Shown: one piece after another, positions 1 to 11,257 of the stretch
How positions within the stretch are numbered: position 1 is the stretch's first letter
How the letters are laid out: every line of letters starts with the position of its first letter
DNA from: a virus
Virus genome (UHGV): UHGV-0341487
Reading direction: 5' to 3' (one strand)
DNA length: 11,257 nucleotides
Made by a program: the position numbers and the translations under genes
Notes under the pieces: model-generated
Told to the model about the DNA's origin: nothing
The model's database searches: none
The model's input: the letters and a program-made list of their open reading frames with translations, nothing else

Positions 1-228
1 GTCAACCTGATTCCATTCTTCAACCCAGGCATCAACAACCGCTTTGCTGGTTGATACATGTTCTTCTGAATCTACATTTTGTCCTGATATACAGAACATA
101 ACTGCCTCTGCTTCCAGCGATGCCAGAGCAATTTCATAAGCACGGCGCTCAATATTGTCTCGAACGTCCAAGCTGCCTATGCGCTCTTTGATTTCTTTAA
201 TCAGTTCTTTGTCGGTAAAAGTGGTCAT
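1..228 (-). CDS. Hypothetical phage protein, partial (C-terminus beyond window start)
   Basis: Minus-strand ATG at 228..226 preceded by AAGGAG (rc of 235-240); frame stays open to position 1. N-terminus reads MTTFTDKELIKEIKERIGSLDV. Start lies 1 nt past the stop of the upstream gene (230-232), so translationally coupled. No family recognised. Confidence 0.45.
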   Translation of the reverse strand, partial: MTTFTDKELIKEIKERIGSLDVRDNIERRAYEIALASLEAEAVMFCISGQNVDSEEHVSTSKAVVDAWVEEWNQVD

Positions 229-229
229 A

Positions 230-589
230 TCAATCTCCTTTGGTACCAATGTTTACAGCCTGGCAAGCCTCTTTGAGCACCCAGTCAACAGCGTCTTTCC
301 ATGCTCCGGTTTCGACTGGCGGATTCTCACGCTTTACCTGTTCATAGAAACGCACTGCTTTAATCAATCCTTCTGGTGTCAGTGGCACAGGCGGGACAGT
401 GAATAAGGCCTGAATCTCATAGCTCGGCCTGTCGTTGCAATCCTCTTTTGTCGGGACATATTTCCAGTCACCAACCCACTGCTTCCCCTGAAAGTCTGTA
501 ACGCCTTTTTTCACGTAGCGATATCGCCATGCCACTGGTTTTGCCTGCCCTGCCTTTTCATGCCCTTCCTGATAATTAATCTCGCTCAT
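230..589 (-). CDS. Hypothetical phage protein (119 aa)
   Basis: ORF-track ORF; ATG at 589..587 overlaps stop of upstream small ORF (ATGA overlap). No recognisable motif. Confidence 0.55.
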   Translation of the reverse strand: MSEINYQEGHEKAGQAKPVAWRYRYVKKGVTDFQGKQWVGDWKYVPTKEDCNDRPSYEIQALFTVPPVPLTPEGLIKAVRFYEQVKRENPPVETGAWKDAVDWVLKEACQAVNIGTKGD

Positions 590-762
590 TCATCGCCCCA
601 CTCATCACAATATGCTTCGACCGGTGTTTTCCCTGCTTCATAATCATCACGCCATGCTTCAGCATCAGCGGCACTTCCACCGCGTAACTCTGCATAATCC
701 ATTAACAGTTCATGCCATTCTTCAAAACTGGCGTTATATTTAGTTGAACCAGAATCAGCCAT
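586..762 (-). CDS. Small acidic protein (58 aa), not in ORF track
   Basis: Found by manual translation: ATG at 762..760 preceded by GAGGAA, reads MADSGSTKYNASFEEWHELLMDYAELRGGSAADAEAWRDDYEAGKTPVEAYCDEWGDE, stop TGA at 588..586. Start overlaps stop of upstream gene (ATGGCTGA) and stop overlaps next start (ATGA), fitting the coupled chain. About 16 acidic versus 4-5 basic residues. Confidence 0.45.
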   Translation of the reverse strand: MADSGSTKYNASFEEWHELLMDYAELRGGSAADAEAWRDDYEAGKTPVEAYCDEWGDE

Positions 763-937
763 TTTGTTCTTCCTCTTCGTCTTTTATTTCGTGATATGAG
801 TAATTGCAGTAGTTAAAGAAAATATCTTTTGCTTCGTCATGTATTTCATCAGGCGTCGCATCATCATCCACTTCGATTTCATCCTCGAAATCTCCACCGG
901 CTATTCCCGTTTCAATAATTATTTTAAACTTTCGCAT
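755..937 (-). CDS. Small hyper-acidic protein (60 aa)
   Basis: ORF-track ORF, ATG at 937. About 20 Asp/Glu in 60 residues including DDD and EEEE runs. Upstream SD GGAGG is separated from the ATG by a GC hairpin (see findings). Confidence 0.5.
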   Translation of the reverse strand: MRKFKIIIETGIAGGDFEDEIEVDDDATPDEIHDEAKDIFFNYCNYSYHEIKDEEEEQNG

Positions 938-1030
938 TTAACTACCGCCCTTTCGGGCGGCCTCCTGATGTTCTGAAGGTGCAGAAATCCCTCCGGTTAA
1001 GGATTAAATTTTTAACAGAGCTAAATTTAA

Positions 1031-1387
1031 TTATTCAGTTCTGGATTTTGTCGCCCTGCGTATCCGCGCTTTCGCGTTACGCTCAATCTGAATTAACTTT
1101 TCTATATTTTTCCGCCTTTCCTGTTCCTCCTGGCGCAATAGCCTTACATCATCTGCCAGTCTGGTTTCTCTTTTCGCCACAGAGAGCATCCAGTCAAACG
1201 GCTCCACAACTGCACCGCAGATTTTACAGCGGACCTGACGCTCTTTTTCGTCAACCCGGACAGAAGCGTGATGGCAGTATGGTCTTTCCGATGGCTCATA
1301 AAGAAAATTAACCTGATTACGTGGGTCATCCTCTTTTACCGGAAATAAAACGATATTGCTTAACTCATCTTCTGGATTTATTTCCAC
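1031..1387 (-). CDS. Hypothetical protein with CxHH...CxxC putative zinc-binding motif and basic coiled-coil-like C-terminus (118 aa from GTG)
   Basis: ORF-track ORF 1031..1468 trimmed to GTG at 1387..1385, which sits 6 nt after AAGGAG (1399..1394) and 1 nt after the upstream stop TGA (1391..1389). The track's ATG at 1468 would overlap the upstream gene by 80 nt. Motif PYCHHASVRVDEKERQVRCKICG. Confidence 0.5.
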   Translation of the reverse strand: MEINPEDELSNIVLFPVKEDDPRNQVNFLYEPSERPYCHHASVRVDEKERQVRCKICGAVVEPFDWMLSVAKRETRLADDVRLLRQEEQERRKNIEKLIQIERNAKARIRRATKSRTE

Positions 1388-1388
1388 G

Positions 1389-1925
1389 TCACTCTCCTTT
1401 GATGCGAATGCCAGCGACGCGTGGCACATTAACTTCCACAATGCGCACAGTTGGTTTGTACATCTCAATTGCTGTCAGCCAGTCAGCTCCTGTCATGCGC
1501 TTTTCTGCATCGCCATTAGTCCACTGAACCGGTACACCAATAGCCTTCATCGCGATTTCTATTTCCCCGGCAATGGCGCTTTTTCCGCAACCAGTAAAAC
1601 CAGATACAACGACAAGAACTTCGCCCTTGGCCGGTTTTATTTCCCGCGCTTCCAGCTCTTTAACGCGCTCCTCGAGTTCGTAGACTCTGCATTGTTCTTT
1701 ATCATCAATCAGATATAACCCAAGACATTCGCTTTCTACCCAGCCACCGAAATCATGATCGTAACGCTCACATGAAAACTCACCGTCGCTGTCCTTTGTT
1801 GGGATGGTGTAGCTATCTAATGGGCCACCATACGTCGGCACATTTCCCAATGTCGGATGCTCAATCCACATGAAAAATGCACGTCCGGTTATAGGGCAAA
1901 TATCTGGTCGCCATTGGTTACTCAC
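1389..1925 (-). CDS. Walker A (P-loop) motif protein, about 178 aa
   Basis: ORF-track ORF 1389..1952 trimmed to GTG at 1925..1923, 6 nt after AGGAGG (1937..1932); GTGAGTAA overlaps the upstream stop. Strand-loop-helix VLVVVSGFTGCGKSAIAGEIEIAM contains GxxGxGKS, encoded at 1578..1601. Confidence 0.6.
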   Translation of the reverse strand: MSNQWRPDICPITGRAFFMWIEHPTLGNVPTYGGPLDSYTIPTKDSDGEFSCERYDHDFGGWVESECLGLYLIDDKEQCRVYELEERVKELEAREIKPAKGEVLVVVSGFTGCGKSAIAGEIEIAMKAIGVPVQWTNGDAEKRMTGADWLTAIEMYKPTVRIVEVNVPRVAGIRIKGE

Positions 1926-2217
1926 TGTTTGCCTCCTGAAAAATAACTGCATGCCCCAGCTTCTCCGCCAGCGCCAGTTCTGCCTTAGCGCCTGCTGACC
2001 GCTGCCAGCCTTTCAGCATGTAAATCGCATCAACACAACGAATCATTGCCATGCAAATATCCATGTAGTGTGGCTGTGTCAGCCCGTCCGGAAGTACTGC
2101 CGGGTTTAAGACTGTATGCCCTTCCCGTTTCAGTTCCTCTTCCGCATCGTGGAACGCCTCACGGTTGAAATTTTTATACCCGGTCATCGGACCAGCGATA
2201 TAAATCCTCACCCTCAC
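1918..2217 (-). CDS. DUF4406-like / nucleoside 2-deoxyribosyltransferase-fold protein (99 aa)
   Basis: N-terminal RIYIAGPMTG followed by NP and a GW..S.GA..E pattern, characteristic of the DUF4406 / nucleoside deoxyribosyltransferase-like fold (recalled, not searched). GTG start at 2217 overlaps upstream stop (GTGA); AGGAGG 7 nt upstream. Confidence 0.6.
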   Translation of the reverse strand: MRVRIYIAGPMTGYKNFNREAFHDAEEELKREGHTVLNPAVLPDGLTQPHYMDICMAMIRCVDAIYMLKGWQRSAGAKAELALAEKLGHAVIFQEANSE

Positions 2218-2636
2218 GCCATCACCTCCTGAAAATTACCCTGATAGAACGCCAGCACACGCTGCATAGCTTCGCTCTTCCGGCACTCGCGACAGATTAT
2301 GTTCTGACGCCTGTCGTAGCGGCGTATTTCTCCGTCTGGTAATGACCAGATAAGGTCCGGATCAACCGCAGATGGTTTCTTCAGCTTTGCCCTTGAGAGC
2401 TTTTTACGGGTATTTTGCCAATCCTTACGCGCCTGTTCAGACGGGAATAACCCGTAACCAGAGTTGTATACATCGCCACTGGCAACCAGCTCTCTGGCCA
2501 GAACGCTCATCAGATATCTTGTTGCCCCAGTTTTAGCTTCCAGTTGTCGTAACGTCTCGCGTCCACTCTGGCGTACGAGTTCAAGAACCTGCCCTTTAAT
2601 TTTTTCCCGCTCTTCTTGTGTAAAAACTTTTGCCAC
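2214..2636 (-). CDS. Hypothetical protein (140 aa), possibly winged-helix-like N-terminus
   Basis: ORF-track ORF; GTG start at 2636 preceded by AGGAGG (2646..2641). Sits where lambdoid phages usually carry a helicase loader, but is too short and shows no ATPase motif. Confidence 0.5.
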   Translation of the reverse strand: MAKVFTQEEREKIKGQVLELVRQSGRETLRQLEAKTGATRYLMSVLARELVASGDVYNSGYGLFPSEQARKDWQNTRKKLSRAKLKKPSAVDPDLIWSLPDGEIRRYDRRQNIICRECRKSEAMQRVLAFYQGNFQEVMA

Positions 2637-2676
2637 AAGCCCTCCTGAAAATTACCTCATGACCAGAAATTAACAC

Positions 2677-3747
2677 TTACCCCCTGAAGCCCGGCGGAAT
2701 TTCGTTATCCGGTTCAGAAATATGATTCACACAACGCTGGTTGTTCGTGCTGCTTACCGGGAGCAACCAGGGGTTCTCAAAATTCCGGTCCGGTCCAAAA
2801 AACGTCGTCGCTCGCTGAACAAATTCCGTTCCCGTTTTCCCGGTAGCCGCCAAGTATCTTGCGTAACGCCTCACGCCATCCAGCATGGCCTCTGGTGGCA
2901 CCCCCTCGCGTAATCTGGCCTTCCAGGCACTGAAAGCGGATTTCTTCGGGTTTGCTCCGGCACGCAACGGGTACTCCCGCCAGACCTGTTCGAACACATC
3001 CGGATAATCCACTCGTCCCACAGACTGCCCGGTGCTTTCCGGGACTACCCGATCGGCTTCCCGCTGAATGGCGGAATCGGCTTCAGGCTGCTGCAGTTGG
3101 TGTGATTGCTCCGGCCTTGCGGTCATCACCTGCTGCACAGCGCCCGAATCGGCTTTCAGCGCATACGCTGAATCGGCTTCCGGTGTCGTGCCTGCTGGCT
3201 GACCAGGATTGACGGTCTGAACATCCCCTGCCTGGTTCGTGGCGTTTTTTACGCCATGGACCATAGTGTTTTGATCTTCTTGATCTGTATCTTTATCTGT
3301 ATCTTTATCTGTCGTGACTCGTCGTGACATGTGCGTGACATTTCGTGACGCGCCGTGACAATCGCCATTTTGTTCCCGCTTTCTTTCCCTCTCTCGCTGC
3401 GCCCTCTTGCGCTCTGCAGGAGATTTTGCGGTTTGCGAAATATTGCCGTTGTCCTCTTTAAGCACCTGGCGTTTTTCCCATCCAGTGATTAAATCACCAT
3501 CAAGTACCCGCCCCTGCATCGTCTGCAAAATTGAATCAATTACCTCTTCTGTCACGTCGAGCGCACTTGCCAAATCTTCTGTCGTGACATCAATGTGACC
3601 TCGCGTGACATTTCGTGACGCGCTCACCAGGAGGTGGATATACACTGCCATCACTGTTGCAATTGGCTGCCCTGACACCCTGGCAATTGTTCGCCACTTA
3701 GGGTCATTTGGCATGTCATGCCATAATCTGAGCCAGGCGTTAGCCAT
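2677..3747 (-). CDS. Phage replication initiator (lambda O-like functional analogue) with origin iterons inside its coding sequence
   Basis: ORF-track ORF 2677..3753; start moved to ATG at 3747..3745, 5 nt after GAGGTG. Position directly downstream of the cro-like/YdaT-like genes. Two clusters of CGTGAC iterons lie inside the gene and are mirrored in the protein as RNVTRGHIDVTT and RNVTHMSRRVTTDKDTDKDTD. Confidence 0.7.
   Translation of the reverse strand: MANAWLRLWHDMPNDPKWRTIARVSGQPIATVMAVYIHLLVSASRNVTRGHIDVTTEDLASALDVTEEVIDSILQTMQGRVLDGDLITGWEKRQVLKEDNGNISQTAKSPAERKRAQRERERKREQNGDCHGASRNVTHMSRRVTTDKDTDKDTDQEDQNTMVHGVKNATNQAGDVQTVNPGQPAGTTPEADSAYALKADSGAVQQVMTARPEQSHQLQQPEADSAIQREADRVVPESTGQSVGRVDYPDVFEQVWREYPLRAGANPKKSAFSAWKARLREGVPPEAMLDGVRRYARYLAATGKTGTEFVQRATTFFGPDRNFENPWLLPVSSTNNQRCVNHISEPDNEIPPGFRG
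3283..3359. repeat. Origin-like repeat block: two tandem 12-bp ATCTGTATCTTT units plus a third diverged unit (3307-3318) that overlaps the first of five CGTGAC iterons at about 10-bp spacing
   Basis: Seen in sequence: atctgtatcttt at 3283-3294 and 3295-3306; cgtgac at 3313, 3323, 3334, 3344, 3354. Helical-turn spacing puts the sites on one face of the DNA. Confidence 0.65.
3583..3623. repeat. Second iteron cluster (CGTGAC/TGTGAC, four copies at 10-11 bp spacing), with a 20-bp exact copy of an iteron pair from the first cluster
   Basis: cgtgacatttcgtgacgcgc occurs at 3334-3353 and again at 3604-3623; additional copies at 3583 and 3594; an inverted gtcacg at 3551. Confidence 0.6.
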
Positions 3748-3818
3748 ACTCACCTCTTTTGATACCGAATCTTTTTACTCACAAATTGCCGGAAGTGATC
3801 CGGTATGAATATTGCGAG

Positions 3819-4244
3819 TCAATGCACAGCCACAATATTTCCTGCAGGGCCACCACGATTCATCTGGTTGAAACCAGCGATCGCCACTGCGACAAAATCA
3901 TCAGCGTCTCTCACCAGTCGTTCCCGCGTCTCCACTAGTTCCCGAAAATAGGCTGAGCTATGACTGCGCATTCGGGCCACCAGCAGAGGTGGCATTGCTT
4001 TTTCGATAGCTGGTAACAACGCCTGAATTTTTTTAACCGCATCAGGGGTGTCTTTCTCCACCCAGCGGAAAATTTTCTGAGTATTGCGAGCTAGGGCTTC
4101 CGGATGGCTGTCGTCATACAGTTCCGGGAACGTCATTCCCAGCTCGAAATACGCTTTGGTAATTTTCGCAGCCGGTACTTTTTCGCCGTCCGGATGCGCC
4201 CAGGCATTCATCGCCATGCGGATATGTTCATGTTTGATTTTCAT
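3819..4244 (-). CDS. YdaT-like prophage protein (CII-position gene), 141 aa
   Basis: Begins MKIKHEHI and sits immediately downstream of the cro-like gene with an ATGA start/stop overlap, as ydaT follows ydaS in Rac. Family assignment is from memory of the YdaT N-terminus and gene position, not a search. Confidence 0.55.
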   Translation of the reverse strand: MKIKHEHIRMAMNAWAHPDGEKVPAAKITKAYFELGMTFPELYDDSHPEALARNTQKIFRWVEKDTPDAVKKIQALLPAIEKAMPPLLVARMRSHSSAYFRELVETRERLVRDADDFVAVAIAGFNQMNRGGPAGNIVAVH

Positions 4245-4468
4245 GAATCACTCTTCCTTTTGTCCCGGGTGGTATCCTTCTTTTTGTAAAGCTCTGGGTT
4301 CAAAGATAATTTTCCCTTGGAGTATGCAGCAGCTTCCGCAGCTCTCCCTTTCGGAACTATTTCACCGGGGCGCTTACGCCACATGTAAATAGCTTCGCGG
4401 GTTATCCCATAAAAATCAGCGACCCTCTGAACAGAGCCAAAAAACTGAACAAGTTCATCAACTCGCAT
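4241..4468 (-). CDS. Cro/DicC-like small HTH regulator (75 aa)
   Basis: Divergent from the repressor gene; FGSxxxxAxxxGIxxxxxYxWxxxxxxVPxGRA pattern resembles DicC/Cro-type proteins; basic C-terminal tail; SD GGAGAG 5 nt upstream of ATG at 4468. Confidence 0.7.
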   Translation of the reverse strand: MRVDELVQFFGSVQRVADFYGITREAIYMWRKRPGEIVPKGRAAEAAAYSKGKLSLNPELYKKKDTTRDKRKSDS

Positions 4469-4564
4469 TTTACTCTCCTAAAATCTAAGTATTTTTAGAT
4501 TACAGGATAATTTTTTTTAGGTCAATGCAATCTAAAATAATTTATATTCAACTCGCGGGAGAAA
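4469..4564. promoter_or_regulatory. Divergent immunity control region (OR-like) with two 20-bp operators
   Basis: Operator 1 at 4482-4501, aatctaa-gtattt-ttagatt, with perfect 7-bp inverted arms. Operator 2 at 4529-4548, aatctaa-aataat-ttatatt, with one arm mismatch. On the minus strand a TTGACC -35 and a -10 inside operator 1 could drive cro; exact promoter hexamers are inferred. Confidence 0.6.
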
Positions 4565-5212
4565 ATGATGGAAAGCCTTGGCATCAGGCTTAAGAAACTC
4601 AGAAAAGATAAGGGACTCACCCAAGTAGAACTGGGTAAGCTTTCAGGCGTGACTGGGGTTACTATAGGGTACTGGGAGAAAGATCTAAACGAACCCGGCA
4701 GCAAAGCTCTAAGTAAGTTAGCCCAGGCATTAGGAACTACTGAGTCCTATCTCCTGTATGGAGTATCGTCTCCTGAACTATCTTTTGTGCAGAGCAATCC
4801 AGGCACCAAGATCCCCTACTTTTCGTGGGGTGACGCGATTTCTTTCCTAATCTTAGAAGGAGAGAAAACAATGGGAAATGTCGATAGGATCACCACATTC
4901 TTTGATGTAGTGGAAGGTGATTTTGCCGTTTCAATGCCTGATGACACTATGCATAACCCCTCAGGGTCACCAAGTATCCCGGTTGGTGCCACTGTGATCC
5001 TAAGACCAGGAGAGAGTTATAAAAATGGCAGTATCGTCGCTGTAATAGTTCCAGATCCACTTACAAATGAACCGTCTATGACTATAAAAAAATTAGTTAT
5101 TGATGGAAAACTTGTGTATTTAAGCCCTCTCAATCCGCGCTATCAATCATCCTTGCTTACGCCAGAGTGTAAAATTGTTGCCGTAGCAAAAGGTGTGCAG
5201 TTCAACCTATAA
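4565..5212 (+). CDS. cI-type prophage repressor (HTH_XRE N-domain plus S24 LexA-like autopeptidase C-domain)
   Basis: N-terminal LTQVELGKLSGVTGVTIGYWE helix-turn-helix; C-terminal AVSMPDD (Ser nucleophile context) and TIKKLV (Lys) typical of the LexA/cI self-cleaving domain. The ATG at 4568 has better SD spacing than 4565, so the true start may be 4568. Confidence 0.85.
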   Translation: MMESLGIRLKKLRKDKGLTQVELGKLSGVTGVTIGYWEKDLNEPGSKALSKLAQALGTTESYLLYGVSSPELSFVQSNPGTKIPYFSWGDAISFLILEGEKTMGNVDRITTFFDVVEGDFAVSMPDDTMHNPSGSPSIPVGATVILRPGESYKNGSIVAVIVPDPLTNEPSMTIKKLVIDGKLVYLSPLNPRYQSSLLTPECKIVAVAKGVQFNL

Positions 5213-5233
5213 CCCTGCTATGTCCTTGAACTT

Positions 5234-5260
5234 AAGGTCGGTTATGCCGACCTTTTTTTT
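5234..5260 (+). terminator. Intrinsic terminator downstream of the repressor gene
   Basis: aaggtcgg-ttatg-ccgacctt stem-loop (8-bp stem) followed immediately by an 8-nt T run. Confidence 0.7.
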
Positions 5261-5310
5261 AAATTAATTTAGATTCCCCTTGACTATAAAACTAAATACT
5301 TTTAGATTTA
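5261..5310 (+). promoter_or_regulatory. pL-like early-left promoter with overlapping operator (OL)
   Basis: TTGACT at 5280-5285, 17-bp spacer, TAGATT at 5303-5308. Operator aaactaa-atactt-ttagatt at 5289-5308 is near-identical to OR operator 1; an extra TTAGATT half-site at 5269-5275. Confidence 0.55.
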
Positions 5311-5489
5311 TTGCATACCAACCCACCCCGCCCCATAGAACGCCGGGCAATACTTCGAGTTACCAGGCAGTGGTCAGGGGTTAAGTAGCCAGCCCGAGGC
5401 GTAAGAACATGACGGCAGGGTTCAACTTTAATAACTATGCAGCAGGTTTTTGTTCCGCTACCCCGGCGTTAAGGGGAAATGAGGTCAAC

Positions 5490-5645
5490 ATGGATACTAT
5501 CGATCTTGGCAACAACGAATCTCTGGTGTACGGCGTGTTTCCCAACCAGGACGGCACATTCACCGCGATGACGTATACCAAAAGCAAAACGTTTAAAACC
5601 GAAAATGGTGCCCGTCGCTGGCTGGAAAGAAACTCAGGTGAGTGA
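5490..5645 (+). CDS. ydfA: YdfA-like small protein (51 aa)
   Basis: ORF-track ORF 5409..5645 trimmed to ATG at 5490, 5 nt after GAGGT; 51 aa equals the YdfA length and it is the first gene of a ydfABC-dicF-dicB-ydfD-ordered operon. Symbol assigned by synteny and size from memory. The upstream ATG at 5409 is an alternative start. Confidence 0.5.
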   Translation: MDTIDLGNNESLVYGVFPNQDGTFTAMTYTKSKTFKTENGARRWLERNSGE

Positions 5646-5646
5646 T

Positions 5647-5775
5647 ATGGATTTCGACACAATCATGAAAAAGGCTTACGAAGAATACTTCGAAGGCCTT
5701 ACCGAAGGCGAAGAAGCTCTCAGCTTCAGTGAGTTTAAACAGGCGCTTTCCAGCTCGGCAAAATCTAACGGCTGA
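5647..5775 (+). CDS. ydfB: YdfB-like small protein (42 aa), not in ORF track
   Basis: Manual translation MDFDTIMKKAYEEYFEGLTEGEEALSFSEFKQALSSSAKSNG; ATG 1 nt after the upstream stop with AGGTGAG SD; size and position match ydfB. Confidence 0.5.
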   Translation: MDFDTIMKKAYEEYFEGLTEGEEALSFSEFKQALSSSAKSNG

Positions 5776-5804
5776 TAAGCGAAGCAGCACCGCGAGGAAT
5801 CAGT

Positions 5805-6023
5805 ATGCAGAAACGAGAACCCGTCATCATCGCGCCAGACTATACCGATGATGAACTTTATGAGTGGATGCGCCAGAAAATTAATGCAGCGCAGGATCTG
5901 AAATGGGCCAATGAAGCCAGGGCTAAGCAGGCTGAAAATCTGTCCGCTCTGGAGCAGGATATCACCAGGCTGGAAAAAGCAGCGGCATTAAGCATTGCCA
6001 GAATGATTACATACCAGCGTTAA
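5805..6023 (+). CDS. ydfC: YdfC-like protein (72 aa)
   Basis: ORF-track ORF with GAGGAA SD; 72 aa and position match ydfC of the dicB operon. Confidence 0.6.
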   Translation: MQKREPVIIAPDYTDDELYEWMRQKINAAQDLKWANEARAKQAENLSALEQDITRLEKAAALSIARMITYQR

Positions 6024-6363
6024 TAGCTAACCAACGAAGCTAAGGTTGGTAATTAAGGAGTTCTCCACGGGTGAGGTGGAGTGCGTGCGCCGGACACGGG
6101 TGAGCATCCGGCACTGACAGTTTACTGAAAGGATATTTCCATGAAAAGTCAGACCATAACGCGAAAGCGCACGGCGAGGTAGCTGGTTCATAGATAGCCT
6201 GTCGTTAAATTTTCGTCGACCGTGCGCTTCCGGTTGTGGCACTACACGAAATGGCGCGGCGGTAAGTATGGCGGGGTTATTCCTTCCCCGTTGAGGACAC
6301 CGGGTTGTCAGGTTGACCATACGCTTAAGTGACAACCCCGCTGCAACGCCCTCTGTTATCAAT

Positions 6364-6421
6364 TTTCTGGTGACGTTTGGCGGTATCAGTTTTACTCCGT
6401 GACTGCTCTGCCGCCCTTTTT
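6364..6421 (+). ncRNA. dicF: DicF small regulatory RNA (ftsZ-targeting antisense sRNA) with its own intrinsic terminator
   Basis: Sequence tttctggtgacgtttggcggtatcagttttactccgtgactgctctgccgcccttttt matches my recollection of E. coli DicF; ends in GC stem plus T run; located between ydfC and dicB exactly as in the Qin dicB operon. Confidence 0.8.
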
Positions 6422-6590
6422 AAAGTGAATTTTGTGATGCGGTGAATGCGGCTAAGCGCACGCGGAACAGTTAAAACCAAAAACAGTGTTATGGGTGGAT
6501 TCTCTGTATCCGGCGTTAATTGTTAACTGGTTAACGTCACCTGGAGGCACCAGGCACCGCATCACAAAACTCATTGTTGAGGGCGCGATA

Positions 6591-6779
6591 ATGAAAACGT
6601 TATTACCAAACGTTAATACGTCTGAAGGTTGTTTTGAAATTGGTGTCACTATCAGTAATCCTGTATTTACTGAAGATGCCATTAACAAAAGAAAACACGA
6701 ACGGGAGTTATTAAATAAAGTATGCATTGTTTCAATGCTGGCCCGTTTACGTTTGATGCCAAAAGGATGTGCACAATGA
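6591..6779 (+). CDS. dicB: DicB cell-division inhibitor (62 aa)
   Basis: C-terminal 62 aa of ORF-track ORF 6486..6779, MKTLLPNVNTSEGCFEIGVTISNPVFTEDAINKRKHERELLNKVCIVSMLARLRLMPKGCAQ, matches recalled DicB nearly residue for residue; GAGGG SD upstream of ATG 6591. Confidence 0.85.
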   Translation: MKTLLPNVNTSEGCFEIGVTISNPVFTEDAINKRKHERELLNKVCIVSMLARLRLMPKGCAQ

Positions 6780-6967
6780 ATCCAGTATTTGCACTTATTC
6801 TGACGGTTTTTCTTGTTTCCGGAGAGCCAGTTGATATTGCAGTCAGTGTTCACAGAACAATGCAGGAATGTATGGCAGCAGCAACCGAACAGAAAATTCC
6901 AGGCAACTGTTATCCGGTCGATAAAGTTATTCACCAGGATAATAACGAAATCCCGGCAGGTCTTTAA
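6776..6967 (+). CDS. ydfD: YdfD-like lysis/toxic protein (63 aa) with N-terminal hydrophobic segment
   Basis: Internal ATG of ORF-track ORF 6722..6967 overlaps the dicB stop (ATGA); MNPVFALILTVFLVSGEPVDIAVSVHRTMQECM matches recalled YdfD; same order as in Qin. Confidence 0.75.
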   Translation: MNPVFALILTVFLVSGEPVDIAVSVHRTMQECMAAATEQKIPGNCYPVDKVIHQDNNEIPAGL

Positions 6968-7060
6968 AACAGTTCCGTAATAAATATCCGGTTTCATTCT
7001 TATATGCCAGCAATGGCAGGGATTTGTTCATCCTTAAATCTGTCATGAGGTTAAAACAAA

Positions 7061-9532
7061 ATGAGTAAAGTCTTTATTTGCGCCGCTATTCCTGACGAAC
7101 TGGCAACAAGGGAAGAAGGCGCTGTGGCTGTAGCCACAGCCATTGAAGCTGGCGACGAACGCCGTGCTCGAGCAAAATTTCACTGGCAGTTCCTGGAACA
7201 TTATCCGGCTGCTCAGGACTGCGCTTATAAATTTATTGTCTGCGAGGATAAACCTGGCATACCCCGCCCTGCCCTCGATTCATGGGATGCTGAATATATG
7301 CAGGAAAACCGCTGGGATGAGGAGTCTGCTTCTTTTGTCCCGGTTGAGACTGAATCCGATCCGATGAACGTCACTTTTGACAAGCTGGCCCCTGAAGTAC
7401 AGAACGCTGTCATGGTTAAGTTCGACACATGTGAAAACATCACCGTTGATATGGTTATTAGCGCACAGGAATTGTTGCAGGAAGACATGGCAACATTCGA
7501 CGGACATATCGTTGAAGCGTTGATGAAAATGCCAGAAGTTAACGCCATGTATCCGGAGCTTAAGTTGCACGCCATTGGGTGGGTTAAGCATAAATGTATT
7601 CCTGGTGCTAAATGGCCCGAAATTCAGGCAGAGATGCGCATCTGGAAAAAACGTCGCGAAGGTGAACGCAAGGAAACCGGAAAATACACGTCTGTTGTTG
7701 ATCTCGCCCGCGCCAGAGCCAATCAACAGTACACTGAAAATTCAACAGGAAAAATCAGCCCGGTCATTGCTGCCATTCATCGCGAATACAAGCAGACATG
7801 GAAAACACTGGATGACGAACTGGCCTACGCTCTCTGGCCTGGTGATGTGGATGCCGGAAACATTGACGGCAGCATCCATCGCTGGGCAAAAAAAGAAGTT
7901 ATCGACAACGACCGCGAAGACTGGAAGCGTATCTCGGCATCAATGCGCAAACAGCCTGATGCCCTTCGCTACGACCGCCAAACTATTTTTGGCCTTGTCC
8001 GTGAGCGTCCGATCGACATTCACAAAGATCCCGTAGCACTGAACAAATATATCTGCGAATACCTGACGACAAAGGGCGTGTTTGAGAATGAAGAAACAGA
8101 CCTGGGCACTGTTGATGTTCTCCAGTCATCAGAAACACAAACTGATGCAGTGGAAACTGAGGTATCTGATATCCCAAAAAATGAAACCGCGCCGGAAGCT
8201 GAACCATCTGTAGAGCGTGAGGGGCCGTTCTATTTCCTCTTCGCAGATAAGGACGGAGAAAAATACGGTCGCGCAAACAAACTTTCTGGTCTGGATAAGG
8301 CACTGGCTGCTGGCGCCACTGAAATCACAAAAGAAGAATATTTTGCCCGAAAAAATGGCACATACACGGGCTTACCGCAAAATGTAGATACCGCTGAAGA
8401 TTCAGAACAACCAGAGCCGATAAAAGTTACCGCTGACGAAGTAAACAAAATTATGCAGGCAGCCAATATCAGCCAGCCTGACGCCGATAAGTTGCTTGCT
8501 GCATCACGTGGTGAATTTGTTGAAGGGATTAGTGACCCGAATGATCCGAAATGGGTTAAGGGGATCCAGACCCGCGATTCTGTGAACCAGAACCAGCATG
8601 AATCGGAACGGAACTACCAAAAAGCGGAACAAAACAGCACAAATGCGTTACAAAACGAGCCAGAAACGAAACAGCCTGAACCAGTGGCGCAACAGGAAGT
8701 GGAAAAAGTCTGCACCGCCTGCGGTCAGACCGGCGGCGGCAACTGCCCTGATTGTGGCGCGGTGATGGGCGACGCAACATACCAAGAAACATTCGATGAA
8801 GAGTATCAGGTTGAAGTTCAGGAAGATGATCCGGAGGAAATGGAAGGCGCTGAACATCCACACAAGGAGAACACTGGCGGCAATCAGCATCACAATAGCG
8901 ATAATGAAACTGGCGAGACGGCAGATCACCCAATTAAGGTGAACGGTCATCACGAAATCACATCCACCAGCAGGACGTGTGACCATCTAATGATCGACCT
9001 TGAAACCATGGGAAAAAATCCTGATGCCCCGATCATCTCAATAGGTGCAATATTTTTCGATCCGCAAACCGGAGATATGGGACCGGAATTTAGTAAGACT
9101 ATCGATCTGGAAACTGCTGGCGGAGTCATTGATCGGGACACCATTAAATGGTGGCTTAAGCAATCACGCGAAGCGCAATCTGCCATTATGACCGATGAAA
9201 TCCCGTTAGATGATGCACTGTTACAATTGCGGGAATTTATCGACGAAAACTCCGGTGAATTTTTTGTTCAGGTCTGGGGAAATGGAGCCAACTTCGACAA
9301 CACGATTTTGCGCCGTTCATACGAACGGCAGGGGATCCCCTGCCCGTGGCGTTACTACAACGATCGCGATGTACGCACAATCGTTGAGCTGGGGAAAGCC
9401 ATAGACTTCGATGCCAGAACGGCTATTCCATTCGAAGGTGAGCGCCATAATGCACTTGATGACGCTCGTTACCAGGCAAAATACGTTTCAGCTATCTGGC
9501 AAAAACTGATCCCGAGTCAGGCTGATTTTTAA
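7061..9532 (+). CDS. Large multidomain phage protein (823 aa): unrecognised N-terminal domain, acidic/Gln-rich linker with CxxC-x7-CxxC zinc ribbon, C-terminal DEDDh-type 3'-5' exonuclease domain
   Basis: Long ORF with GAGG SD. C-terminal about 180 aa (nt 8987-9529) carry MIDLETMG (Exo I, D-x-E), GNGANFDNT (Exo II) and HNALDDARYQAKY (Exo III, His plus Asp). Zinc ribbon CTACGQTGGGNCPDCG near nt 8709-8762. Occupies the slot between dicB/ydfD and xis/int. Confidence 0.85.
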   Translation: MSKVFICAAIPDELATREEGAVAVATAIEAGDERRARAKFHWQFLEHYPAAQDCAYKFIVCEDKPGIPRPALDSWDAEYMQENRWDEESASFVPVETESDPMNVTFDKLAPEVQNAVMVKFDTCENITVDMVISAQELLQEDMATFDGHIVEALMKMPEVNAMYPELKLHAIGWVKHKCIPGAKWPEIQAEMRIWKKRREGERKETGKYTSVVDLARARANQQYTENSTGKISPVIAAIHREYKQTWKTLDDELAYALWPGDVDAGNIDGSIHRWAKKEVIDNDREDWKRISASMRKQPDALRYDRQTIFGLVRERPIDIHKDPVALNKYICEYLTTKGVFENEETDLGTVDVLQSSETQTDAVETEVSDIPKNETAPEAEPSVEREGPFYFLFADKDGEKYGRANKLSGLDKALAAGATEITKEEYFARKNGTYTGLPQNVDTAEDSEQPEPIKVTADEVNKIMQAANISQPDADKLLAASRGEFVEGISDPNDPKWVKGIQTRDSVNQNQHESERNYQKAEQNSTNALQNEPETKQPEPVAQQEVEKVCTACGQTGGGNCPDCGAVMGDATYQETFDEEYQVEVQEDDPEEMEGAEHPHKENTGGNQHHNSDNETGETADHPIKVNGHHEITSTSRTCDHLMIDLETMGKNPDAPIISIGAIFFDPQTGDMGPEFSKTIDLETAGGVIDRDTIKWWLKQSREAQSAIMTDEIPLDDALLQLREFIDENSGEFFVQVWGNGANFDNTILRRSYERQGIPCPWRYYNDRDVRTIVELGKAIDFDARTAIPFEGERHNALDDARYQAKYVSAIWQKLIPSQADF

Positions 9533-9590
9533 TGTTCAACCCTAATTGCCGCTAACCGTATATAGTTAGCGGCGGTTATGAGATATAGCT

Positions 9591-9794
9591 ATGAGCAGCT
9601 TATTTTTAACCGAAGATGAATTGCTAATATTAACGGGCTGCAAATATGCAAGCCACCAGCGAAAATGGTTAATGGAAAACGGGCTTCCGTTCTATACCAA
9701 TCGTAGTGGCAAACCGATTGTCAGCCGGGATCTATTTACCTGCAATAAAACTTTACCACCACGCGAGGTAGAGCCGAATTTTGGTGCGATCTGA
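9591..9794 (+). CDS. xis: Excisionase-like protein (DUF4224-type small DNA-binding protein)
   Basis: 67-aa ORF immediately upstream of int; its stop overlaps the int start (ATGA at 9792-9796); LTEDELLILTGCKYASHQRKWL resembles the small proteins found upstream of lambdoid integrases (from memory). Confidence 0.7.
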   Translation: MSSLFLTEDELLILTGCKYASHQRKWLMENGLPFYTNRSGKPIVSRDLFTCNKTLPPREVEPNFGAI

Positions 9795-10819
9795 TGGGAA
9801 GACGAAGGAAAAATCCTGAACACGAAAAATTACCTCCAAATGTATACCCAAATAAATATAGTTATGTATGGAAACCAACATCCAGAGAATCTGTCACACT
9901 AACCGCCATCAAGGATGGTTTAGCTGCTTTATGGAAAAAGTATGAGGAAACTGTAAATAATCGCGATCGTGCAATGACATTCGGTCGCTTGTGGGAAAAA
10001 TTCCTCGCCAGCGCCTATTACAGTGACCTTAGTCCAAGAACACAAAAAGATTATCTGCAACATCAAAAAAAGTTGCTTGCCGTATTCGGTAAGGTACCAG
10101 CGGATTCCATAAAACCAGAACACATCCGTCGATACATGGACAAAAGAGGGGAGCAGAGTAAAACGCAAGCCAACCATGAAAAAAGCAGTATGTCCCGTGT
10201 TTACAGTTGGGGGTATGAGCGAGGGTACGTGAAGGCTAACCCATGTGCAGGTGTAAGTAAATTCAAGGCCAAAAACCGCGAACGATATGTAACCGACAAA
10301 GAATACCAGGCAGTATTAAGCGTTGCACCTCTTCCTGTTTTTATCGCAATGGAAATTGCCTATCTGTGTGCAGCGAGGGTTTCCGATGTGTTATCGCTGA
10401 AATGGGAACAGATTGGAAACGACGGGATATTCATCCAGCAAGGGAAAACCGGAAAAAAACAGATAAAAGCATGGAGTCCACGATTACAGGCAGCGATCGA
10501 AAAAGCAAAACAGTTGCCAAAATCTGCCTATGTGATCAGCAATCAATACGGCAACCGATATATGTACAAAGGCTTTAACGAAATGTGGGTAGATGCAAGA
10601 AATCGTGCTGGAAAAATTTCAGGTATTTTAACCGACTTCACCTTTCATGATCTGAAGGCGAAAGGAATTTCAGACTATGAAGGAAGCAGCCGGGATAAGC
10701 AACTTTTCTCTGGTCACAAAACCGAAGGGCAAGTGCTAATCTATGACAGGAAGGTTAAAGTTTCACCAACACTTGATGTCCCGTTACCTGAAAATATTCC
10801 AAGAAAATATTCCAAGTAA
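9794..10819 (+). CDS. int: Tyrosine site-specific integrase, lambda Int family
   Basis: N-terminal MGRRRKNPEHEKLPPNVY parallels lambda Int MGRRRSHERRDLPPNLY; catalytic-region residues are alignable (AARVSDV Arg, QQGKTG Lys, FHDLK, LFSGH, LIYDRK Tyr). Adjacent to a tRNA gene. Confidence 0.9.
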   Translation: MGRRRKNPEHEKLPPNVYPNKYSYVWKPTSRESVTLTAIKDGLAALWKKYEETVNNRDRAMTFGRLWEKFLASAYYSDLSPRTQKDYLQHQKKLLAVFGKVPADSIKPEHIRRYMDKRGEQSKTQANHEKSSMSRVYSWGYERGYVKANPCAGVSKFKAKNRERYVTDKEYQAVLSVAPLPVFIAMEIAYLCAARVSDVLSLKWEQIGNDGIFIQQGKTGKKQIKAWSPRLQAAIEKAKQLPKSAYVISNQYGNRYMYKGFNEMWVDARNRAGKISGILTDFTFHDLKAKGISDYEGSSRDKQLFSGHKTEGQVLIYDRKVKVSPTLDVPLPENIPRKYSK

Positions 10820-10828
10820 TTCCAAGTG
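10791..10828. repeat. Tandem direct repeats (AAAATATTCCAAG x2 plus partial ATTCCAAG) spanning the int stop codon; candidate recombination arm-type or accessory-protein sites
   Basis: 13-mer at 10791-10803 and 10804-10816, partial copy 10819-10826; lies between the int C-terminus and the tRNA junction. Confidence 0.5.
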
Positions 10829-10871
10829 TGATTTTTGTCACTGACTTAATGATGTGTAAGTGATTGAATTT

Positions 10872-10961
10872 TGGCGGAGAGAGGGGGATTTGAACCCCCG
10901 GTGGAGTTGCCCCCACTCCGGTTTTCGAGACCGGTCCGTTCAGCCGCTCCGGCATCTCTCC
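10872..10961 (-). tRNA. serU: tRNA-Ser (anticodon CGA), class II tRNA with long variable arm and encoded CCA
   Basis: Reverse complement reads GGAGAGATGCCGGAGCGGCTGAACGGACCGGTCTCGAAAACCGGAGTGGGGGCAACTCCACCGGGGGTTCAAATCCCCCTCTCTCCGCCA: 7-bp acceptor stem GGAGAGA/TCTCTCC, anticodon loop CUCGAAA, TpsiC arm GGGGGTTCAAATCCCCC. Confidence 0.93.
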
Positions 10962-11054
10962 GTTCAGATGGTTGCCATGATGCCAGGAAATTTGGCATTT
11001 TAACAGTCCCTGTCCGTGCAATTTTGTTCAAGTGACGAGTTTGCGAGCAAAGCG

Positions 11055-11257
11055 ATGATAAAGTGGCCCTGGAAAACGAATGAAGCTGGCCGGGATATGG
11101 CGCTGCCATGGGATGACGCGCTGACGATCCCTGTTCTGGCTAATCTTAAGCCGGATGAACAAGCGAAACTGGTTCAGCTGGCGGATCGTTTTTTACAGCA
11201 AAAACGCCTGGTTCCACTGCGGGGTTTCGAACTCGATCCCCTGAAAAACGCGCGCAT
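11055..11257 (+). CDS. mtfA: MtfA-like protein (Mlc titration factor A / DgsA anti-repressor), N-terminal part; continues beyond window end
   Basis: ATG at 11055 opens a frame reading [67 protein letters not shown], which matches the recalled MtfA N-terminus (MIKWPWK...[16 protein letters not shown]); no stop before the window end. Confidence 0.85.

What the first reader, a model, noticed from the sequence alone, without database searches (positions are those of the whole stretch)
586..937. Two adjacent hyper-acidic mini-proteins (60 aa and 58 aa), one absent from the ORF track: DNA-mimic / anti-restriction candidates
Both ORFs are translationally coupled members of the early operon and are extremely acidic (about 20 of 60 and 16 of 58 residues are Asp/Glu, net charge near -14 and -12), with runs such as DDD and EEEE. 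Small, strongly acidic early phage proteins often act as DNA mimics that inhibit restriction enzymes or other DNA-binding host proteins. The 58-aa ORF (586-762) falls below the ORF-track size cut-off but has an SD and overlapping start/stop coupling.
Basis: inference. Interest (0 to 1): 0.5.

Follow-up and report, generated by a model that had tools for sequence, protein, structure and literature searches.

The report
Two conserved acidic phage mini-proteins
Two neighbouring genes in an E. coli prophage encode real, conserved, unusually acidic 60- and 58-residue proteins. Both are widespread in phages and plasmids, their function is unknown, and the idea that they imitate DNA to block host enzymes remains plausible but unproven.

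Summary
On the minus strand, ORF60 (937-755) and ORF58 (762-586) are intact and overlap by 8 nt. They are 33% and 28% Asp/Glu (net charge -15 and -12), the most acidic and third most acidic of 96 lambdoid proteins compared. Both are real genes: dN/dS is 0.06 and 0.03, the cassette occurs in 1750 of 5426 complete E. coli genomes, and RefSeq already annotates both.

ORF60 belongs to Pfam DUF7167, which is found from Enterococcus phages to Pseudomonas plasmids. ORF58 belongs to a small family confined to Enterobacterales/Aeromonas-type elements: Ackermannviridae, P2-like and lambdoid prophages, and more than 400 IncI2 plasmids. The acidity is conserved across both families.

AlphaFold2 gives confident compact folds: beta-beta-alpha for ORF60 and a three-helix bundle for ORF58. 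Neither fold nor sequence matches any solved structure, known DNA mimic or anti-restriction family.

The DNA-mimic / anti-restriction idea is therefore neither confirmed nor refuted. In its favour are the conserved charge, the early-operon position and the phage-plus-plasmid distribution. Against an Ocr-like anti-type-I role are the small size and the position far from the promoter. The most likely role is stoichiometric binding to a basic, nucleic-acid-binding protein, with the target unknown. These are ordinary but reasonable candidates for screening.

The parts
755..937 (-). ORF60, a 60-aa DUF7167 protein. Predicted fold: beta1 (residues 2-8), beta2 (17-23), helix (29-43), then a disordered acidic tail (52-60).
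   Evidence: Pfam PF23768 at E=9e-15, 55 bits against a 24.4-bit cut-off. phrog_1997 at E=1e-30. AF2 pLDDT 89.4. dN/dS 0.06 against L012.
586..762 (-). ORF58, a 58-aa acidic three-helix-bundle protein (helices 13-26, 34-42, 47-55). Family motif: GGSAADAxAWRxDYxAGKTPxEAWxDEWG.
   Evidence: phrog_519 at E=2e-22; no Pfam hit. 59 cluster representatives in the 1.84-billion-protein library. W37 is invariant; F13, W16, Y41, G44 and P47 are about 90% conserved. AF2 pLDDT 85.5. dN/dS 0.03.
755..762 (-). 8-nt overlap (ATGGCTGA) between the ORF60 stop and the ORF58 start.
   Evidence: Sequence. The same junction follows DUF1187 in IncI2 plasmids.
771..775 (-). Shine-Dalgarno-like GAGGA, 9 nt upstream of the ORF58 ATG, inside the ORF60 coding sequence.
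   Evidence: Sequence.
586..589 (-). ATGA overlap between the ORF58 stop and the start of the downstream 119-aa gene.
   Evidence: Sequence.
945..966 (-). AGGAGG (961-966) followed by a 6-bp GC stem with a GAAA loop (945-960), then 7 nt (UAGUUAA) before the ORF60 ATG.
   Evidence: RNA fold. Invariant in all E. coli copies examined, including ArgO145.
230..589 (-). Downstream translationally coupled 119-aa gene (phrog_660), followed by an Ea22-like remnant at 1-228.

Best explanation
ORF60 and ORF58 are two unrelated, independently mobile accessory proteins of phages and plasmids. Each is small, folded and cytoplasmic, and each is made during the early (replication-phase) programme of the prophage.

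The most likely mechanism is stoichiometric binding. Each protein would present a rigid, densely negative surface that occupies a basic, nucleic-acid-binding surface on another protein, probably a host or competitor DNA- or RNA-binding protein. That would inhibit or redirect the target, in effect electrostatic mimicry of nucleic acid.

What is shown: the genes are real and under purifying selection; the acidity and the fold core are conserved; they sit in early operons in many elements.

What is inferred: that the acidic surface is the working surface, that the partner is a nucleic-acid-binding protein, and that the benefit goes to the element rather than the host. The target is unknown. ORF60's target should be broadly conserved in bacteria. 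ORF58's target may be specific to Enterobacterales-type hosts.
For: - Family-wide acidity: net charge is -9 to -18 in 49 DUF7167 members and -3 to -15 in 30 ORF58 relatives, while the invariant positions are mostly hydrophobic core.
- Confident compact folds.
- Early-operon position in unrelated backbones:
  - the pR operon after the O/P-like genes in this window;
  - the exo-xis region of Stx2a phage ArgO145;
  - a P22-like pL operon, between Dam and theta;
  - directly after gpA in P2-like prophages;
  - after Ea22-like genes in either the nin or the exo-xis position;
  - blocks of small genes in large virulent phages.
- Presence on conjugative plasmids: more than 400 IncI2 plasmids, Rts1 and pWW53.
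- Purifying selection in intact prophages, but stop codons in decayed Qin-like remnants. This argues for a benefit to the element rather than the host.
- No enzyme-like family, transmembrane segment or DNA-binding motif was found.
Against: - No binding partner or phenotype is known.
- There is no homology or fold match to any characterised DNA mimic or inhibitor.
- Several acidic positions in DUF7167 (E9, E22, D24, E31, D38) are as conserved as the core. They could be structural (helix capping) or metal-binding rather than a generic charge array.
- Neighbouring genes differ from element to element, so context points to no particular target.
Confidence: 0.4

Rival explanations
1. One reading: Ocr/ArdA-type DNA mimics that block type I restriction enzymes (or BREX) and protect incoming unmodified DNA.
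For: Charge density is as high as in known mimics. Relatives occur on both phages and conjugative plasmids. DUF7167 sits beside Dam or N6-methyltransferase genes in some prophages.
Against: - Pfam, which includes Ocr and ArdA models, gives no hit, and hhalign against T7 Ocr gives probability 0.1%.
- The folded cores of about 45-50 residues are far smaller than the Ocr or ArdA dimers that span a type I DNA-binding site (established knowledge).
- The genes are promoter-distal, so they would be expressed late relative to DNA entry.
- In IncI2 plasmids the ORF58 homologue lies about 15 kb from the relaxase/oriT region, in the transfer-gene operon, rather than among the first genes beyond oriT.
- DUF7167 is not mentioned in the EVADES catalogue files held.
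Confidence: 0.1
2. Developmental or host-physiology modulators of the kind described for the lambda and Stx-phage exo-xis region (orf60a, orf61, orf63, ea8.5, ea22). On this reading they tune the lysis-lysogeny decision, induction or the host cell cycle by binding RNA polymerase, replisome or regulatory proteins through specific contacts. The acidity would be incidental or serve solubility.
For: In Stx2a phage ArgO145 the same cassette lies in the exo-xis region. ORF58 relatives repeatedly neighbour Ead/Ea22-like genes. Exo-xis genes are early, non-essential and affect lysogenisation and induction (PMC3824215, PMC8614690). The specific conserved motifs of both families suggest a defined interface.
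Against: There is no homology to lambda orf60a (DUF1317), orf63 (DUF1382), orf61 or Orf55. Both families also occur in strictly virulent phages (Ackermannviridae, Phapecoctavirus, Herelleviridae), which make no lysogeny decision. hhalign against the RNA polymerase inhibitor T7 Gp2 gives probability 0.15%.
Confidence: 0.25
3. Partners or chaperones of the element's own basic proteins. For example, they could neutralise or regulate the neighbouring Ea22-like, Zn-ribbon or P-loop proteins, or a repressor.
For: The genes are translationally coupled to their neighbours. ORF58 is recurrently adjacent to Ea22-like genes. E. albertii carries an in-frame fusion of DUF7167 with the 187-aa P-loop protein encoded at window 1389-1952.
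Against: Neighbours are not conserved across phage types. In virulent phages and plasmids the two families occur without each other and without Ea22-like genes. The fusion is confined to one lineage (6 contigs) and may be a deletion accident.
Confidence: 0.15
4. Chance ORFs or decaying remnants with no function.
For: Both are very short, and both are pseudogenes in some cryptic remnants.
Against: dN/dS is 0.06 and 0.03. Profile hits reach E=1e-30 and 2e-22. Homologues are found from Enterococcus phages to Pseudomonas plasmids. The AF2 folds are confident.
Confidence: 0.01

Closest known systems
Pfam DUF7167 (PF23768) / PHROG 1997
   Same: ORF60 matches the full-length model well above threshold. 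Its length, conserved core (I8 E9 T10 E22 I32 A36 F40 C44 Y46) and acidity are typical of the family.
   Different: Nothing differs; it is an ordinary member. The family itself has no known function.
PHROG 519 (uncharacterised small phage proteins, including CBA120 orf183)
   Same: ORF58 aligns over its whole length (E=2e-22) and shares the GSAADAxAWRxDYxxGKTP motif.
   Different: There is no Pfam model. The 'DUF5419' label on a Morganella phage homologue could not be reproduced.
Small acidic phage inhibitors and DNA mimics (T7 Ocr, T7 Gp5.9, phi29 p56, PBS2 Ugi, ArdA)
   Same: Small, cytoplasmic, early, very acidic (pI about 4), and carried by mobile elements.
   Different: There is no sequence or fold relationship. 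The folds found are a beta-beta-alpha mini-domain and a three-helix bundle. No target is known, and the genes are promoter-distal rather than first-expressed.
[quoted passage not shown]
   Same: The cassette occupies the exo-xis region in Stx2a phage ArgO145 and travels with Ea22-like genes. Like the exo-xis genes, these are small, early, non-structural genes.
   Different: They are not homologous to any of the lambda exo-xis proteins. In this window the cassette sits in the pR (nin-type) operon instead.

Membership tests
Pfam DUF7167 (PF23768) | Whole-protein score above the Pfam gathering threshold over the full model. | tested here: met
   55 bits against 24.4; model positions 1-60 of 60. 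RefSeq gives the same name.
PHROG 519 family (ORF58) | A significant profile match, plus conservation of the aromatic core and the GKTP turn. | tested here: met
   E=1.8e-22. W37 is invariant; F13, W16, Y41, G44 and P47 are at least 90% conserved.
Ocr (T7 gp0.3) anti-restriction family | Sequence homology to Ocr and an elongated all-alpha dimer that mimics about 24 bp of bent DNA. | tested here: not met
   No Pfam hit. hhalign probability 0.1%. The ORF60 model is beta-beta-alpha, and the ORF58 model is a 58-aa three-helix bundle.
ArdA / ArdB-KlcA anti-restriction families | A match to the Pfam or NCBIfam models. | tested here: not met
   No hits in Pfam or NCBIfam.
T7 Gp5.9 (RecBCD-inhibiting DNA mimic) | Sequence homology and a coiled-coil dimer. 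| tested here: not met
T7 Gp2-like RNA polymerase inhibitors (beta-beta-alpha-beta fold) | Sequence or fold similarity to Gp2. | tested here: not met
DNA-mimic proteins (a functional class) | High net negative charge that is conserved across the family. | tested here: met
DNA-mimic proteins (a functional class) | Surface carboxylates spaced like the phosphates of B-DNA. | not testable with these tools
   Model coordinates are not exposed to scripts.
DNA-mimic proteins (a functional class) | Binding in the DNA-binding site of a target protein. | not testable with these tools
   This needs co-folding or a binding experiment.
Lambda exo-xis proteins (orf60a DUF1317, orf63 DUF1382, orf61, Orf55) | Sequence homology to those families. 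| tested here: not met
   No such Pfam hits. The lambda annotations and the Orf55 sequence are dissimilar.
Known anti-phage defence components (PADLOC) | A match to a PADLOC model. | tested here: not met
   No hits for either protein.

The most novel reading that the evidence does not exclude
DUF7167 and the ORF58 family could be two new folds of small nucleic-acid-mimicking counter-defence or host-takeover proteins. They would be shared by prophages in about a third of complete E. coli genomes, by large virulent phages and by conjugative plasmids such as IncI2, and each would disable a DNA-binding immune or nucleoid protein.
Probability: 0.15. Interest if true: 0.6.

Novelty: new member of a known kind. 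Interest (0 to 1): 0.3.

Why it matters
If either protein proves to be a small inhibitor of a DNA-binding host or immune protein, it would give a function to a Pfam DUF and to an unnamed family. Both are extremely common in E. coli prophages, in candidate therapeutic phages (Kuttervirus, Phapecoctavirus, Enterococcus Herelleviridae) and in IncI2 plasmids, and a new compact inhibitor scaffold would follow. As it stands, the result is a well-characterised pair of candidates, not a discovery.

Tried and rejected
- **DUF5419 label.** The label on a Morganella phage homologue of ORF58 was not reproduced by a Pfam scan.
- **Link to phage exonucleases.** DUF7167 abuts 'exonuclease' genes in Enterococcus phage MDA2 and Salmonella phage SE479. 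These turn out to be unrelated families (DUF3850/ASCH and DUF2800/PD-(D/E)XK), and other contexts lack them.
- **Obligate pair.** The two families have different distributions and occur alone in virulent phages and plasmids.
- **Plasmid leading region.** In IncI2 the ORF58 homologue is about 15 kb from mobC/relaxase, in an operon headed by a CaiF/GrlA-like regulator upstream of the T4SS genes, so no leading-region claim is made.
- **Neighbours in plasmids.** Flanking genes in Rts1 and Klebsiella plasmids have no Pfam families.
- **Literature.** Searches for DUF7167, DUF5419, DUF1187, the PHROG ids and the protein accessions found nothing relevant.
- **Local signals.** No promoter-like site on the coding strand and no terminator-like site was found at 1-2000.

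Full report
**Where the window comes from.** The window is 100% identical to a prophage of E. coli strain 4/4 and many ST131-type genomes, and 99.9% identical to phage vB_EcoS-689R5. It is a Qin/Rac-like lambdoid prophage next to a tRNA-Ser gene and mtfA. On the minus strand the early-right operon runs in this order:
- cro (4468-4241)
- ydaT-like gene (4244-3819)
- O-like gene (3753-2677)
- DUF977 gene (2636-2214)
- DUF4406 gene (2217-1918)
- a 187-aa P-loop-like protein (1952-1389)
- a 118-aa Zn-ribbon protein (1387-1031)
- a 93-nt gap
- ORF60 (937-755)
- ORF58 (762-586)
- a 119-aa protein (589-230)
- an Ea22-like remnant (228-1)

**The observation.**
- ORF60 has 20 D/E in 60 residues, net charge -15. 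ORF58 has 16 D/E in 58 residues, net -12.
- The two ORFs overlap by 8 nt (ATGGCTGA). ORF58 and the next gene overlap as ATGA. A GAGGA sits 9 nt upstream of the ORF58 start.
- Among 96 annotated proteins from four lambdoid loci, the mean acidic fraction is 0.137 ± 0.046. ORF60 (0.33) ranks first and ORF58 (0.28) third.
- 'Absent from the ORF track' is only a size cut-off. RefSeq annotates both genes.

**They are real genes.**
- Against a 93%-identical copy (L012), ORF60 has 9 synonymous and 3 non-synonymous differences. ORF58 has 11 and 2. The dN/dS values are 0.06 and 0.03.
- The hairpin-ORF60-ORF58 cassette covers at least 80% of the query in 1750 of 5426 complete E. coli genomes.
- In decayed Qin-like remnants surrounded by IS elements (L011, L013), both genes carry stop codons and ORF58 has lost its ATG. 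This is the pattern expected for genes that serve the phage rather than the lysogen.

**ORF60 family (DUF7167).**
- ORF60 matches Pfam DUF7167 (55 bits against a 24.4-bit cut-off) and phrog_1997 (E=1e-30).
- tBLASTn finds it in 169 phage records. These include Enterococcus Herelleviridae (about 42% identity), E. coli Phapecoctavirus, Jersey-like Salmonella phages and Klebsiella prophages.
- It is also on Pseudomonas plasmids such as pWW53.
- BFVD structural matches extend the fold to Lactococcus and Streptomyces phages. All of these are uncharacterised.
- In 49 members, the net charge ranges from -9 to -18.
- I8, E9, T10, E22, I32, A36, F40, C44 and Y46 are at least 90% conserved.

**ORF58 family.**
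- ORF58 has no Pfam or NCBIfam model, but it matches phrog_519.
- An exhaustive HMMER search of 1.84 billion cluster representatives found only 59 hits. Nearly all are stand-alone proteins of 50-65 aa.
- Members occur in Ackermannviridae (CBA120 orf183, Kuttervirus, and Klebsiella and Dickeya relatives), a Morganella phage and lambdoid prophages.
- In P2-like Salmonella prophages the gene sits immediately after gpA.
- On plasmids, it is present at 84.5% identity in more than 400 IncI2 conjugative plasmids. There it lies in an operon ordered CaiF/GrlA-like regulator, DUF1187, ORF58-like, SPFH/NfeD, T4SS.
- More distant copies are on Rts1 and on large Klebsiella and Raoultella plasmids.
- The conserved positions are the aromatic core (W37 invariant; F13, W16, Y41, G44, P47). 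The net charge ranges from -3 to -15.

**The pair is a local association, not an obligate unit.** In E. coli lambdoid phages the two genes travel as one cassette.
- In this window it sits in the pR operon.
- Elsewhere each family occurs without the other.

**Structures.**
- AlphaFold2 with family alignments gives confident models. ORF60 has pLDDT 89.4, with beta1 at residues 2-8, beta2 at 17-23, a helix at 29-43 and a low-confidence acidic tail at 52-60.
- ORF58 has pLDDT 85.5 and forms three helices at 13-26, 34-42 and 47-55.
- Sequence and profile searches of the PDB are empty.
- hhalign against T7 Ocr, Gp2 and Gp5.9 gives probabilities below 1%.
- PADLOC has no hit. The EVADES anti-defence catalogue files do not mention DUF7167 or PF23768.

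**What this means for the DNA-mimic / anti-restriction idea.**

In its favour:
- The extreme charge is a selected family trait.
- The proteins are compact and have no enzymatic or DNA-binding signature.
- They are encoded in early operons, next to replication and recombination genes, in at least five unrelated backbones.
- Both families cross between phages and conjugative plasmids.

Against the specific Ocr/ArdA-like version:
- The folded cores are about 45-50 residues. That is too small, unless they oligomerise, to fill a type I enzyme's DNA site. This rests on established knowledge of the Ocr and ArdA dimers.
- The genes are promoter-distal: about 3.5 kb beyond cro in this window, and next to xis/int in Stx phages. 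The proteins would therefore appear well after DNA entry.
- Several acidic positions in DUF7167 are as conserved as the core, which suggests a specific structural role rather than a generic charge array.
- The IncI2 copy is not in the first-entering segment next to oriT.

The spacing of carboxylates could not be measured, because model coordinates are not exposed to scripts.

**Verdict.**
- The best-supported reading (confidence about 0.4) is that both are small early accessory proteins that act by binding. Each would use a rigid acidic surface against a basic, probably nucleic-acid-binding, protein. The target is unknown.
- DUF7167's spread across Gram-positive and Gram-negative hosts implies a universal target. 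The narrow spread of the ORF58 family is compatible with a target specific to Enterobacterales-type hosts.
- The rivals are classical anti-restriction (about 0.1), exo-xis-type developmental modulation through specific contacts (about 0.25) and partnership with co-encoded phage proteins (about 0.15).
- The genes are already catalogued as uncharacterised families, so the finding is a sound but ordinary pair of candidates for anti-defence or host-takeover screens.

Noticed in passing
window 945-966 (-): An AGGAGG is separated from the ORF60 AUG by a 6-bp GC stem with a GAAA loop plus 7 nt. If the stem forms, the Shine-Dalgarno sequence would be brought to a normal distance from the start codon. 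The motif is invariant in all E. coli copies and in ArgO145, while DUF7167 genes in other phages use ordinary spacing.
   Followed up: partly
window 938-1030, compared with L010 6755-6967: The 93-nt gap upstream of ORF60 looks like the scar of a 70-aa gene (ArgO145 gp16). That gene lies between the Zn-ribbon gene and the hairpin in the Stx2a phage.
   Followed up: partly
window 6365-6416 (+) and 10875-10961 (-): Rfam finds a DicF antisense RNA (76.7 bits) upstream of dicB, and a tRNA gene at the prophage end next to the integrase gene. RefSeq flags that integrase as frameshifted in the identical genome.
   Followed up: partly
L014 8348-9177 (IncI2 plasmid NZ_CP011291.1): An 84.5%-identical ORF58 homologue is present in more than 400 IncI2 conjugative plasmids. 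It is co-oriented after a CaiF/GrlA-like regulator and a DUF1187 gene, with the same ATGGCTGA overlap junction, upstream of the SPFH/NfeD and T4SS genes.
   Followed up: partly
L026-L029 4001-4189 (P2-like Salmonella prophages): An ORF58 homologue overlaps the end of the replication gene gpA and borders the variable gpA-portal segment. In L027 that segment holds an nSTAND/AAA_16 gene, which is a possible defence gene.
   Followed up: no
P0233 (E. albertii, 247 aa), compared with window 1389-1952: An in-frame natural fusion of DUF7167 with the 187-aa P-loop-like protein encoded about 450 nt upstream of ORF60 in this window. It could be a deletion accident or a hint of a functional link.
   Followed up: no
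L011 and L013, 3001-3352: In IS-ridden Qin-like remnants both genes are pseudogenes. ORF60 has K37 changed to a stop. ORF58 has W37 changed to a stop and its ATG changed to GTG. About 440 E. coli records fall in this 80-90% identity band.
   Followed up: partly
L005 6042-6281 (Klebsiella phage ST512-KPC3phi13.3): Another small hyper-acidic protein (79 aa, 29% D/E, net -16, with a C-terminal run of D/E) lies four genes downstream of the DUF7167 gene.
   Followed up: no
window 7061-9532 (+): The 823-aa 'exonuclease' of the early-left operon carries a C-terminal Rv2179c-like 3'-5' exoribonuclease domain (E=1.5e-67). The first 640 or so residues have no family match.
   Followed up: no
window 1389-1952 (-): The 187-aa gene overlaps the end of the DUF4406 gene by 35 nt. 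It shows only weak P-loop kinase-like matches (AAA_16 and APS-kinase, E about 0.05).
   Followed up: no

What the first reader, a model, noticed from the sequence alone, without database searches (positions are those of the whole stretch)
1389..2217. Translationally coupled DUF4406-like (deoxyribosyltransferase-fold) gene and a small Walker-A protein in the nin-like region
The 99-aa protein has the YIAGPMTG signature of nucleoside 2-deoxyribosyltransferase-like / DUF4406 folds, which bind or cleave nucleotides. The next gene starts with a GTG overlapping its stop and encodes a canonical strand-P-loop-helix (VLVVVSGFTGCGKS) placed unusually at about residue 110 of 178, with only about 50 residues after it and no clear Walker B. 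The two genes may form a two-component nucleotide-modifying or nucleotide-sensing module; such folds recur in phage defence and counter-defence biology, but the function here is unknown.
Basis: partly seen in the sequence, partly recalled or inferred. Interest (0 to 1): 0.55.

Follow-up and report, generated by a model that had tools for sequence, protein, structure and literature searches.

The report
Ea22-like phage gene with mini P-loop
The two overlapping genes are real, but the "small Walker-A protein" is a short member of the mosaic phage Ea22 family whose swappable end module is an uncharacterised 72-residue P-loop mini-domain, and it sits beside the DUF4406 gene through prophage gene shuffling, not as part of a dedicated two-gene system.

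Summary
Both ORFs exist as described. They lie in the early-right operon of a Qin/Rac-type lambdoid prophage of E. coli. Gene 1 (1918-2217, minus) is a clear DUF4406 protein (Pfam E=2e-37) that keeps the Ser-x-Gly-Ala-x-x-Glu site of the deoxyribosyltransferase superfamily. Gene 2 (1389-1925, minus) starts at a GTG preceded by AGGAGG-N6 and overlaps the upstream stop. It is a short-form Ead/Ea22-like protein with four parts: a beta-rich central domain, a short helix ending in ELEARE, a 72-aa P-loop cassette, and the family's RVAGIRIKGE tail. The cassette is a conserved mobile domain. It occurs in 443 representative proteins from Alpha-, Beta- and Gammaproteobacteria phages and prophages. Its Walker A motif (GxTGxGKS) and a Walker-B-like VRIVExN motif are nearly invariant, and dN/dS is about 0.05. 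No Pfam, NCBIfam or PDB entry covers it, and no solved fold matches it significantly. Short DNA linkers conserved between genes bracket the cassette, which explains how it is swapped. The pairing with DUF4406 is not obligate. In complete E. coli genomes, 1220 carry the DUF4406 gene, 355 carry the cassette and only 55 carry the pair. Two rare fusion proteins exist. The two-component-module reading is therefore weakly supported. The cassette itself is a modestly interesting new C-terminal variant of the Ea22 family.

The parts
2214..2636 (-). Upstream gene: DUF977 / Ren-like exclusion protein (140 aa). Its stop overlaps the GTG start of DUF4406 (GTGA).
   Evidence: Pfam PF06163 E=1e-30; phrog_142; PGAP annotation in the identical genome.
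1918..2217 (-). Gene A: DUF4406 protein, 99 aa, nucleoside 2-deoxyribosyltransferase-like superfamily.
   Evidence: PF14359 E=2.2e-37; phrog_355 E=1e-47; profile vs PDB gives top hits NDT 2a0k and CMP N-glycosidase 4jen.
2179..2202 (-). YIAGPMTG motif (A residues 6-13). Y6, A8, G9, P10 and T12 are invariant in 101 homologues; M11 and G13 in 100.
1978..1998 (-). S74-x-G76-A77-x-x-E80 motif of A. E80 aligns with the catalytic Glu region of NDT and MilB.
   Evidence: Invariant in 101 sequences; HMMER alignments to 2a0k and 4jen. The catalytic role is inferred from knowledge of the NDT family.
1932..1937 (-). AGGAGG Shine-Dalgarno sequence for gene B, embedded in the last codons of A, 6 nt upstream of the GTG.
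   Evidence: Sequence read. The same CAGGAGG serves whichever gene follows DUF4406 in L096 and L098.
1389..1925 (-). Gene B: short-form Ead/Ea22-like mosaic protein, 178 aa, GTG start overlapping the stop of A (GTGAGTAA).
   Evidence: 95-96% identical over its full length to the C-terminal 178 aa of 269-310-aa PF13935-bearing Ead/Ea22-like proteins P0003 and P0004.
1704..1925 (-). Central domain of B (residues 1-74; NQWRPDICPITG...LYLIDD). It is beta-rich and has invariant Cys/His. It is shared with Ea22-like proteins of Stx2 phages, P7 upf88.3, Ss-VASD, and Aeromonas phages at 49-51% identity.
   Evidence: (five strands, pLDDT 57-76 by 10-residue block).
1641..1703 (-). Helical/coiled-coil linker (residues 75-95) ending in L-E-A-R-E. 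Its last 15 nt (1641-1655, CTGGAAGCGCGGGAA) are a DNA linker conserved between genes with unrelated cassettes.
   Evidence: AF2 helix 75-94; three-gene DNA alignment.
1422..1625 (-). P-loop mini-domain cassette core (residues 101-168; GEVLVVVSGFTGCGKSAIAGEIEI...YKPTVRIVEVNVP).
   Evidence: 443 representative proteins at E<=1e-3; per-column conservation; dN/dS 0.048; AF2 pLDDT 82.8; no Pfam, NCBIfam or PDB family.
1578..1601 (-). Walker A motif GFTGCGKS (B residues 109-116).
   Evidence: Rare exceptions are P0004 (G to A) and P0161 (K to E).
1428..1448 (-). Walker-B-like motif V-R-I-V-E-V-N (B residues 160-166); E164 is invariant.
   Evidence: It is retained as VRIVEKN in the 41%-identical jumbo phage FLC8 protein, where other motifs are lost.
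1389..1421 (-). Conserved Ea22-family tail R-V-A-G-I-R-I-K-G-E plus stop. It acts as the 3' recombination linker, and its AAGGAG (1394-1399) is the Shine-Dalgarno sequence for the next gene's GTG (1385-1387).
   Evidence: Several O157 and other genomes in the spread listing match only this 34-nt tail at 100%. The +GE motif is described in PMC7093339.
1031..1387 (-). Downstream gene (118 aa, phrog_1621, zinc-ribbon-like), starting 1 nt after the stop of B.

Best explanation
The interval holds two real genes that are tightly packed in the early-right operon of a Qin/Rac-type lambdoid prophage. They are not a dedicated pair. Gene A is an ordinary DUF4406 protein. It occupies a fixed slot after the DUF977/Ren-like gene and probably acts alone as an N-glycosidase or transferase on a nucleotide. 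This role is inferred from the conserved S-x-G-A-x-x-E site shared with NDT, Rcl and MilB enzymes. Gene B is a short form of the mosaic Ead/Ea22-like family. It has a beta-rich central domain, a short helix ending in ELEARE, a 72-aa cassette and the family tail RVAGIRIKGE. The cassette is an autonomous, mobile and strongly constrained mini-domain. It has a strand, a Walker A loop, a helix and a later VRIVExN Walker-B-like strand. It is one of several alternative C-terminal modules and is exchanged by homologous recombination at two short conserved DNA linkers. The inferred mechanism is as follows. The Ea22-type helical scaffold oligomerises (lambda Ea22 is a tetramer with dimeric C-terminal domains). 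This brings two or more half-size P-loop units together to bind a phosphate-bearing ligand, most likely an NTP with Mg2+. Ligand binding then modulates whatever early host or phage target the protein acts on. Lysis-lysogeny bias or counter-defence are the plausible arenas. The anatomy, family membership, mobility, conservation and lack of obligate linkage are shown. Ligand binding, oligomerisation and the biological role are inferred.
For: Family and architecture: full-length 95-96% identity to the C-terminal part of PF13935-bearing Ead/Ea22-like proteins, and the same N-terminus combined with three different C-terminal cassettes. The K-G-E terminus matches the published Ea22 hallmark (PMC7093339). 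Published Ea22 proteins are mosaic with variable C-terminal domains. Cassette as a domain: 215 clusters, mostly 125-146-aa Ea22-like proteins. 443 representatives place it at the C-terminal or N-terminal end of 126-510-aa proteins. 45 of 72 positions are conserved at 90% or more, including GxTGxGKS and VRIVExN. dN/dS is 0.048. It occurs in Enterobacterales, Beta- and Alphaproteobacteria. It occurs in cultured phages phiV10, D6, JL22, BcepC6B and jumbo FLC8. Swapping mechanism: conserved linkers flank unrelated cassettes. No obligate pairing: counts of 1220, 355, 81 and 55 among 5426 E. coli genomes; 9 of 93 cassette loci have a DUF4406 nearby; 5 of 77 DUF4406 loci have the cassette downstream. 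DUF4406 site.
Confidence: 0.7

Rival explanations
1. One reading: DUF4406 and the P-loop protein are a translationally coupled two-component module. One partner binds or hydrolyses NTP and the other cleaves or transfers a nucleobase, jointly modifying or sensing nucleotides for defence or counter-defence.
For: The GTGAGTAA overlap with AGGAGG-N6. Two multidomain proteins from Comamonadaceae-type prophages carry both a DUF4406 domain and the cassette (P0309, P0376). At least four different juxtapositions occur in Enterobacterales: the window type, L024 and L054 with a canonical Ea22-like gene, and L005 two genes away.
Against: The pair is present in only 55 of 1220 DUF4406-bearing and 355 cassette-bearing E. 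coli genomes, and every listed copy (top 25) is 100% identical, pointing to one prophage lineage. 84 of 93 cassette loci lack DUF4406 within 4-5 kb. 72 of 77 DUF4406 loci lack the cassette within 1.5 kb downstream. About 100 DUF4406-containing mosaic proteins lack the cassette. All three gene junctions examined in this operon overlap or abut with an embedded ribosome site. Both modules belong to the same shuffling pool, so occasional adjacency and fusion are expected.
Confidence: 0.12
2. Gene B is a non-functional remnant: the 3' two-thirds of an Ea22-like gene left behind when recombination placed DUF4406 where the N-terminal PF13935 region used to be.
For: B lacks the PF13935 N-terminal and coiled-coil part present in its closest full-length relatives. 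Homology to full-length genes begins exactly at the start of B. PGAP calls it a hypothetical protein and is inconsistent about its start.
Against: The ORF is intact with a near-consensus ribosome site. The same short N-terminus (M/V-SNQWRPD) heads clusters with three different cassettes, one cluster having 240 member sequences. Other short forms exist in Salmonella (P0011). The cassette is under strong purifying selection across all its carriers, not measured separately for the short form.
Confidence: 0.07
3. The GxxGxGKS segment is not a nucleotide-binding P-loop. The cassette is instead a compact protein-, DNA-, RNA- or polyphosphate-binding domain, or a purely structural dimerisation domain, whose loop only resembles Walker A.
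For: The domain has about 72 residues and at most three strands. There is no significant sequence or fold match to any NTPase. The whole domain is uniformly conserved, so the loop is not specially constrained among close relatives. Rare natural variants carry G to A or K to E in the loop.
Against: The context is the classic hydrophobic strand, then GxxGxGK[ST], then a helix. In the most divergent homologues (41% identity), the Walker A and VRIVExN elements are what survive. All weak database hits are to P-loop families: APS kinase, FtsY, dethiobiotin synthetase, GPN GTPase, UvrA and PilT.
Confidence: 0.25

Closest known systems
Ead/Ea22-like family (Pfam PF13935 / IPR025153): lambda Ea22 and the Stx-phage variants V1, V2 (DUF551) and V3
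   Same: Mosaic build with a helical/coiled-coil segment followed by an interchangeable C-terminal module. The terminal K-G-E motif is present. Closest homologues are annotated as this family and carry PF13935. It is an early, non-essential accessory gene of lambdoid phages.
   Different: B lacks the PF13935 N-terminal and coiled-coil region and gives no PF13935 hit. It has an extra beta-rich central domain. It lies in the early-right operon after the replication genes rather than between exo and xis. Its C-terminal module is a P-loop mini-domain not among the described variants, and it is near-neutral (pI 8.1) rather than acidic.
P-loop NTPases (weakest-but-best matches: APS kinase PF01583, dethiobiotin synthetase 3fgn, GPN-loop GTPase 5hci)
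   Same: A hydrophobic strand, GxxGxGK[ST] and a helix. A later hydrophobic strand ends in an invariant acidic residue (VRIVE). An N/D-G-D motif after the second strand recalls the DGD of APS kinase; this last point comes from my own recollection of the APS-kinase motif and is only a lead.
DUF4406 (PF14359) within the nucleoside 2-deoxyribosyltransferase / Rcl / MilB superfamily
   Same: Gene A scores far above the Pfam threshold. The N-terminal Y-x-A-G-P loop and the S-x-G-A-x-x-E segment align with NDT and CMP N-glycosidase across the full length.
   Different: It has only 99 residues and its function is unknown. Matches to solved NDT and MilB proteins are sub-significant (E=0.07-0.14). No substrate is known.
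Polyvalent / multidomain conflict proteins of phages and plasmids (Iyer et al. 2017, PMC5512222)
   Same: In Comamonadaceae- and Pseudomonas-type prophages the DUF4406 domain, the cassette, Lar-like zinc ribbons and Ead_Ea22 segments are strung together with Ala/Pro-rich linkers in 200-550-aa proteins.
   Different: That paper mentions none of these modules. In E. coli the modules are mostly separate small genes.

Membership tests
DUF4406 (PF14359) | Pfam HMM score above the gathering threshold over the full domain | tested here: met
   127.8 bits against a cutoff of 22; residues 4-93 match profile positions 2-91 of 91.
Nucleoside 2-deoxyribosyltransferase-like superfamily | Significant sequence or profile similarity to NDT, Rcl or MilB | tested here: inconclusive
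   PF05014 E=0.084. The profile search against PDB gives NDT 2a0k at E=0.07, MilB 4jen at E=0.14 and 6qai at E=1.4. These alignments are full-length but sub-significant. phrog_355, annotated as NDT, matches at E=1e-47.
Nucleoside 2-deoxyribosyltransferase-like superfamily | Conserved catalytic Glu in the (D/S)-x-G-x-x-x-E segment | tested here: met
   S74, G76, A77 and E80 are invariant in 101 homologues. E80 aligns with the Glu of the ...FEV... segment of 2a0k and the ...IEI... segment of 4jen. Catalysis itself was not tested.
Ead/Ea22-like family | PF13935 (Ead_Ea22) HMM match | tested here: not met
   There is no PF13935 hit on B at E<=1. B corresponds to the part of full-length members downstream of that region.
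Ead/Ea22-like family | Full-length homology to bona fide members, and the shared mosaic blocks | tested here: met
   95-96% identity with 100% query coverage to P0003 and P0004, which carry PF13935. The ELEARE and RVAGIRIKGE linkers are shared at the DNA level.
Ead/Ea22-like family | C-terminal basic-Gly-Glu (+GE) motif | tested here: met
   B ends in ...IRIKGE. The motif is described in PMC7093339.
Ead/Ea22-like family | Tetramer with dimeric C-terminal domain; pro-lysogenic phenotype | not testable with these tools
   Known only for lambda and P27 proteins. No multimer prediction or experiment was available.
P-loop NTPase | Walker A GxxxxGK[ST] between a beta-strand and a helix, conserved in homologues | tested here: met
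   GFTGCGKS at residues 109-116. G, T, G, K and S are kept in 137/138 representatives. The strand-helix context appears in the AF2 models.
P-loop NTPase | Walker B (hhhh[DE]) on a strand adjacent to the P-loop strand | tested here: inconclusive
   VRIVE (160-164) is present with E invariant in 138/138 and is retained in distant homologues. Spatial adjacency could not be verified because the cassette model has no DSSP sheet.
P-loop NTPase | Three-layer alpha/beta fold with a five-stranded (or larger) core, detectable by fold or profile comparison | tested here: not met
Known anti-phage defence systems (PADLOC) | Match to any PADLOC-DB model | tested here: not met
   No hits at E<=1 for A, B or the flanking genes.

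The most novel reading that the evidence does not exclude
The cassette is a natural, autonomous P-loop domain of about 72 residues, roughly half the size of a typical NTPase domain (about 150 residues or more, from general knowledge). It becomes competent only when paired or quadrupled on a coiled-coil stalk. Phages of many families across Proteobacteria deploy it early in infection to bind a nucleotide-type ligand, for example as an ATP/GTP-sensing switch for the lysis-lysogeny decision or as a sponge for nucleotide immune signals. On this reading, the recurrent neighbourhood and rare fusion with the DUF4406 N-glycosidase-like domain would reflect a shared nucleotide substrate.
Probability: 0.18. 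Interest if true: 0.7.

Novelty: new variant of a known kind. Interest (0 to 1): 0.4.

Why it matters
Ea22 proteins are among the few lambda early genes that still lack a biochemical function. Published work describes acidic C-terminal domains with no recognisable motif. A widespread C-terminal variant with intact Walker A/B-like motifs offers a concrete, testable handle on the family: nucleotide binding assays and point mutants. A natural 72-residue P-loop unit would also interest researchers studying minimal and ancestral P-loop proteins. The conserved DNA linkers that double as ribosome-binding sites give a simple explanation for the unexplained K-G-E terminus of Ea22 proteins and for how cassettes are exchanged. 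For annotation, the result shows that a suggestive overlapping pair of nucleotide-related genes in a lambdoid variable region can be a by-product of mosaic recombination.

Tried and rejected
1. AF2 of the whole of B with 77 close homologues gave pLDDT 56.5 and an unusable cassette region. The cassette alone with a more diverse alignment gave pLDDT 82.8 but no DSSP strands.
3. Single-sequence and profile searches of PDB sequences returned only local Walker-A hits for B and the cassette. The single-sequence search found nothing for A.
4. NCBIfam gave only sub-threshold P-loop hits for B and nothing for A. PADLOC gave nothing.
5. I suspected that PF26207, seen in the precomputed annotations of some cassette proteins, was the cassette. 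I rejected this because P0378 and P0471 carry PF26207 without the cassette, and many cassette proteins lack it.
6. I considered programmed frameshifting between A and B because P0032 is an A-B fusion. I rejected this because the fusion is explained by loss of one G in CAGGAGG, B lies in the +1 frame relative to A with no slippery site at the junction, and the cluster has only 2 members on a 1.7-kb contig.
7. I considered APS kinase as the specific ancestor, based on Pfam E=0.05, NCBIfam E=0.009 and a DGD-like motif. The profile search against PDB did not support it, so it is kept only as a lead.
8. The literature offers little. Only 3 papers mention DUF4406, none functionally. The Ea22 papers and the polyvalent-protein paper do not mention a P-loop variant.
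Full report
**Context.** The window is an integrated lambdoid prophage of the Qin/Rac type. It is 100% identical over the finding to E. coli strain 4/4 and many other human isolates, including an O25b:H4-ST131 strain. An integrase and tRNA-Ser lie at the right end. The dicB/DicF/ydfABC immunity-side genes and a cI-like repressor lie in the middle. A minus-strand early-right operon runs in this order: cro, a cII/YdaT-like gene, an O-like replication initiator (2677-3753), a DUF977/Ren-like gene (2214-2636), then the two genes of the finding, followed by a string of small accessory genes.

**Observation check.**
- ORF A (1918-2217, minus, 99 aa) matches Pfam DUF4406 at E=2.2e-37. It gives weak hits to DUF1937 and Nuc_deoxyrib_tr, and matches PHROG 355, annotated as nucleoside 2-deoxyribosyltransferase, at E=1e-47.
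- ORF B begins at GTG 1925-1923, inside GTGAGTAA where TAA is the stop of A. AGGAGG lies 6 nt upstream.
- The longer 187-aa ORF that PGAP calls in strain 4/4 starts at an ATG formed by the conserved Gly-His-Ala codons of DUF4406. In a relative, PGAP itself uses the GTG. Several protein clusters also start at M-SNQWRPD.
- Walker A GFTGCGKS lies at residues 109-116.

**What gene B is.** A search of 5.8 billion proteins returned 3510 relatives, and those that carry a source name are called ead/Ea22-like family protein. Alignment shows that B equals the C-terminal 178 residues of 269-310-aa proteins (P0003, P0004; 95-96% identical) whose additional N-terminal part carries PF13935. The alignment resolves B into blocks:
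- a conserved central domain (residues 1-74, NQWRPDICPITG...LYLIDD);
- a helix ending in ELEARE;
- a variable segment;
- a conserved tail, R-[VA]-A-G-I-R-I-K-G-E.

In other proteins with the same central domain, two or three unrelated shorter sequences replace the P-loop in the variable segment (P0017, P0018, P0020, P0038). This matches the published picture of Ea22. It is a mosaic protein with a variable N-terminus, a coiled coil and unrelated C-terminal domains, always ending in basic-Gly-Glu. Lambda Ea22 is pro-lysogenic and tetrameric with a dimeric C-terminal domain, and its biochemical function is unknown (PMC7093339, PMC10834534). None of the described variants (lambda, V1, V2/DUF551, V3) has a P-loop.

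**The cassette as a domain.**
- *Distribution among proteins.* Searching with residues 96-178 alone found 215 clusters. Most are 125-146-aa Ea22-like proteins in which a variable N-terminal segment and a short coiled coil lead straight into the cassette.
- *Exhaustive search.* An HMMER scan of 1.84 billion representatives found 443 proteins at E<=1e-3, of which 350 are at E<=1e-10. They range from 126 to 510 aa. The cassette usually sits at the extreme C-terminus and sometimes near the N-terminus, and it remains 63-70% identical to the query while the flanks are unrelated.
- *Conservation.* Across 138 representatives, 45 of 72 positions are conserved at 90% or more. The consensus is G-E-V-L-V-x-V-S-G-[FL]-T-G-[SC]-G-K-S-A-I-A-G-E-I-E-I, then A-[LI]-G, W, E-K, T-x-A-D-W, A-x-E-x-Y-K-P-x-V-R-I-V-E-x-N-x-P. 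Among 133 enterobacterial clusters only two break Walker A: P0004 (G to A) and P0161 (K to E).
- *Selection.* Forty-seven distinct DNA alleles give a median dN/dS of 0.048.
- *Hosts and phages.* Hosts include Escherichia, Salmonella, Citrobacter, Klebsiella, Enterobacter, Cronobacter, Serratia, Methyloversatilis, Pandoraea, Sulfuriferula, Methylobacterium, Mesorhizobium and Acetobacteraceae. Cultured phages with the cassette include phiV10, the P1-like D6 and JL22, Yersinia fHe-Yen8-01 and Burkholderia BcepC6B (gp37). It also occurs at 41% identity inside a 534-aa protein of jumbo Burkholderia/Ralstonia phages. In that distant copy only GRTGVGKS and VRIVEKN remain recognisable. This is the best evidence that these two elements are the functional core.
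- *Genomic context.* In Pandoraea and Mesorhizobium the cassette lies in prophage early regions, next to a Sak4-like annealase, a methyltransferase, a Lar-like gene and an integrase.

**Is it an NTPase?** No Pfam, NCBIfam or PADLOC model covers the cassette. All weak hits are to P-loop families: AAA_16 and APS kinase at E about 0.05, and NCBIfam OppF (E=0.003) and adenylyl-sulfate kinase (E=0.009). PDB sequence searches gave only local Walker-A similarity, both with the single sequence and with a profile.

AF2 on the whole protein was poor, with pLDDT 56.5. It showed a five-strand central domain, a helix at 75-94 and a low-confidence strand-helix-strand-helix-strand cassette. The cassette alone with a more diverse alignment reached pLDDT 82.8 and pTM 0.70, with helices directly after the GKS and at residues 51-61, but no DSSP-assigned sheet.

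I conclude that the cassette has the sequence grammar of a P-loop but only about half the size of an NTPase domain. Membership of the P-loop NTPase fold is therefore not established. It may work like one if it oligomerises, as the architecture of the Ea22 family suggests. The cassette is near-neutral (pI 8.1), unlike the acidic C-terminal domains described for other Ea22 variants.

**How the mosaic arises.** A DNA alignment of B with two other genes that follow DUF4406 in other E. coli prophages shows three short conserved blocks separating unrelated sequence:
- the end of DUF4406, including CAGGAGG;
- CTGGAAGCGCGGGAA, which encodes L-E-A-R-E;
- ACGCGTCGCTGGCATTCGCATCAAAGGAGAG, which encodes the tail.

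In the spread listing, several O157:H7 and other genomes match only the last 34 nt of B, at 100%. These blocks are the likely crossover points for cassette exchange. The first and third blocks also supply the Shine-Dalgarno sequence for the next gene: AGGAGG-N6-GTG for B, and AAGGAG-N6-GTG for the gene at 1031-1387. Tight packing with embedded ribosome sites holds at all three junctions examined here, so it does not mark A and B as a special pair.

**Testing the pair.** Counts among 5426 complete E. coli genomes:

| Feature | Genomes |
|---|---|
| DUF4406 gene | 1220 |
| Complete P-loop cassette | 355 |
| DUF4406 plus central-domain junction | 81 |
| Whole pair | 55 |

Every listed copy of the whole pair (the top 25) is 100% identical, which points to one prophage lineage.

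Of 93 cassette loci from IMG/VR and GTDB genomes, 9 have a DUF4406 within about 1 kb upstream. Five of these have the window arrangement. L024 and L054 have DUF4406 followed by a canonical PF13935-plus-cassette gene. In L005 two genes separate them. L069 has a DUF4406 fragment.

Of 77 IMG/VR loci with close DUF4406 relatives:
- 5 have the cassette downstream;
- 5 have the central domain with another cassette;
- 21 have some other Ea22-tail gene;
- 46 have none.

The gene after DUF4406 can be an Ea22-like protein, a DUF4752 protein or something else.

In Comamonadaceae- and Pseudomonas-type prophages, DUF4406 is itself a module inside 200-550-aa mosaic proteins, joined to Lar-like zinc ribbons, Ead_Ea22 segments and others. 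Only two of about 110 such proteins (P0309, P0376) also carry the cassette.

These data fit two modules drawn from one shuffling pool that occasionally land together. They do not fit an obligate partnership. I put the dedicated two-component model at about 0.12.

**Gene A.** Across 101 homologues from E. coli and Betaproteobacteria, Y6, A8, G9, P10, T12, N18, F22, N38-P39-A40, Y51, L68, W71, S74, G76, A77 and E80 are invariant, and M11 and G13 differ in only one sequence. A profile search of PDB puts a nucleoside 2-deoxyribosyltransferase (2a0k, E=0.07) and the CMP N-glycosidase MilB (4jen, E=0.14) on top. Both alignments are full-length, and the conserved Glu of the target lies opposite E80. 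From what is known of NDT, Rcl and MilB enzymes, that Glu is the catalytic residue. A is therefore probably an active N-glycosidase or transferase acting on a nucleotide. The substrate is unknown, and only three papers mention the family, none functionally.

**Verdict.**
- Gene B is a new C-terminal variant of the known Ea22 mosaic family.
- Its cassette is an uncharacterised, widespread and strongly constrained mini P-loop-like domain. It merits a binding assay and a multimer model.
- The DUF4406 gene is an ordinary member of a known family of unknown function.

Noticed in passing
window 1389-1421 (minus) and 1385-1399: The unexplained '+GE' terminus of Ea22 proteins (PMC7093339) is encoded here by ...ATCAAAGGAGAGTGA. 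The AAGGAG is a Shine-Dalgarno sequence 6 nt before the GTG of the next gene. The 31-nt tail is conserved at the DNA level between genes with unrelated cassettes. DNA-level roles as a ribosome site and a recombination linker may therefore explain the motif.
   Followed up: partly
window 6365-6416 (+): DicF antisense sRNA (Rfam RF00039, 76.7 bits) lies upstream of dicB, as in the Qin prophage. The ydfA/B/C-like ORFs lie at 5409-6023.
   Followed up: no
window 10872-10961 (-) and 9794-10819 (+): tRNA-Ser(CGA) lies next to an intact 341-aa tyrosine integrase ORF and is probably the attachment site. In the otherwise identical prophage of E. coli 4/4, PGAP annotates the integrase as frameshifted.
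   Followed up: no
window 230-589 (-): A 119-aa ORF begins MSEINYQ..., the typical N-terminus of Ead/Ea22-like proteins, then diverges. This suggests a further mosaic junction of the same family in the same operon. The matching phage record also annotates a second 'Ea22 protein' further downstream (L001 2789-3229).
   Followed up: no
P0013 (Salmonella enterica, 241 aa): The NQWRPD-type central domain is tandemly duplicated within one Ea22-like protein.
   Followed up: no
P0032 (249 aa; Logan contig of 1.7 kb): An in-frame fusion of DUF4406 with the short Ea22-like gene, caused by loss of one G in CAGGAGG at the junction. It is probably a sequencing error or a mutation rather than a programmed event.
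   Followed up: partly
P0305-P0363, P0376-P0483 (Comamonas, Acidovorax, Variovorax, Pseudomonas prophages): These are large 'beads-on-a-string' proteins in which DUF4406, Lar-like zinc ribbons, Ead_Ea22 segments, PF26207 and the P-loop cassette are joined by Ala/Pro-rich linkers. This polyvalent-protein-like class is not covered in PMC5512222.
   Followed up: partly
window 7061-9532 (+): An 823-aa protein annotated by PGAP as an exonuclease. It has a long acidic, low-complexity middle region, a CxxC...CxxC segment and, to my eye, a C-terminal DEDD-type exonuclease region. It was not examined with tools.
   Followed up: no
E. coli plasmids (H73, H77, H78, H81; 93-369 kb) and phages D6, JL22, P7: The cassette occurs in D6 and JL22, and the central domain in P7 (upf88.3); all three are phages of about 90-100 kb that I take to be P1-like. 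The cassette also matches E. coli plasmids of 93-369 kb. So these modules are not confined to lambdoid prophages.
   Followed up: no

What the first reader, a model, noticed from the sequence alone, without database searches (positions are those of the whole stretch)
3283..3623. Replication origin embedded in the initiator gene: two iteron clusters sharing a 20-bp exact repeat, plus tandem 12-mers
Five CGTGAC iterons at helical-turn spacing (3313-3359) and four more (3583-3620) sit inside the O-like coding sequence and are mirrored as repeated RNVT/RRVTT/DKDTDKDTD peptide segments; cgtgacatttcgtgacgcgc is duplicated exactly 270 bp apart. Lambda ori has one iteron block; two separated blocks suggest a bipartite origin or looping between the clusters.
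Basis: partly seen in the sequence, partly recalled or inferred. Interest (0 to 1): 0.45.

Follow-up and report, generated by a model that had tools for sequence, protein, structure and literature searches.

The report
Two-array phage origin inside initiator gene
A prophage replication-initiator gene carries two phased arrays of a 6-base motif, one of them inside the part that codes for the protein's own DNA-binding domain; related phages keep the layout but change the motif, so this is very likely the phage replication origin in an undescribed two-part form.

Summary
On the + strand, CGTGAC occurs at 3313/3323/3334/3344/3354 (array B). It occurs again at 3583/3604/3614, with TGTGAC at 3594 (array A), and one inverted copy at 3551. 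An exact 20-mer sits 270 bp apart, and three tandem 12-mers lie in the most AT-rich stretch of the gene.

The gene (2677-3747, minus strand) encodes a phage "replisome organizer". It has a DnaD-NTD-like winged-helix N-domain, a disordered linker and a DnaT-like C-domain. It is not a lambda O homologue.

The hexamers fall in all three reading frames at 10/11-nt spacing. In 23 diverged relatives, the codons under array A are almost frozen at synonymous sites, while other conserved codons vary freely.

I compared 126 non-redundant relatives. The dominant linker hexamer recurs in the N-domain coding region 191 times against 5.8 expected. The motif switches between lineages in both arrays together (GTCACG, GCAACG, GTAACG, GTGACG, CGAACGC). 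An AT-rich tract follows array B only. About half the family lacks array A.

Best reading: array B plus the AT-rich repeats is a lambda/SPP1-style origin core, and array A is a conserved auxiliary initiator-binding array. Binding and looping are inferred, not shown. This is a new variant of a known kind.

The parts
2677..3747 (-). Initiator ('phage replisome organizer') gene, 356 aa. Start is the ATG at 3747, with AGAGGTGA 5 nt upstream. Codons 1-127 form a winged-helix N-domain, 128-243 a disordered linker, and 244-356 a DnaT-CTD-like domain.
3313..3359 (-). Array B: five direct GTCACG hexamers (read on the coding strand) at 10/11-nt spacing, in linker codons 130-145. Proposed core initiator-binding sites of the origin.
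   Evidence: An equivalent array with >=3 copies is present in 113 of 126 non-redundant relatives. Spacing across the family is 10 nt (169 cases) or 11 nt (32 cases).
3260..3313 (.). AT-rich tract directly downstream of array B in the direction of the gene. It contains three tandem 12-mers (3278-3313, GATAAAGATACA on the coding strand, peptide DKDT) and two GATC sites (3273, 3282). Proposed DNA unwinding element.
   Evidence: Lowest GC of the gene, 0.325. Tandem 12-mers. GATC sites. Across the family, the 50 nt after array B average GC 0.435 against 0.583 for the gene, and 87 of 113 loci are at least 8 points lower. AGATAA/CAGATA tandem repeats recur at this place in many lineages.
3583..3623 (-). 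Array A: four phased hexamers (three GTCACG plus one GTCACA on the coding strand), in codons 43-56 of the N-domain (end of helix 29-45 and the following loop). It includes the second copy of the exact 20-mer (3604-3623). Proposed auxiliary initiator-binding array.
   Evidence: Codon entropy under the array is 0.26-0.68 bits against 1.6-2.6 bits elsewhere. The same positions hold the motif in Aeromonas and Pseudomonas phages. Other lineages carry a different hexamer in both arrays. The structural position is a loop.
3551..3556 (+). Single inverted copy of the hexamer, 27 nt downstream of array A in the direction of the gene, in codons 64-66 (the turn of the helix-turn-helix).
   Evidence: It is conserved at gene nt 193 in the Aeromonas and Pseudomonas relatives and at nt 195 (as GCAACG) in Ralstonia phage Firinga. 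V65 is GTG in 21 of 22 relatives.
3233..3263 (.). 13-bp-stem inverted repeat (TGGTTCGTGGCGT/ACGCCATGGACCA, 5-nt loop) that abuts the AT-rich tract. It may belong to the origin; its role is unknown.
   Evidence: (pair I12). As single-stranded DNA, dG is -12.7 kcal/mol and z is -5.8. It is retained in phage PhiR5_2, which has an unrelated N-domain, with one compensatory T:A to A:T change.

Best explanation
The region is the replication origin of a lambdoid E. coli prophage, built into the coding sequence of its own initiator.

Proposed mechanism (inferred): the initiator's N-terminal winged-helix domain binds a ~6-bp core, GTCACG, repeated once per helical turn. Monomers would therefore line up head-to-tail on one face of the DNA.

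Array B (five copies) lies in the part of the gene that codes for a disordered linker. It is followed at once by an AT-rich tandem-repeat tract, and together these form the origin core where the duplex opens. This is the lambda and SPP1 oriL logic.

Array A (four direct copies and one inverted copy) lies about 230 bp upstream, inside the coding sequence for the winged-helix domain itself. It is a second set of binding sites for the same domain. It most likely joins the same nucleoprotein complex by looping or wrapping the intervening DNA, which would stabilise or tune origin firing.

The DnaT-like C-terminal domains, tethered by long flexible linkers, would then coat the opened AT-rich single strand and hand it to the host DnaB/DnaC machinery. 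This phage encodes no helicase or loader of its own.

Shown here: the repeats, their phasing, DNA-level selection on them, co-variation of both arrays with the N-domain lineage, the AT-rich tract and the domain architecture. Inferred: that the initiator binds them, that unwinding occurs at the AT-rich tract, that the arrays loop, and the DnaT-like hand-off.
For: (1) Enrichment and clustering: 11 copies against 3.56 expected, 0 of 200 shuffles reach this. These are the only motif clusters in a 36.7-kb phage genome.

(2) The repeat is a DNA-level feature, not a peptide repeat. The copies occupy reading frames 2,0,1,0 in array A and 1,2,0,2,0 in array B, at 10/11-nt spacing.

(3) In 23 relatives that are <90% identical at the DNA level, the only conserved 4- or 6-fold degenerate codons with entropy below 1 bit are A43, S44, V47, T48, G50, V54, T55 and V65, all of them inside hexamers. 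Thirty-five other such codons average 1.98 bits (minimum 1.44). Third positions that fall in spacers (R49, T66) vary freely.

(4) Aeromonas phage pAEv1818 and Pseudomonas phage phi1 have ~70% identical N-domains but different C-domains and different neighbouring genes. Both keep GTCAC(G) at gene nt 129/139/149/160, an inverted copy at 193, and 3-4 copies at 388-418.

(5) The motif co-varies in both arrays: Firinga has GCAACG at 130-161 and 401-431; a Manatee Spring virus has CGAACGC in both; P0089 has GTAACG 4+4. Over 113 loci the top linker hexamer recurs in the N-domain region 191 times against 5.8 expected, and 53 loci have at least 2 copies there.

(6) The motif travels with the N-domain, not the C-domain: PhiR5_2 has the same C-domain, another N-domain and no GTCACG.

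(7) An AT-rich tract follows array B, both in the window (GC 0.325) and across the family (0.435 against 0.583).

(8) Both arrays map to protein segments that tolerate change, a loop (aa 46-55) and a disordered linker. Natural variants gain or lose 7 codons, which is 21 nt or two iterons; P0003 has 6+6 copies.

(9) The distance from the last copy of A to the first copy of B falls on a 10.0-10.5-nt ladder. Rayleigh R is 0.59-0.61 over all loci, and R=0.49 with p=5e-4 for unique distances. There is no signal at 11.5-13 nt.

(11) Precedents: ori-lambda is iterons plus an AT-rich tract in the middle of gene O (PMC7466680, PMC6022878). SPP1 oriL is direct repeats plus a DUE inside gene 38 (PMC5737612, PMC6316719).
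Against: No binding, footprint or origin-mapping data exist for this family; five literature searches found nothing. About half of the family (60 of 113 loci) has an array B but fewer than 2 copies of the motif in the array-A region, so array A cannot be essential to the basic mechanism. No AT-rich tract follows array A. The phase ladder is partly produced by missed degenerate copies and by shared ancestry, so it is only suggestive. Conservation alone cannot separate a DNA-level from an RNA-level function. The N-domain match to Pfam Phage_rep_org_N is below threshold, and Foldseek found no significant PDB match.
Confidence: 0.7

Rival explanations
1. Array B plus the AT-rich tract is the origin, but array A is a control element rather than part of the firing complex. 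Initiator bound there would act as a roadblock or operator inside its own gene (negative autoregulation of pR-derived transcription). Alternatively it would titrate or handcuff initiator, as the extra iteron arrays of P1 (incA) and F (incC) do, or act as a fork barrier, as proposed for gp38 bound at SPP1 oriR.
For: Array A has no adjacent AT-rich tract. It lies upstream of the origin core, in the path of transcription from the cro-side promoter (gene order). It is dispensable in about half of the family. It carries an inverted copy that array B lacks. For SPP1, gp38 bound at a second site is proposed to stall forks and trigger the theta-to-sigma switch (PMC6316719). The plasmid incA/incC precedent comes from my own knowledge and was not checked here.
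Against: The ~10-10.5-nt ladder of A-to-B distances fits face-of-helix cooperation between the arrays better than an independent operator. A lytic phage has no obvious need for copy-number restraint. No expression data exist.
Confidence: 0.25
2. The DNA repeats are a by-product of repeated peptide motifs (ASRNVT, SRRVT, DKDT) or of replication slippage in a low-complexity linker, with no function as DNA.
For: The repeats are translated. The linker is disordered and varies in length. The 12-mers and the GAAGCCGAT repeats are in frame.
Against: The hexamers occupy all three frames at 10/11-nt spacing, not 3n. Synonymous positions inside the hexamers are frozen while neighbouring ones drift. Array A lies in a folded domain, not in a low-complexity region. 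Different lineages carry different hexamers at the same two places, with different peptides. Lineages without array A keep the loop pattern A-S-x4-R-G with ordinary codons.
Confidence: 0.03
3. The hexamers act in the mRNA, for example as binding sites for a translational regulator or as elements of an RNA structure, rather than in duplex DNA.
For: All direct copies are on the coding strand. The inverted copy could pair with a direct copy through a 7-nt stem.
Against: A one-helical-turn period, an adjoining AT-rich tract and the position in the initiator gene are hallmarks of double-stranded origin iterons (PMC7466680, PMC5737612). The possible stem is short. Rfam finds no family there.
Confidence: 0.04

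Closest known systems
Bacteriophage lambda ori-lambda / O protein (and the Stx-phage variants with six iterons)
   Same: The origin lies inside the initiator gene, in the segment between the DNA-binding N-domain and the partner-binding C-domain. An iteron block is followed directly by an AT-rich unwinding tract. In-frame indels are tolerated there. The N-domain-plus-iteron module and the C-domain module are exchanged independently between phages (PMC7466680, PMC6022878).
   Different: There is no sequence homology to O. The iterons are ~6-bp direct repeats once per turn, not 18-bp hyphenated inverted repeats each bound by an O dimer. There are two arrays ~230 bp apart, one inside the DNA-binding-domain coding region, where lambda has one block. 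The C-domain is DnaT-like, and this phage has no P-type loader.
Bacillus phage SPP1 G38P replisome organizer with oriL and oriR
   Same: The initiator is a non-AAA+ 'replisome organizer' whose binding repeats and DUE are embedded in its own gene, and the genome holds a second set of binding sites for the same protein (PMC5737612, PMC6316719). There is a weak full-length match of the N-domain to Pfam Phage_rep_org_N (E=0.017), and the fold is DnaD-NTD-like.
   Different: The Pfam match is below threshold. The second site is not a distant intergenic origin 13 kb away with its own AT-rich tract. It is ~230 bp upstream in the same gene and has no AT-rich tract. The C-domain is DnaT-like, and this phage has no helicase or loader gene.
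Iteron plasmids with auxiliary iteron arrays (P1 incC/incA, F ori2/incC, R6K); from my own knowledge, not checked here
   Different: Plasmid iterons are ~17-22 bp, spaced about two turns apart, and lie outside the coding sequence. The auxiliary arrays are known negative regulators. Here the repeats are 6-bp cores, one per turn, both arrays are translated, and the role of the second is unknown.
E. coli DnaT (primosomal protein I), C-terminal domain
   Same: The C-terminal ~100 residues are homologous (PDB 6aep E=2.8e-7, 2ru8, 9zbt). The tail VNHISEPDNEIPPGFRG matches DnaT's VN(T/S)VSEPD(S/N)(Q/H)IPPGFRG.
   Different: DnaT's own N-domain is replaced by a sequence-specific winged helix and a long linker that carries the origin. 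DnaT is localised by PriA/PriB at forks (PMC13377028). This protein would be localised by iterons.

Membership tests
Lambda O-type initiator / ori-lambda-type origin | Protein belongs to Pfam Phage_rep_O (PF04492) | tested here: not met
   No Pfam family at E<=0.01 for the full protein. PF04492 is absent even at E<=1 for seven N-domains.
Lambda O-type initiator / ori-lambda-type origin | Origin lies within the initiator gene, between the N- and C-domains, as an iteron block followed directly by an AT-rich tract | tested here: met
   Array B is at codons 130-145 of the disordered linker (aa 128-243). The adjacent 3260-3319 stretch has GC 0.325. The same pattern holds in 87 of 113 relatives.
Lambda O-type initiator / ori-lambda-type origin | Iterons are ~18-19-bp hyphenated inverted repeats, each bound by an O dimer, in a single block | tested here: not met
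   The repeats are direct, with a 6-bp conserved core at 10/11-nt spacing, and flanking information is at most 0.68 bit. There are two blocks.
Lambda O-type initiator / ori-lambda-type origin | C-domain recruits a phage P-type helicase loader encoded downstream | tested here: not met
   The downstream gene is DUF977/Ren-like. No helicase or loader is annotated in the 36.7-kb phage with the identical gene. The C-domain is DnaT-like.
SPP1 G38P-type replisome organizer (Pfam Phage_rep_org_N, PF09681) | N-domain matches PF09681 above the gathering score | tested here: inconclusive
   E=0.017 and 15.6 bits against a cut-off of 23.3, but the match covers residues 5-123 against profile positions 1-119 of 121. 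PHROG replisome-organizer families match weakly. NCBI names the protein 'phage replisome organizer'.
SPP1 G38P-type replisome organizer (Pfam Phage_rep_org_N, PF09681) | Direct repeats plus a DUE inside its own gene act as the origin and are bound by the N-domain | not testable with these tools
   The sequence anatomy fits. Binding and origin activity need experiments.
SPP1 G38P-type replisome organizer (Pfam Phage_rep_org_N, PF09681) | A second, distant binding region (oriR-like) elsewhere in the genome | tested here: not met
   The only motif clusters in the 36.7-kb genome are the two arrays within the gene.
Winged-helix DnaD-NTD-like fold | Predicted fold superposes on the DnaD N-terminal domain | tested here: met
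DnaT C-terminal domain (PF17948) | Sequence homology of the C-domain to the DnaT CTD, including the C-terminal tail | tested here: met
   Profile against PDB: 6aep E=2.8e-7, 2ru8 E=1.8e-5, 9zbt E=5.9e-5. NCBIfam DnaT matches the tail. Many relatives carry PF17948. The window protein itself has no Pfam hit.
Iteron-plasmid control arrays (handcuffing type) | The second iteron array lowers initiation by titration or pairing | not testable with these tools
   Only the anatomy is available: array A lacks an AT-rich tract and is absent in about half of the family.

The most novel reading that the evidence does not exclude
Array A is a true overlapping code. The binding sites for a winged-helix domain are written into the codons of that same domain. 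A change of origin specificity then has to be made at once in the recognition surface, in a surface loop of the protein and in two DNA arrays. Functionally, array A would act as a built-in sensor: initiator bound within its own gene loops to the origin core ~22 helical turns away. That would couple transcription through the gene, autoregulation and origin licensing in one structure. No described phage origin has this arrangement.
Probability: 0.3. Interest if true: 0.7.

Novelty: new variant of a known kind. Interest (0 to 1): 0.55.

Why it matters
This initiator is very common. Its 90%-identity cluster has 5,786 member sequences in E. coli and Shigella, and more than 2,800 clusters match the N-domain profile across Proteobacteria and beyond. 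Its origin is not annotated in the two public records whose feature tables were listed here, and I found no paper on it.

The comparative data give a ready-made specificity table: GTCACG, GTAACG, GTGACG, GCAACG, GAAACG and CGAACGC, each paired with its N-domain. That table can be used to work out how a DnaD-type winged helix reads DNA.

The finding also offers a clean natural case of dual coding, with protein and protein-binding site in the same bases and measurable synonymous constraint. It offers a testable model for a phage origin that may load host DnaB through a DnaT-like domain rather than a P or DnaC-type loader.

Practically, it marks where these prophages are likely to start replicating. 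It also warns that synonymous changes in this gene may not be neutral.

Tried and rejected
- **Peptide-repeat explanation:** rejected on the reading-frame and synonymous-site evidence.
- **Lambda O membership:** rejected, no Pfam match.
- **Distant second origin (SPP1 oriR-like):** none found in a whole phage genome.
- **DnaA boxes** (TTATCCACA, up to 1 mismatch) in 2600-3900: none found.
- **Rfam:** no family in the region.
- **Promoter and terminator scan:** counts at chance level. One -35/-10-like match overlaps array B on the antisense strand and was treated as chance.
- **First viral-contig scan:** returned 80 near-identical E. coli prophages and was useless for comparison. A first genome scan failed for lack of a conserved stretch and was repeated with a narrower alignment.
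- **Literature searches** for this family's origin, for GTCACG iterons and for DnaT-like phage organizers: nothing specific.
- **Codon-entropy test in other motif clades:** too few sequences or too few qualifying codons to be informative.
- **Hairpin 3233-3263 in the 126-locus set:** its flanking peptide motif was found only in the enterobacterial lineage.
Full report
**1. What is in the sequence**

The finding lies inside a 356-codon ORF on the minus strand (2677-3747). The start is the ATG at 3747, preceded by AGAGGTGA.

On the + strand, CGTGAC occurs at 3313, 3323, 3334, 3344 and 3354. I call this array B. It occurs again at 3583, 3604 and 3614, with a 5/6 variant (TGTGAC) at 3594. I call this array A. 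One copy in the opposite orientation sits at 3551.

The window holds 11 copies against 3.56 +/- 1.84 expected, and none of 200 shuffles reaches 11. The 20-mer CGTGACATTTCGTGACGCGC is exact at 3334-3353 and 3604-3623. Three tandem 12-mers occupy 3278-3313.

**2. Context**

The gene sits in a lambdoid immunity and replication module. The neighbours are:
- a cI-like repressor at 4565-5212 (+);
- a P22-Cro-like gene at 4241-4468 (-);
- a CII/YdaT-like gene at 3819-4244 (-);
- the initiator itself;
- a DUF977/Ren-like gene at 2214-2636 (-).

Elsewhere the window carries DicF (6365-6416) and a tRNA at its end. The 9794-10819 ORF probably corresponds to the 1,026-bp integrase annotated next to tRNA-Ser in phage vB_EcoS-689R5; this equivalence rests on matching length and position and was not checked by alignment.

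The same gene occurs at 98-100% identity in induced E. coli phages (vB_EcoS-689R5, Tritos, Evi and others). There it is annotated variously as 'replication protein O', 'replisome organiser' or 'primosomal protein I'. No origin feature is annotated in the two records I listed, Tritos and vB_EcoS-689R5.

**3. The protein**

It has no Pfam family above threshold. It matches phrog_3729, 'replication initiation protein', over its full length. NCBI calls it 'phage replisome organizer', and its 90% cluster has 5,786 members.

Structure prediction gives three parts:
- An N-domain (aa 1-~95 plus a basic helix at 110-127). Its elements are helices 16-25 and 29-45, a loop at 46-55, helices 56-63 and 67-77, and a beta-wing at 78-87. 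The N-domain model has pLDDT 77.7.
- A disordered linker at aa 128-243.
- A confidently folded C-domain.

The C-domain is homologous to the C-terminal domain of E. coli DnaT, including the last residues ...SEPDxxIPPGFRG. So the protein works like lambda O but is not a member of that family.

**4. The repeats are a DNA-level feature**

On the coding strand the hexamer GTCACG falls in frames 2,0,1,0 in array A and 1,2,0,2,0 in array B. The spacing is 10 or 11 nt, never a multiple of three. The peptide echoes (SRNVT, SRRVT) follow from this, not the reverse.

I then aligned 23 relatives of the GTCACG lineage that differ by more than 10% at the DNA level. Among all conserved 4- and 6-fold degenerate codons of the N-domain, only A43, S44, V47, T48, G50, V54, T55 and V65 have codon entropy below 1 bit (0.26-0.68). 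Every one of them lies inside a hexamer. The other such codons have 1.6-2.6 bits. Third positions that fall in the spacers (R49, T66) are as free as the rest (re-counted). This is purifying selection on the nucleotides themselves.

**5. Comparative anatomy**

Aeromonas phage pAEv1818 and Pseudomonas phage phi1 have N-domains about 70% identical to this one. Their C-domains and neighbouring genes differ. Both keep GTCAC(G) at gene nt 129/139/149/160, an inverted copy at 193, and three or four copies at 388-418, followed by an A+T-rich GATAAA-type tract.

More distant relatives keep the two-place layout but use another hexamer in both places:
- Ralstonia phage Firinga has GCAACG at 130/140/151/161 (inverted copies at 165 and 195) and at 401/411/421/431.
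- A Manatee Spring virus has CGAACGC in both places.
- A metagenomic relative with the same C-domain as the window has GTAACG four plus four.

I collected 126 non-redundant loci from genomes and viral contigs. In 113 of them the linker region has a dominant hexamer with at least 3 copies. Control windows reach 4 or more copies in only 34 of 2,396 cases. That same hexamer occurs 191 times in the array-A region against 5.8 expected from its density in the flanks. Fifty-three loci have two or more copies there and 42 have three or more.

Successive copies are 10 or 11 nt apart in both arrays throughout the family. The motif follows the N-domain, not the C-domain: phage PhiR5_2 shares the C-domain, has an unrelated N-domain and has no GTCACG. 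The initiator N-domain is the only constant neighbour of the arrays, which makes it the obvious ligand. That is an inference.

**6. Which array is the origin core**

In the window, the 60 nt just downstream of array B (in the direction of the gene) are the most AT-rich of the gene, at GC 0.325. They hold the tandem 12-mers and two GATC sites.

Across the family, the 50 nt after array B average GC 0.435 against 0.583 for the gene, and 87 of 113 loci show the dip. No such dip follows array A (0.52 against 0.56). AGATAA/CAGATA-type tandem repeats recur at this spot in many lineages.

This is the arrangement of ori-lambda (PMC7466680, PMC6022878) and of SPP1 oriL (PMC5737612, PMC6316719). So array B plus the AT-rich tract is the likely origin core.

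A 13-bp-stem inverted repeat (3233-3263; dG -12.7 kcal/mol, z -5.8) abuts the tract. It is kept, with a compensatory change, in PhiR5_2. Its role is open.

**7. What array A is**

It lies in codons 43-56, at the end of helix 29-45 and in the following loop. The inverted copy lies in the helix-turn-helix turn at codons 64-66. These are places where the protein tolerates change. Relatives without array A keep the loop pattern A-S-x4-R-G with ordinary codons. Natural E. coli variants insert 7 codons there, which is 21 nt or two iterons. P0003 has six plus six copies.

About half of the family has no array A, so it is an accessory feature. Where it is present, it is under selection and always matches array B.

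The distance from the last A copy to the first B copy ranges from 105 to 271 nt but falls on a 10.0-10.5-nt ladder. Rayleigh R is 0.59-0.61 over all loci, and R=0.49 with p=5e-4 for the 31 unique distances. There is no signal at 11.5-13 nt. This suggests the arrays are kept on a fixed relative face of the helix, as expected if they cooperate by looping or wrapping. Missed degenerate copies and shared ancestry inflate the signal, so I treat it as suggestive only.

**8. Mechanism proposed**

Winged-helix monomers bind one hexamer per helical turn and form a one-sided filament on array B, and on array A where it is present. The arrays join in one complex. The AT-rich tandem repeats next to array B open. 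The DnaT-like C-domains, held nearby on long flexible linkers, coat the single strand, as the DnaT CTD does in the preprimosome (PMC13377028). They then pass it to host DnaB/DnaC, because the phage encodes no helicase or loader.

Shown here:
- the anatomy of the arrays;
- DNA-level selection on them;
- co-variation of both arrays with the N-domain lineage;
- the domain homologies.

Inferred:
- binding by the initiator;
- the unwinding site;
- looping between the arrays;
- the helicase hand-off.

The main rival is that array A is a control element (autoregulatory roadblock, titration or handcuffing site, or fork barrier). It shares all of the evidence except the phase ladder. I give it about one chance in four.

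**9. Novelty and score**

Origins embedded in initiator genes are textbook, so this is not a new kind of system. Three features appear to be undescribed; five searches found nothing:
- the iteron type, a 6-bp core with one copy per turn in direct orientation;
- a second, co-varying array written into the coding sequence of the initiator's own DNA-binding domain;
- the fusion to a DnaT-like domain in place of a partnership with a P-type loader.

I rate it a new variant of a known kind, with interest 0.55.

Noticed in passing
window 2680-3018 (codons 244-356): The initiator's C-domain is homologous to the C-terminal domain of host DnaT (primosomal protein I). Its last 17 residues, VNHISEPDNEIPPGFRG, nearly copy DnaT's tail. 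The phage with the identical gene has no helicase or loader gene. This suggests helicase loading through a DnaT-like route.
   Followed up: partly
window 3233-3263: A 13-bp-stem inverted repeat abuts the AT-rich tract (dG -12.7 kcal/mol, z -5.8). It is kept in phage PhiR5_2, which has a different N-domain and different repeats, with a compensatory T:A to A:T change. It might be a single-strand hairpin element of the origin.
   Followed up: partly
window 3052-3183: There are four in-frame copies of (G)AAGCCGAT(T) on the coding strand, giving the peptide (E/K)AD(S/R), at spacing 24/72/24 nt in the linker. Natural variants delete exactly one 96-nt unit (P0005). Two copies persist in PhiR5_2. It is not clear whether this is a DNA site or just a linker repeat.
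   Followed up: partly
L001, L005, L094, L100, L139, L151 and others, just after array B: Tandem AGATAA/CAGATA-type hexamer repeats (3-8 copies, peptides DKDKDK or TDTDTD) recur immediately after the linker array in many unrelated lineages. So the AT-rich tract has a conserved repeat character, not just low GC.
   Followed up: partly
protein P0020 (E. coli variant, 302 aa): This variant has a deletion running from the start of array B through the AT-rich tract to the first PEADSA unit. It may be an origin-less, defective prophage copy.
   Followed up: no
window 6365-6416 (+) and 10875-10961 (-): DicF antisense sRNA (76.7 bits) and an 87-nt tRNA at the end of the window. The tRNA may be the tRNA-Ser annotated next to the integrase in phage vB_EcoS-689R5, which would make it the likely attachment site; the window's tRNA was not typed here.
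   Followed up: no
window 3335-3362 (+): A sigma-70-like match (GTGACA, 16 nt, GACAAT; 9 of 12) is formed by the iterons themselves on the antisense strand. The region as a whole has no more promoter-like sites than shuffles do, so this is probably chance.
   Followed up: no
window 3273 and 3282: Two GATC (Dam) sites 9 nt apart lie inside the AT-rich tract (GATCTTCTTGATCTGTATCTTT). From memory, this recalls the GATC-bearing AT-rich 13-mers of oriC.
   Followed up: no

What the first reader, a model, noticed from the sequence alone, without database searches (positions are those of the whole stretch)
5261..6967. Complete dicB-operon-like module (ydfABC, DicF sRNA, dicB, ydfD) under a cI-type repressor in a tRNA-Ser-integrated prophage
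The gene order and sizes (51, 42, 72 aa, sRNA, 62, 63 aa) reproduce the Qin dicB operon, here driven from a pL-like promoter whose operator matches those at OR. In E. coli K-12 the operon is controlled by DicA, a short HTH-only repressor with no peptidase domain. Here the repressor is a full-length cI-type protein with an S24 autopeptidase domain, so the module should be SOS-inducible: DNA damage would release DicF (ftsZ antisense), DicB (MinC-dependent division inhibitor) and YdfD (lysis protein) together.
Basis: partly seen in the sequence, partly recalled or inferred. Interest (0 to 1): 0.5.

Follow-up and report, generated by a model that had tools for sequence, protein, structure and literature searches.

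The report
Prophage dicB cell-division-inhibitor operon
This is the well-known dicB/DicF cell-division-blocking operon, here the early-left operon of an intact-looking lambda-like prophage, but its repressor has lost the residues needed for self-cleavage, so the predicted DNA-damage (SOS) induction is unlikely.

Summary
ydfA (51 aa), ydfB (42), ydfC (72), DicF, dicB (62) and ydfD (63) lie exactly where described. The block 5452-7060 is 96.7% identical to the Qin dicBF operon of E. coli K-12, and DicF is identical. It sits behind a pL-like promoter whose operator matches those at OR, in a ~42-kb prophage at tRNA-Ser(CGA).

The module is not new. Parts of it occur in 4757 of 5426 complete E. coli genomes, it is annotated in RefSeq, and it is carried by phages such as Tritos and mEp460_ev081.

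The SOS inference is not supported. The 215-aa repressor keeps the lambda-cI/LexA S24 fold. However, the catalytic Ser is Thr (DDTM) and the Ala-Gly scissile bond is Ala-Ile. All 12 close relatives readable at both positions share both changes, and more distant relatives keep GDSM and AG (106 of 107). No LexA box and no Rem homologue occur in the prophage. How the repressor is inactivated remains open; an antirepressor or a stochastic Cro switch is most likely.

One by-product: the pL transcript starts with a ~115-130-nt structured leader RNA (5311-5440). It is absent from Rfam, conserved across Enterobacterales prophages, and shows compensatory base changes.

The parts
4241..4468 (-). cro-like gene (75 aa), divergent from the repressor; first gene of the pR operon. 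It is followed by a YdaT/CII-like gene (3819-4244) and a replication initiator gene (2677-3753).
   Evidence: Pfam P22_Cro E 1.2e-9; YdaT_toxin E 1.1e-9. PHROG CII-like activator E 3.5e-45; PHROG replication initiation protein E 1.8e-256.
4482..4548 (.). OR region. Contains two operators: AATCTAAGTATTTTTAGATT (4482-4501, perfect palindrome) and AATCTAAAATAATTTATATT (4529-4548). A putative pR lies on the minus strand (TTGACC 4526-4521, 17 nt, TAATCT 4502-4497). pR is read by eye and its -10 is weak.
   Evidence: operator pattern: 4 matches against 0.73 expected. pR is an inference from the sequence; it was not listed by the promoter scan.
4565..5212 (+). Immunity repressor, 215 aa (214 if started at the second Met, as in RefSeq). 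It has a P22 c2-like HTH plus an S24-fold C-terminal domain. That domain has Thr128 in place of the Ser nucleophile, Lys175 kept, and Ala91-Ile92 in place of the Ala-Gly scissile bond.
5234..5262 (+). Intrinsic terminator after the repressor gene (9-bp stem, then a T-run). It separates the repressor transcript from pL.
5256..5308 (+). OL/pL. The promoter is TTGACT-17-TAGATT (5280-5308). Operator OL1 (5289-5308, 1 mismatch) covers the spacer and the -10. A weaker site (5256-5275, 3 mismatches) abuts the -35.
5311..5440 (+). Conserved structured leader RNA at the 5' end of the pL transcript; core about 5313-5432. It has an outer helix and a long two-part hairpin capped by the conserved sequence CAAUACNNCGAGUUAYC. 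It also has invariant stretches UAAGUAGCCAGCCNGAGGC and GAACAUGA(C/A)GGC. Function unknown.
   Evidence: No Rfam match.
5452..5489 (+). Start of the block shared with Qin. It holds GTTCCGC, a hairpin CCCC-GGCGTTAA-GGGG (5461-5476), and the ydfA ribosome-binding site.
5490..5645 (+). ydfA (51 aa, DUF1391)
   Evidence: 51/51 identical to K-12.
5647..5775 (+). ydfB (42 aa)
   Evidence: 40/42.
5805..6023 (+). ydfC (72 aa)
   Evidence: 70/72.
6024..6363 (+). Untranslated DicF precursor region, about 97% identical to K-12. In K-12, RNase III and RNase E cut here to give the 190-nt and 53-nt DicF species.
   Evidence: PMC10448788 for the processing, which was shown in K-12 and is inferred here.
6364..6421 (+). 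DicF sRNA with its intrinsic terminator; identical to K-12 dicF.
6591..6779 (+). dicB (62 aa)
   Evidence: 60/62; Q36H, I44V.
6776..6967 (+). ydfD (63 aa, DUF1482; annotated as lysis protein in K-12)
   Evidence: 57/63.
7061..10819 (+). Rest of the early-left operon: an 823-aa exonuclease (C-terminal Rv2179c-like 3'-5' exonuclease domain), xis (DUF4224, 9591-9794) and a tyrosine integrase (9794-10819).
10872..10961 (-). tRNA-Ser(CGA). Its 3' end (10872-10902) is the att core, repeated at the other prophage end in E. coli.

Best explanation
**What it is.** The region is the early-left (pL) operon of an apparently complete ~42-kb lambdoid prophage integrated into the 3' end of tRNA-Ser(CGA).

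**Repressed state.** In the lysogen, a 215-aa cI-like repressor binds 20-bp palindromic operators (AATCTAA-N6-TTAGATT). One overlaps the -10 of pL. Others lie at OR, between the repressor and cro genes. Binding shuts off both early operons. This is inferred from the sequence anatomy.

**After derepression.** The pL transcript begins with a conserved structured leader RNA. It then encodes YdfA, YdfB and YdfC.
- A 340-nt untranslated stretch follows. [quoted passage not shown]
- A fraction of transcripts read through into dicB, ydfD, the exonuclease, xis and int.
- The two-transcript pattern and the processing were shown for the 97%-identical K-12 operon and are inferred here.
- DicF blocks ftsZ translation. 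DicB sends MinC to the septum. YdfD is annotated as a lysis protein in K-12. All three are established for K-12.
- The module is therefore this phage's counterpart of lambda Kil, a host division block during early lytic development.

**Inactivating the repressor.** The C-terminal domain has the S24 fold but Thr in place of the Ser nucleophile and Ile in place of the scissile Gly. Both changes are fixed across its clade. The domain most likely serves only for dimerisation and cooperativity, not for RecA-stimulated self-cleavage.

Derepression then depends on something else. The most likely routes are an antirepressor, possibly encoded elsewhere (as Rem acts on DicA and GfoA on Gifsy repressors), or stochastic Cro-driven switching. 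This last step is inference.
For: **Module identity:**

**Promoter, operators and terminators:**

**Complete prophage.** It has tail, HK97-type head, terminase, lysis, Q, RusA, replication, int and xis genes. An att repeat gives a length of 41,989 bp.

**The phage is probably active.** Window 1-11075 is 100% identical to E. coli ST131-type genomes. The adjacent host gene mtfA is only 68.7% identical to E. coli mtfA. Its product is 93% identical to an Enterobacter sichuanensis fragment. This suggests recent spread between genera.

**K-12 behaviour of the operon.** There are 1146-nt and 1608-nt transcripts, RNase III/E processing, DicA/DicC acting as a cI/Cro-like switch, and the Rem antirepressor (PMC10448788). 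K-12 dicBF is not induced by SOS inducers (PMC5069750).

**Repressor.**
- HMMER alignments to lambda cI chains put Ser149 opposite Thr128. The Lys changed in the K192A mutant chains falls opposite Lys175.
- The MAFFT family alignment puts VQAG opposite GDAI.
- Motif table: of 13 close clusters, the 12 readable at each position have DDTM and lack Ala-Gly. All 107 more distant ones have GDSM, and 106 have VQAG.
- Ser123, the nearby alternative nucleophile, is not conserved in the clade (E, K or I).
- The AF2 model has pLDDT 82.9. Its C-terminal domain superposes on the lambda cI C-terminal domain at TM 0.80-0.82 and rmsd 2.2-2.5 A. It also matches LexA and UmuD.

**No SOS link in cis.** The best LexA-box-like site in the whole prophage matches only 11 of 20 consensus positions. 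There is no Rem homologue.

**Requirement for Ser-Lys and Ala-Gly.** S24 self-cleavage needs a Ser-Lys dyad acting on an Ala-Gly bond (PMC13148647).
Against: - No experiment was done. Thr can act as a nucleophile in some hydrolases, and the general-base Lys is retained. Slow or RecA-dependent cleavage at a non-canonical bond therefore cannot be excluded from sequence alone.
- No antirepressor was identified in this prophage, so the alternative induction route is hypothetical.
- The pR promoter is weak by consensus.
- Expression of dicB and the downstream genes requires read-through of the DicF terminator. This was shown only in K-12.
Confidence: 0.75

Rival explanations
1. The repressor is a working S24 autopeptidase. 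DNA damage activates RecA, the repressor cleaves itself, and DicF, DicB and YdfD are released together as an SOS output.
For: - The domain is a genuine S24 homologue above Pfam's threshold, with the right fold.
- The catalytic Lys is kept.
- Thr has a hydroxyl group, and P1 Ala is mostly kept.
- NCBI names some members 'LexA family'.
Against: - Nucleophile Ser to Thr and scissile Gly to Ile/Met/Thr/Val are coupled and fixed in the whole clade. Sister proteins keep GDSM and, with one exception in 107, AG.
- The Gly before the catalytic Asp-Ser is also lost (GDSM becomes DDTM).
- From memory, not tested here: in LexA and lambda cI, substitutions of the scissile Gly (LexA G85D) give non-inducible repressors.
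Confidence: 0.1
2. The element is a domesticated, defective prophage remnant like Qin. The operon is then kept for host benefit (phage exclusion by DicB, metabolic control by DicF) rather than as a phage early operon.
For: - The operon is 97% identical to that of cryptic Qin.
- DicB protects K-12 against lambda-type infection (PMC6832061).
- The integrase is frameshifted in one E. coli copy.
Against: - In the window, int (341 aa), xis, the exonuclease, cro, the cII-like gene and the replication gene are all intact.
- The E. coli counterpart carries a full set of head, tail, lysis and Q genes.
- Identical DNA sits next to a non-E. coli mtfA.
- Viable phages carry the same operon (PMC10448788).
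Confidence: 0.1
3. The leader RNA at 5311-5440 is a put-like processive antiterminator. It rides on RNA polymerase and carries it through the DicF terminator and on to int, replacing the missing N protein.
For: - It starts at the pL transcription start, as HK022 putL does (PMC9378689).
- No N gene lies between pL and ydfA.
- It has invariant single-stranded stretches and covarying helices.
- A terminator sits inside the operon.
Against: - In Arsenophonus the same leader is followed by a classical boxA/boxB nut site and an Arg-rich N-like gene. It is therefore not simply an N substitute.
- The covariance model finds nothing in HK022.
- Its size and architecture differ from put.
- Qin lacks the leader, yet dicB is still expressed in K-12.
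Confidence: 0.15

Closest known systems
dicBF operon of cryptic prophage Qin, E. coli K-12 (ydfABC-dicF-dicB-ydfD under DicA/DicC)
   Same: - Same genes, order and sizes.
- 96.7% nucleotide identity from 38 nt upstream of ydfA to beyond ydfD.
- Identical DicF.
- Same position relative to a divergent repressor/cro pair.
   Different: - The repressor, operators and promoter are unrelated. DicA is 135 aa and shares only the HTH at 30% identity.
- A ~140-nt conserved leader precedes the shared block here and is absent from Qin.
- Downstream, the exonuclease, xis and int are intact here. In Qin they are disrupted (ydfE, intQ pseudogenes, IS2).
- No Rem homologue was found.
dicB/DicF modules of other lambdoid (pro)phages: O157:H7 Sakai Sp11 and Sp12, CP-933M/O/P, phages Tritos, mEp460_ev081, PhiR42_1, vB_EcoM-606R7
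   Same: - Same early-left position, downstream of the immunity repressor and upstream of exonuclease-xis-int.
- DicF is detected by Rfam in Sp11, Sp12 and Tritos (PMC5069750).
   Different: - Those checked mostly have short repressors of 112-139 aa.
- Only 606R7, 689R5, the O157 F8798 locus and 474 E. coli genomes have this 214-aa type.
Lambda cI / LexA / UmuD (peptidase family S24) self-cleaving repressors
   Same: - HTH plus S24-fold C-terminal domain.
- Conserved Lys.
- 40-45% identical to canonical relatives that carry GDSM and AG.
- Fold match to the lambda cI C-terminal domain at TM 0.8.
   Different: - Thr replaces the Ser nucleophile.
- Ala-Ile replaces Ala-Gly.
- A 4-6-residue insertion precedes the Lys strand.
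- All three differences are clade-wide.
Antirepressor-controlled, non-cleavable prophage repressors (Gifsy GfoR/GftR with GfoA; DicA with Rem)
   Same: It lacks an Ala-Gly bond, and the operon it controls is the same as DicA's (PMC10448788).
   Different: - Those repressors are short and have no S24 domain; this one keeps the whole domain.
- No antirepressor or LexA-controlled gene was found in the prophage.
Lambda Kil in the pL operon
   Same: A host cell-division inhibitor expressed from the early-left operon of a lambdoid phage. This rests on established knowledge and on PMC3961180, which was listed but not read.
   Different: The genes are unrelated. Here two inhibitors (an sRNA and a 62-aa protein) act on ftsZ mRNA and on MinC.
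HK022 putL RNA (for the leader at 5311-5440)
   Same: A structured RNA encoded immediately downstream of pL, starting at or near the transcription start (PMC9378689).
   Different: - About 115-130 nt with a multi-helix layout, against about 70 nt and two stems for putL.
- No sequence or model match to HK022.
- It coexists with nutL and N in Arsenophonus phages.

Membership tests
dicBF operon (Qin type) | Gene order ydfA-ydfB-ydfC-dicF-dicB-ydfD on one strand | tested here: met
   Sizes are 51/42/72 aa, sRNA, 62/63 aa. RefSeq annotates the identical DNA the same way.
dicBF operon (Qin type) | DicF RNA: match to Rfam RF00039 above the gathering score, with terminator hairpin | tested here: met
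   76.7 bits against 48, model positions 1-52 of 52. Identical to K-12.
dicBF operon (Qin type) | DicB protein family (PF05358) | tested here: met
   E 5.1e-40, full length. 60/62 identical to K-12 DicB.
dicBF operon (Qin type) | Repression by DicA acting at dicBp | tested here: not met
   The repressor is a different protein (30% identity, HTH only). The promoter/operator DNA is unrelated.
dicBF operon (Qin type) | DicF pairs with ftsZ mRNA; DicB acts through MinC/ZipA; expression causes filamentation | not testable with these tools
   The host ftsZ and minC genes are not in the window. Inferred from identity with the K-12 genes (PMC10448788, PMC5069750).
Peptidase S24 self-cleaving repressors (LexA / lambda cI) | S24 fold in the C-terminal domain | tested here: met
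   Pfam PF00717, 41.2 bits against a cutoff of 23.3. Foldseek: lambda cI C-terminal domain TM 0.80-0.82, plus LexA and UmuD.
Peptidase S24 self-cleaving repressors (LexA / lambda cI) | Nucleophilic Ser (lambda cI Ser149, LexA Ser119) in the G-D/N-S-M motif | tested here: not met
   Thr128 in DDTM. The same holds in all 12 close clusters where the motif is readable.
Peptidase S24 self-cleaving repressors (LexA / lambda cI) | General-base Lys (lambda cI Lys192) | tested here: met
   Lys175 in TIKKL. It aligns with the residue changed in the K192A mutant chains.
Peptidase S24 self-cleaving repressors (LexA / lambda cI) | Ala-Gly (or Cys-Gly) scissile bond in the cleavage-site region | tested here: not met
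   Ala91-Ile92 lies opposite lambda Ala111-Gly112. There is no AG or CG dipeptide between residues 66 and 115 (read from the sequence). The rest of the clade has S-I, A-M, A-T or A-V.
Peptidase S24 self-cleaving repressors (LexA / lambda cI) | RecA-stimulated self-cleavage | not testable with these tools
   Needs a biochemical or genetic assay.
SOS (LexA) regulon member or LexA-controlled antirepressor system | LexA box (CTGT-N8-ACAG) in a promoter region of the prophage | tested here: not met
   The window has only 1-mismatch sites, at chance level. In the rest of the prophage (E. coli copy), the one exact site lies inside the portal gene and the best 20-mer matches 11 of 20 positions.
Lambdoid prophage integrated at a tRNA gene | Tyrosine integrase and excisionase next to the tRNA; att core repeated at the other end; complete structural and lysis genes | tested here: met
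   The far end and the late genes were seen only in the identical E. coli prophage.
HK022 put antiterminator RNA (considered for the leader) | ~70-nt two-stem RNA right after pL, with similarity to putL/putR | tested here: not met
   The position is similar. However, model R1 finds nothing in the two HK022 stretches searched, 21000-29000 and 27500-32500, which include pL/putL. The sequences differ.

The most novel reading that the evidence does not exclude
Two things in this locus may be undescribed.

(1) The 5' leader of the pL transcript (5311-5440) may be a new family of phage cis-acting structured RNA.
- It occurs at the start of early-left operons behind at least four unrelated repressor types, in Escherichia, Shigella, Serratia, Pectobacterium, Superficieibacter, Symbiopectobacterium, Arsenophonus and Phlomobacter.
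- It has invariant loops that suggest binding to a conserved host factor such as RNA polymerase.

(2) The repressor may belong to a clade of 'pseudo-S24' cI proteins that have given up self-cleavage. If so, these phages, and the DicF/DicB output, would respond to a signal other than the SOS response.
Probability: 0.45. Interest if true: 0.55.

Novelty: already known. Interest (0 to 1): 0.3.

Why it matters
As stated, the finding is ordinary. The dicBF operon is a common, annotated cargo of lambdoid prophages, and this copy is nearly identical to the K-12 one.

The check still matters for two reasons.

1. It shows that an 'S24 domain' hit cannot be read as 'SOS-inducible'. This repressor clade has the fold but not the catalytic Ser or the Ala-Gly bond. 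What signal turns on DicF and DicB is still an open question in the field. An intact phage with this repressor would be a cleaner system for that question than cryptic Qin.

2. The pL transcript carries a widely conserved structured leader RNA of unknown function. It is in no RNA family database and is directly testable.

Tried and rejected
- **Rem-type antirepressor.** The two small ORFs next to the YdfU-like gene in the E. coli copy of the prophage show no similarity to K-12 Rem. PHROG hits for small ORFs of the prophage gave only 'unknown function'.
- **LexA boxes.** None are credible in the window or the whole prophage.
- **Ser123 as an alternative nucleophile.** Rejected, because it is not conserved in the clade.
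- **Experimental data on inducibility.**
  - A paper search for phage vB_EcoS-689R5 found nothing. That record includes host flanks, so it is a predicted prophage, not an induced virion.
  - I tried to locate the O157 Sakai prophage with this repressor. Sp11 and Sp12 turned out to have short repressors, and I stopped there.
- **Leader RNA.**
  - Single-sequence folding gave no signal (z = +0.28 and -0.11).
  - RNAalifold on the MAFFT alignment found only an invariant 3-bp stem.
  - The structure emerged only from separate folds of divergent copies and from pair counting.
  - Comparison with HK022 putL gave no match.
  - No small ORF explains the leader. The 34-aa TTG ORF at 5280-5384 starts inside the -35 hexamer.
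- **Literature on non-cleavable S24 repressors.** Searches gave nothing specific to this clade.
- **Tool failures.** Two scripts failed because locus L002 was not in the data folder.
Full report
**1. What is in the sequence**

| Element | Coordinates | Size | Family evidence |
|---|---|---|---|
| ydfA | 5490-5645 | 51 aa | DUF1391 |
| ydfB | 5647-5775 | 42 aa | PHROG 2061 |
| ydfC | 5805-6023 | 72 aa | PHROG 1744 |
| DicF | 6365-6416 | sRNA | RF00039, 76.7 bits vs gathering score 48, whole model |
| dicB | 6591-6779 | 62 aa | PF05358, E 5e-40 |
| ydfD | 6776-6967 | 63 aa | DUF1482 |

An alignment with K-12 Qin shows that homology starts 38 nt upstream of the ydfA ATG (window 5452). It runs past ydfD at 96.7% identity. 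DicF and YdfA are identical, and DicB matches at 60 of 62 residues. Everything upstream of 5452 (leader, promoter, operators, repressor) is unrelated to Qin. This is a typical lambdoid mosaic joint.

**2. Surroundings**

- The repressor gene (4565-5212, +) is divergent from a P22-Cro-like gene (4241-4468, -). A YdaT/CII-like gene and a replication initiator gene follow cro.
- A strong intrinsic terminator (5234-5254 plus T-run) ends the repressor transcript. It is followed by a sigma-70-type promoter, TTGACT-17-TAGATT (5280-5308).
- The palindrome AATCTAA-N6-TTAGATT occurs perfectly at 4482-4501. It occurs with one mismatch at 4529-4548 and at 5289-5308, the latter covering the pL -10. A 3-mismatch copy lies at 5256-5275. 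That is four sites against 0.73 expected, all in the two intergenic regions flanking the repressor. The 'operator shared by OL and OR' is real.
- Downstream of ydfD come an 823-aa exonuclease, a DUF4224 excisionase and a 341-aa tyrosine integrase. Then comes tRNA-Ser(CGA) on the other strand.
- Window 1-11075 is 100% identical to a prophage in E. coli ST131-type genomes. In one of these the element continues through replication, nin-region, Q, lysis, terminase, HK97-type head and tail genes. It ends at a 31-bp repeat of the tRNA 3' end, giving 41,989 bp.

The region is therefore the early-left operon of an apparently complete lambdoid prophage.

**3. How common and how known**

- The 1.7-kb region matches 4757 of 5426 complete E. 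coli genomes. It matches 2051 of them over at least 80% of its length. RefSeq annotates ydfA, ydfB, ydfC, dicB and ydfD there.
- This immunity region is present at 80% coverage or more in 474 genomes, including O157:H7 at 91.7% identity. It is also in two phage-collection records.
- DicF plus dicB sit behind other, short repressors in Sakai Sp11 (112 aa), Sakai Sp12 (123 aa) and phage Tritos (139 aa). PhiR42_1 carries the same block behind a DicA-type repressor (135 aa).
- The literature already states that dicBF occurs in several lambdoid prophages. It also describes DicA/DicC as a cI/Cro-like switch and reports viable phages carrying the operon (PMC5069750; PMC10448788).

The module itself is therefore already known.

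**4. The repressor and the SOS claim**

The protein has HTH_3 (47.8 bits) and Peptidase_S24 (41.2 bits, cutoff 23.3) domains. An AlphaFold model (pLDDT 82.9) matches full-length lambda cI. It matches the cI C-terminal domain at TM 0.80-0.82 and rmsd 2.2-2.5 A. It also matches LexA and UmuD. Its N-terminal domain matches P22 c2 at TM 0.96. It is a cI-type protein by fold.

The features that define self-cleavage are missing:
- HMMER alignments to five lambda cI chains all place EVEGN-S-MTAPTGS over SMPDD-T-MHNPSGS. Ser149 therefore corresponds to Thr128.
- The Lys replaced in the K192A mutant chains aligns with Lys175, which is kept.
- In a family alignment, lambda FSHVQAGMFS and the canonical relatives' SWVQAGxFT lie over FSWGDAISFL. 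Ala-Gly has become Ala91-Ile92.

A motif table of the 120 best homologues splits cleanly:

| Group | Identity to this repressor | Nucleophile motif | Scissile site |
|---|---|---|---|
| P0001-P0013 (Escherichia, Salmonella, Yersinia, Sodalis, Symbiopectobacterium) | 49-100% | DDTM in the 12 readable | No Ala-Gly in the 12 readable |
| P0014-P0120 | 45% or less | GDSM in all 107 | VQAG in 106 |

- One of the close clusters could not be read at each position: a truncated protein for the nucleophile motif and a fragment for the scissile site.
- The nearby Ser123 is E, K or I in other clade members, so it is not a hidden nucleophile.
- S24 self-cleavage requires the Ser-Lys dyad acting on an Ala-Gly bond (PMC13148647).
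- No LexA box occurs in the window or in the whole prophage. No Rem homologue is present.
- A Yersinia member of the clade has an ANT-domain protein in its pR operon. That proves nothing for this phage.

I conclude that the domain is most likely retained for dimerisation and cooperativity. The prediction of SOS inducibility does not follow. I put about 10% on residual RecA-dependent cleavage.

**5. Most likely mechanism**

Shown by sequence:
- the promoter and operator layout
- the operon content
- the DicF terminator in mid-operon

Shown in K-12 for 97%-identical DNA, and inferred here (PMC10448788; PMC6832061):
- a 1146-nt transcript ending at DicF and a 1608-nt read-through transcript reaching ydfD
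- RNase III and RNase E processing of DicF
- DicF acting on ftsZ and manX mRNAs
- DicB acting with MinC
- filamentation on derepression

Inferred: in this intact phage the module acts as lambda Kil does, blocking host division early in lytic growth. The trigger is an antirepressor or stochastic Cro switching rather than repressor self-cleavage.

**6. A by-product: the pL leader**

- A search with the immunity region showed that only its last ~150 nt (window ~5308-5460) is widespread. It occurs in 3707 of 5426 genomes, independent of the repressor.
- The same element follows racR in K-12 Rac. It follows a DicA-like gene in phage pPE4 and a canonical GDSM repressor in Arsenophonus. In each case it starts right after the -10 of a TTGAC-type promoter.
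- An exact-pattern scan found it in Arsenophonus, Phlomobacter, Serratia, Symbiopectobacterium, Pectobacterium, Superficieibacter, Escherichia and Shigella genomes. It is also in more than 120 IMG/VR viral contigs.
- Single-sequence folding and RNAalifold on the MAFFT alignment gave nothing.
- Independent folds of divergent copies converge on one architecture:
  - an outer helix
  - a long two-part hairpin capped by the conserved CAAUACNNCGAGUUAYC
  - invariant stretches UAAGUAGCCAGCCNGAGGC and GAACAUGA(C/A)GGC
- Counting that structure on the MAFFT alignment gives 74.5% paired cells, against 45% or less when the partners are slid. It gives 104 double-change cells against 17-31. Two pairs switch G-C to A-U (28:4 and 17:15) without a single break.
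- A covariance model finds one copy in the window (5311-5440, 110 bits). It finds none elsewhere in the prophage, none in Qin and none in HK022.
- With 69 distinct sequences the figures hold: 75.5% paired against 53% or less, and 182 double-change cells against 37-62.

Caveats:
- The structure was derived from one member.
- The model-fitted alignments lean towards that structure.
- The outer helix is only ~60% paired.
- Three short helices are invariant or show no double changes, so they are uninformative.

There is no Rfam match at E up to 1.

In Arsenophonus the leader is followed by boxA/boxB and an Arg-rich N-like gene. It is therefore not simply a substitute for N. Its function is unknown. 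A role on the transcription complex or on transcript stability is a guess.

**7. Host**

The last 200 nt of the window encode the start of MtfA. At the DNA level it is only 68.7% identical to E. coli mtfA. The protein is 93% identical to an Enterobacter sichuanensis fragment and 64% identical to E. coli MtfA. An 11-kb stretch identical to an E. coli prophage next to a non-E. coli gene suggests very recent transfer between genera. That argues the phage is active.

**8. Verdict**

- Novelty of the finding as stated: already known.
- Interest: 0.3. This rests mainly on the pseudo-S24 repressor clade and the undescribed leader RNA.

Noticed in passing
window 5311-5440 (+): A conserved structured leader RNA sits at the very start of the pL transcript. 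It is shared by prophages with unrelated repressors (Rac, pPE4, Arsenophonus phages). It occurs in 3707 of 5426 E. coli genomes, in eight genera and in more than 120 viral contigs. It shows compensatory base changes and has no Rfam family. Function unknown.
   Followed up: partly
window 11055-11257 (+): The host gene next to the tRNA (the start of mtfA) is only 68.7% identical to E. coli mtfA. Its product is closest to an Enterobacter sichuanensis fragment (93%). Yet the prophage DNA up to 11075 is 100% identical to that of E. coli ST131-type genomes. The host is probably not E. coli, and the phage has probably moved between genera recently.
   Followed up: partly
window 6428-6568 (+): The spacer between the DicF terminator and dicB gives a sub-threshold Rfam match to the Salmonella sRNA candidate STnc100 (38.8 bits, gathering score 47, E 1.4e-6, model positions 21-154 of 206). 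This spacer may be part of a conserved RNA.
   Followed up: no
window 5461-5476 (+): A hairpin, CCCC-GGCGTTAA-GGGG, lies just before the ydfA ribosome-binding site. It is shared with Qin and Rac, and has variant stems and loops in Serratia, Pectobacterium and Superficieibacter. In Arsenophonus phages a boxA/boxB nut site occupies the same position. It may be a nut-like or translational control element.
   Followed up: no
window 7061-9532 (+): The 823-aa 'exonuclease' combines a long N-terminal region shared with phage exonuclease VIII-type proteins and a C-terminal Rv2179c-like 3'-5' exoribonuclease domain (residues 642-813, E 1.5e-67). This is not a lambda Exo or RecE nuclease domain.
   Followed up: no
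L005 3001-5022 (E. coli O157:H7 F8798): The O157:H7 copy of the same immunity region (91.7% identical) is followed by a ydfA-like gene, dicB and a ydfD-like gene. It has no ydfB, no ydfC and no Rfam DicF match. The module exists in a DicF-less form behind this repressor.
   Followed up: partly
L057 335-1006 (Yersinia contig carrying repressor relative P0010): A Yersinia prophage with a repressor of the same Thr/no-Ala-Gly clade encodes an ANT/pRha-domain (antirepressor-type) protein in its pR operon. No counterpart was seen in the present prophage.
   Followed up: no
L011 4748-5412 (Arsenophonus nilaparvatae contig): The order here is: canonical S24 repressor, the same leader RNA, boxA (CGCTCTTTAAC), boxB (CGCTGAAAAAGCG), then a 114-aa protein with an Arg-rich N-terminal motif (ARRRRHERRKAKQ). 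This is a lambda-N-type antitermination unit downstream of the leader.
   Followed up: partly
window 5409-5645 (+); L006 9110-9346: Phage-collection records annotate an N-terminally extended ydfA ORF (78 aa, starting inside the leader RNA) as 'head-DNA stabilization protein D'. This looks like a mis-annotation. RefSeq calls the 51-aa form.
   Followed up: no

What the first reader, a model, noticed from the sequence alone, without database searches (positions are those of the whole stretch)
7061..9532. 823-aa fusion of an unknown N-domain, a zinc ribbon and a DEDDh 3'-5' exonuclease in the slot usually annotated exodeoxyribonuclease VIII
The C-terminal 180 aa carry the three DnaQ-like DEDDh motifs (DLE, NFD, H-x3-DD-x3-Y). 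This is a different fold from the PD-(D/E)XK nuclease of genuine RecE, so any exonuclease VIII label on homologues would be a misnomer. The N-terminal 330 aa have no motif I recognise, and the 300-aa acidic/Gln-rich linker contains a CxxC-x7-CxxC ribbon. No Bet/RecT-type annealase gene is seen in the window, so this protein may act alone as a nucleic-acid-degrading effector (host takeover, anti-defence or superinfection exclusion) rather than as half of a recombination pair.
Basis: partly seen in the sequence, partly recalled or inferred. Interest (0 to 1): 0.6.

Follow-up and report, generated by a model that had tools for sequence, protein, structure and literature searches.

The report
RecE-like prophage protein with swapped nuclease
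This very common E. coli prophage gene encodes a large protein built on the same non-catalytic scaffold as the recombination nuclease RecE, but its cutting domain has been exchanged for an unrelated exonuclease of opposite polarity (like phage T4 DexA) and it has no annealing-protein partner; its biological role has never been tested.

Summary
ORF 7061-9532 (+) encodes 823 aa. Its C-terminus (aa 641-823) is a DEDDh 3'-5' exonuclease: Pfam PF16473 at E 1.5e-67, catalytic residues D646/E648/D746/H796/D801, nearest solved relative T4 DexA. A CxxC-x7-CxxC ribbon lies at aa 551-565. No annealase gene is in the window.

- aa 262-627, the supposed linker, is truly homologous to Rac RecE residues 278-592 and stops just before RecE's PD-(D/E)XK nuclease.
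- aa 1-256 are 100% identical to the K-12 Qin pseudogene ydfE (new Pfam families YdfE_N/YdfE_C).
- The family is a mosaic. Two N-modules, a shared core, an optional Zn linker, and a DEDDh, PD-(D/E)XK or no C-terminal nuclease occur in all combinations.
- PD-(D/E)XK forms were followed by recT in 5 of 5 loci. DEDDh fusions were followed by xis/int in all 7 or more distinct loci, never by recT.

The gene is the distal part of the dicBF/pL operon. It occurs in 3537 of 5426 complete E. coli genomes and in plaque-forming phages (HannyBb, Tritos).

Best reading: an annealase-independent 3'-end-trimming DNA exonuclease made early in lytic growth. The role is inferred, not shown. Moderately interesting; a new variant of a known kind.

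The parts
7061..9532 (+). Complete CDS, 823 aa: RecE-family scaffold fused to a DEDDh exonuclease ('YdfE-type 3'-5' exonuclease')
   Evidence: ORF list and translation. Full-length match to PHROG 2082 'exonuclease'. 100% identical copies are annotated 'exonuclease' or '3'-5' exonuclease' in E. coli genomes.
7047..7050 (+). Shine-Dalgarno GAGG, 10 nt before the ATG
   Evidence: Sequence read.
7061..7765 (+). N module, aa 1-235 (YdfE type): an alpha/beta subdomain (aa 1-96) and a helical subdomain (aa 101-214); function unknown
   Evidence: - aa 1-256 are 100% identical to K-12 Qin pseudogene ydfE.
- Pfam PF27430 YdfE_N and PF27432 YdfE_C are recorded on identical homologues.
- AF2 gives pLDDT about 85-95.
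- Other family members carry the RecE-type N module (PF06630) in its place.
7766..8110 (+). Conserved helical core, aa 236-350, shared by all family members including RecE (RecE residues about 278-345)
   Evidence: The phmmer module map shows it in nearly all long relatives. It aligns to RecE by BLASTP. AF2 pLDDT is about 95 for aa 245-344. dN/dS is 0.17.
8213..8365 (+). Small, confidently folded beta-beta-alpha-beta-alpha element, aa 385-435 (GPFYFLFADKDGEKYG...), flanked by disordered acidic segments
   Evidence: AF2 full-length model gives pLDDT 91-96 for aa 390-430 and below 50 for 345-384 and 439-473. The 'mid' module recurs in YdfE-type relatives. It has no Pfam match.
8471..8950 (+). 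RecE-homologous acidic linker, aa 471-630, containing the zinc ribbon
   Evidence: 78% DNA identity to Rac recE over window 8485-8927. This is the best-conserved part of the BLASTP alignment to RecE (about residues 450-592). It is mostly disordered in the AF2 model.
8711..8755 (+). Zinc ribbon C551-x2-C554-x7-C562-x2-C565
   Evidence: Motif positions. The four cysteines are conserved in RecE (CNACGQTGGDNCPDCG). AF2 pLDDT is about 70.
8981..9529 (+). DEDDh 3'-5' exonuclease domain, aa 641-823; catalytic residues D646, E648, D746, H796, D801
   Evidence: - PF16473 E 1.5e-67.
- A profile of 22 homologues hits T4 DexA (8KEL) at E 1.5e-16.
- Foldseek of the model against the PDB: DexA first (E 3e-9), then RNase T, Orn and REXO2.
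- Catalytic residues conserved across homologues.
- dN/dS 0.09.
5280..5308 (+). pL-like promoter candidate (TTGACT-17-TAGATT) of the operon that ends with this gene, xis and int
   Evidence: Consensus scan. It is the only + strand promoter match between the cI terminator (5234-5254) and 9932. The layout equals the K-12 dicBF operon.
6365..6416 (+). DicF sRNA, upstream in the same operon
   Evidence: Rfam RF00039, 76.7 bits, E 6e-16.
6591..6967 (+). dicB (6591-6779) and ydfD/DUF1482 (6776-6967), the genes immediately upstream
   Evidence: Pfam DicB E 5e-40 and DUF1482 E 4e-25. RefSeq annotation of the identical locus.
9591..10819 (+). Downstream genes: DUF4224 excisionase-like gene (9591-9794) and tyrosine integrase (9794-10819). 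They occupy the place where recT lies in Rac.
   Evidence: Pfam DUF4224 E 2e-15 and Phage_integrase E 2e-11. Rac layout for comparison.
10872..10961 (-). tRNA-Ser(CGA), the prophage attachment site
   Evidence: ARAGORN and Rfam. The identical ST131 locus lies next to mtfA.

Best explanation
What it is: the last 'cargo' gene of the early-left (pL/dicBF) operon of a lambdoid prophage integrated at tRNA-Ser. It encodes a modular RecE-family protein with these parts:
- a YdfE-type N module;
- a helical core shared with RecE;
- disordered acidic linkers carrying a small folded element and a zinc ribbon;
- a C-terminal DexA-like DEDDh exonuclease.

How it arose: in this lineage the cassette 'PD-(D/E)XK 5'-3' nuclease plus recT' of classical RecE/RecT is replaced by the DEDDh domain alone.

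How it most likely works: when the repressor is lifted, the protein is made together with DicB and YdfD. It removes nucleotides from 3' ends of DNA by two-metal catalysis through D646/E648/D746/D801, with H796 as general base. The RecE-like scaffold positions or oligomerises the enzyme on its substrate. It works without a phage annealase, so any recombination it assists must use host functions (RecBCD/RecA), for example by trimming or blunting 3' tails.

Shown: the architecture, the homologies, the intact catalytic residues, the operon position, the absence of an annealase and the purifying selection.
Inferred: DNA rather than RNA as substrate, the scaffold's targeting role and the biological purpose.
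For: Catalytic domain:
- PF16473 E 1.5e-67.
- DEDDh residues present and conserved.
- The nearest solved relative by sequence profile and by fold is T4 DexA, a DNA exonuclease. The profile search returned only DexA at E<=0.01, and no Rv2179c entry.

Scaffold:
- aa 262-627 are homologous to RecE 278-592 and stop before RecE's nuclease.
- aa 1-256 equal K-12 YdfE.

Module shuffling:
- All four combinations of N module and nuclease exist, plus forms with no nuclease.
- Locus L012 is 89% identical in DNA over aa 1-498, then switches to PD-(D/E)XK plus RecT.
- Locus L008 keeps the flanks and the DEDDh domain at 95-97% identity but carries a RecE-type N module.

Cassette coupling:
- RecT follows the PD-(D/E)XK forms in 5 of 5 loci.
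- Distinct DEDDh fusion loci have xis/int downstream and no RecT or Erf.

Expression context:
- There is no promoter or strong terminator match between ydfD and the gene. The order is the same as K-12 dicA-ydfABC-dicF-dicB-ydfD-ydfE.

Functionality:
- dN/dS is 0.09-0.17 in the folded modules.
- The gene is intact in the plaque-forming phages HannyBb, PhiR42_1 and Tritos.
- HannyBb has no annotated annealase anywhere in its genome.

Literature:
- PMC12315714 lists a 'Tritos' class of lambdoid phages with a nuclease but no annealase, SSB or anti-RecBCD, and with many Chi sites. It also notes DnaQ-type nucleases near int.
- Stand-alone homologues 56-58% identical to the C-domain sit inside Erf-SSB-exo-Abc2 recombination modules in mEp235 and g341c. 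This links the nuclease family to DNA recombination.
Against: - No biochemical or genetic data exist for this protein or for YdfE.
- The Pfam family is named after an exoribonuclease, so an RNA substrate is not excluded.
- 3'-5' exonucleases usually inhibit rather than promote recombination, as PMC12315714 notes.
- HannyBb has only 5 and 2 Chi sites on its two strands, about the E. coli average density, so a tie to Chi/RecBCD is not visible there.
- The context survey covers about a dozen loci, not the thousands available.
Confidence: 0.55

Rival explanations
1. Anti-phage (superinfection exclusion) nuclease of the 'HREX' type. The DexA-like domain would selectively degrade incoming phage DNA that carries modified cytosines, protecting the lysogen.
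For: - PMC12153337 reports that an E. coli DexA homologue (EcD) degrades 5hmC DNA in vitro and protects against T4 when expressed from a plasmid.
- The gene is prophage-borne and is retained in about 65% of complete E. coli genomes, often in several copies. That is compatible with a benefit to the host.
- The catalytic residues are shared with DexA.
Against: - EcD is a different homologue. Its cloning primers show that it starts MIDTET and ends TIPETY, and it is not among my hits.
- By that paper's own criteria this domain is not EcD-like. The residue aligned to DexA D90 is D718 (alanine in EcD), and the residue aligned to DexA W152 is Y766.
- The gene is distal in the repressor-controlled pL/dicBF operon with no promoter match of its own, so it is expected to be silent in a stable lysogen.
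- No PADLOC defence model matches beyond a generic DEDDh hit at E 1.7e-5.
Confidence: 0.2
2. 3'-5' exoribonuclease acting on RNA, for example host or phage transcript turnover, or trimming of RNAs from its own operon such as DicF, in line with the Rv2179c name of the Pfam family.
For: - The Pfam family PF16473 is named for the M. tuberculosis exoribonuclease Rv2179c.
- Structural neighbours after DexA are RNase T, oligoribonuclease and REXO2.
- The gene shares an operon with the processed sRNA DicF.
Against: - The closest characterised relative, by sequence profile and by fold, is the DNA exonuclease DexA. No Rv2179c structure was returned by the same profile at E<=0.01.
- The scaffold is shared with a DNA enzyme, RecE.
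- Close stand-alone homologues lie inside DNA recombination modules.
Confidence: 0.12
3. Decaying or functionless mosaic left by illegitimate recombination in defective prophages, with no selected activity.
For: - Many copies are disrupted: K-12 ydfE is cut by IS2E, and the Shigella and one E. albertii copy are frameshifted.
- The integrase next to it is annotated as frameshifted in the identical ST131 locus.
Against: - The 2.5-kb reading frame is intact.
- dN/dS is 0.09-0.17 in the folded modules.
- The catalytic residues are invariant or nearly so across homologues.
- The gene is intact at 99% identity in plaque-forming phages.
Confidence: 0.04

Closest known systems
RecE (exonuclease VIII) of the Rac prophage, partner of RecT
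   Same: - Large size and the same place in the early-left operon near xis/int.
- Homologous helical core, acidic linker and CxxC-x7-CxxC ribbon: aa 262-627 against RecE 278-592, E 8e-62.
- In RecE the N-terminal part is likewise of unknown function and dispensable for basic recombineering (PMC11611040).
   Different: - No PD-(D/E)XK nuclease domain.
- No PF06630 N-terminal domain.
- No recT downstream.
- Fails the NCBIfam equivalog cut-off (282.6 against 1269 bits).
- The predicted polarity is 3'-5' rather than 5'-3'.
T4 DexA (exodeoxyribonuclease A; PDB 8KEL/8KEN) and the Pfam family PF16473 (Rv2179c-like)
   Same: The C-domain has the same fold and the same DEDDh catalytic residues. The profile E-value to DexA is 1.5e-16 and the Foldseek E-value is 3e-9.
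   Different: - DexA is a stand-alone 227-aa protein with extra loops.
- Here the domain is the C-terminus of an 823-aa scaffold protein.
- DexA W152 corresponds to Y766 here.
- About 21-24% identity in the Foldseek structural alignment and about 30% in tblastn matches to T4-like phage DexA genes.
Stand-alone lambdoid-phage 3'-5' exonucleases (mEp235 gp30, g341c/epsilon34 gp29, ST64B Sb30)
   Same: They are 56-60% identical to aa 641-823 and lie in the early-left operon. ST64B, 1720a-02 and PSTCR8lys carry them next to xis/int, as here.
   Different: They are only about 180 aa with no scaffold. In mEp235 and g341c they are embedded in an Erf-SSB-exo-Abc2 recombination module, whereas this gene has no recombination neighbours.
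K-12 YdfE (Qin prophage pseudogene b1577); Pfam YdfE_N / YdfE_C
   Same: aa 1-256 are 100% identical, and the neighbours are the same: dicB-ydfD upstream and int downstream.
   Different: The K-12 copy is cut by IS2E after codon 256. It lacks the core, the linker and the nuclease.
'Tritos' class and 'RecE-2' proteins of Zheng et al. 2025 (PMC12315714)
   Same: Phage Tritos carries this gene at 99.1% identity. The paper lists it as a lambdoid type with a nuclease only and no annealase. The paper also mentions RecE relatives that lack a nuclease domain, which correspond to my nuclease-less class, for example P0126.
   Different: The text I could read does not describe the module architecture, the DEDDh identity of the Tritos nuclease or the coupling to recT. 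Its supplementary tables were not available.

Membership tests
DEDDh (DnaQ-like) 3'-5' exonucleases, subfamily PF16473 (Rv2179c/DexA-like) | Exo I motif D-x-E | tested here: met
   D646 and E648 lie in MIDLET. The D is invariant and the E is present in 21 of 22 homologues. They align to DexA D7/E9.
DEDDh (DnaQ-like) 3'-5' exonucleases, subfamily PF16473 (Rv2179c/DexA-like) | Exo II aspartate | tested here: met
   D746 lies in NFD and aligns to DexA D119. It is invariant across homologues.
DEDDh (DnaQ-like) 3'-5' exonucleases, subfamily PF16473 (Rv2179c/DexA-like) | Exo III motif H-x4-D (the 'h' subtype) | tested here: met
   H796 and D801 lie in HNALDD. Both are invariant. The spacing matches DexA H186/D191 as quoted in PMC12153337.
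DEDDh (DnaQ-like) 3'-5' exonucleases, subfamily PF16473 (Rv2179c/DexA-like) | Profile score above the curated threshold over the full domain | tested here: met
   227.1 bits against a cut-off of 27, covering model positions 2-177 of 177.
DEDDh (DnaQ-like) 3'-5' exonucleases, subfamily PF16473 (Rv2179c/DexA-like) | RNase H-like fold superposable on solved members | tested here: met
   The AF2 model has pLDDT about 90 in aa 640-820. Foldseek top hits are DexA (E 3e-9, probability 1.0), then RNase T, Orn and REXO2. This rests on a predicted model, not a solved structure.
DEDDh (DnaQ-like) 3'-5' exonucleases, subfamily PF16473 (Rv2179c/DexA-like) | Metal-dependent 3'-5' exonuclease activity, and the substrate (DNA or RNA) | not testable with these tools
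   Requires an enzyme assay.
RecE / exodeoxyribonuclease VIII (NCBIfam NF007259 equivalog) | Whole-protein score at or above the equivalog cut-off | tested here: not met
   282.6 bits against a cut-off of 1269. Only model positions 271-600 of 877 are matched.
RecE / exodeoxyribonuclease VIII (NCBIfam NF007259 equivalog) | C-terminal PD-(D/E)XK nuclease domain (RecE 564-866; PF12684-like) | tested here: not met
   No Pfam hit. BLASTP to RecE stops at residue 592. phmmer and tblastn with RecE 600-866 find nothing in this gene.
RecE / exodeoxyribonuclease VIII (NCBIfam NF007259 equivalog) | N-terminal Exonuc_VIII domain (PF06630) | tested here: not met
   No PF06630 hit at E<=1. The N module is the alternative YdfE type.
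RecE / exodeoxyribonuclease VIII (NCBIfam NF007259 equivalog) | Homologous middle region (core, acidic linker and zinc ribbon) | tested here: met
   aa 262-627 align to RecE 278-592 at E 8e-62. DNA identity is 78% over window 8485-8927.
RecE / exodeoxyribonuclease VIII (NCBIfam NF007259 equivalog) | Adjacent recT annealase partner | tested here: not met
   The downstream genes are DUF4224 and the integrase. tblastn finds no RecT or Erf in the window.
HREX / EcD-type anti-phage exonuclease (PMC12153337) | Loss of the DexA tetramer residue D90 (alanine in EcD) | tested here: not met
   In the HMMER alignment DexA D90 pairs with D718 of LDDALL. This depends on the alignment in a loop-rich region.
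HREX / EcD-type anti-phage exonuclease (PMC12153337) | Conserved tryptophan equivalent to DexA W152 for 5hmC recognition | tested here: inconclusive
   The aligned residue is Y766, which is aromatic but not tryptophan. The column varies across the family, and many homologues have W. DexA D169 lies outside the aligned region.
HREX / EcD-type anti-phage exonuclease (PMC12153337) | Protection against T4 and selective cleavage of 5hmC DNA | not testable with these tools
   Requires phage challenge and nuclease assays.
YdfE family (Pfam PF27430 YdfE_N, PF27432 YdfE_C) | Sequence identity to the founding K-12 protein and Pfam membership | tested here: met
   100% identity over aa 1-256 to b1577. PF27430 and PF27432 are precomputed on homologues 100% identical over aa 1-345, and the family names appear. 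These two models are absent from the local Pfam copy, so their exact boundaries were not seen.

The most novel reading that the evidence does not exclude
The RecE-family N-terminal scaffold may be a general delivery platform onto which phages plug nucleases of opposite polarity. On this reading the DEDDh version defines an annealase-independent pathway. It would either condition 3' ends so that the host RecBCD-Chi-RecA machinery, rather than a phage annealase, makes the concatemers needed for packaging, or it would act as a modification-sensing exclusion nuclease against other phages. Either outcome would give a function to the long-mysterious N-terminal 560 residues of RecE and to one of the commonest uncharacterised prophage genes in E. 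coli.
Probability: 0.25. Interest if true: 0.65.

Novelty: new variant of a known kind. Interest (0 to 1): 0.42.

Why it matters
- The gene is in about two thirds of complete E. coli genomes, often in several copies, and in active temperate phages. Yet it has no assigned role, and databases label it inconsistently as exonuclease VIII, exonuclease or 3'-5' exoribonuclease.
- It shares RecE's non-catalytic scaffold but carries a nuclease of different fold and opposite polarity, without RecT. Comparing the two gives a natural experiment on what the unexplained N-terminal part of RecE does. That part improves linear-linear recombineering.
- It also bears on how lambdoid phages that lack an annealase deal with DNA ends.
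- It shows that the K-12 'gene' ydfE is the stump of this nuclease.
- Practically, the 'exodeoxyribonuclease VIII' annotations on these proteins should be corrected.

Tried and rejected
Searches that led nowhere:
- The search for related loci with the N-region alignment failed because no stretch was conserved enough. The single-protein scan of genome contigs returned only close relatives.
- I tried to identify the published EcD protein from its cloning primers. There was no match in the fetched loci. One chance match in IMG/VR was unrelated, and EcD was not among the top C-domain homologues. I conclude only that it is a different homologue.
- The supplementary tables of PMC12315714 are not held.
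- Two literature searches were wasted: one on loose term matching and one on 'RecE' matching 'receptor'. The search for ydfE found no functional study.

Ideas considered and dropped:
- Chi enrichment as support for RecBCD dependence. The window has three Chi sites, all on the minus strand. But phage HannyBb has only 5 and 2 on its two strands, about the E. coli average, so I do not use it.
- PADLOC gave only a generic DEDDh hit.
- A whole-protein RecE identity is rejected.
- A chance ORF or decayed gene is rejected.
Full report
**1. The observation**

The window holds one long ORF at 7061-9532 on the + strand, 823 codons. It is preceded by GAGG ten bases before the ATG.

- MIDLET at aa 644-649 (D646, E648);
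- NFD at 744-746 (D746);
- HNALDD at 796-801 (H796, D801), followed by Y804;
- the ribbon C551-x2-C554-x7-C562-x2-C565.

Pfam places aa 642-813 in PF16473, the Rv2179c-like 3'-5' exoribonuclease domain, at E 1.5e-67 over the whole model. The five catalytic positions are conserved in an alignment of 22 homologues of 56-88% identity.

**2. Where the window comes from**

The window is 100% identical over 1-11075 to E. coli ST131-type chromosomes. It covers the immunity and early region of a lambdoid prophage inserted at tRNA-Ser(CGA), which lies at 10872-10961 on the minus strand, next to mtfA.

On the + strand the order is:
- a cI-like repressor (4565-5212), followed by a strong hairpin terminator (5234-5254);
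- a pL-like promoter match (5280-5308);
- ydfA, ydfB and ydfC;
- the sRNA DicF (6365-6416; Rfam 76.7 bits);
- dicB, then ydfD (DUF1482);
- the 823-aa gene;
- a DUF4224 excisionase-like gene, then the integrase.

No other + strand promoter match and no convincing terminator lie between 5308 and the gene. This is the layout of the K-12 Qin dicBF operon. The minus strand carries the early-right genes: cro, a YdaT/cII-like gene, a replication initiator, a Ren-like gene and others. None is an annealase.

**3. Anatomy of the protein**

- **The C-domain is a DEDDh exonuclease closest to T4 DexA.**
  - phmmer against PDB sequences finds only DexA (8KEL/8KEN), at E 1.6e-6 for the whole protein and 6e-8 for the C-domain alone.
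  - A profile of 22 homologues raises this to 1.5e-16, and no other PDB sequence reaches E 0.01.
  - The full-length AlphaFold model has pLDDT about 90 in aa 640-820.
  - Foldseek against the PDB returns DexA first (E 3e-9), then RNase T, oligoribonuclease, REXO2, ERI3 and Cap18, all DEDDh enzymes.
- **The 'linker' is homologous to RecE.**
  - The NCBIfam RecE equivalog matches only aa 246-623, to model positions 271-600 of 877. The score is 282.6 bits against a cut-off of 1269.
  - BLASTP against Rac RecE aligns aa 262-627 with RecE 278-592 at E 8e-62. Conservation is much the highest from about aa 470 to 627, which includes the four cysteines. The alignment ends just before the RecE nuclease domain, residues 564-866 as given in PMC11611040.
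  - At DNA level the shared segment is window 8485-8927 at 78% identity.
- **The N-terminus is YdfE.**
  - aa 1-256 are 100% identical to the K-12 pseudogene ydfE (b1577), which IS2E truncates.
  - Homologues identical over aa 1-345 carry the new Pfam families PF27430 (YdfE_N) and PF27432 (YdfE_C). These families are absent from the local Pfam copy.
- **Predicted structure.**
  - An AlphaFold model of aa 1-350, built from a 23-sequence alignment, has mean pLDDT 83.6. It shows an alpha/beta subdomain (aa 1-96), a helical subdomain (aa 101-214) and a helical core (aa 245-340).
  - The full-length model adds a small confident element at aa 385-435 and a moderately confident ribbon at aa 551-568.
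  - It marks aa 345-384, 439-473, 499-547 and 570-636 as disordered.

**4. The family is a mosaic**

An exhaustive HMMER search with aa 1-345 found only 168 cluster representatives. I mapped modules on the long ones with phmmer. The result:
- There are two alternative N modules: the YdfE type and the RecE type. The RecE type is PF06630, which models RecE's first 200 residues and not its nuclease.
- A shared core corresponds to aa 236-350.
- The 'mid' and zinc-ribbon segments are optional.
- The C-terminus is DEDDh, RecE-type PD-(D/E)XK (PF12684), or neither.

All four combinations of N module and nuclease occur.

The swaps are recent:
- Locus L012 is 89% identical in DNA from window 7003 to 8554 (aa 1-498). 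It then continues into a PD-(D/E)XK domain and a recT gene.
- Locus L008 matches the flanks and the DEDDh half at 95-97% identity but has a RecE-type N module.

Synonymous divergence from an E. albertii allele varies 20-fold between modules, as expected for a mosaic. dN/dS is 0.10 (N module), 0.17 (core), 0.35 and 0.49 (linkers) and 0.09 (DEDDh). The folded parts are therefore under purifying selection.

**5. Coupling to the annealase**

Every PD-(D/E)XK member whose context I could read is followed by an overlapping recT:
- Rac;
- L012;
- P0128;
- P0174;
- P0223.

Every DEDDh fusion is followed by an excisionase-like gene and the integrase, with no RecT or Erf in the flanks. These are the window and its near-identical copies, L007, L008, L009, P0133, P0226, P0232 and P0253.

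That is 5 of 5 against 0 of at least 7 distinct loci. My own hypergeometric calculation gives p of about 0.001. The sample is small and not fully independent.

A member with no nuclease (P0126) also lacks recT. The annealase therefore travels with the 5'-3' nuclease domain and not with the scaffold.

**6. Other contexts of the nuclease domain**

Stand-alone proteins of about 180 aa, 56-60% identical to the C-domain, are common in phages.
- In mEp235 and g341c they lie inside recombination modules with the order Erf, SSB, exonuclease, Abc2.
- In ST64B, 1720a-02 and PSTCR8lys they sit next to xis/int.
- In virulent phages (YuA, T4 relatives) they lie among early genes.

**7. Distribution**

- The gene is present at >=80% coverage in 3537 of 5426 complete E. 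coli genomes. The median is two matching places per genome and the maximum is ten.
- It is intact at 99% identity in phages HannyBb, PhiR42_1 and Tritos.
- HannyBb's full annotation shows no annealase.

**8. Literature**

- Zheng et al. 2025 (PMC12315714) list a 'Tritos' class of lambdoid phages with a nuclease but no annealase, SSB or anti-RecBCD. They also note DnaQ-type nucleases near int and 'RecE-2' proteins without a nuclease domain.
- Kang et al. 2025 (PMC12153337) solved DexA. They report that an E. coli homologue, EcD, degrades 5hmC DNA and protects against T4.
  - EcD's cloning primers show that it is a different homologue, starting MIDTET and ending TIPETY.
  - In this protein DexA D90 aligns with D718 (alanine in EcD) and DexA W152 aligns with Y766.
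- I found no functional study of YdfE.

**9. Interpretation**

What is shown:
- The protein is a RecE-family scaffold with an intact DexA-like DEDDh domain in place of the PD-(D/E)XK-plus-RecT cassette.
- The gene is the distal gene of the repressor-controlled early-left operon.
- It is selectively maintained.

What I infer, with moderate confidence:
- It trims 3' DNA ends during lytic development, independently of a phage annealase.
- The scaffold serves targeting or assembly.
- Any contribution to recombination goes through host functions.

Rivals:
- a lysogen-protecting exclusion nuclease of the EcD type;
- an RNA exonuclease;
- a functionless relic, which is the least likely.

**10. Verdict**

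Its interpretation is partly right. The 'exonuclease VIII' label is wrong for the catalytic domain but reflects real homology in the scaffold.

The domain families are known and curated, and the phage class has been noted. The module-swap architecture, the link to ydfE and the coupling between nuclease type and annealase are, as far as I could find, not described.

I rate it a new variant of a known kind, of moderate interest.

Noticed in passing
window 7061-7828; L004 6079-6999: The K-12 'gene' ydfE (b1577, Qin prophage) is the N-terminal 256-codon stump of this 823-aa exonuclease gene, cut by IS2E. The Pfam families YdfE_N and YdfE_C are therefore named after a truncated pseudogene product.
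   Followed up: yes
window 9794-10844: The integrase ORF in the window is 341 aa (9794-10819). RefSeq annotates the 100% identical ST131 locus as a frameshifted pseudogene that extends about 25 nt further. The prophage may therefore be unable to excise.
   Followed up: partly
window 9547-9575: A 9-bp inverted repeat (GCCGCTAAC...GTTAGCGGC) lies just after the stop codon, before the DUF4224 gene. It has no T run, so it is not a canonical terminator. It could be an RNA processing or protein-binding element.
   Followed up: no
window 3977, 8964, 9653 (minus strand); L027: All three Chi octamers in the window are on the minus strand, none on the plus strand, and one lies inside the exonuclease gene. 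Phage HannyBb has 5 and 2 Chi sites on its two strands, about the E. coli average density, so no clear enrichment is visible.
   Followed up: partly
window 8213-8365 (aa 385-435): A small, confidently predicted beta-beta-alpha-beta-alpha element (pLDDT 91-96) sits inside otherwise disordered acidic sequence. It has no Pfam match. It recurs in YdfE-type relatives, but no equivalent was found in Rac RecE.
   Followed up: partly
P0126, P0130, P0139, P0148 (L018-L020): A third class of family members (about 700-790 aa) has the YdfE N module and the core but no recognisable nuclease or any Pfam domain in the last 250-300 residues. They occupy the same slot, between a kilR-like gene and xis/int.
   Followed up: partly
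L008 (JAGZPX010000007.1): A contig binned as a Veillonella parvula MAG carries E. coli prophage DNA 95-97% identical to the window. This is probably a binning contaminant.
   Followed up: no
window 11076-11257: The last 180 bases or so of the window are not covered by the otherwise 100% identical ST131 matches (query coverage 1-11075). The right flank therefore differs from those genomes.
   Followed up: no
L021 4242-4934 and L021 5001-6695: In one relative a separate 230-aa gene with a RecE-type N domain (PF06630) lies immediately upstream of a 564-aa fusion of a RecE-type N module and a DEDDh domain. This suggests a duplication or a split of the N module.
   Followed up: no
window 1918-2214 (minus strand): The early-right operon carries a DUF4406 protein that matches the PHROG 'nucleoside 2-deoxyribosyltransferase' at E 4e-47, next to a Ren-like (DUF977) gene.
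   Followed up: no
PMC12153337 supplementary primers (EcD_F / EcD_R): The published defence protein EcD starts exactly at the Met of the Exo I motif (MIDTET). In this family that Met is internal in the fusion proteins, and most stand-alone forms have 4-5 residues before it. EcD may therefore be an N-terminally short or truncated ORF call.
   Followed up: partly

What the first reader, a model, noticed from the sequence alone, without database searches (positions are those of the whole stretch)
10646..10657. Integrase carries Lys where the second catalytic Arg of the tyrosine-recombinase motif is expected (HDLK instead of HxLR)
Against lambda Int, the conserved Arg (AARVSDV), Lys (QQGKTG), His (LFSGH) and Tyr (LIYDRK) are all present, but the box II motif reads FHDLKA with codon AAG at 10655-10657. 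This Arg is nearly invariant in the family, and AGG to AAG is a single transition, so the prophage could be excision-impaired (domesticated). That would fit its retention of host-affecting cargo (DicF, DicB, YdfD). Alternatively this lineage tolerates Lys.
Basis: partly seen in the sequence, partly recalled or inferred. Interest (0 to 1): 0.5.

Follow-up and report, generated by a model that had tools for sequence, protein, structure and literature searches.

The report
Prophage integrase with natural catalytic lysine
The lysine in this prophage integrase is real, but it is the normal, conserved residue of a large subfamily of lambda-type integrases whose members demonstrably move phages in and out of chromosomes, so it is not a sign of a crippled, domesticated prophage.

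Summary
The 341-aa integrase (9794-10819, +) reads F-H-D-L-K at 10643-10657, with AAG at 10655-10657, and K288 aligns with lambda Int R311. The other six active-site residues are present: R195, D198, K218, H285, H308 and Y317.

The main interpretation, a single inactivating transition that leaves the prophage excision-impaired, is not supported.
- Lys is invariant in all 120 closest 90%-identity cluster representatives, which come from several enterobacterial genera.
- Among the top 150 50%-identity representatives, 95 have Lys and 40 have Arg.
- Both Lys codons (AAG and AAA) are used among homologues.
- dN/dS against the O157 Sakai Sp14 orthologue is 0.045.
- The recombination module looks complete: an overlapping DUF4224 excisionase-like gene, a 62-bp serU duplication with the crossover in the anticodon stem-loop, and five ATTCCAAG arm-type repeats confined to the att arms.
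- Sequenced phages mEp390, Evi and Dobby carry Lys-type integrases.
- Asadulghani et al. 2009 detected excised circles of Sakai Sp14 (the orthologue) and Sp4 (a 55%-identical Lys-type integrase).
- Gibb et al. 2010 report Lys at this position in 0.5% of natural family members and find Cre R292K active.

Ordinary and already explained; low interest.

The parts
9591..9794 (+). 67-aa DUF4224 protein, the putative recombination directionality factor (excisionase). Its stop codon overlaps the int start codon by 1 nt.
   Evidence: ORF. Pfam DUF4224, E 1.9e-15. PHROG excisionase families phrog_1266, 4764 and 8896. The same gene sits upstream of Lys-type integrases in mEp390, BUCT709 and Dobby.
9794..10819 (+). 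Integrase gene, 341 aa. It is a lambda-type three-domain tyrosine integrase with arm-binding, core-binding and catalytic domains.
   Evidence: ORF. PF00589 scores 44.7 bits against a cut-off of 27.1, plus Phage_int_M and SAM-like domains. phmmer matches lambda Int over residues 1-313. AF2 mean pLDDT is 84.3. Foldseek's best match is full-length lambda Int.
10376..10387 (+). Box I: Arg I (R195, 10376-10378) and D198 (10385-10387).
   Evidence: Aligned with lambda R212 and D215. R195 and D198 are invariant in 121 of 121 sequences.
10445..10447 (+). Catalytic Lys of the beta-hairpin (K218).
   Evidence: Aligned with lambda K235. Invariant in 121 of 121 sequences.
10646..10657 (+). Box II, H285-D-L-K288. 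This is the finding: Lys (AAG, 10655-10657) stands at the Arg II position.
   Evidence: K is invariant in 121 of 121 close sequences.
10715..10744 (+). His III (H308, 10715-10717) and the tyrosine nucleophile (Y317, 10742-10744).
   Evidence: Aligned with lambda H333 and Y342. H is present in 120 of 121 and Y in 121 of 121 sequences.
10795..10826 (+). Three direct WATTCCAAG repeats, candidates for arm-type Int-binding sites. They overlap the last int codons and lie 45-77 bp from the att core. Two further copies lie on the other prophage arm, outside the window.
   Evidence: 3 matches against 0.29 expected, with 0 of 200 shuffles reaching 3. TRF finds a 13-bp unit x2.1. In the 49.9-kb locus L008 the 8-mer occurs only 5 times, all within about 140 bp of the att cores. 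The copies on the far arm are conserved islands in the otherwise diverged Sakai attL.
10872..10933 (.). att identity segment: the 62-bp 3' part of serU that is duplicated at the other prophage end. The crossover lies within 10915-10933, the anticodon stem-loop (anticodon at 10925-10927).
   Evidence: 31-bp exact repeat. Three-way comparison of K-12 attB, attL and attR. Anticodon position from ARAGORN.
10872..10961 (-). tRNA-Ser(CGA) serU. It is reconstituted at attR with a phage-supplied 3' part that carries a compensatory G-C pair in the variable arm.
   Evidence: ARAGORN. Rfam tRNA. The two differences from K-12 pair with each other at tRNA positions 48 and 59.

Best explanation
This is an intact, functional lambda-type (heterobivalent) tyrosine integrase. 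It belongs to a large, old subfamily in which Lys is the normal residue at the Arg II position (box II consensus F-H-D-[LI]-K-A-K-G-[IV]-S-D).

Shown here: Lys is fixed and selected across the clade. All other catalytic residues, the three-domain fold, the upstream DUF4224 excisionase-like gene, the att duplication and the arm-type repeats are present.

Shown by others: prophages with the orthologous integrase (Sp14) and a paralogous one (Sp4) excise as circles in E. coli O157 Sakai. The engineered equivalent, Cre R292K, recombines in vivo and in vitro.

Inferred mechanism:
- The N-terminal domain binds the ATTCCAAG arm sites.
- The core and catalytic domains bind the anticodon stem-loop of serU.
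- Y317 attacks the scissile phosphate.
- The K288 ammonium group takes the place of the Arg II guanidinium in neutralising a non-bridging phosphate oxygen.
- Strand exchange occurs within ACTCCGGTTTTCGAGACCG.
- The phage-borne 62-bp copy of the tRNA 3' part restores serU.
- The DUF4224 protein directs excision.
For: Position:
- K288 corresponds to lambda R311 by sequence.
- The model's best structural match is full-length lambda Int.

Clade-wide Lys:
- 120 of 120 closest 90%-identity cluster representatives have K and keep R195, D198, K218, H285 and Y317. They are named from Escherichia, Salmonella, Klebsiella, Citrobacter, Dickeya, Pectobacterium, Sodalis, Hamiltonella, Gilliamella and others.
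- Among the top 150 50%-identity representatives, 95 have K and 40 have R.
- A rough NJ tree infers R at the root, only 2 changes, and one pure-K clade holding 72 of 80 K sequences.

Selection:
- Lys codons AAG and AAA both occur, while synonymous sites are saturated between distant homologues.
- dN/dS against Sakai Sp14 int is 0.045, from 50 synonymous and 10 non-synonymous differences.

Module integrity:
- A DUF4224/excisionase gene overlaps int.
- The 62-bp att duplication has its crossover in the anticodon stem-loop, and K-12 has an empty attB.
- The arm-type repeats are restricted to the att arms and are conserved as islands in diverged sequence.
- The C-terminus ...NIPxKYSK is conserved in homologues at 60-85% identity.

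Mobility:
- The gene is in 1148 of 5426 complete E. coli genomes.
- The exact protein is listed in 9698 collection blocks. It is always next to DUF4224 and mtfA in the ten places shown, but is linked to two different exonuclease genes upstream.
- A 99.7%-identical prophage is about 40 kb with complete modules.
- Sequenced phages mEp390 (attP annotated), Evi and Dobby carry K-type integrases.

Experiment in the literature:
- Circular excised Sp14 and Sp4 were detected after mitomycin C and their attP junctions sequenced (PMC2669165).
- Sp14 is the serU prophage and its ECs_2773 protein carries HDLK.
- Sp4 ECs_1055 carries HDIK and is 55.5% identical to the window protein.

Chemistry:
- Arg II is 99.1% R and 0.5% K in natural family members.
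- Cre R292K is active in vivo and in vitro, and vaccinia topoisomerase R223K keeps about 10% activity (PMC2943603).
Against: - No Lys-type integrase has been assayed biochemically in any paper I could find.
- Circular Sp14 was 'significantly lower' than for other prophages and was seen only after mitomycin C. The authors tied this to regional replication driven by Sp15.
- Those authors also judged the Sp4 and Sp14 Xis proteins probably non-functional.
- Cre R292K accumulates covalent intermediate, which indicates a ligation defect. Lys may therefore carry a catalytic cost.
- NCBI's pipeline labels the identical gene 'frameshifted' in two genomes. The ORF is nevertheless full-length relative to homologues.
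- The activity of this particular copy in its own host was not and cannot be tested here.
Confidence: 0.85

Rival explanations
1. One reading: K288 is a recent loss-of-function transition (AGG to AAG). It inactivates or cripples the integrase, so the prophage is locked in place and kept for its cargo (DicF, DicB, YdfD).
For: Arg II is 99.1% conserved across tyrosine recombinases. Circular Sp14 was scarce in O157 Sakai. PGAP labels the gene 'frameshifted'.
Against: Lys is invariant in 120 of 120 close clusters and in 95 diverse 50%-identity clusters, and is encoded by both codons. dN/dS is 0.045. A dead gene would not keep six other catalytic residues, an RDF gene, arm sites and att sites intact across genera. 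Excision of Sp14 and Sp4 was detected experimentally. Sequenced phages carry the same residue.
Confidence: 0.03
2. The Lys-type integrase is functional but intrinsically attenuated or kinetically different from Arg-type enzymes, for example through slower religation and a longer-lived covalent intermediate. This would give low excision frequencies as a lineage trait, possibly offset by co-evolved residues such as Cys at the lambda T209 position.
For: [quoted passage not shown] Circular Sp14 was low and was absent without mitomycin C. K-group sequences mostly have C192 (88%) where R-group relatives have Thr (95%).
Against: There are no kinetic data for any natural Lys-type integrase. The authors explain low Sp14 excision by induction only through Sp15 regional replication and by a doubtful Xis. 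The C192 co-variation follows one or two phylogenetic events and has exceptions such as P0235, P0158 and P0249. The wide spread of the clade argues against a serious handicap.
Confidence: 0.1
3. The protein is no longer a recombinase. It would be a tyrosine-recombinase-fold DNA-binding regulator, as in SPbeta MrpR/YopR or phi3T SroF.
For: Those proteins appear as weak structural matches (ranks 29-42), and they also depart from the catalytic signature.
Against: Here the Tyr nucleophile, Arg I, Lys, His II and His III are invariant. The gene sits at the prophage end next to att and an RDF gene. The best structural match by far is lambda Int. The prophage has its own CI/Cro-type regulators.
Confidence: 0.01

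Closest known systems
Integrase of E. coli O157:H7 Sakai prophage Sp14 (ECs_2773; equivalent to the serU prophage of EDL933)
   Same: It is the orthologue, about 94% identical in DNA. It has the same serU target, the same HDLK box II, the same DUF4224 gene upstream, the same exonuclease-DicB neighbourhood and the same three ATTCCAAG repeats. Excised circles with a sequenced attP were reported (PMC2669165).
   Different: It is one codon shorter (340 aa) and has 10 non-synonymous differences. The Sp14 prophage is defective in several morphogenesis genes according to the paper. The near-identical relative of the window prophage looks complete.
Bacteriophage lambda Int (PDB 1z1b, 1z1g, 5j0n)
   Same: Both share the three-domain heterobivalent architecture. 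Arg I, Asp, Lys, His II, His III and Tyr are aligned. Both have an attP of about 250 bp with arm-type repeats (three tandem copies on the int-proximal arm, as with P'1-P'3) and a small RDF gene upstream that overlaps int.
   Different: Identity is only about 19-24%. Lys replaces R311, and Cys replaces T209. The target is a tRNA anticodon loop rather than attB between gal and bio. The RDF is DUF4224 rather than lambda Xis.
Engineered Arg II-to-Lys mutants: Cre R292K, vaccinia topoisomerase IB R223K, XerCD equivalents
   Same: They carry the same substitution at the same catalytic position. They show that Lys can support cleavage and recombination (PMC2943603).
   Different: They are single mutations in Arg-adapted backgrounds and have a ligation defect. 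Here Lys is the naturally selected state in a co-evolved protein, and no kinetic data exist for it.
CTnDOT IntDOT and the IntDes subgroup (tyrosine recombinases with a non-canonical pentad)
   Same: They are precedents for active or conserved family members that lack a canonical catalytic Arg (PMC8138268).
   Different: In those cases Arg I is missing and, in IntDOT, is replaced functionally by an Arg from elsewhere in the sequence. Here Arg II is replaced in situ by Lys. No clade-specific relocated Arg stands out in the catalytic domain; the only candidate is R230, present in 82% of K-type against 22% of R-type sequences.

Membership tests
Tyrosine recombinase / phage integrase superfamily (Pfam PF00589) | Significant match to the family profile above the curated threshold | tested here: met
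   PF00589 scores 44.7 bits against a gathering score of 27.1, E 1.7e-11. phrog_1 integrase, E 6.4e-54.
Tyrosine recombinase / phage integrase superfamily (Pfam PF00589) | Catalytic-domain fold shared with solved family members | tested here: met
   The AF2 model (pLDDT 84.3) matches lambda Int, Tn1549 Int, XerA/D/H, IntI and Cre at probability 1.00.
Tyrosine recombinase / phage integrase superfamily (Pfam PF00589) | Tyrosine nucleophile plus Arg I, beta-hairpin Lys, His II and His/Trp III at the aligned positions | tested here: met
   R195, K218, H285, H308 and Y317 align with lambda R212, K235, H308, H333 and Y342. They are invariant or nearly so in 121 sequences.
Tyrosine recombinase / phage integrase superfamily (Pfam PF00589) | Arg at the Arg II position. 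This is a canonical signature found in 99.1% of members. It is characteristic rather than obligatory, because 0.5% of natural members have Lys. | tested here: not met
   K288 (AAG, 10655-10657) stands at the lambda R311 position. Frequencies are from Gibb et al. 2010. Membership rests on homology, fold and the nucleophile, so this departure marks a subfamily and is not grounds for exclusion.
Lambda-type heterobivalent (arm-binding) integrases | N-terminal arm-binding domain in addition to the core-binding and catalytic domains | tested here: met
   phmmer and Foldseek alignments to full-length lambda Int start at residue 1. The model has three beta-strands plus a helix in residues 17-59.
Lambda-type heterobivalent (arm-binding) integrases | Repeated arm-type sites flanking the core in attP, distinct from the core sequence | tested here: inconclusive
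   Five ATTCCAAG copies are confined to both att arms and are conserved in diverged Sakai attL. Binding was not tested.
Lambda-type heterobivalent (arm-binding) integrases | Cognate recombination directionality factor encoded next to int | tested here: inconclusive
   A DUF4224 / PHROG 'excisionase' gene overlaps int. Asadulghani et al. doubted its DNA-binding capacity. Its function was not assayed.
Lambda-type heterobivalent (arm-binding) integrases | Catalyses site-specific integration and excision between att sites | not testable with these tools
   Indirect evidence: precise attL/attR with an empty attB in K-12, and excised circles of orthologous Sp14 and paralogous Sp4 in the literature.

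The most novel reading that the evidence does not exclude
The HD[LI]K-AKG-[IV]SD integrases form a coherent, ancient subfamily: at least 95 clusters at 50% identity, spanning several enterobacterial genera and Pseudomonas phage Dobby, and usually paired with a DUF4224 gene. Their phosphoryl-transfer chemistry may differ measurably from canonical Arg II enzymes, for example in the cleavage/ligation balance, with help from co-varying residues such as Cys at the lambda T209 position. No paper I could search describes this subfamily or has assayed a member biochemically.
Probability: 0.25. Interest if true: 0.4.

Novelty: already known. Interest (0 to 1): 0.15.

Why it matters
The practical value is as a caution for annotation. 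A missing 'invariant' catalytic Arg in a tyrosine recombinase does not by itself mean a dead enzyme or a domesticated prophage. This serU-targeting integrase is present in about a fifth of complete E. coli genomes, including the O157 effector-carrying prophage Sp14, and should be treated as potentially mobile. For enzymologists, the clade is a natural, co-evolved Arg II-to-Lys background. It could be compared with the engineered Cre R292K and topoisomerase R223K mutants to ask how the ligation defect of Lys is tolerated or compensated.

Tried and rejected
1. The phage record ON470583.1 (vB_EcoS-689R5) has a 100% identical Int. It is a 'partial genome' that includes host mtfA, asnT and a second integrase, so it is a prophage region and not evidence of excision.
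2. I suspected from memory that phiCTX Int has Lys. Dobby, a Citexvirus, has HDLKRRG, but a tblastn search with its Int did not retrieve phiCTX, so I make no claim about phiCTX.
3. Two literature searches for 'serU' mostly matched 'serum'. I established that Sp14 is the serU prophage from the Sakai record instead.
4. Nunes-Duby et al. 1998 (tried as PMC147275) is not held. A search for the motif strings found nothing relevant. The Smyshlyaev et al. 2021 classification does not mention an Arg II-to-Lys group.
5. I looked for a relocated, clade-specific Arg as in IntDOT. Only R230 and two core-binding-domain positions (R112, R143) are enriched in the K group, and none is invariant. Model coordinates are not exposed, so distances to the active site could not be measured.
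6. I looked for an allele lacking one 13-bp repeat (predicted tail ...SNSKCDFCH) to explain PGAP's 'frameshifted' label. None is among the 269 retrieved proteins, so the reason for the label remains unexplained.
7. NCBIfam has no specific model; it gives only weak Xer hits below their cut-offs.

Full report
**Observation**

The window carries an ORF at 9794-10819 (+) of 341 aa. At 10646-10657 the sequence is CAT GAT CTG AAG, which gives H285-D-L-K288. Pfam places the protein in Phage_integrase (44.7 bits against a cut-off of 27.1), with the central and SAM-like N-terminal domains. phmmer against PDB sequences aligns it from residue 1 to 313 with lambda Int and puts 'tfhdlkakg' opposite 'tfhelrsls'. 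K288 is therefore the counterpart of lambda R311, and H285 of H308. MAFFT gives the same register.

An AlphaFold model built on 54 homologues has mean pLDDT 84.3. Its best PDB match is full-length lambda Int (1z1b_A, E 4.9e-15, 343 columns). R195, D198, K218, H308 and Y317 occupy the other catalytic positions.

**Is Lys strain-specific or lineage-wide?**

- All 120 best 90%-identity cluster representatives have Lys at this column, and also R195, D198, K218, H285 and Y317. They are 55-100% identical to the query. Sources name them from Escherichia coli, E. albertii, Salmonella, Klebsiella, Citrobacter, Dickeya, Pectobacterium, Sodalis, Hamiltonella, Gilliamella and others.
- An exhaustive HMMER search of 50%-identity representatives found 267 proteins at E <= 1e-30. 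Among the top 150, which go down to about 32% identity, 95 have Lys and 40 have Arg.
- A rough NJ tree rooted on lambda Int infers Arg at the root. It needs only two changes and contains one pure-Lys clade with 72 of the 80 full-length Lys sequences.
- Homologues from phage records (mEp390, Evi, Salmonella 118970_sal3, Klebsiella Kp4885-3, BUCT709) at 48-61% identity all read FHD[LI]KAKGISD. They use both AAG and AAA.
- Against the O157 Sakai orthologue there are 50 synonymous and 10 non-synonymous differences, giving dN/dS 0.045.

This is the signature of a selected residue, not of a recent lesion.

**Is the recombination module intact?**

Excisionase-like gene. A 67-aa DUF4224 protein (9591-9794) overlaps the int start by one base. 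It matches PHROG excisionase families. The same pairing is seen in mEp390, BUCT709 and Dobby.

tRNA and att sites.
- tRNA-Ser(CGA) lies 52 bp downstream of int on the minus strand.
- In E. coli AMSCJX02 the prophage is 99.7% identical to window 2225-11075. It is about 40 kb and has head, tail, lysis, Q, replication and CI/Cro genes.
- A 31-bp exact repeat of the serU 3' end marks the far end of that prophage.
- Comparison with the empty site in K-12 shows a 62-bp shared segment with two mismatches. attL carries the host version of both mismatches and attR the phage version. The crossover therefore lies in the last 19 bp, ACTCCGGTTTTCGAGACCG (10915-10933), which is the anticodon stem-loop.
- The two phage-specific bases pair with each other in the variable arm. 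They turn an A-U pair into G-C, so the reconstituted tRNA is intact.

Arm-type repeats.
- Three WATTCCAAG repeats lie at 10795-10826, against 0.29 expected; 0 of 200 shuffles reached three.
- In the 49.9-kb locus L008 the 8-mer occurs five times on either strand, all within about 140 bp of the two att cores.
- The two copies on the far arm survive as conserved islands in the otherwise strongly diverged Sakai attL.
- This layout is that of a lambda-like attP with arm-type sites.

C-terminus. The protein's tail...NIPxKYSK, overlaps these repeats and is conserved in homologues at 60-85% identity. The ORF is therefore full-length, despite NCBI's 'frameshifted' label on the identical gene.

**Evidence of activity**

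- The gene is in 1148 of 5426 complete E. coli genomes.
- The exact protein is listed in 9698 blocks of the assembly collection. In the ten places shown it sits next to DUF4224 and mtfA, but it is joined to two different exonuclease genes upstream. That is the expected picture for a module circulating among mosaic lambdoid phages.
- mEp390 is a complete sequenced lambdoid phage with an annotated attP and a Lys-type Int. Evi and the Pseudomonas phage Dobby (HDLKRRG, with DUF4224) also have one.
- Most directly, Asadulghani et al. 2009 detected circular, excised Sp4 and Sp14 in mitomycin-treated O157 Sakai and sequenced the attP junctions (PMC2669165).
- I verified that Sp14 is the prophage between yodB and serU. 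Its integrase ECs_2773 is the 340-aa HDLK orthologue.
- Sp4's integrase ECs_1055 is a 55.5%-identical HDIK protein.

**Chemistry**

Gibb et al. 2010 report Arg II as 99.1% R and 0.5% K among natural family members. They found Cre R292K active in vivo and in vitro, although it accumulates covalent intermediate. Vaccinia topoisomerase R223K keeps about 10% activity (PMC2943603). Lys can therefore do the job.

The inferred mechanism is the standard one, with the K288 ammonium group contacting the non-bridging oxygen of the scissile phosphate. Within the family, Lys-type proteins mostly carry Cys where lambda has T209 (88%), while Arg-type relatives carry Thr (95%). This follows one or two evolutionary events and has exceptions, so I record it without interpreting it.

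**Caveats**

- No natural Lys-type integrase has been assayed biochemically in the literature I could search.
- Sp14 circles were scarce and were seen only after mitomycin C, and the authors doubted the Xis.
- The activity of this particular copy is inferred, not shown.
- A milder rival is that Lys makes the enzyme slower. It cannot be excluded, and I give it about 0.1.

**Verdict**

The residue is real, and it is unusual for tyrosine recombinases as a whole. In this lineage it is the ordinary, selected state of a working integrase. The gene, its prophage type and the existence of natural Lys variants at this position are all already on record.

Noticed in passing
window 11019-11257 (start of mtfA, right edge): The last ~180 bp of the window do not look like E. 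coli. Window 11019-11257 is 98.3% identical to Enterobacter hormaechei B17-3 mtfA and only about 69% identical to E. coli mtfA. Window 2225-11075 is 99.7% identical to an E. coli serU prophage with its flank. The two similarities overlap in a 57-bp stretch shared by both genera. None of ten contigs with the identical Int has this mtfA. It is either a natural inter-genus recombinant or an assembly chimera.
   Followed up: partly
window 9794-10844; L008 46899-47949; L007 3001-4048: NCBI's pipeline annotates the identical (L008) and orthologous (EDL933) integrase as a 'frameshifted' pseudogene that extends 25 nt past the stop codon. However, the ORF is full-length, its KYSK C-terminus is conserved in diverged homologues, and the Sakai record lists it as intact. 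I found no reference allele that would explain the label.
   Followed up: partly
window 10790-10827: A 13-bp tandem repeat (GAAAATATTCCAA x2.1) plus a third ATTCCAAG overlaps the last five int codons and the stop codon. The candidate arm-type Int-binding sites are therefore embedded in the integrase's own coding sequence. This may explain the conserved ...NIPxKYSK tail.
   Followed up: partly
window 10903 and 10914 (tRNA-Ser positions 59 and 48): The phage-supplied 3' part of serU differs from the K-12 copy at two bases. These pair with each other in the variable arm (A-U to G-C), so the change is compensatory and the lysogen's tRNA stays folded.
   Followed up: yes
window 10367-10369 (C192): Lys-type integrases mostly have Cys three residues before Arg I (box I 'LCAAR'). 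Arg-type relatives and lambda Int have Thr there ('TGxR'). The figures are C in 88% of the K group and T in 95% of the R group, with exceptions.
   Followed up: partly
window 6365-6416 (+), 6486-6967: DicF sRNA is confirmed by Rfam (76.7 bits). DicB and a YdfD/DUF1482 ORF follow it, as in Qin-type early regions. This is standard lambdoid cargo.
   Followed up: yes
window 7061-9532 (+): This is an 823-aa exonuclease (YdfE_N/YdfE_C plus an Rv2179c-like 3'-5' exonuclease domain). In other genomes the identical integrase is joined to a different, 813-aa Exonuc_VIII-type gene. This shows a mosaic junction just upstream of the xis-int module.
   Followed up: no
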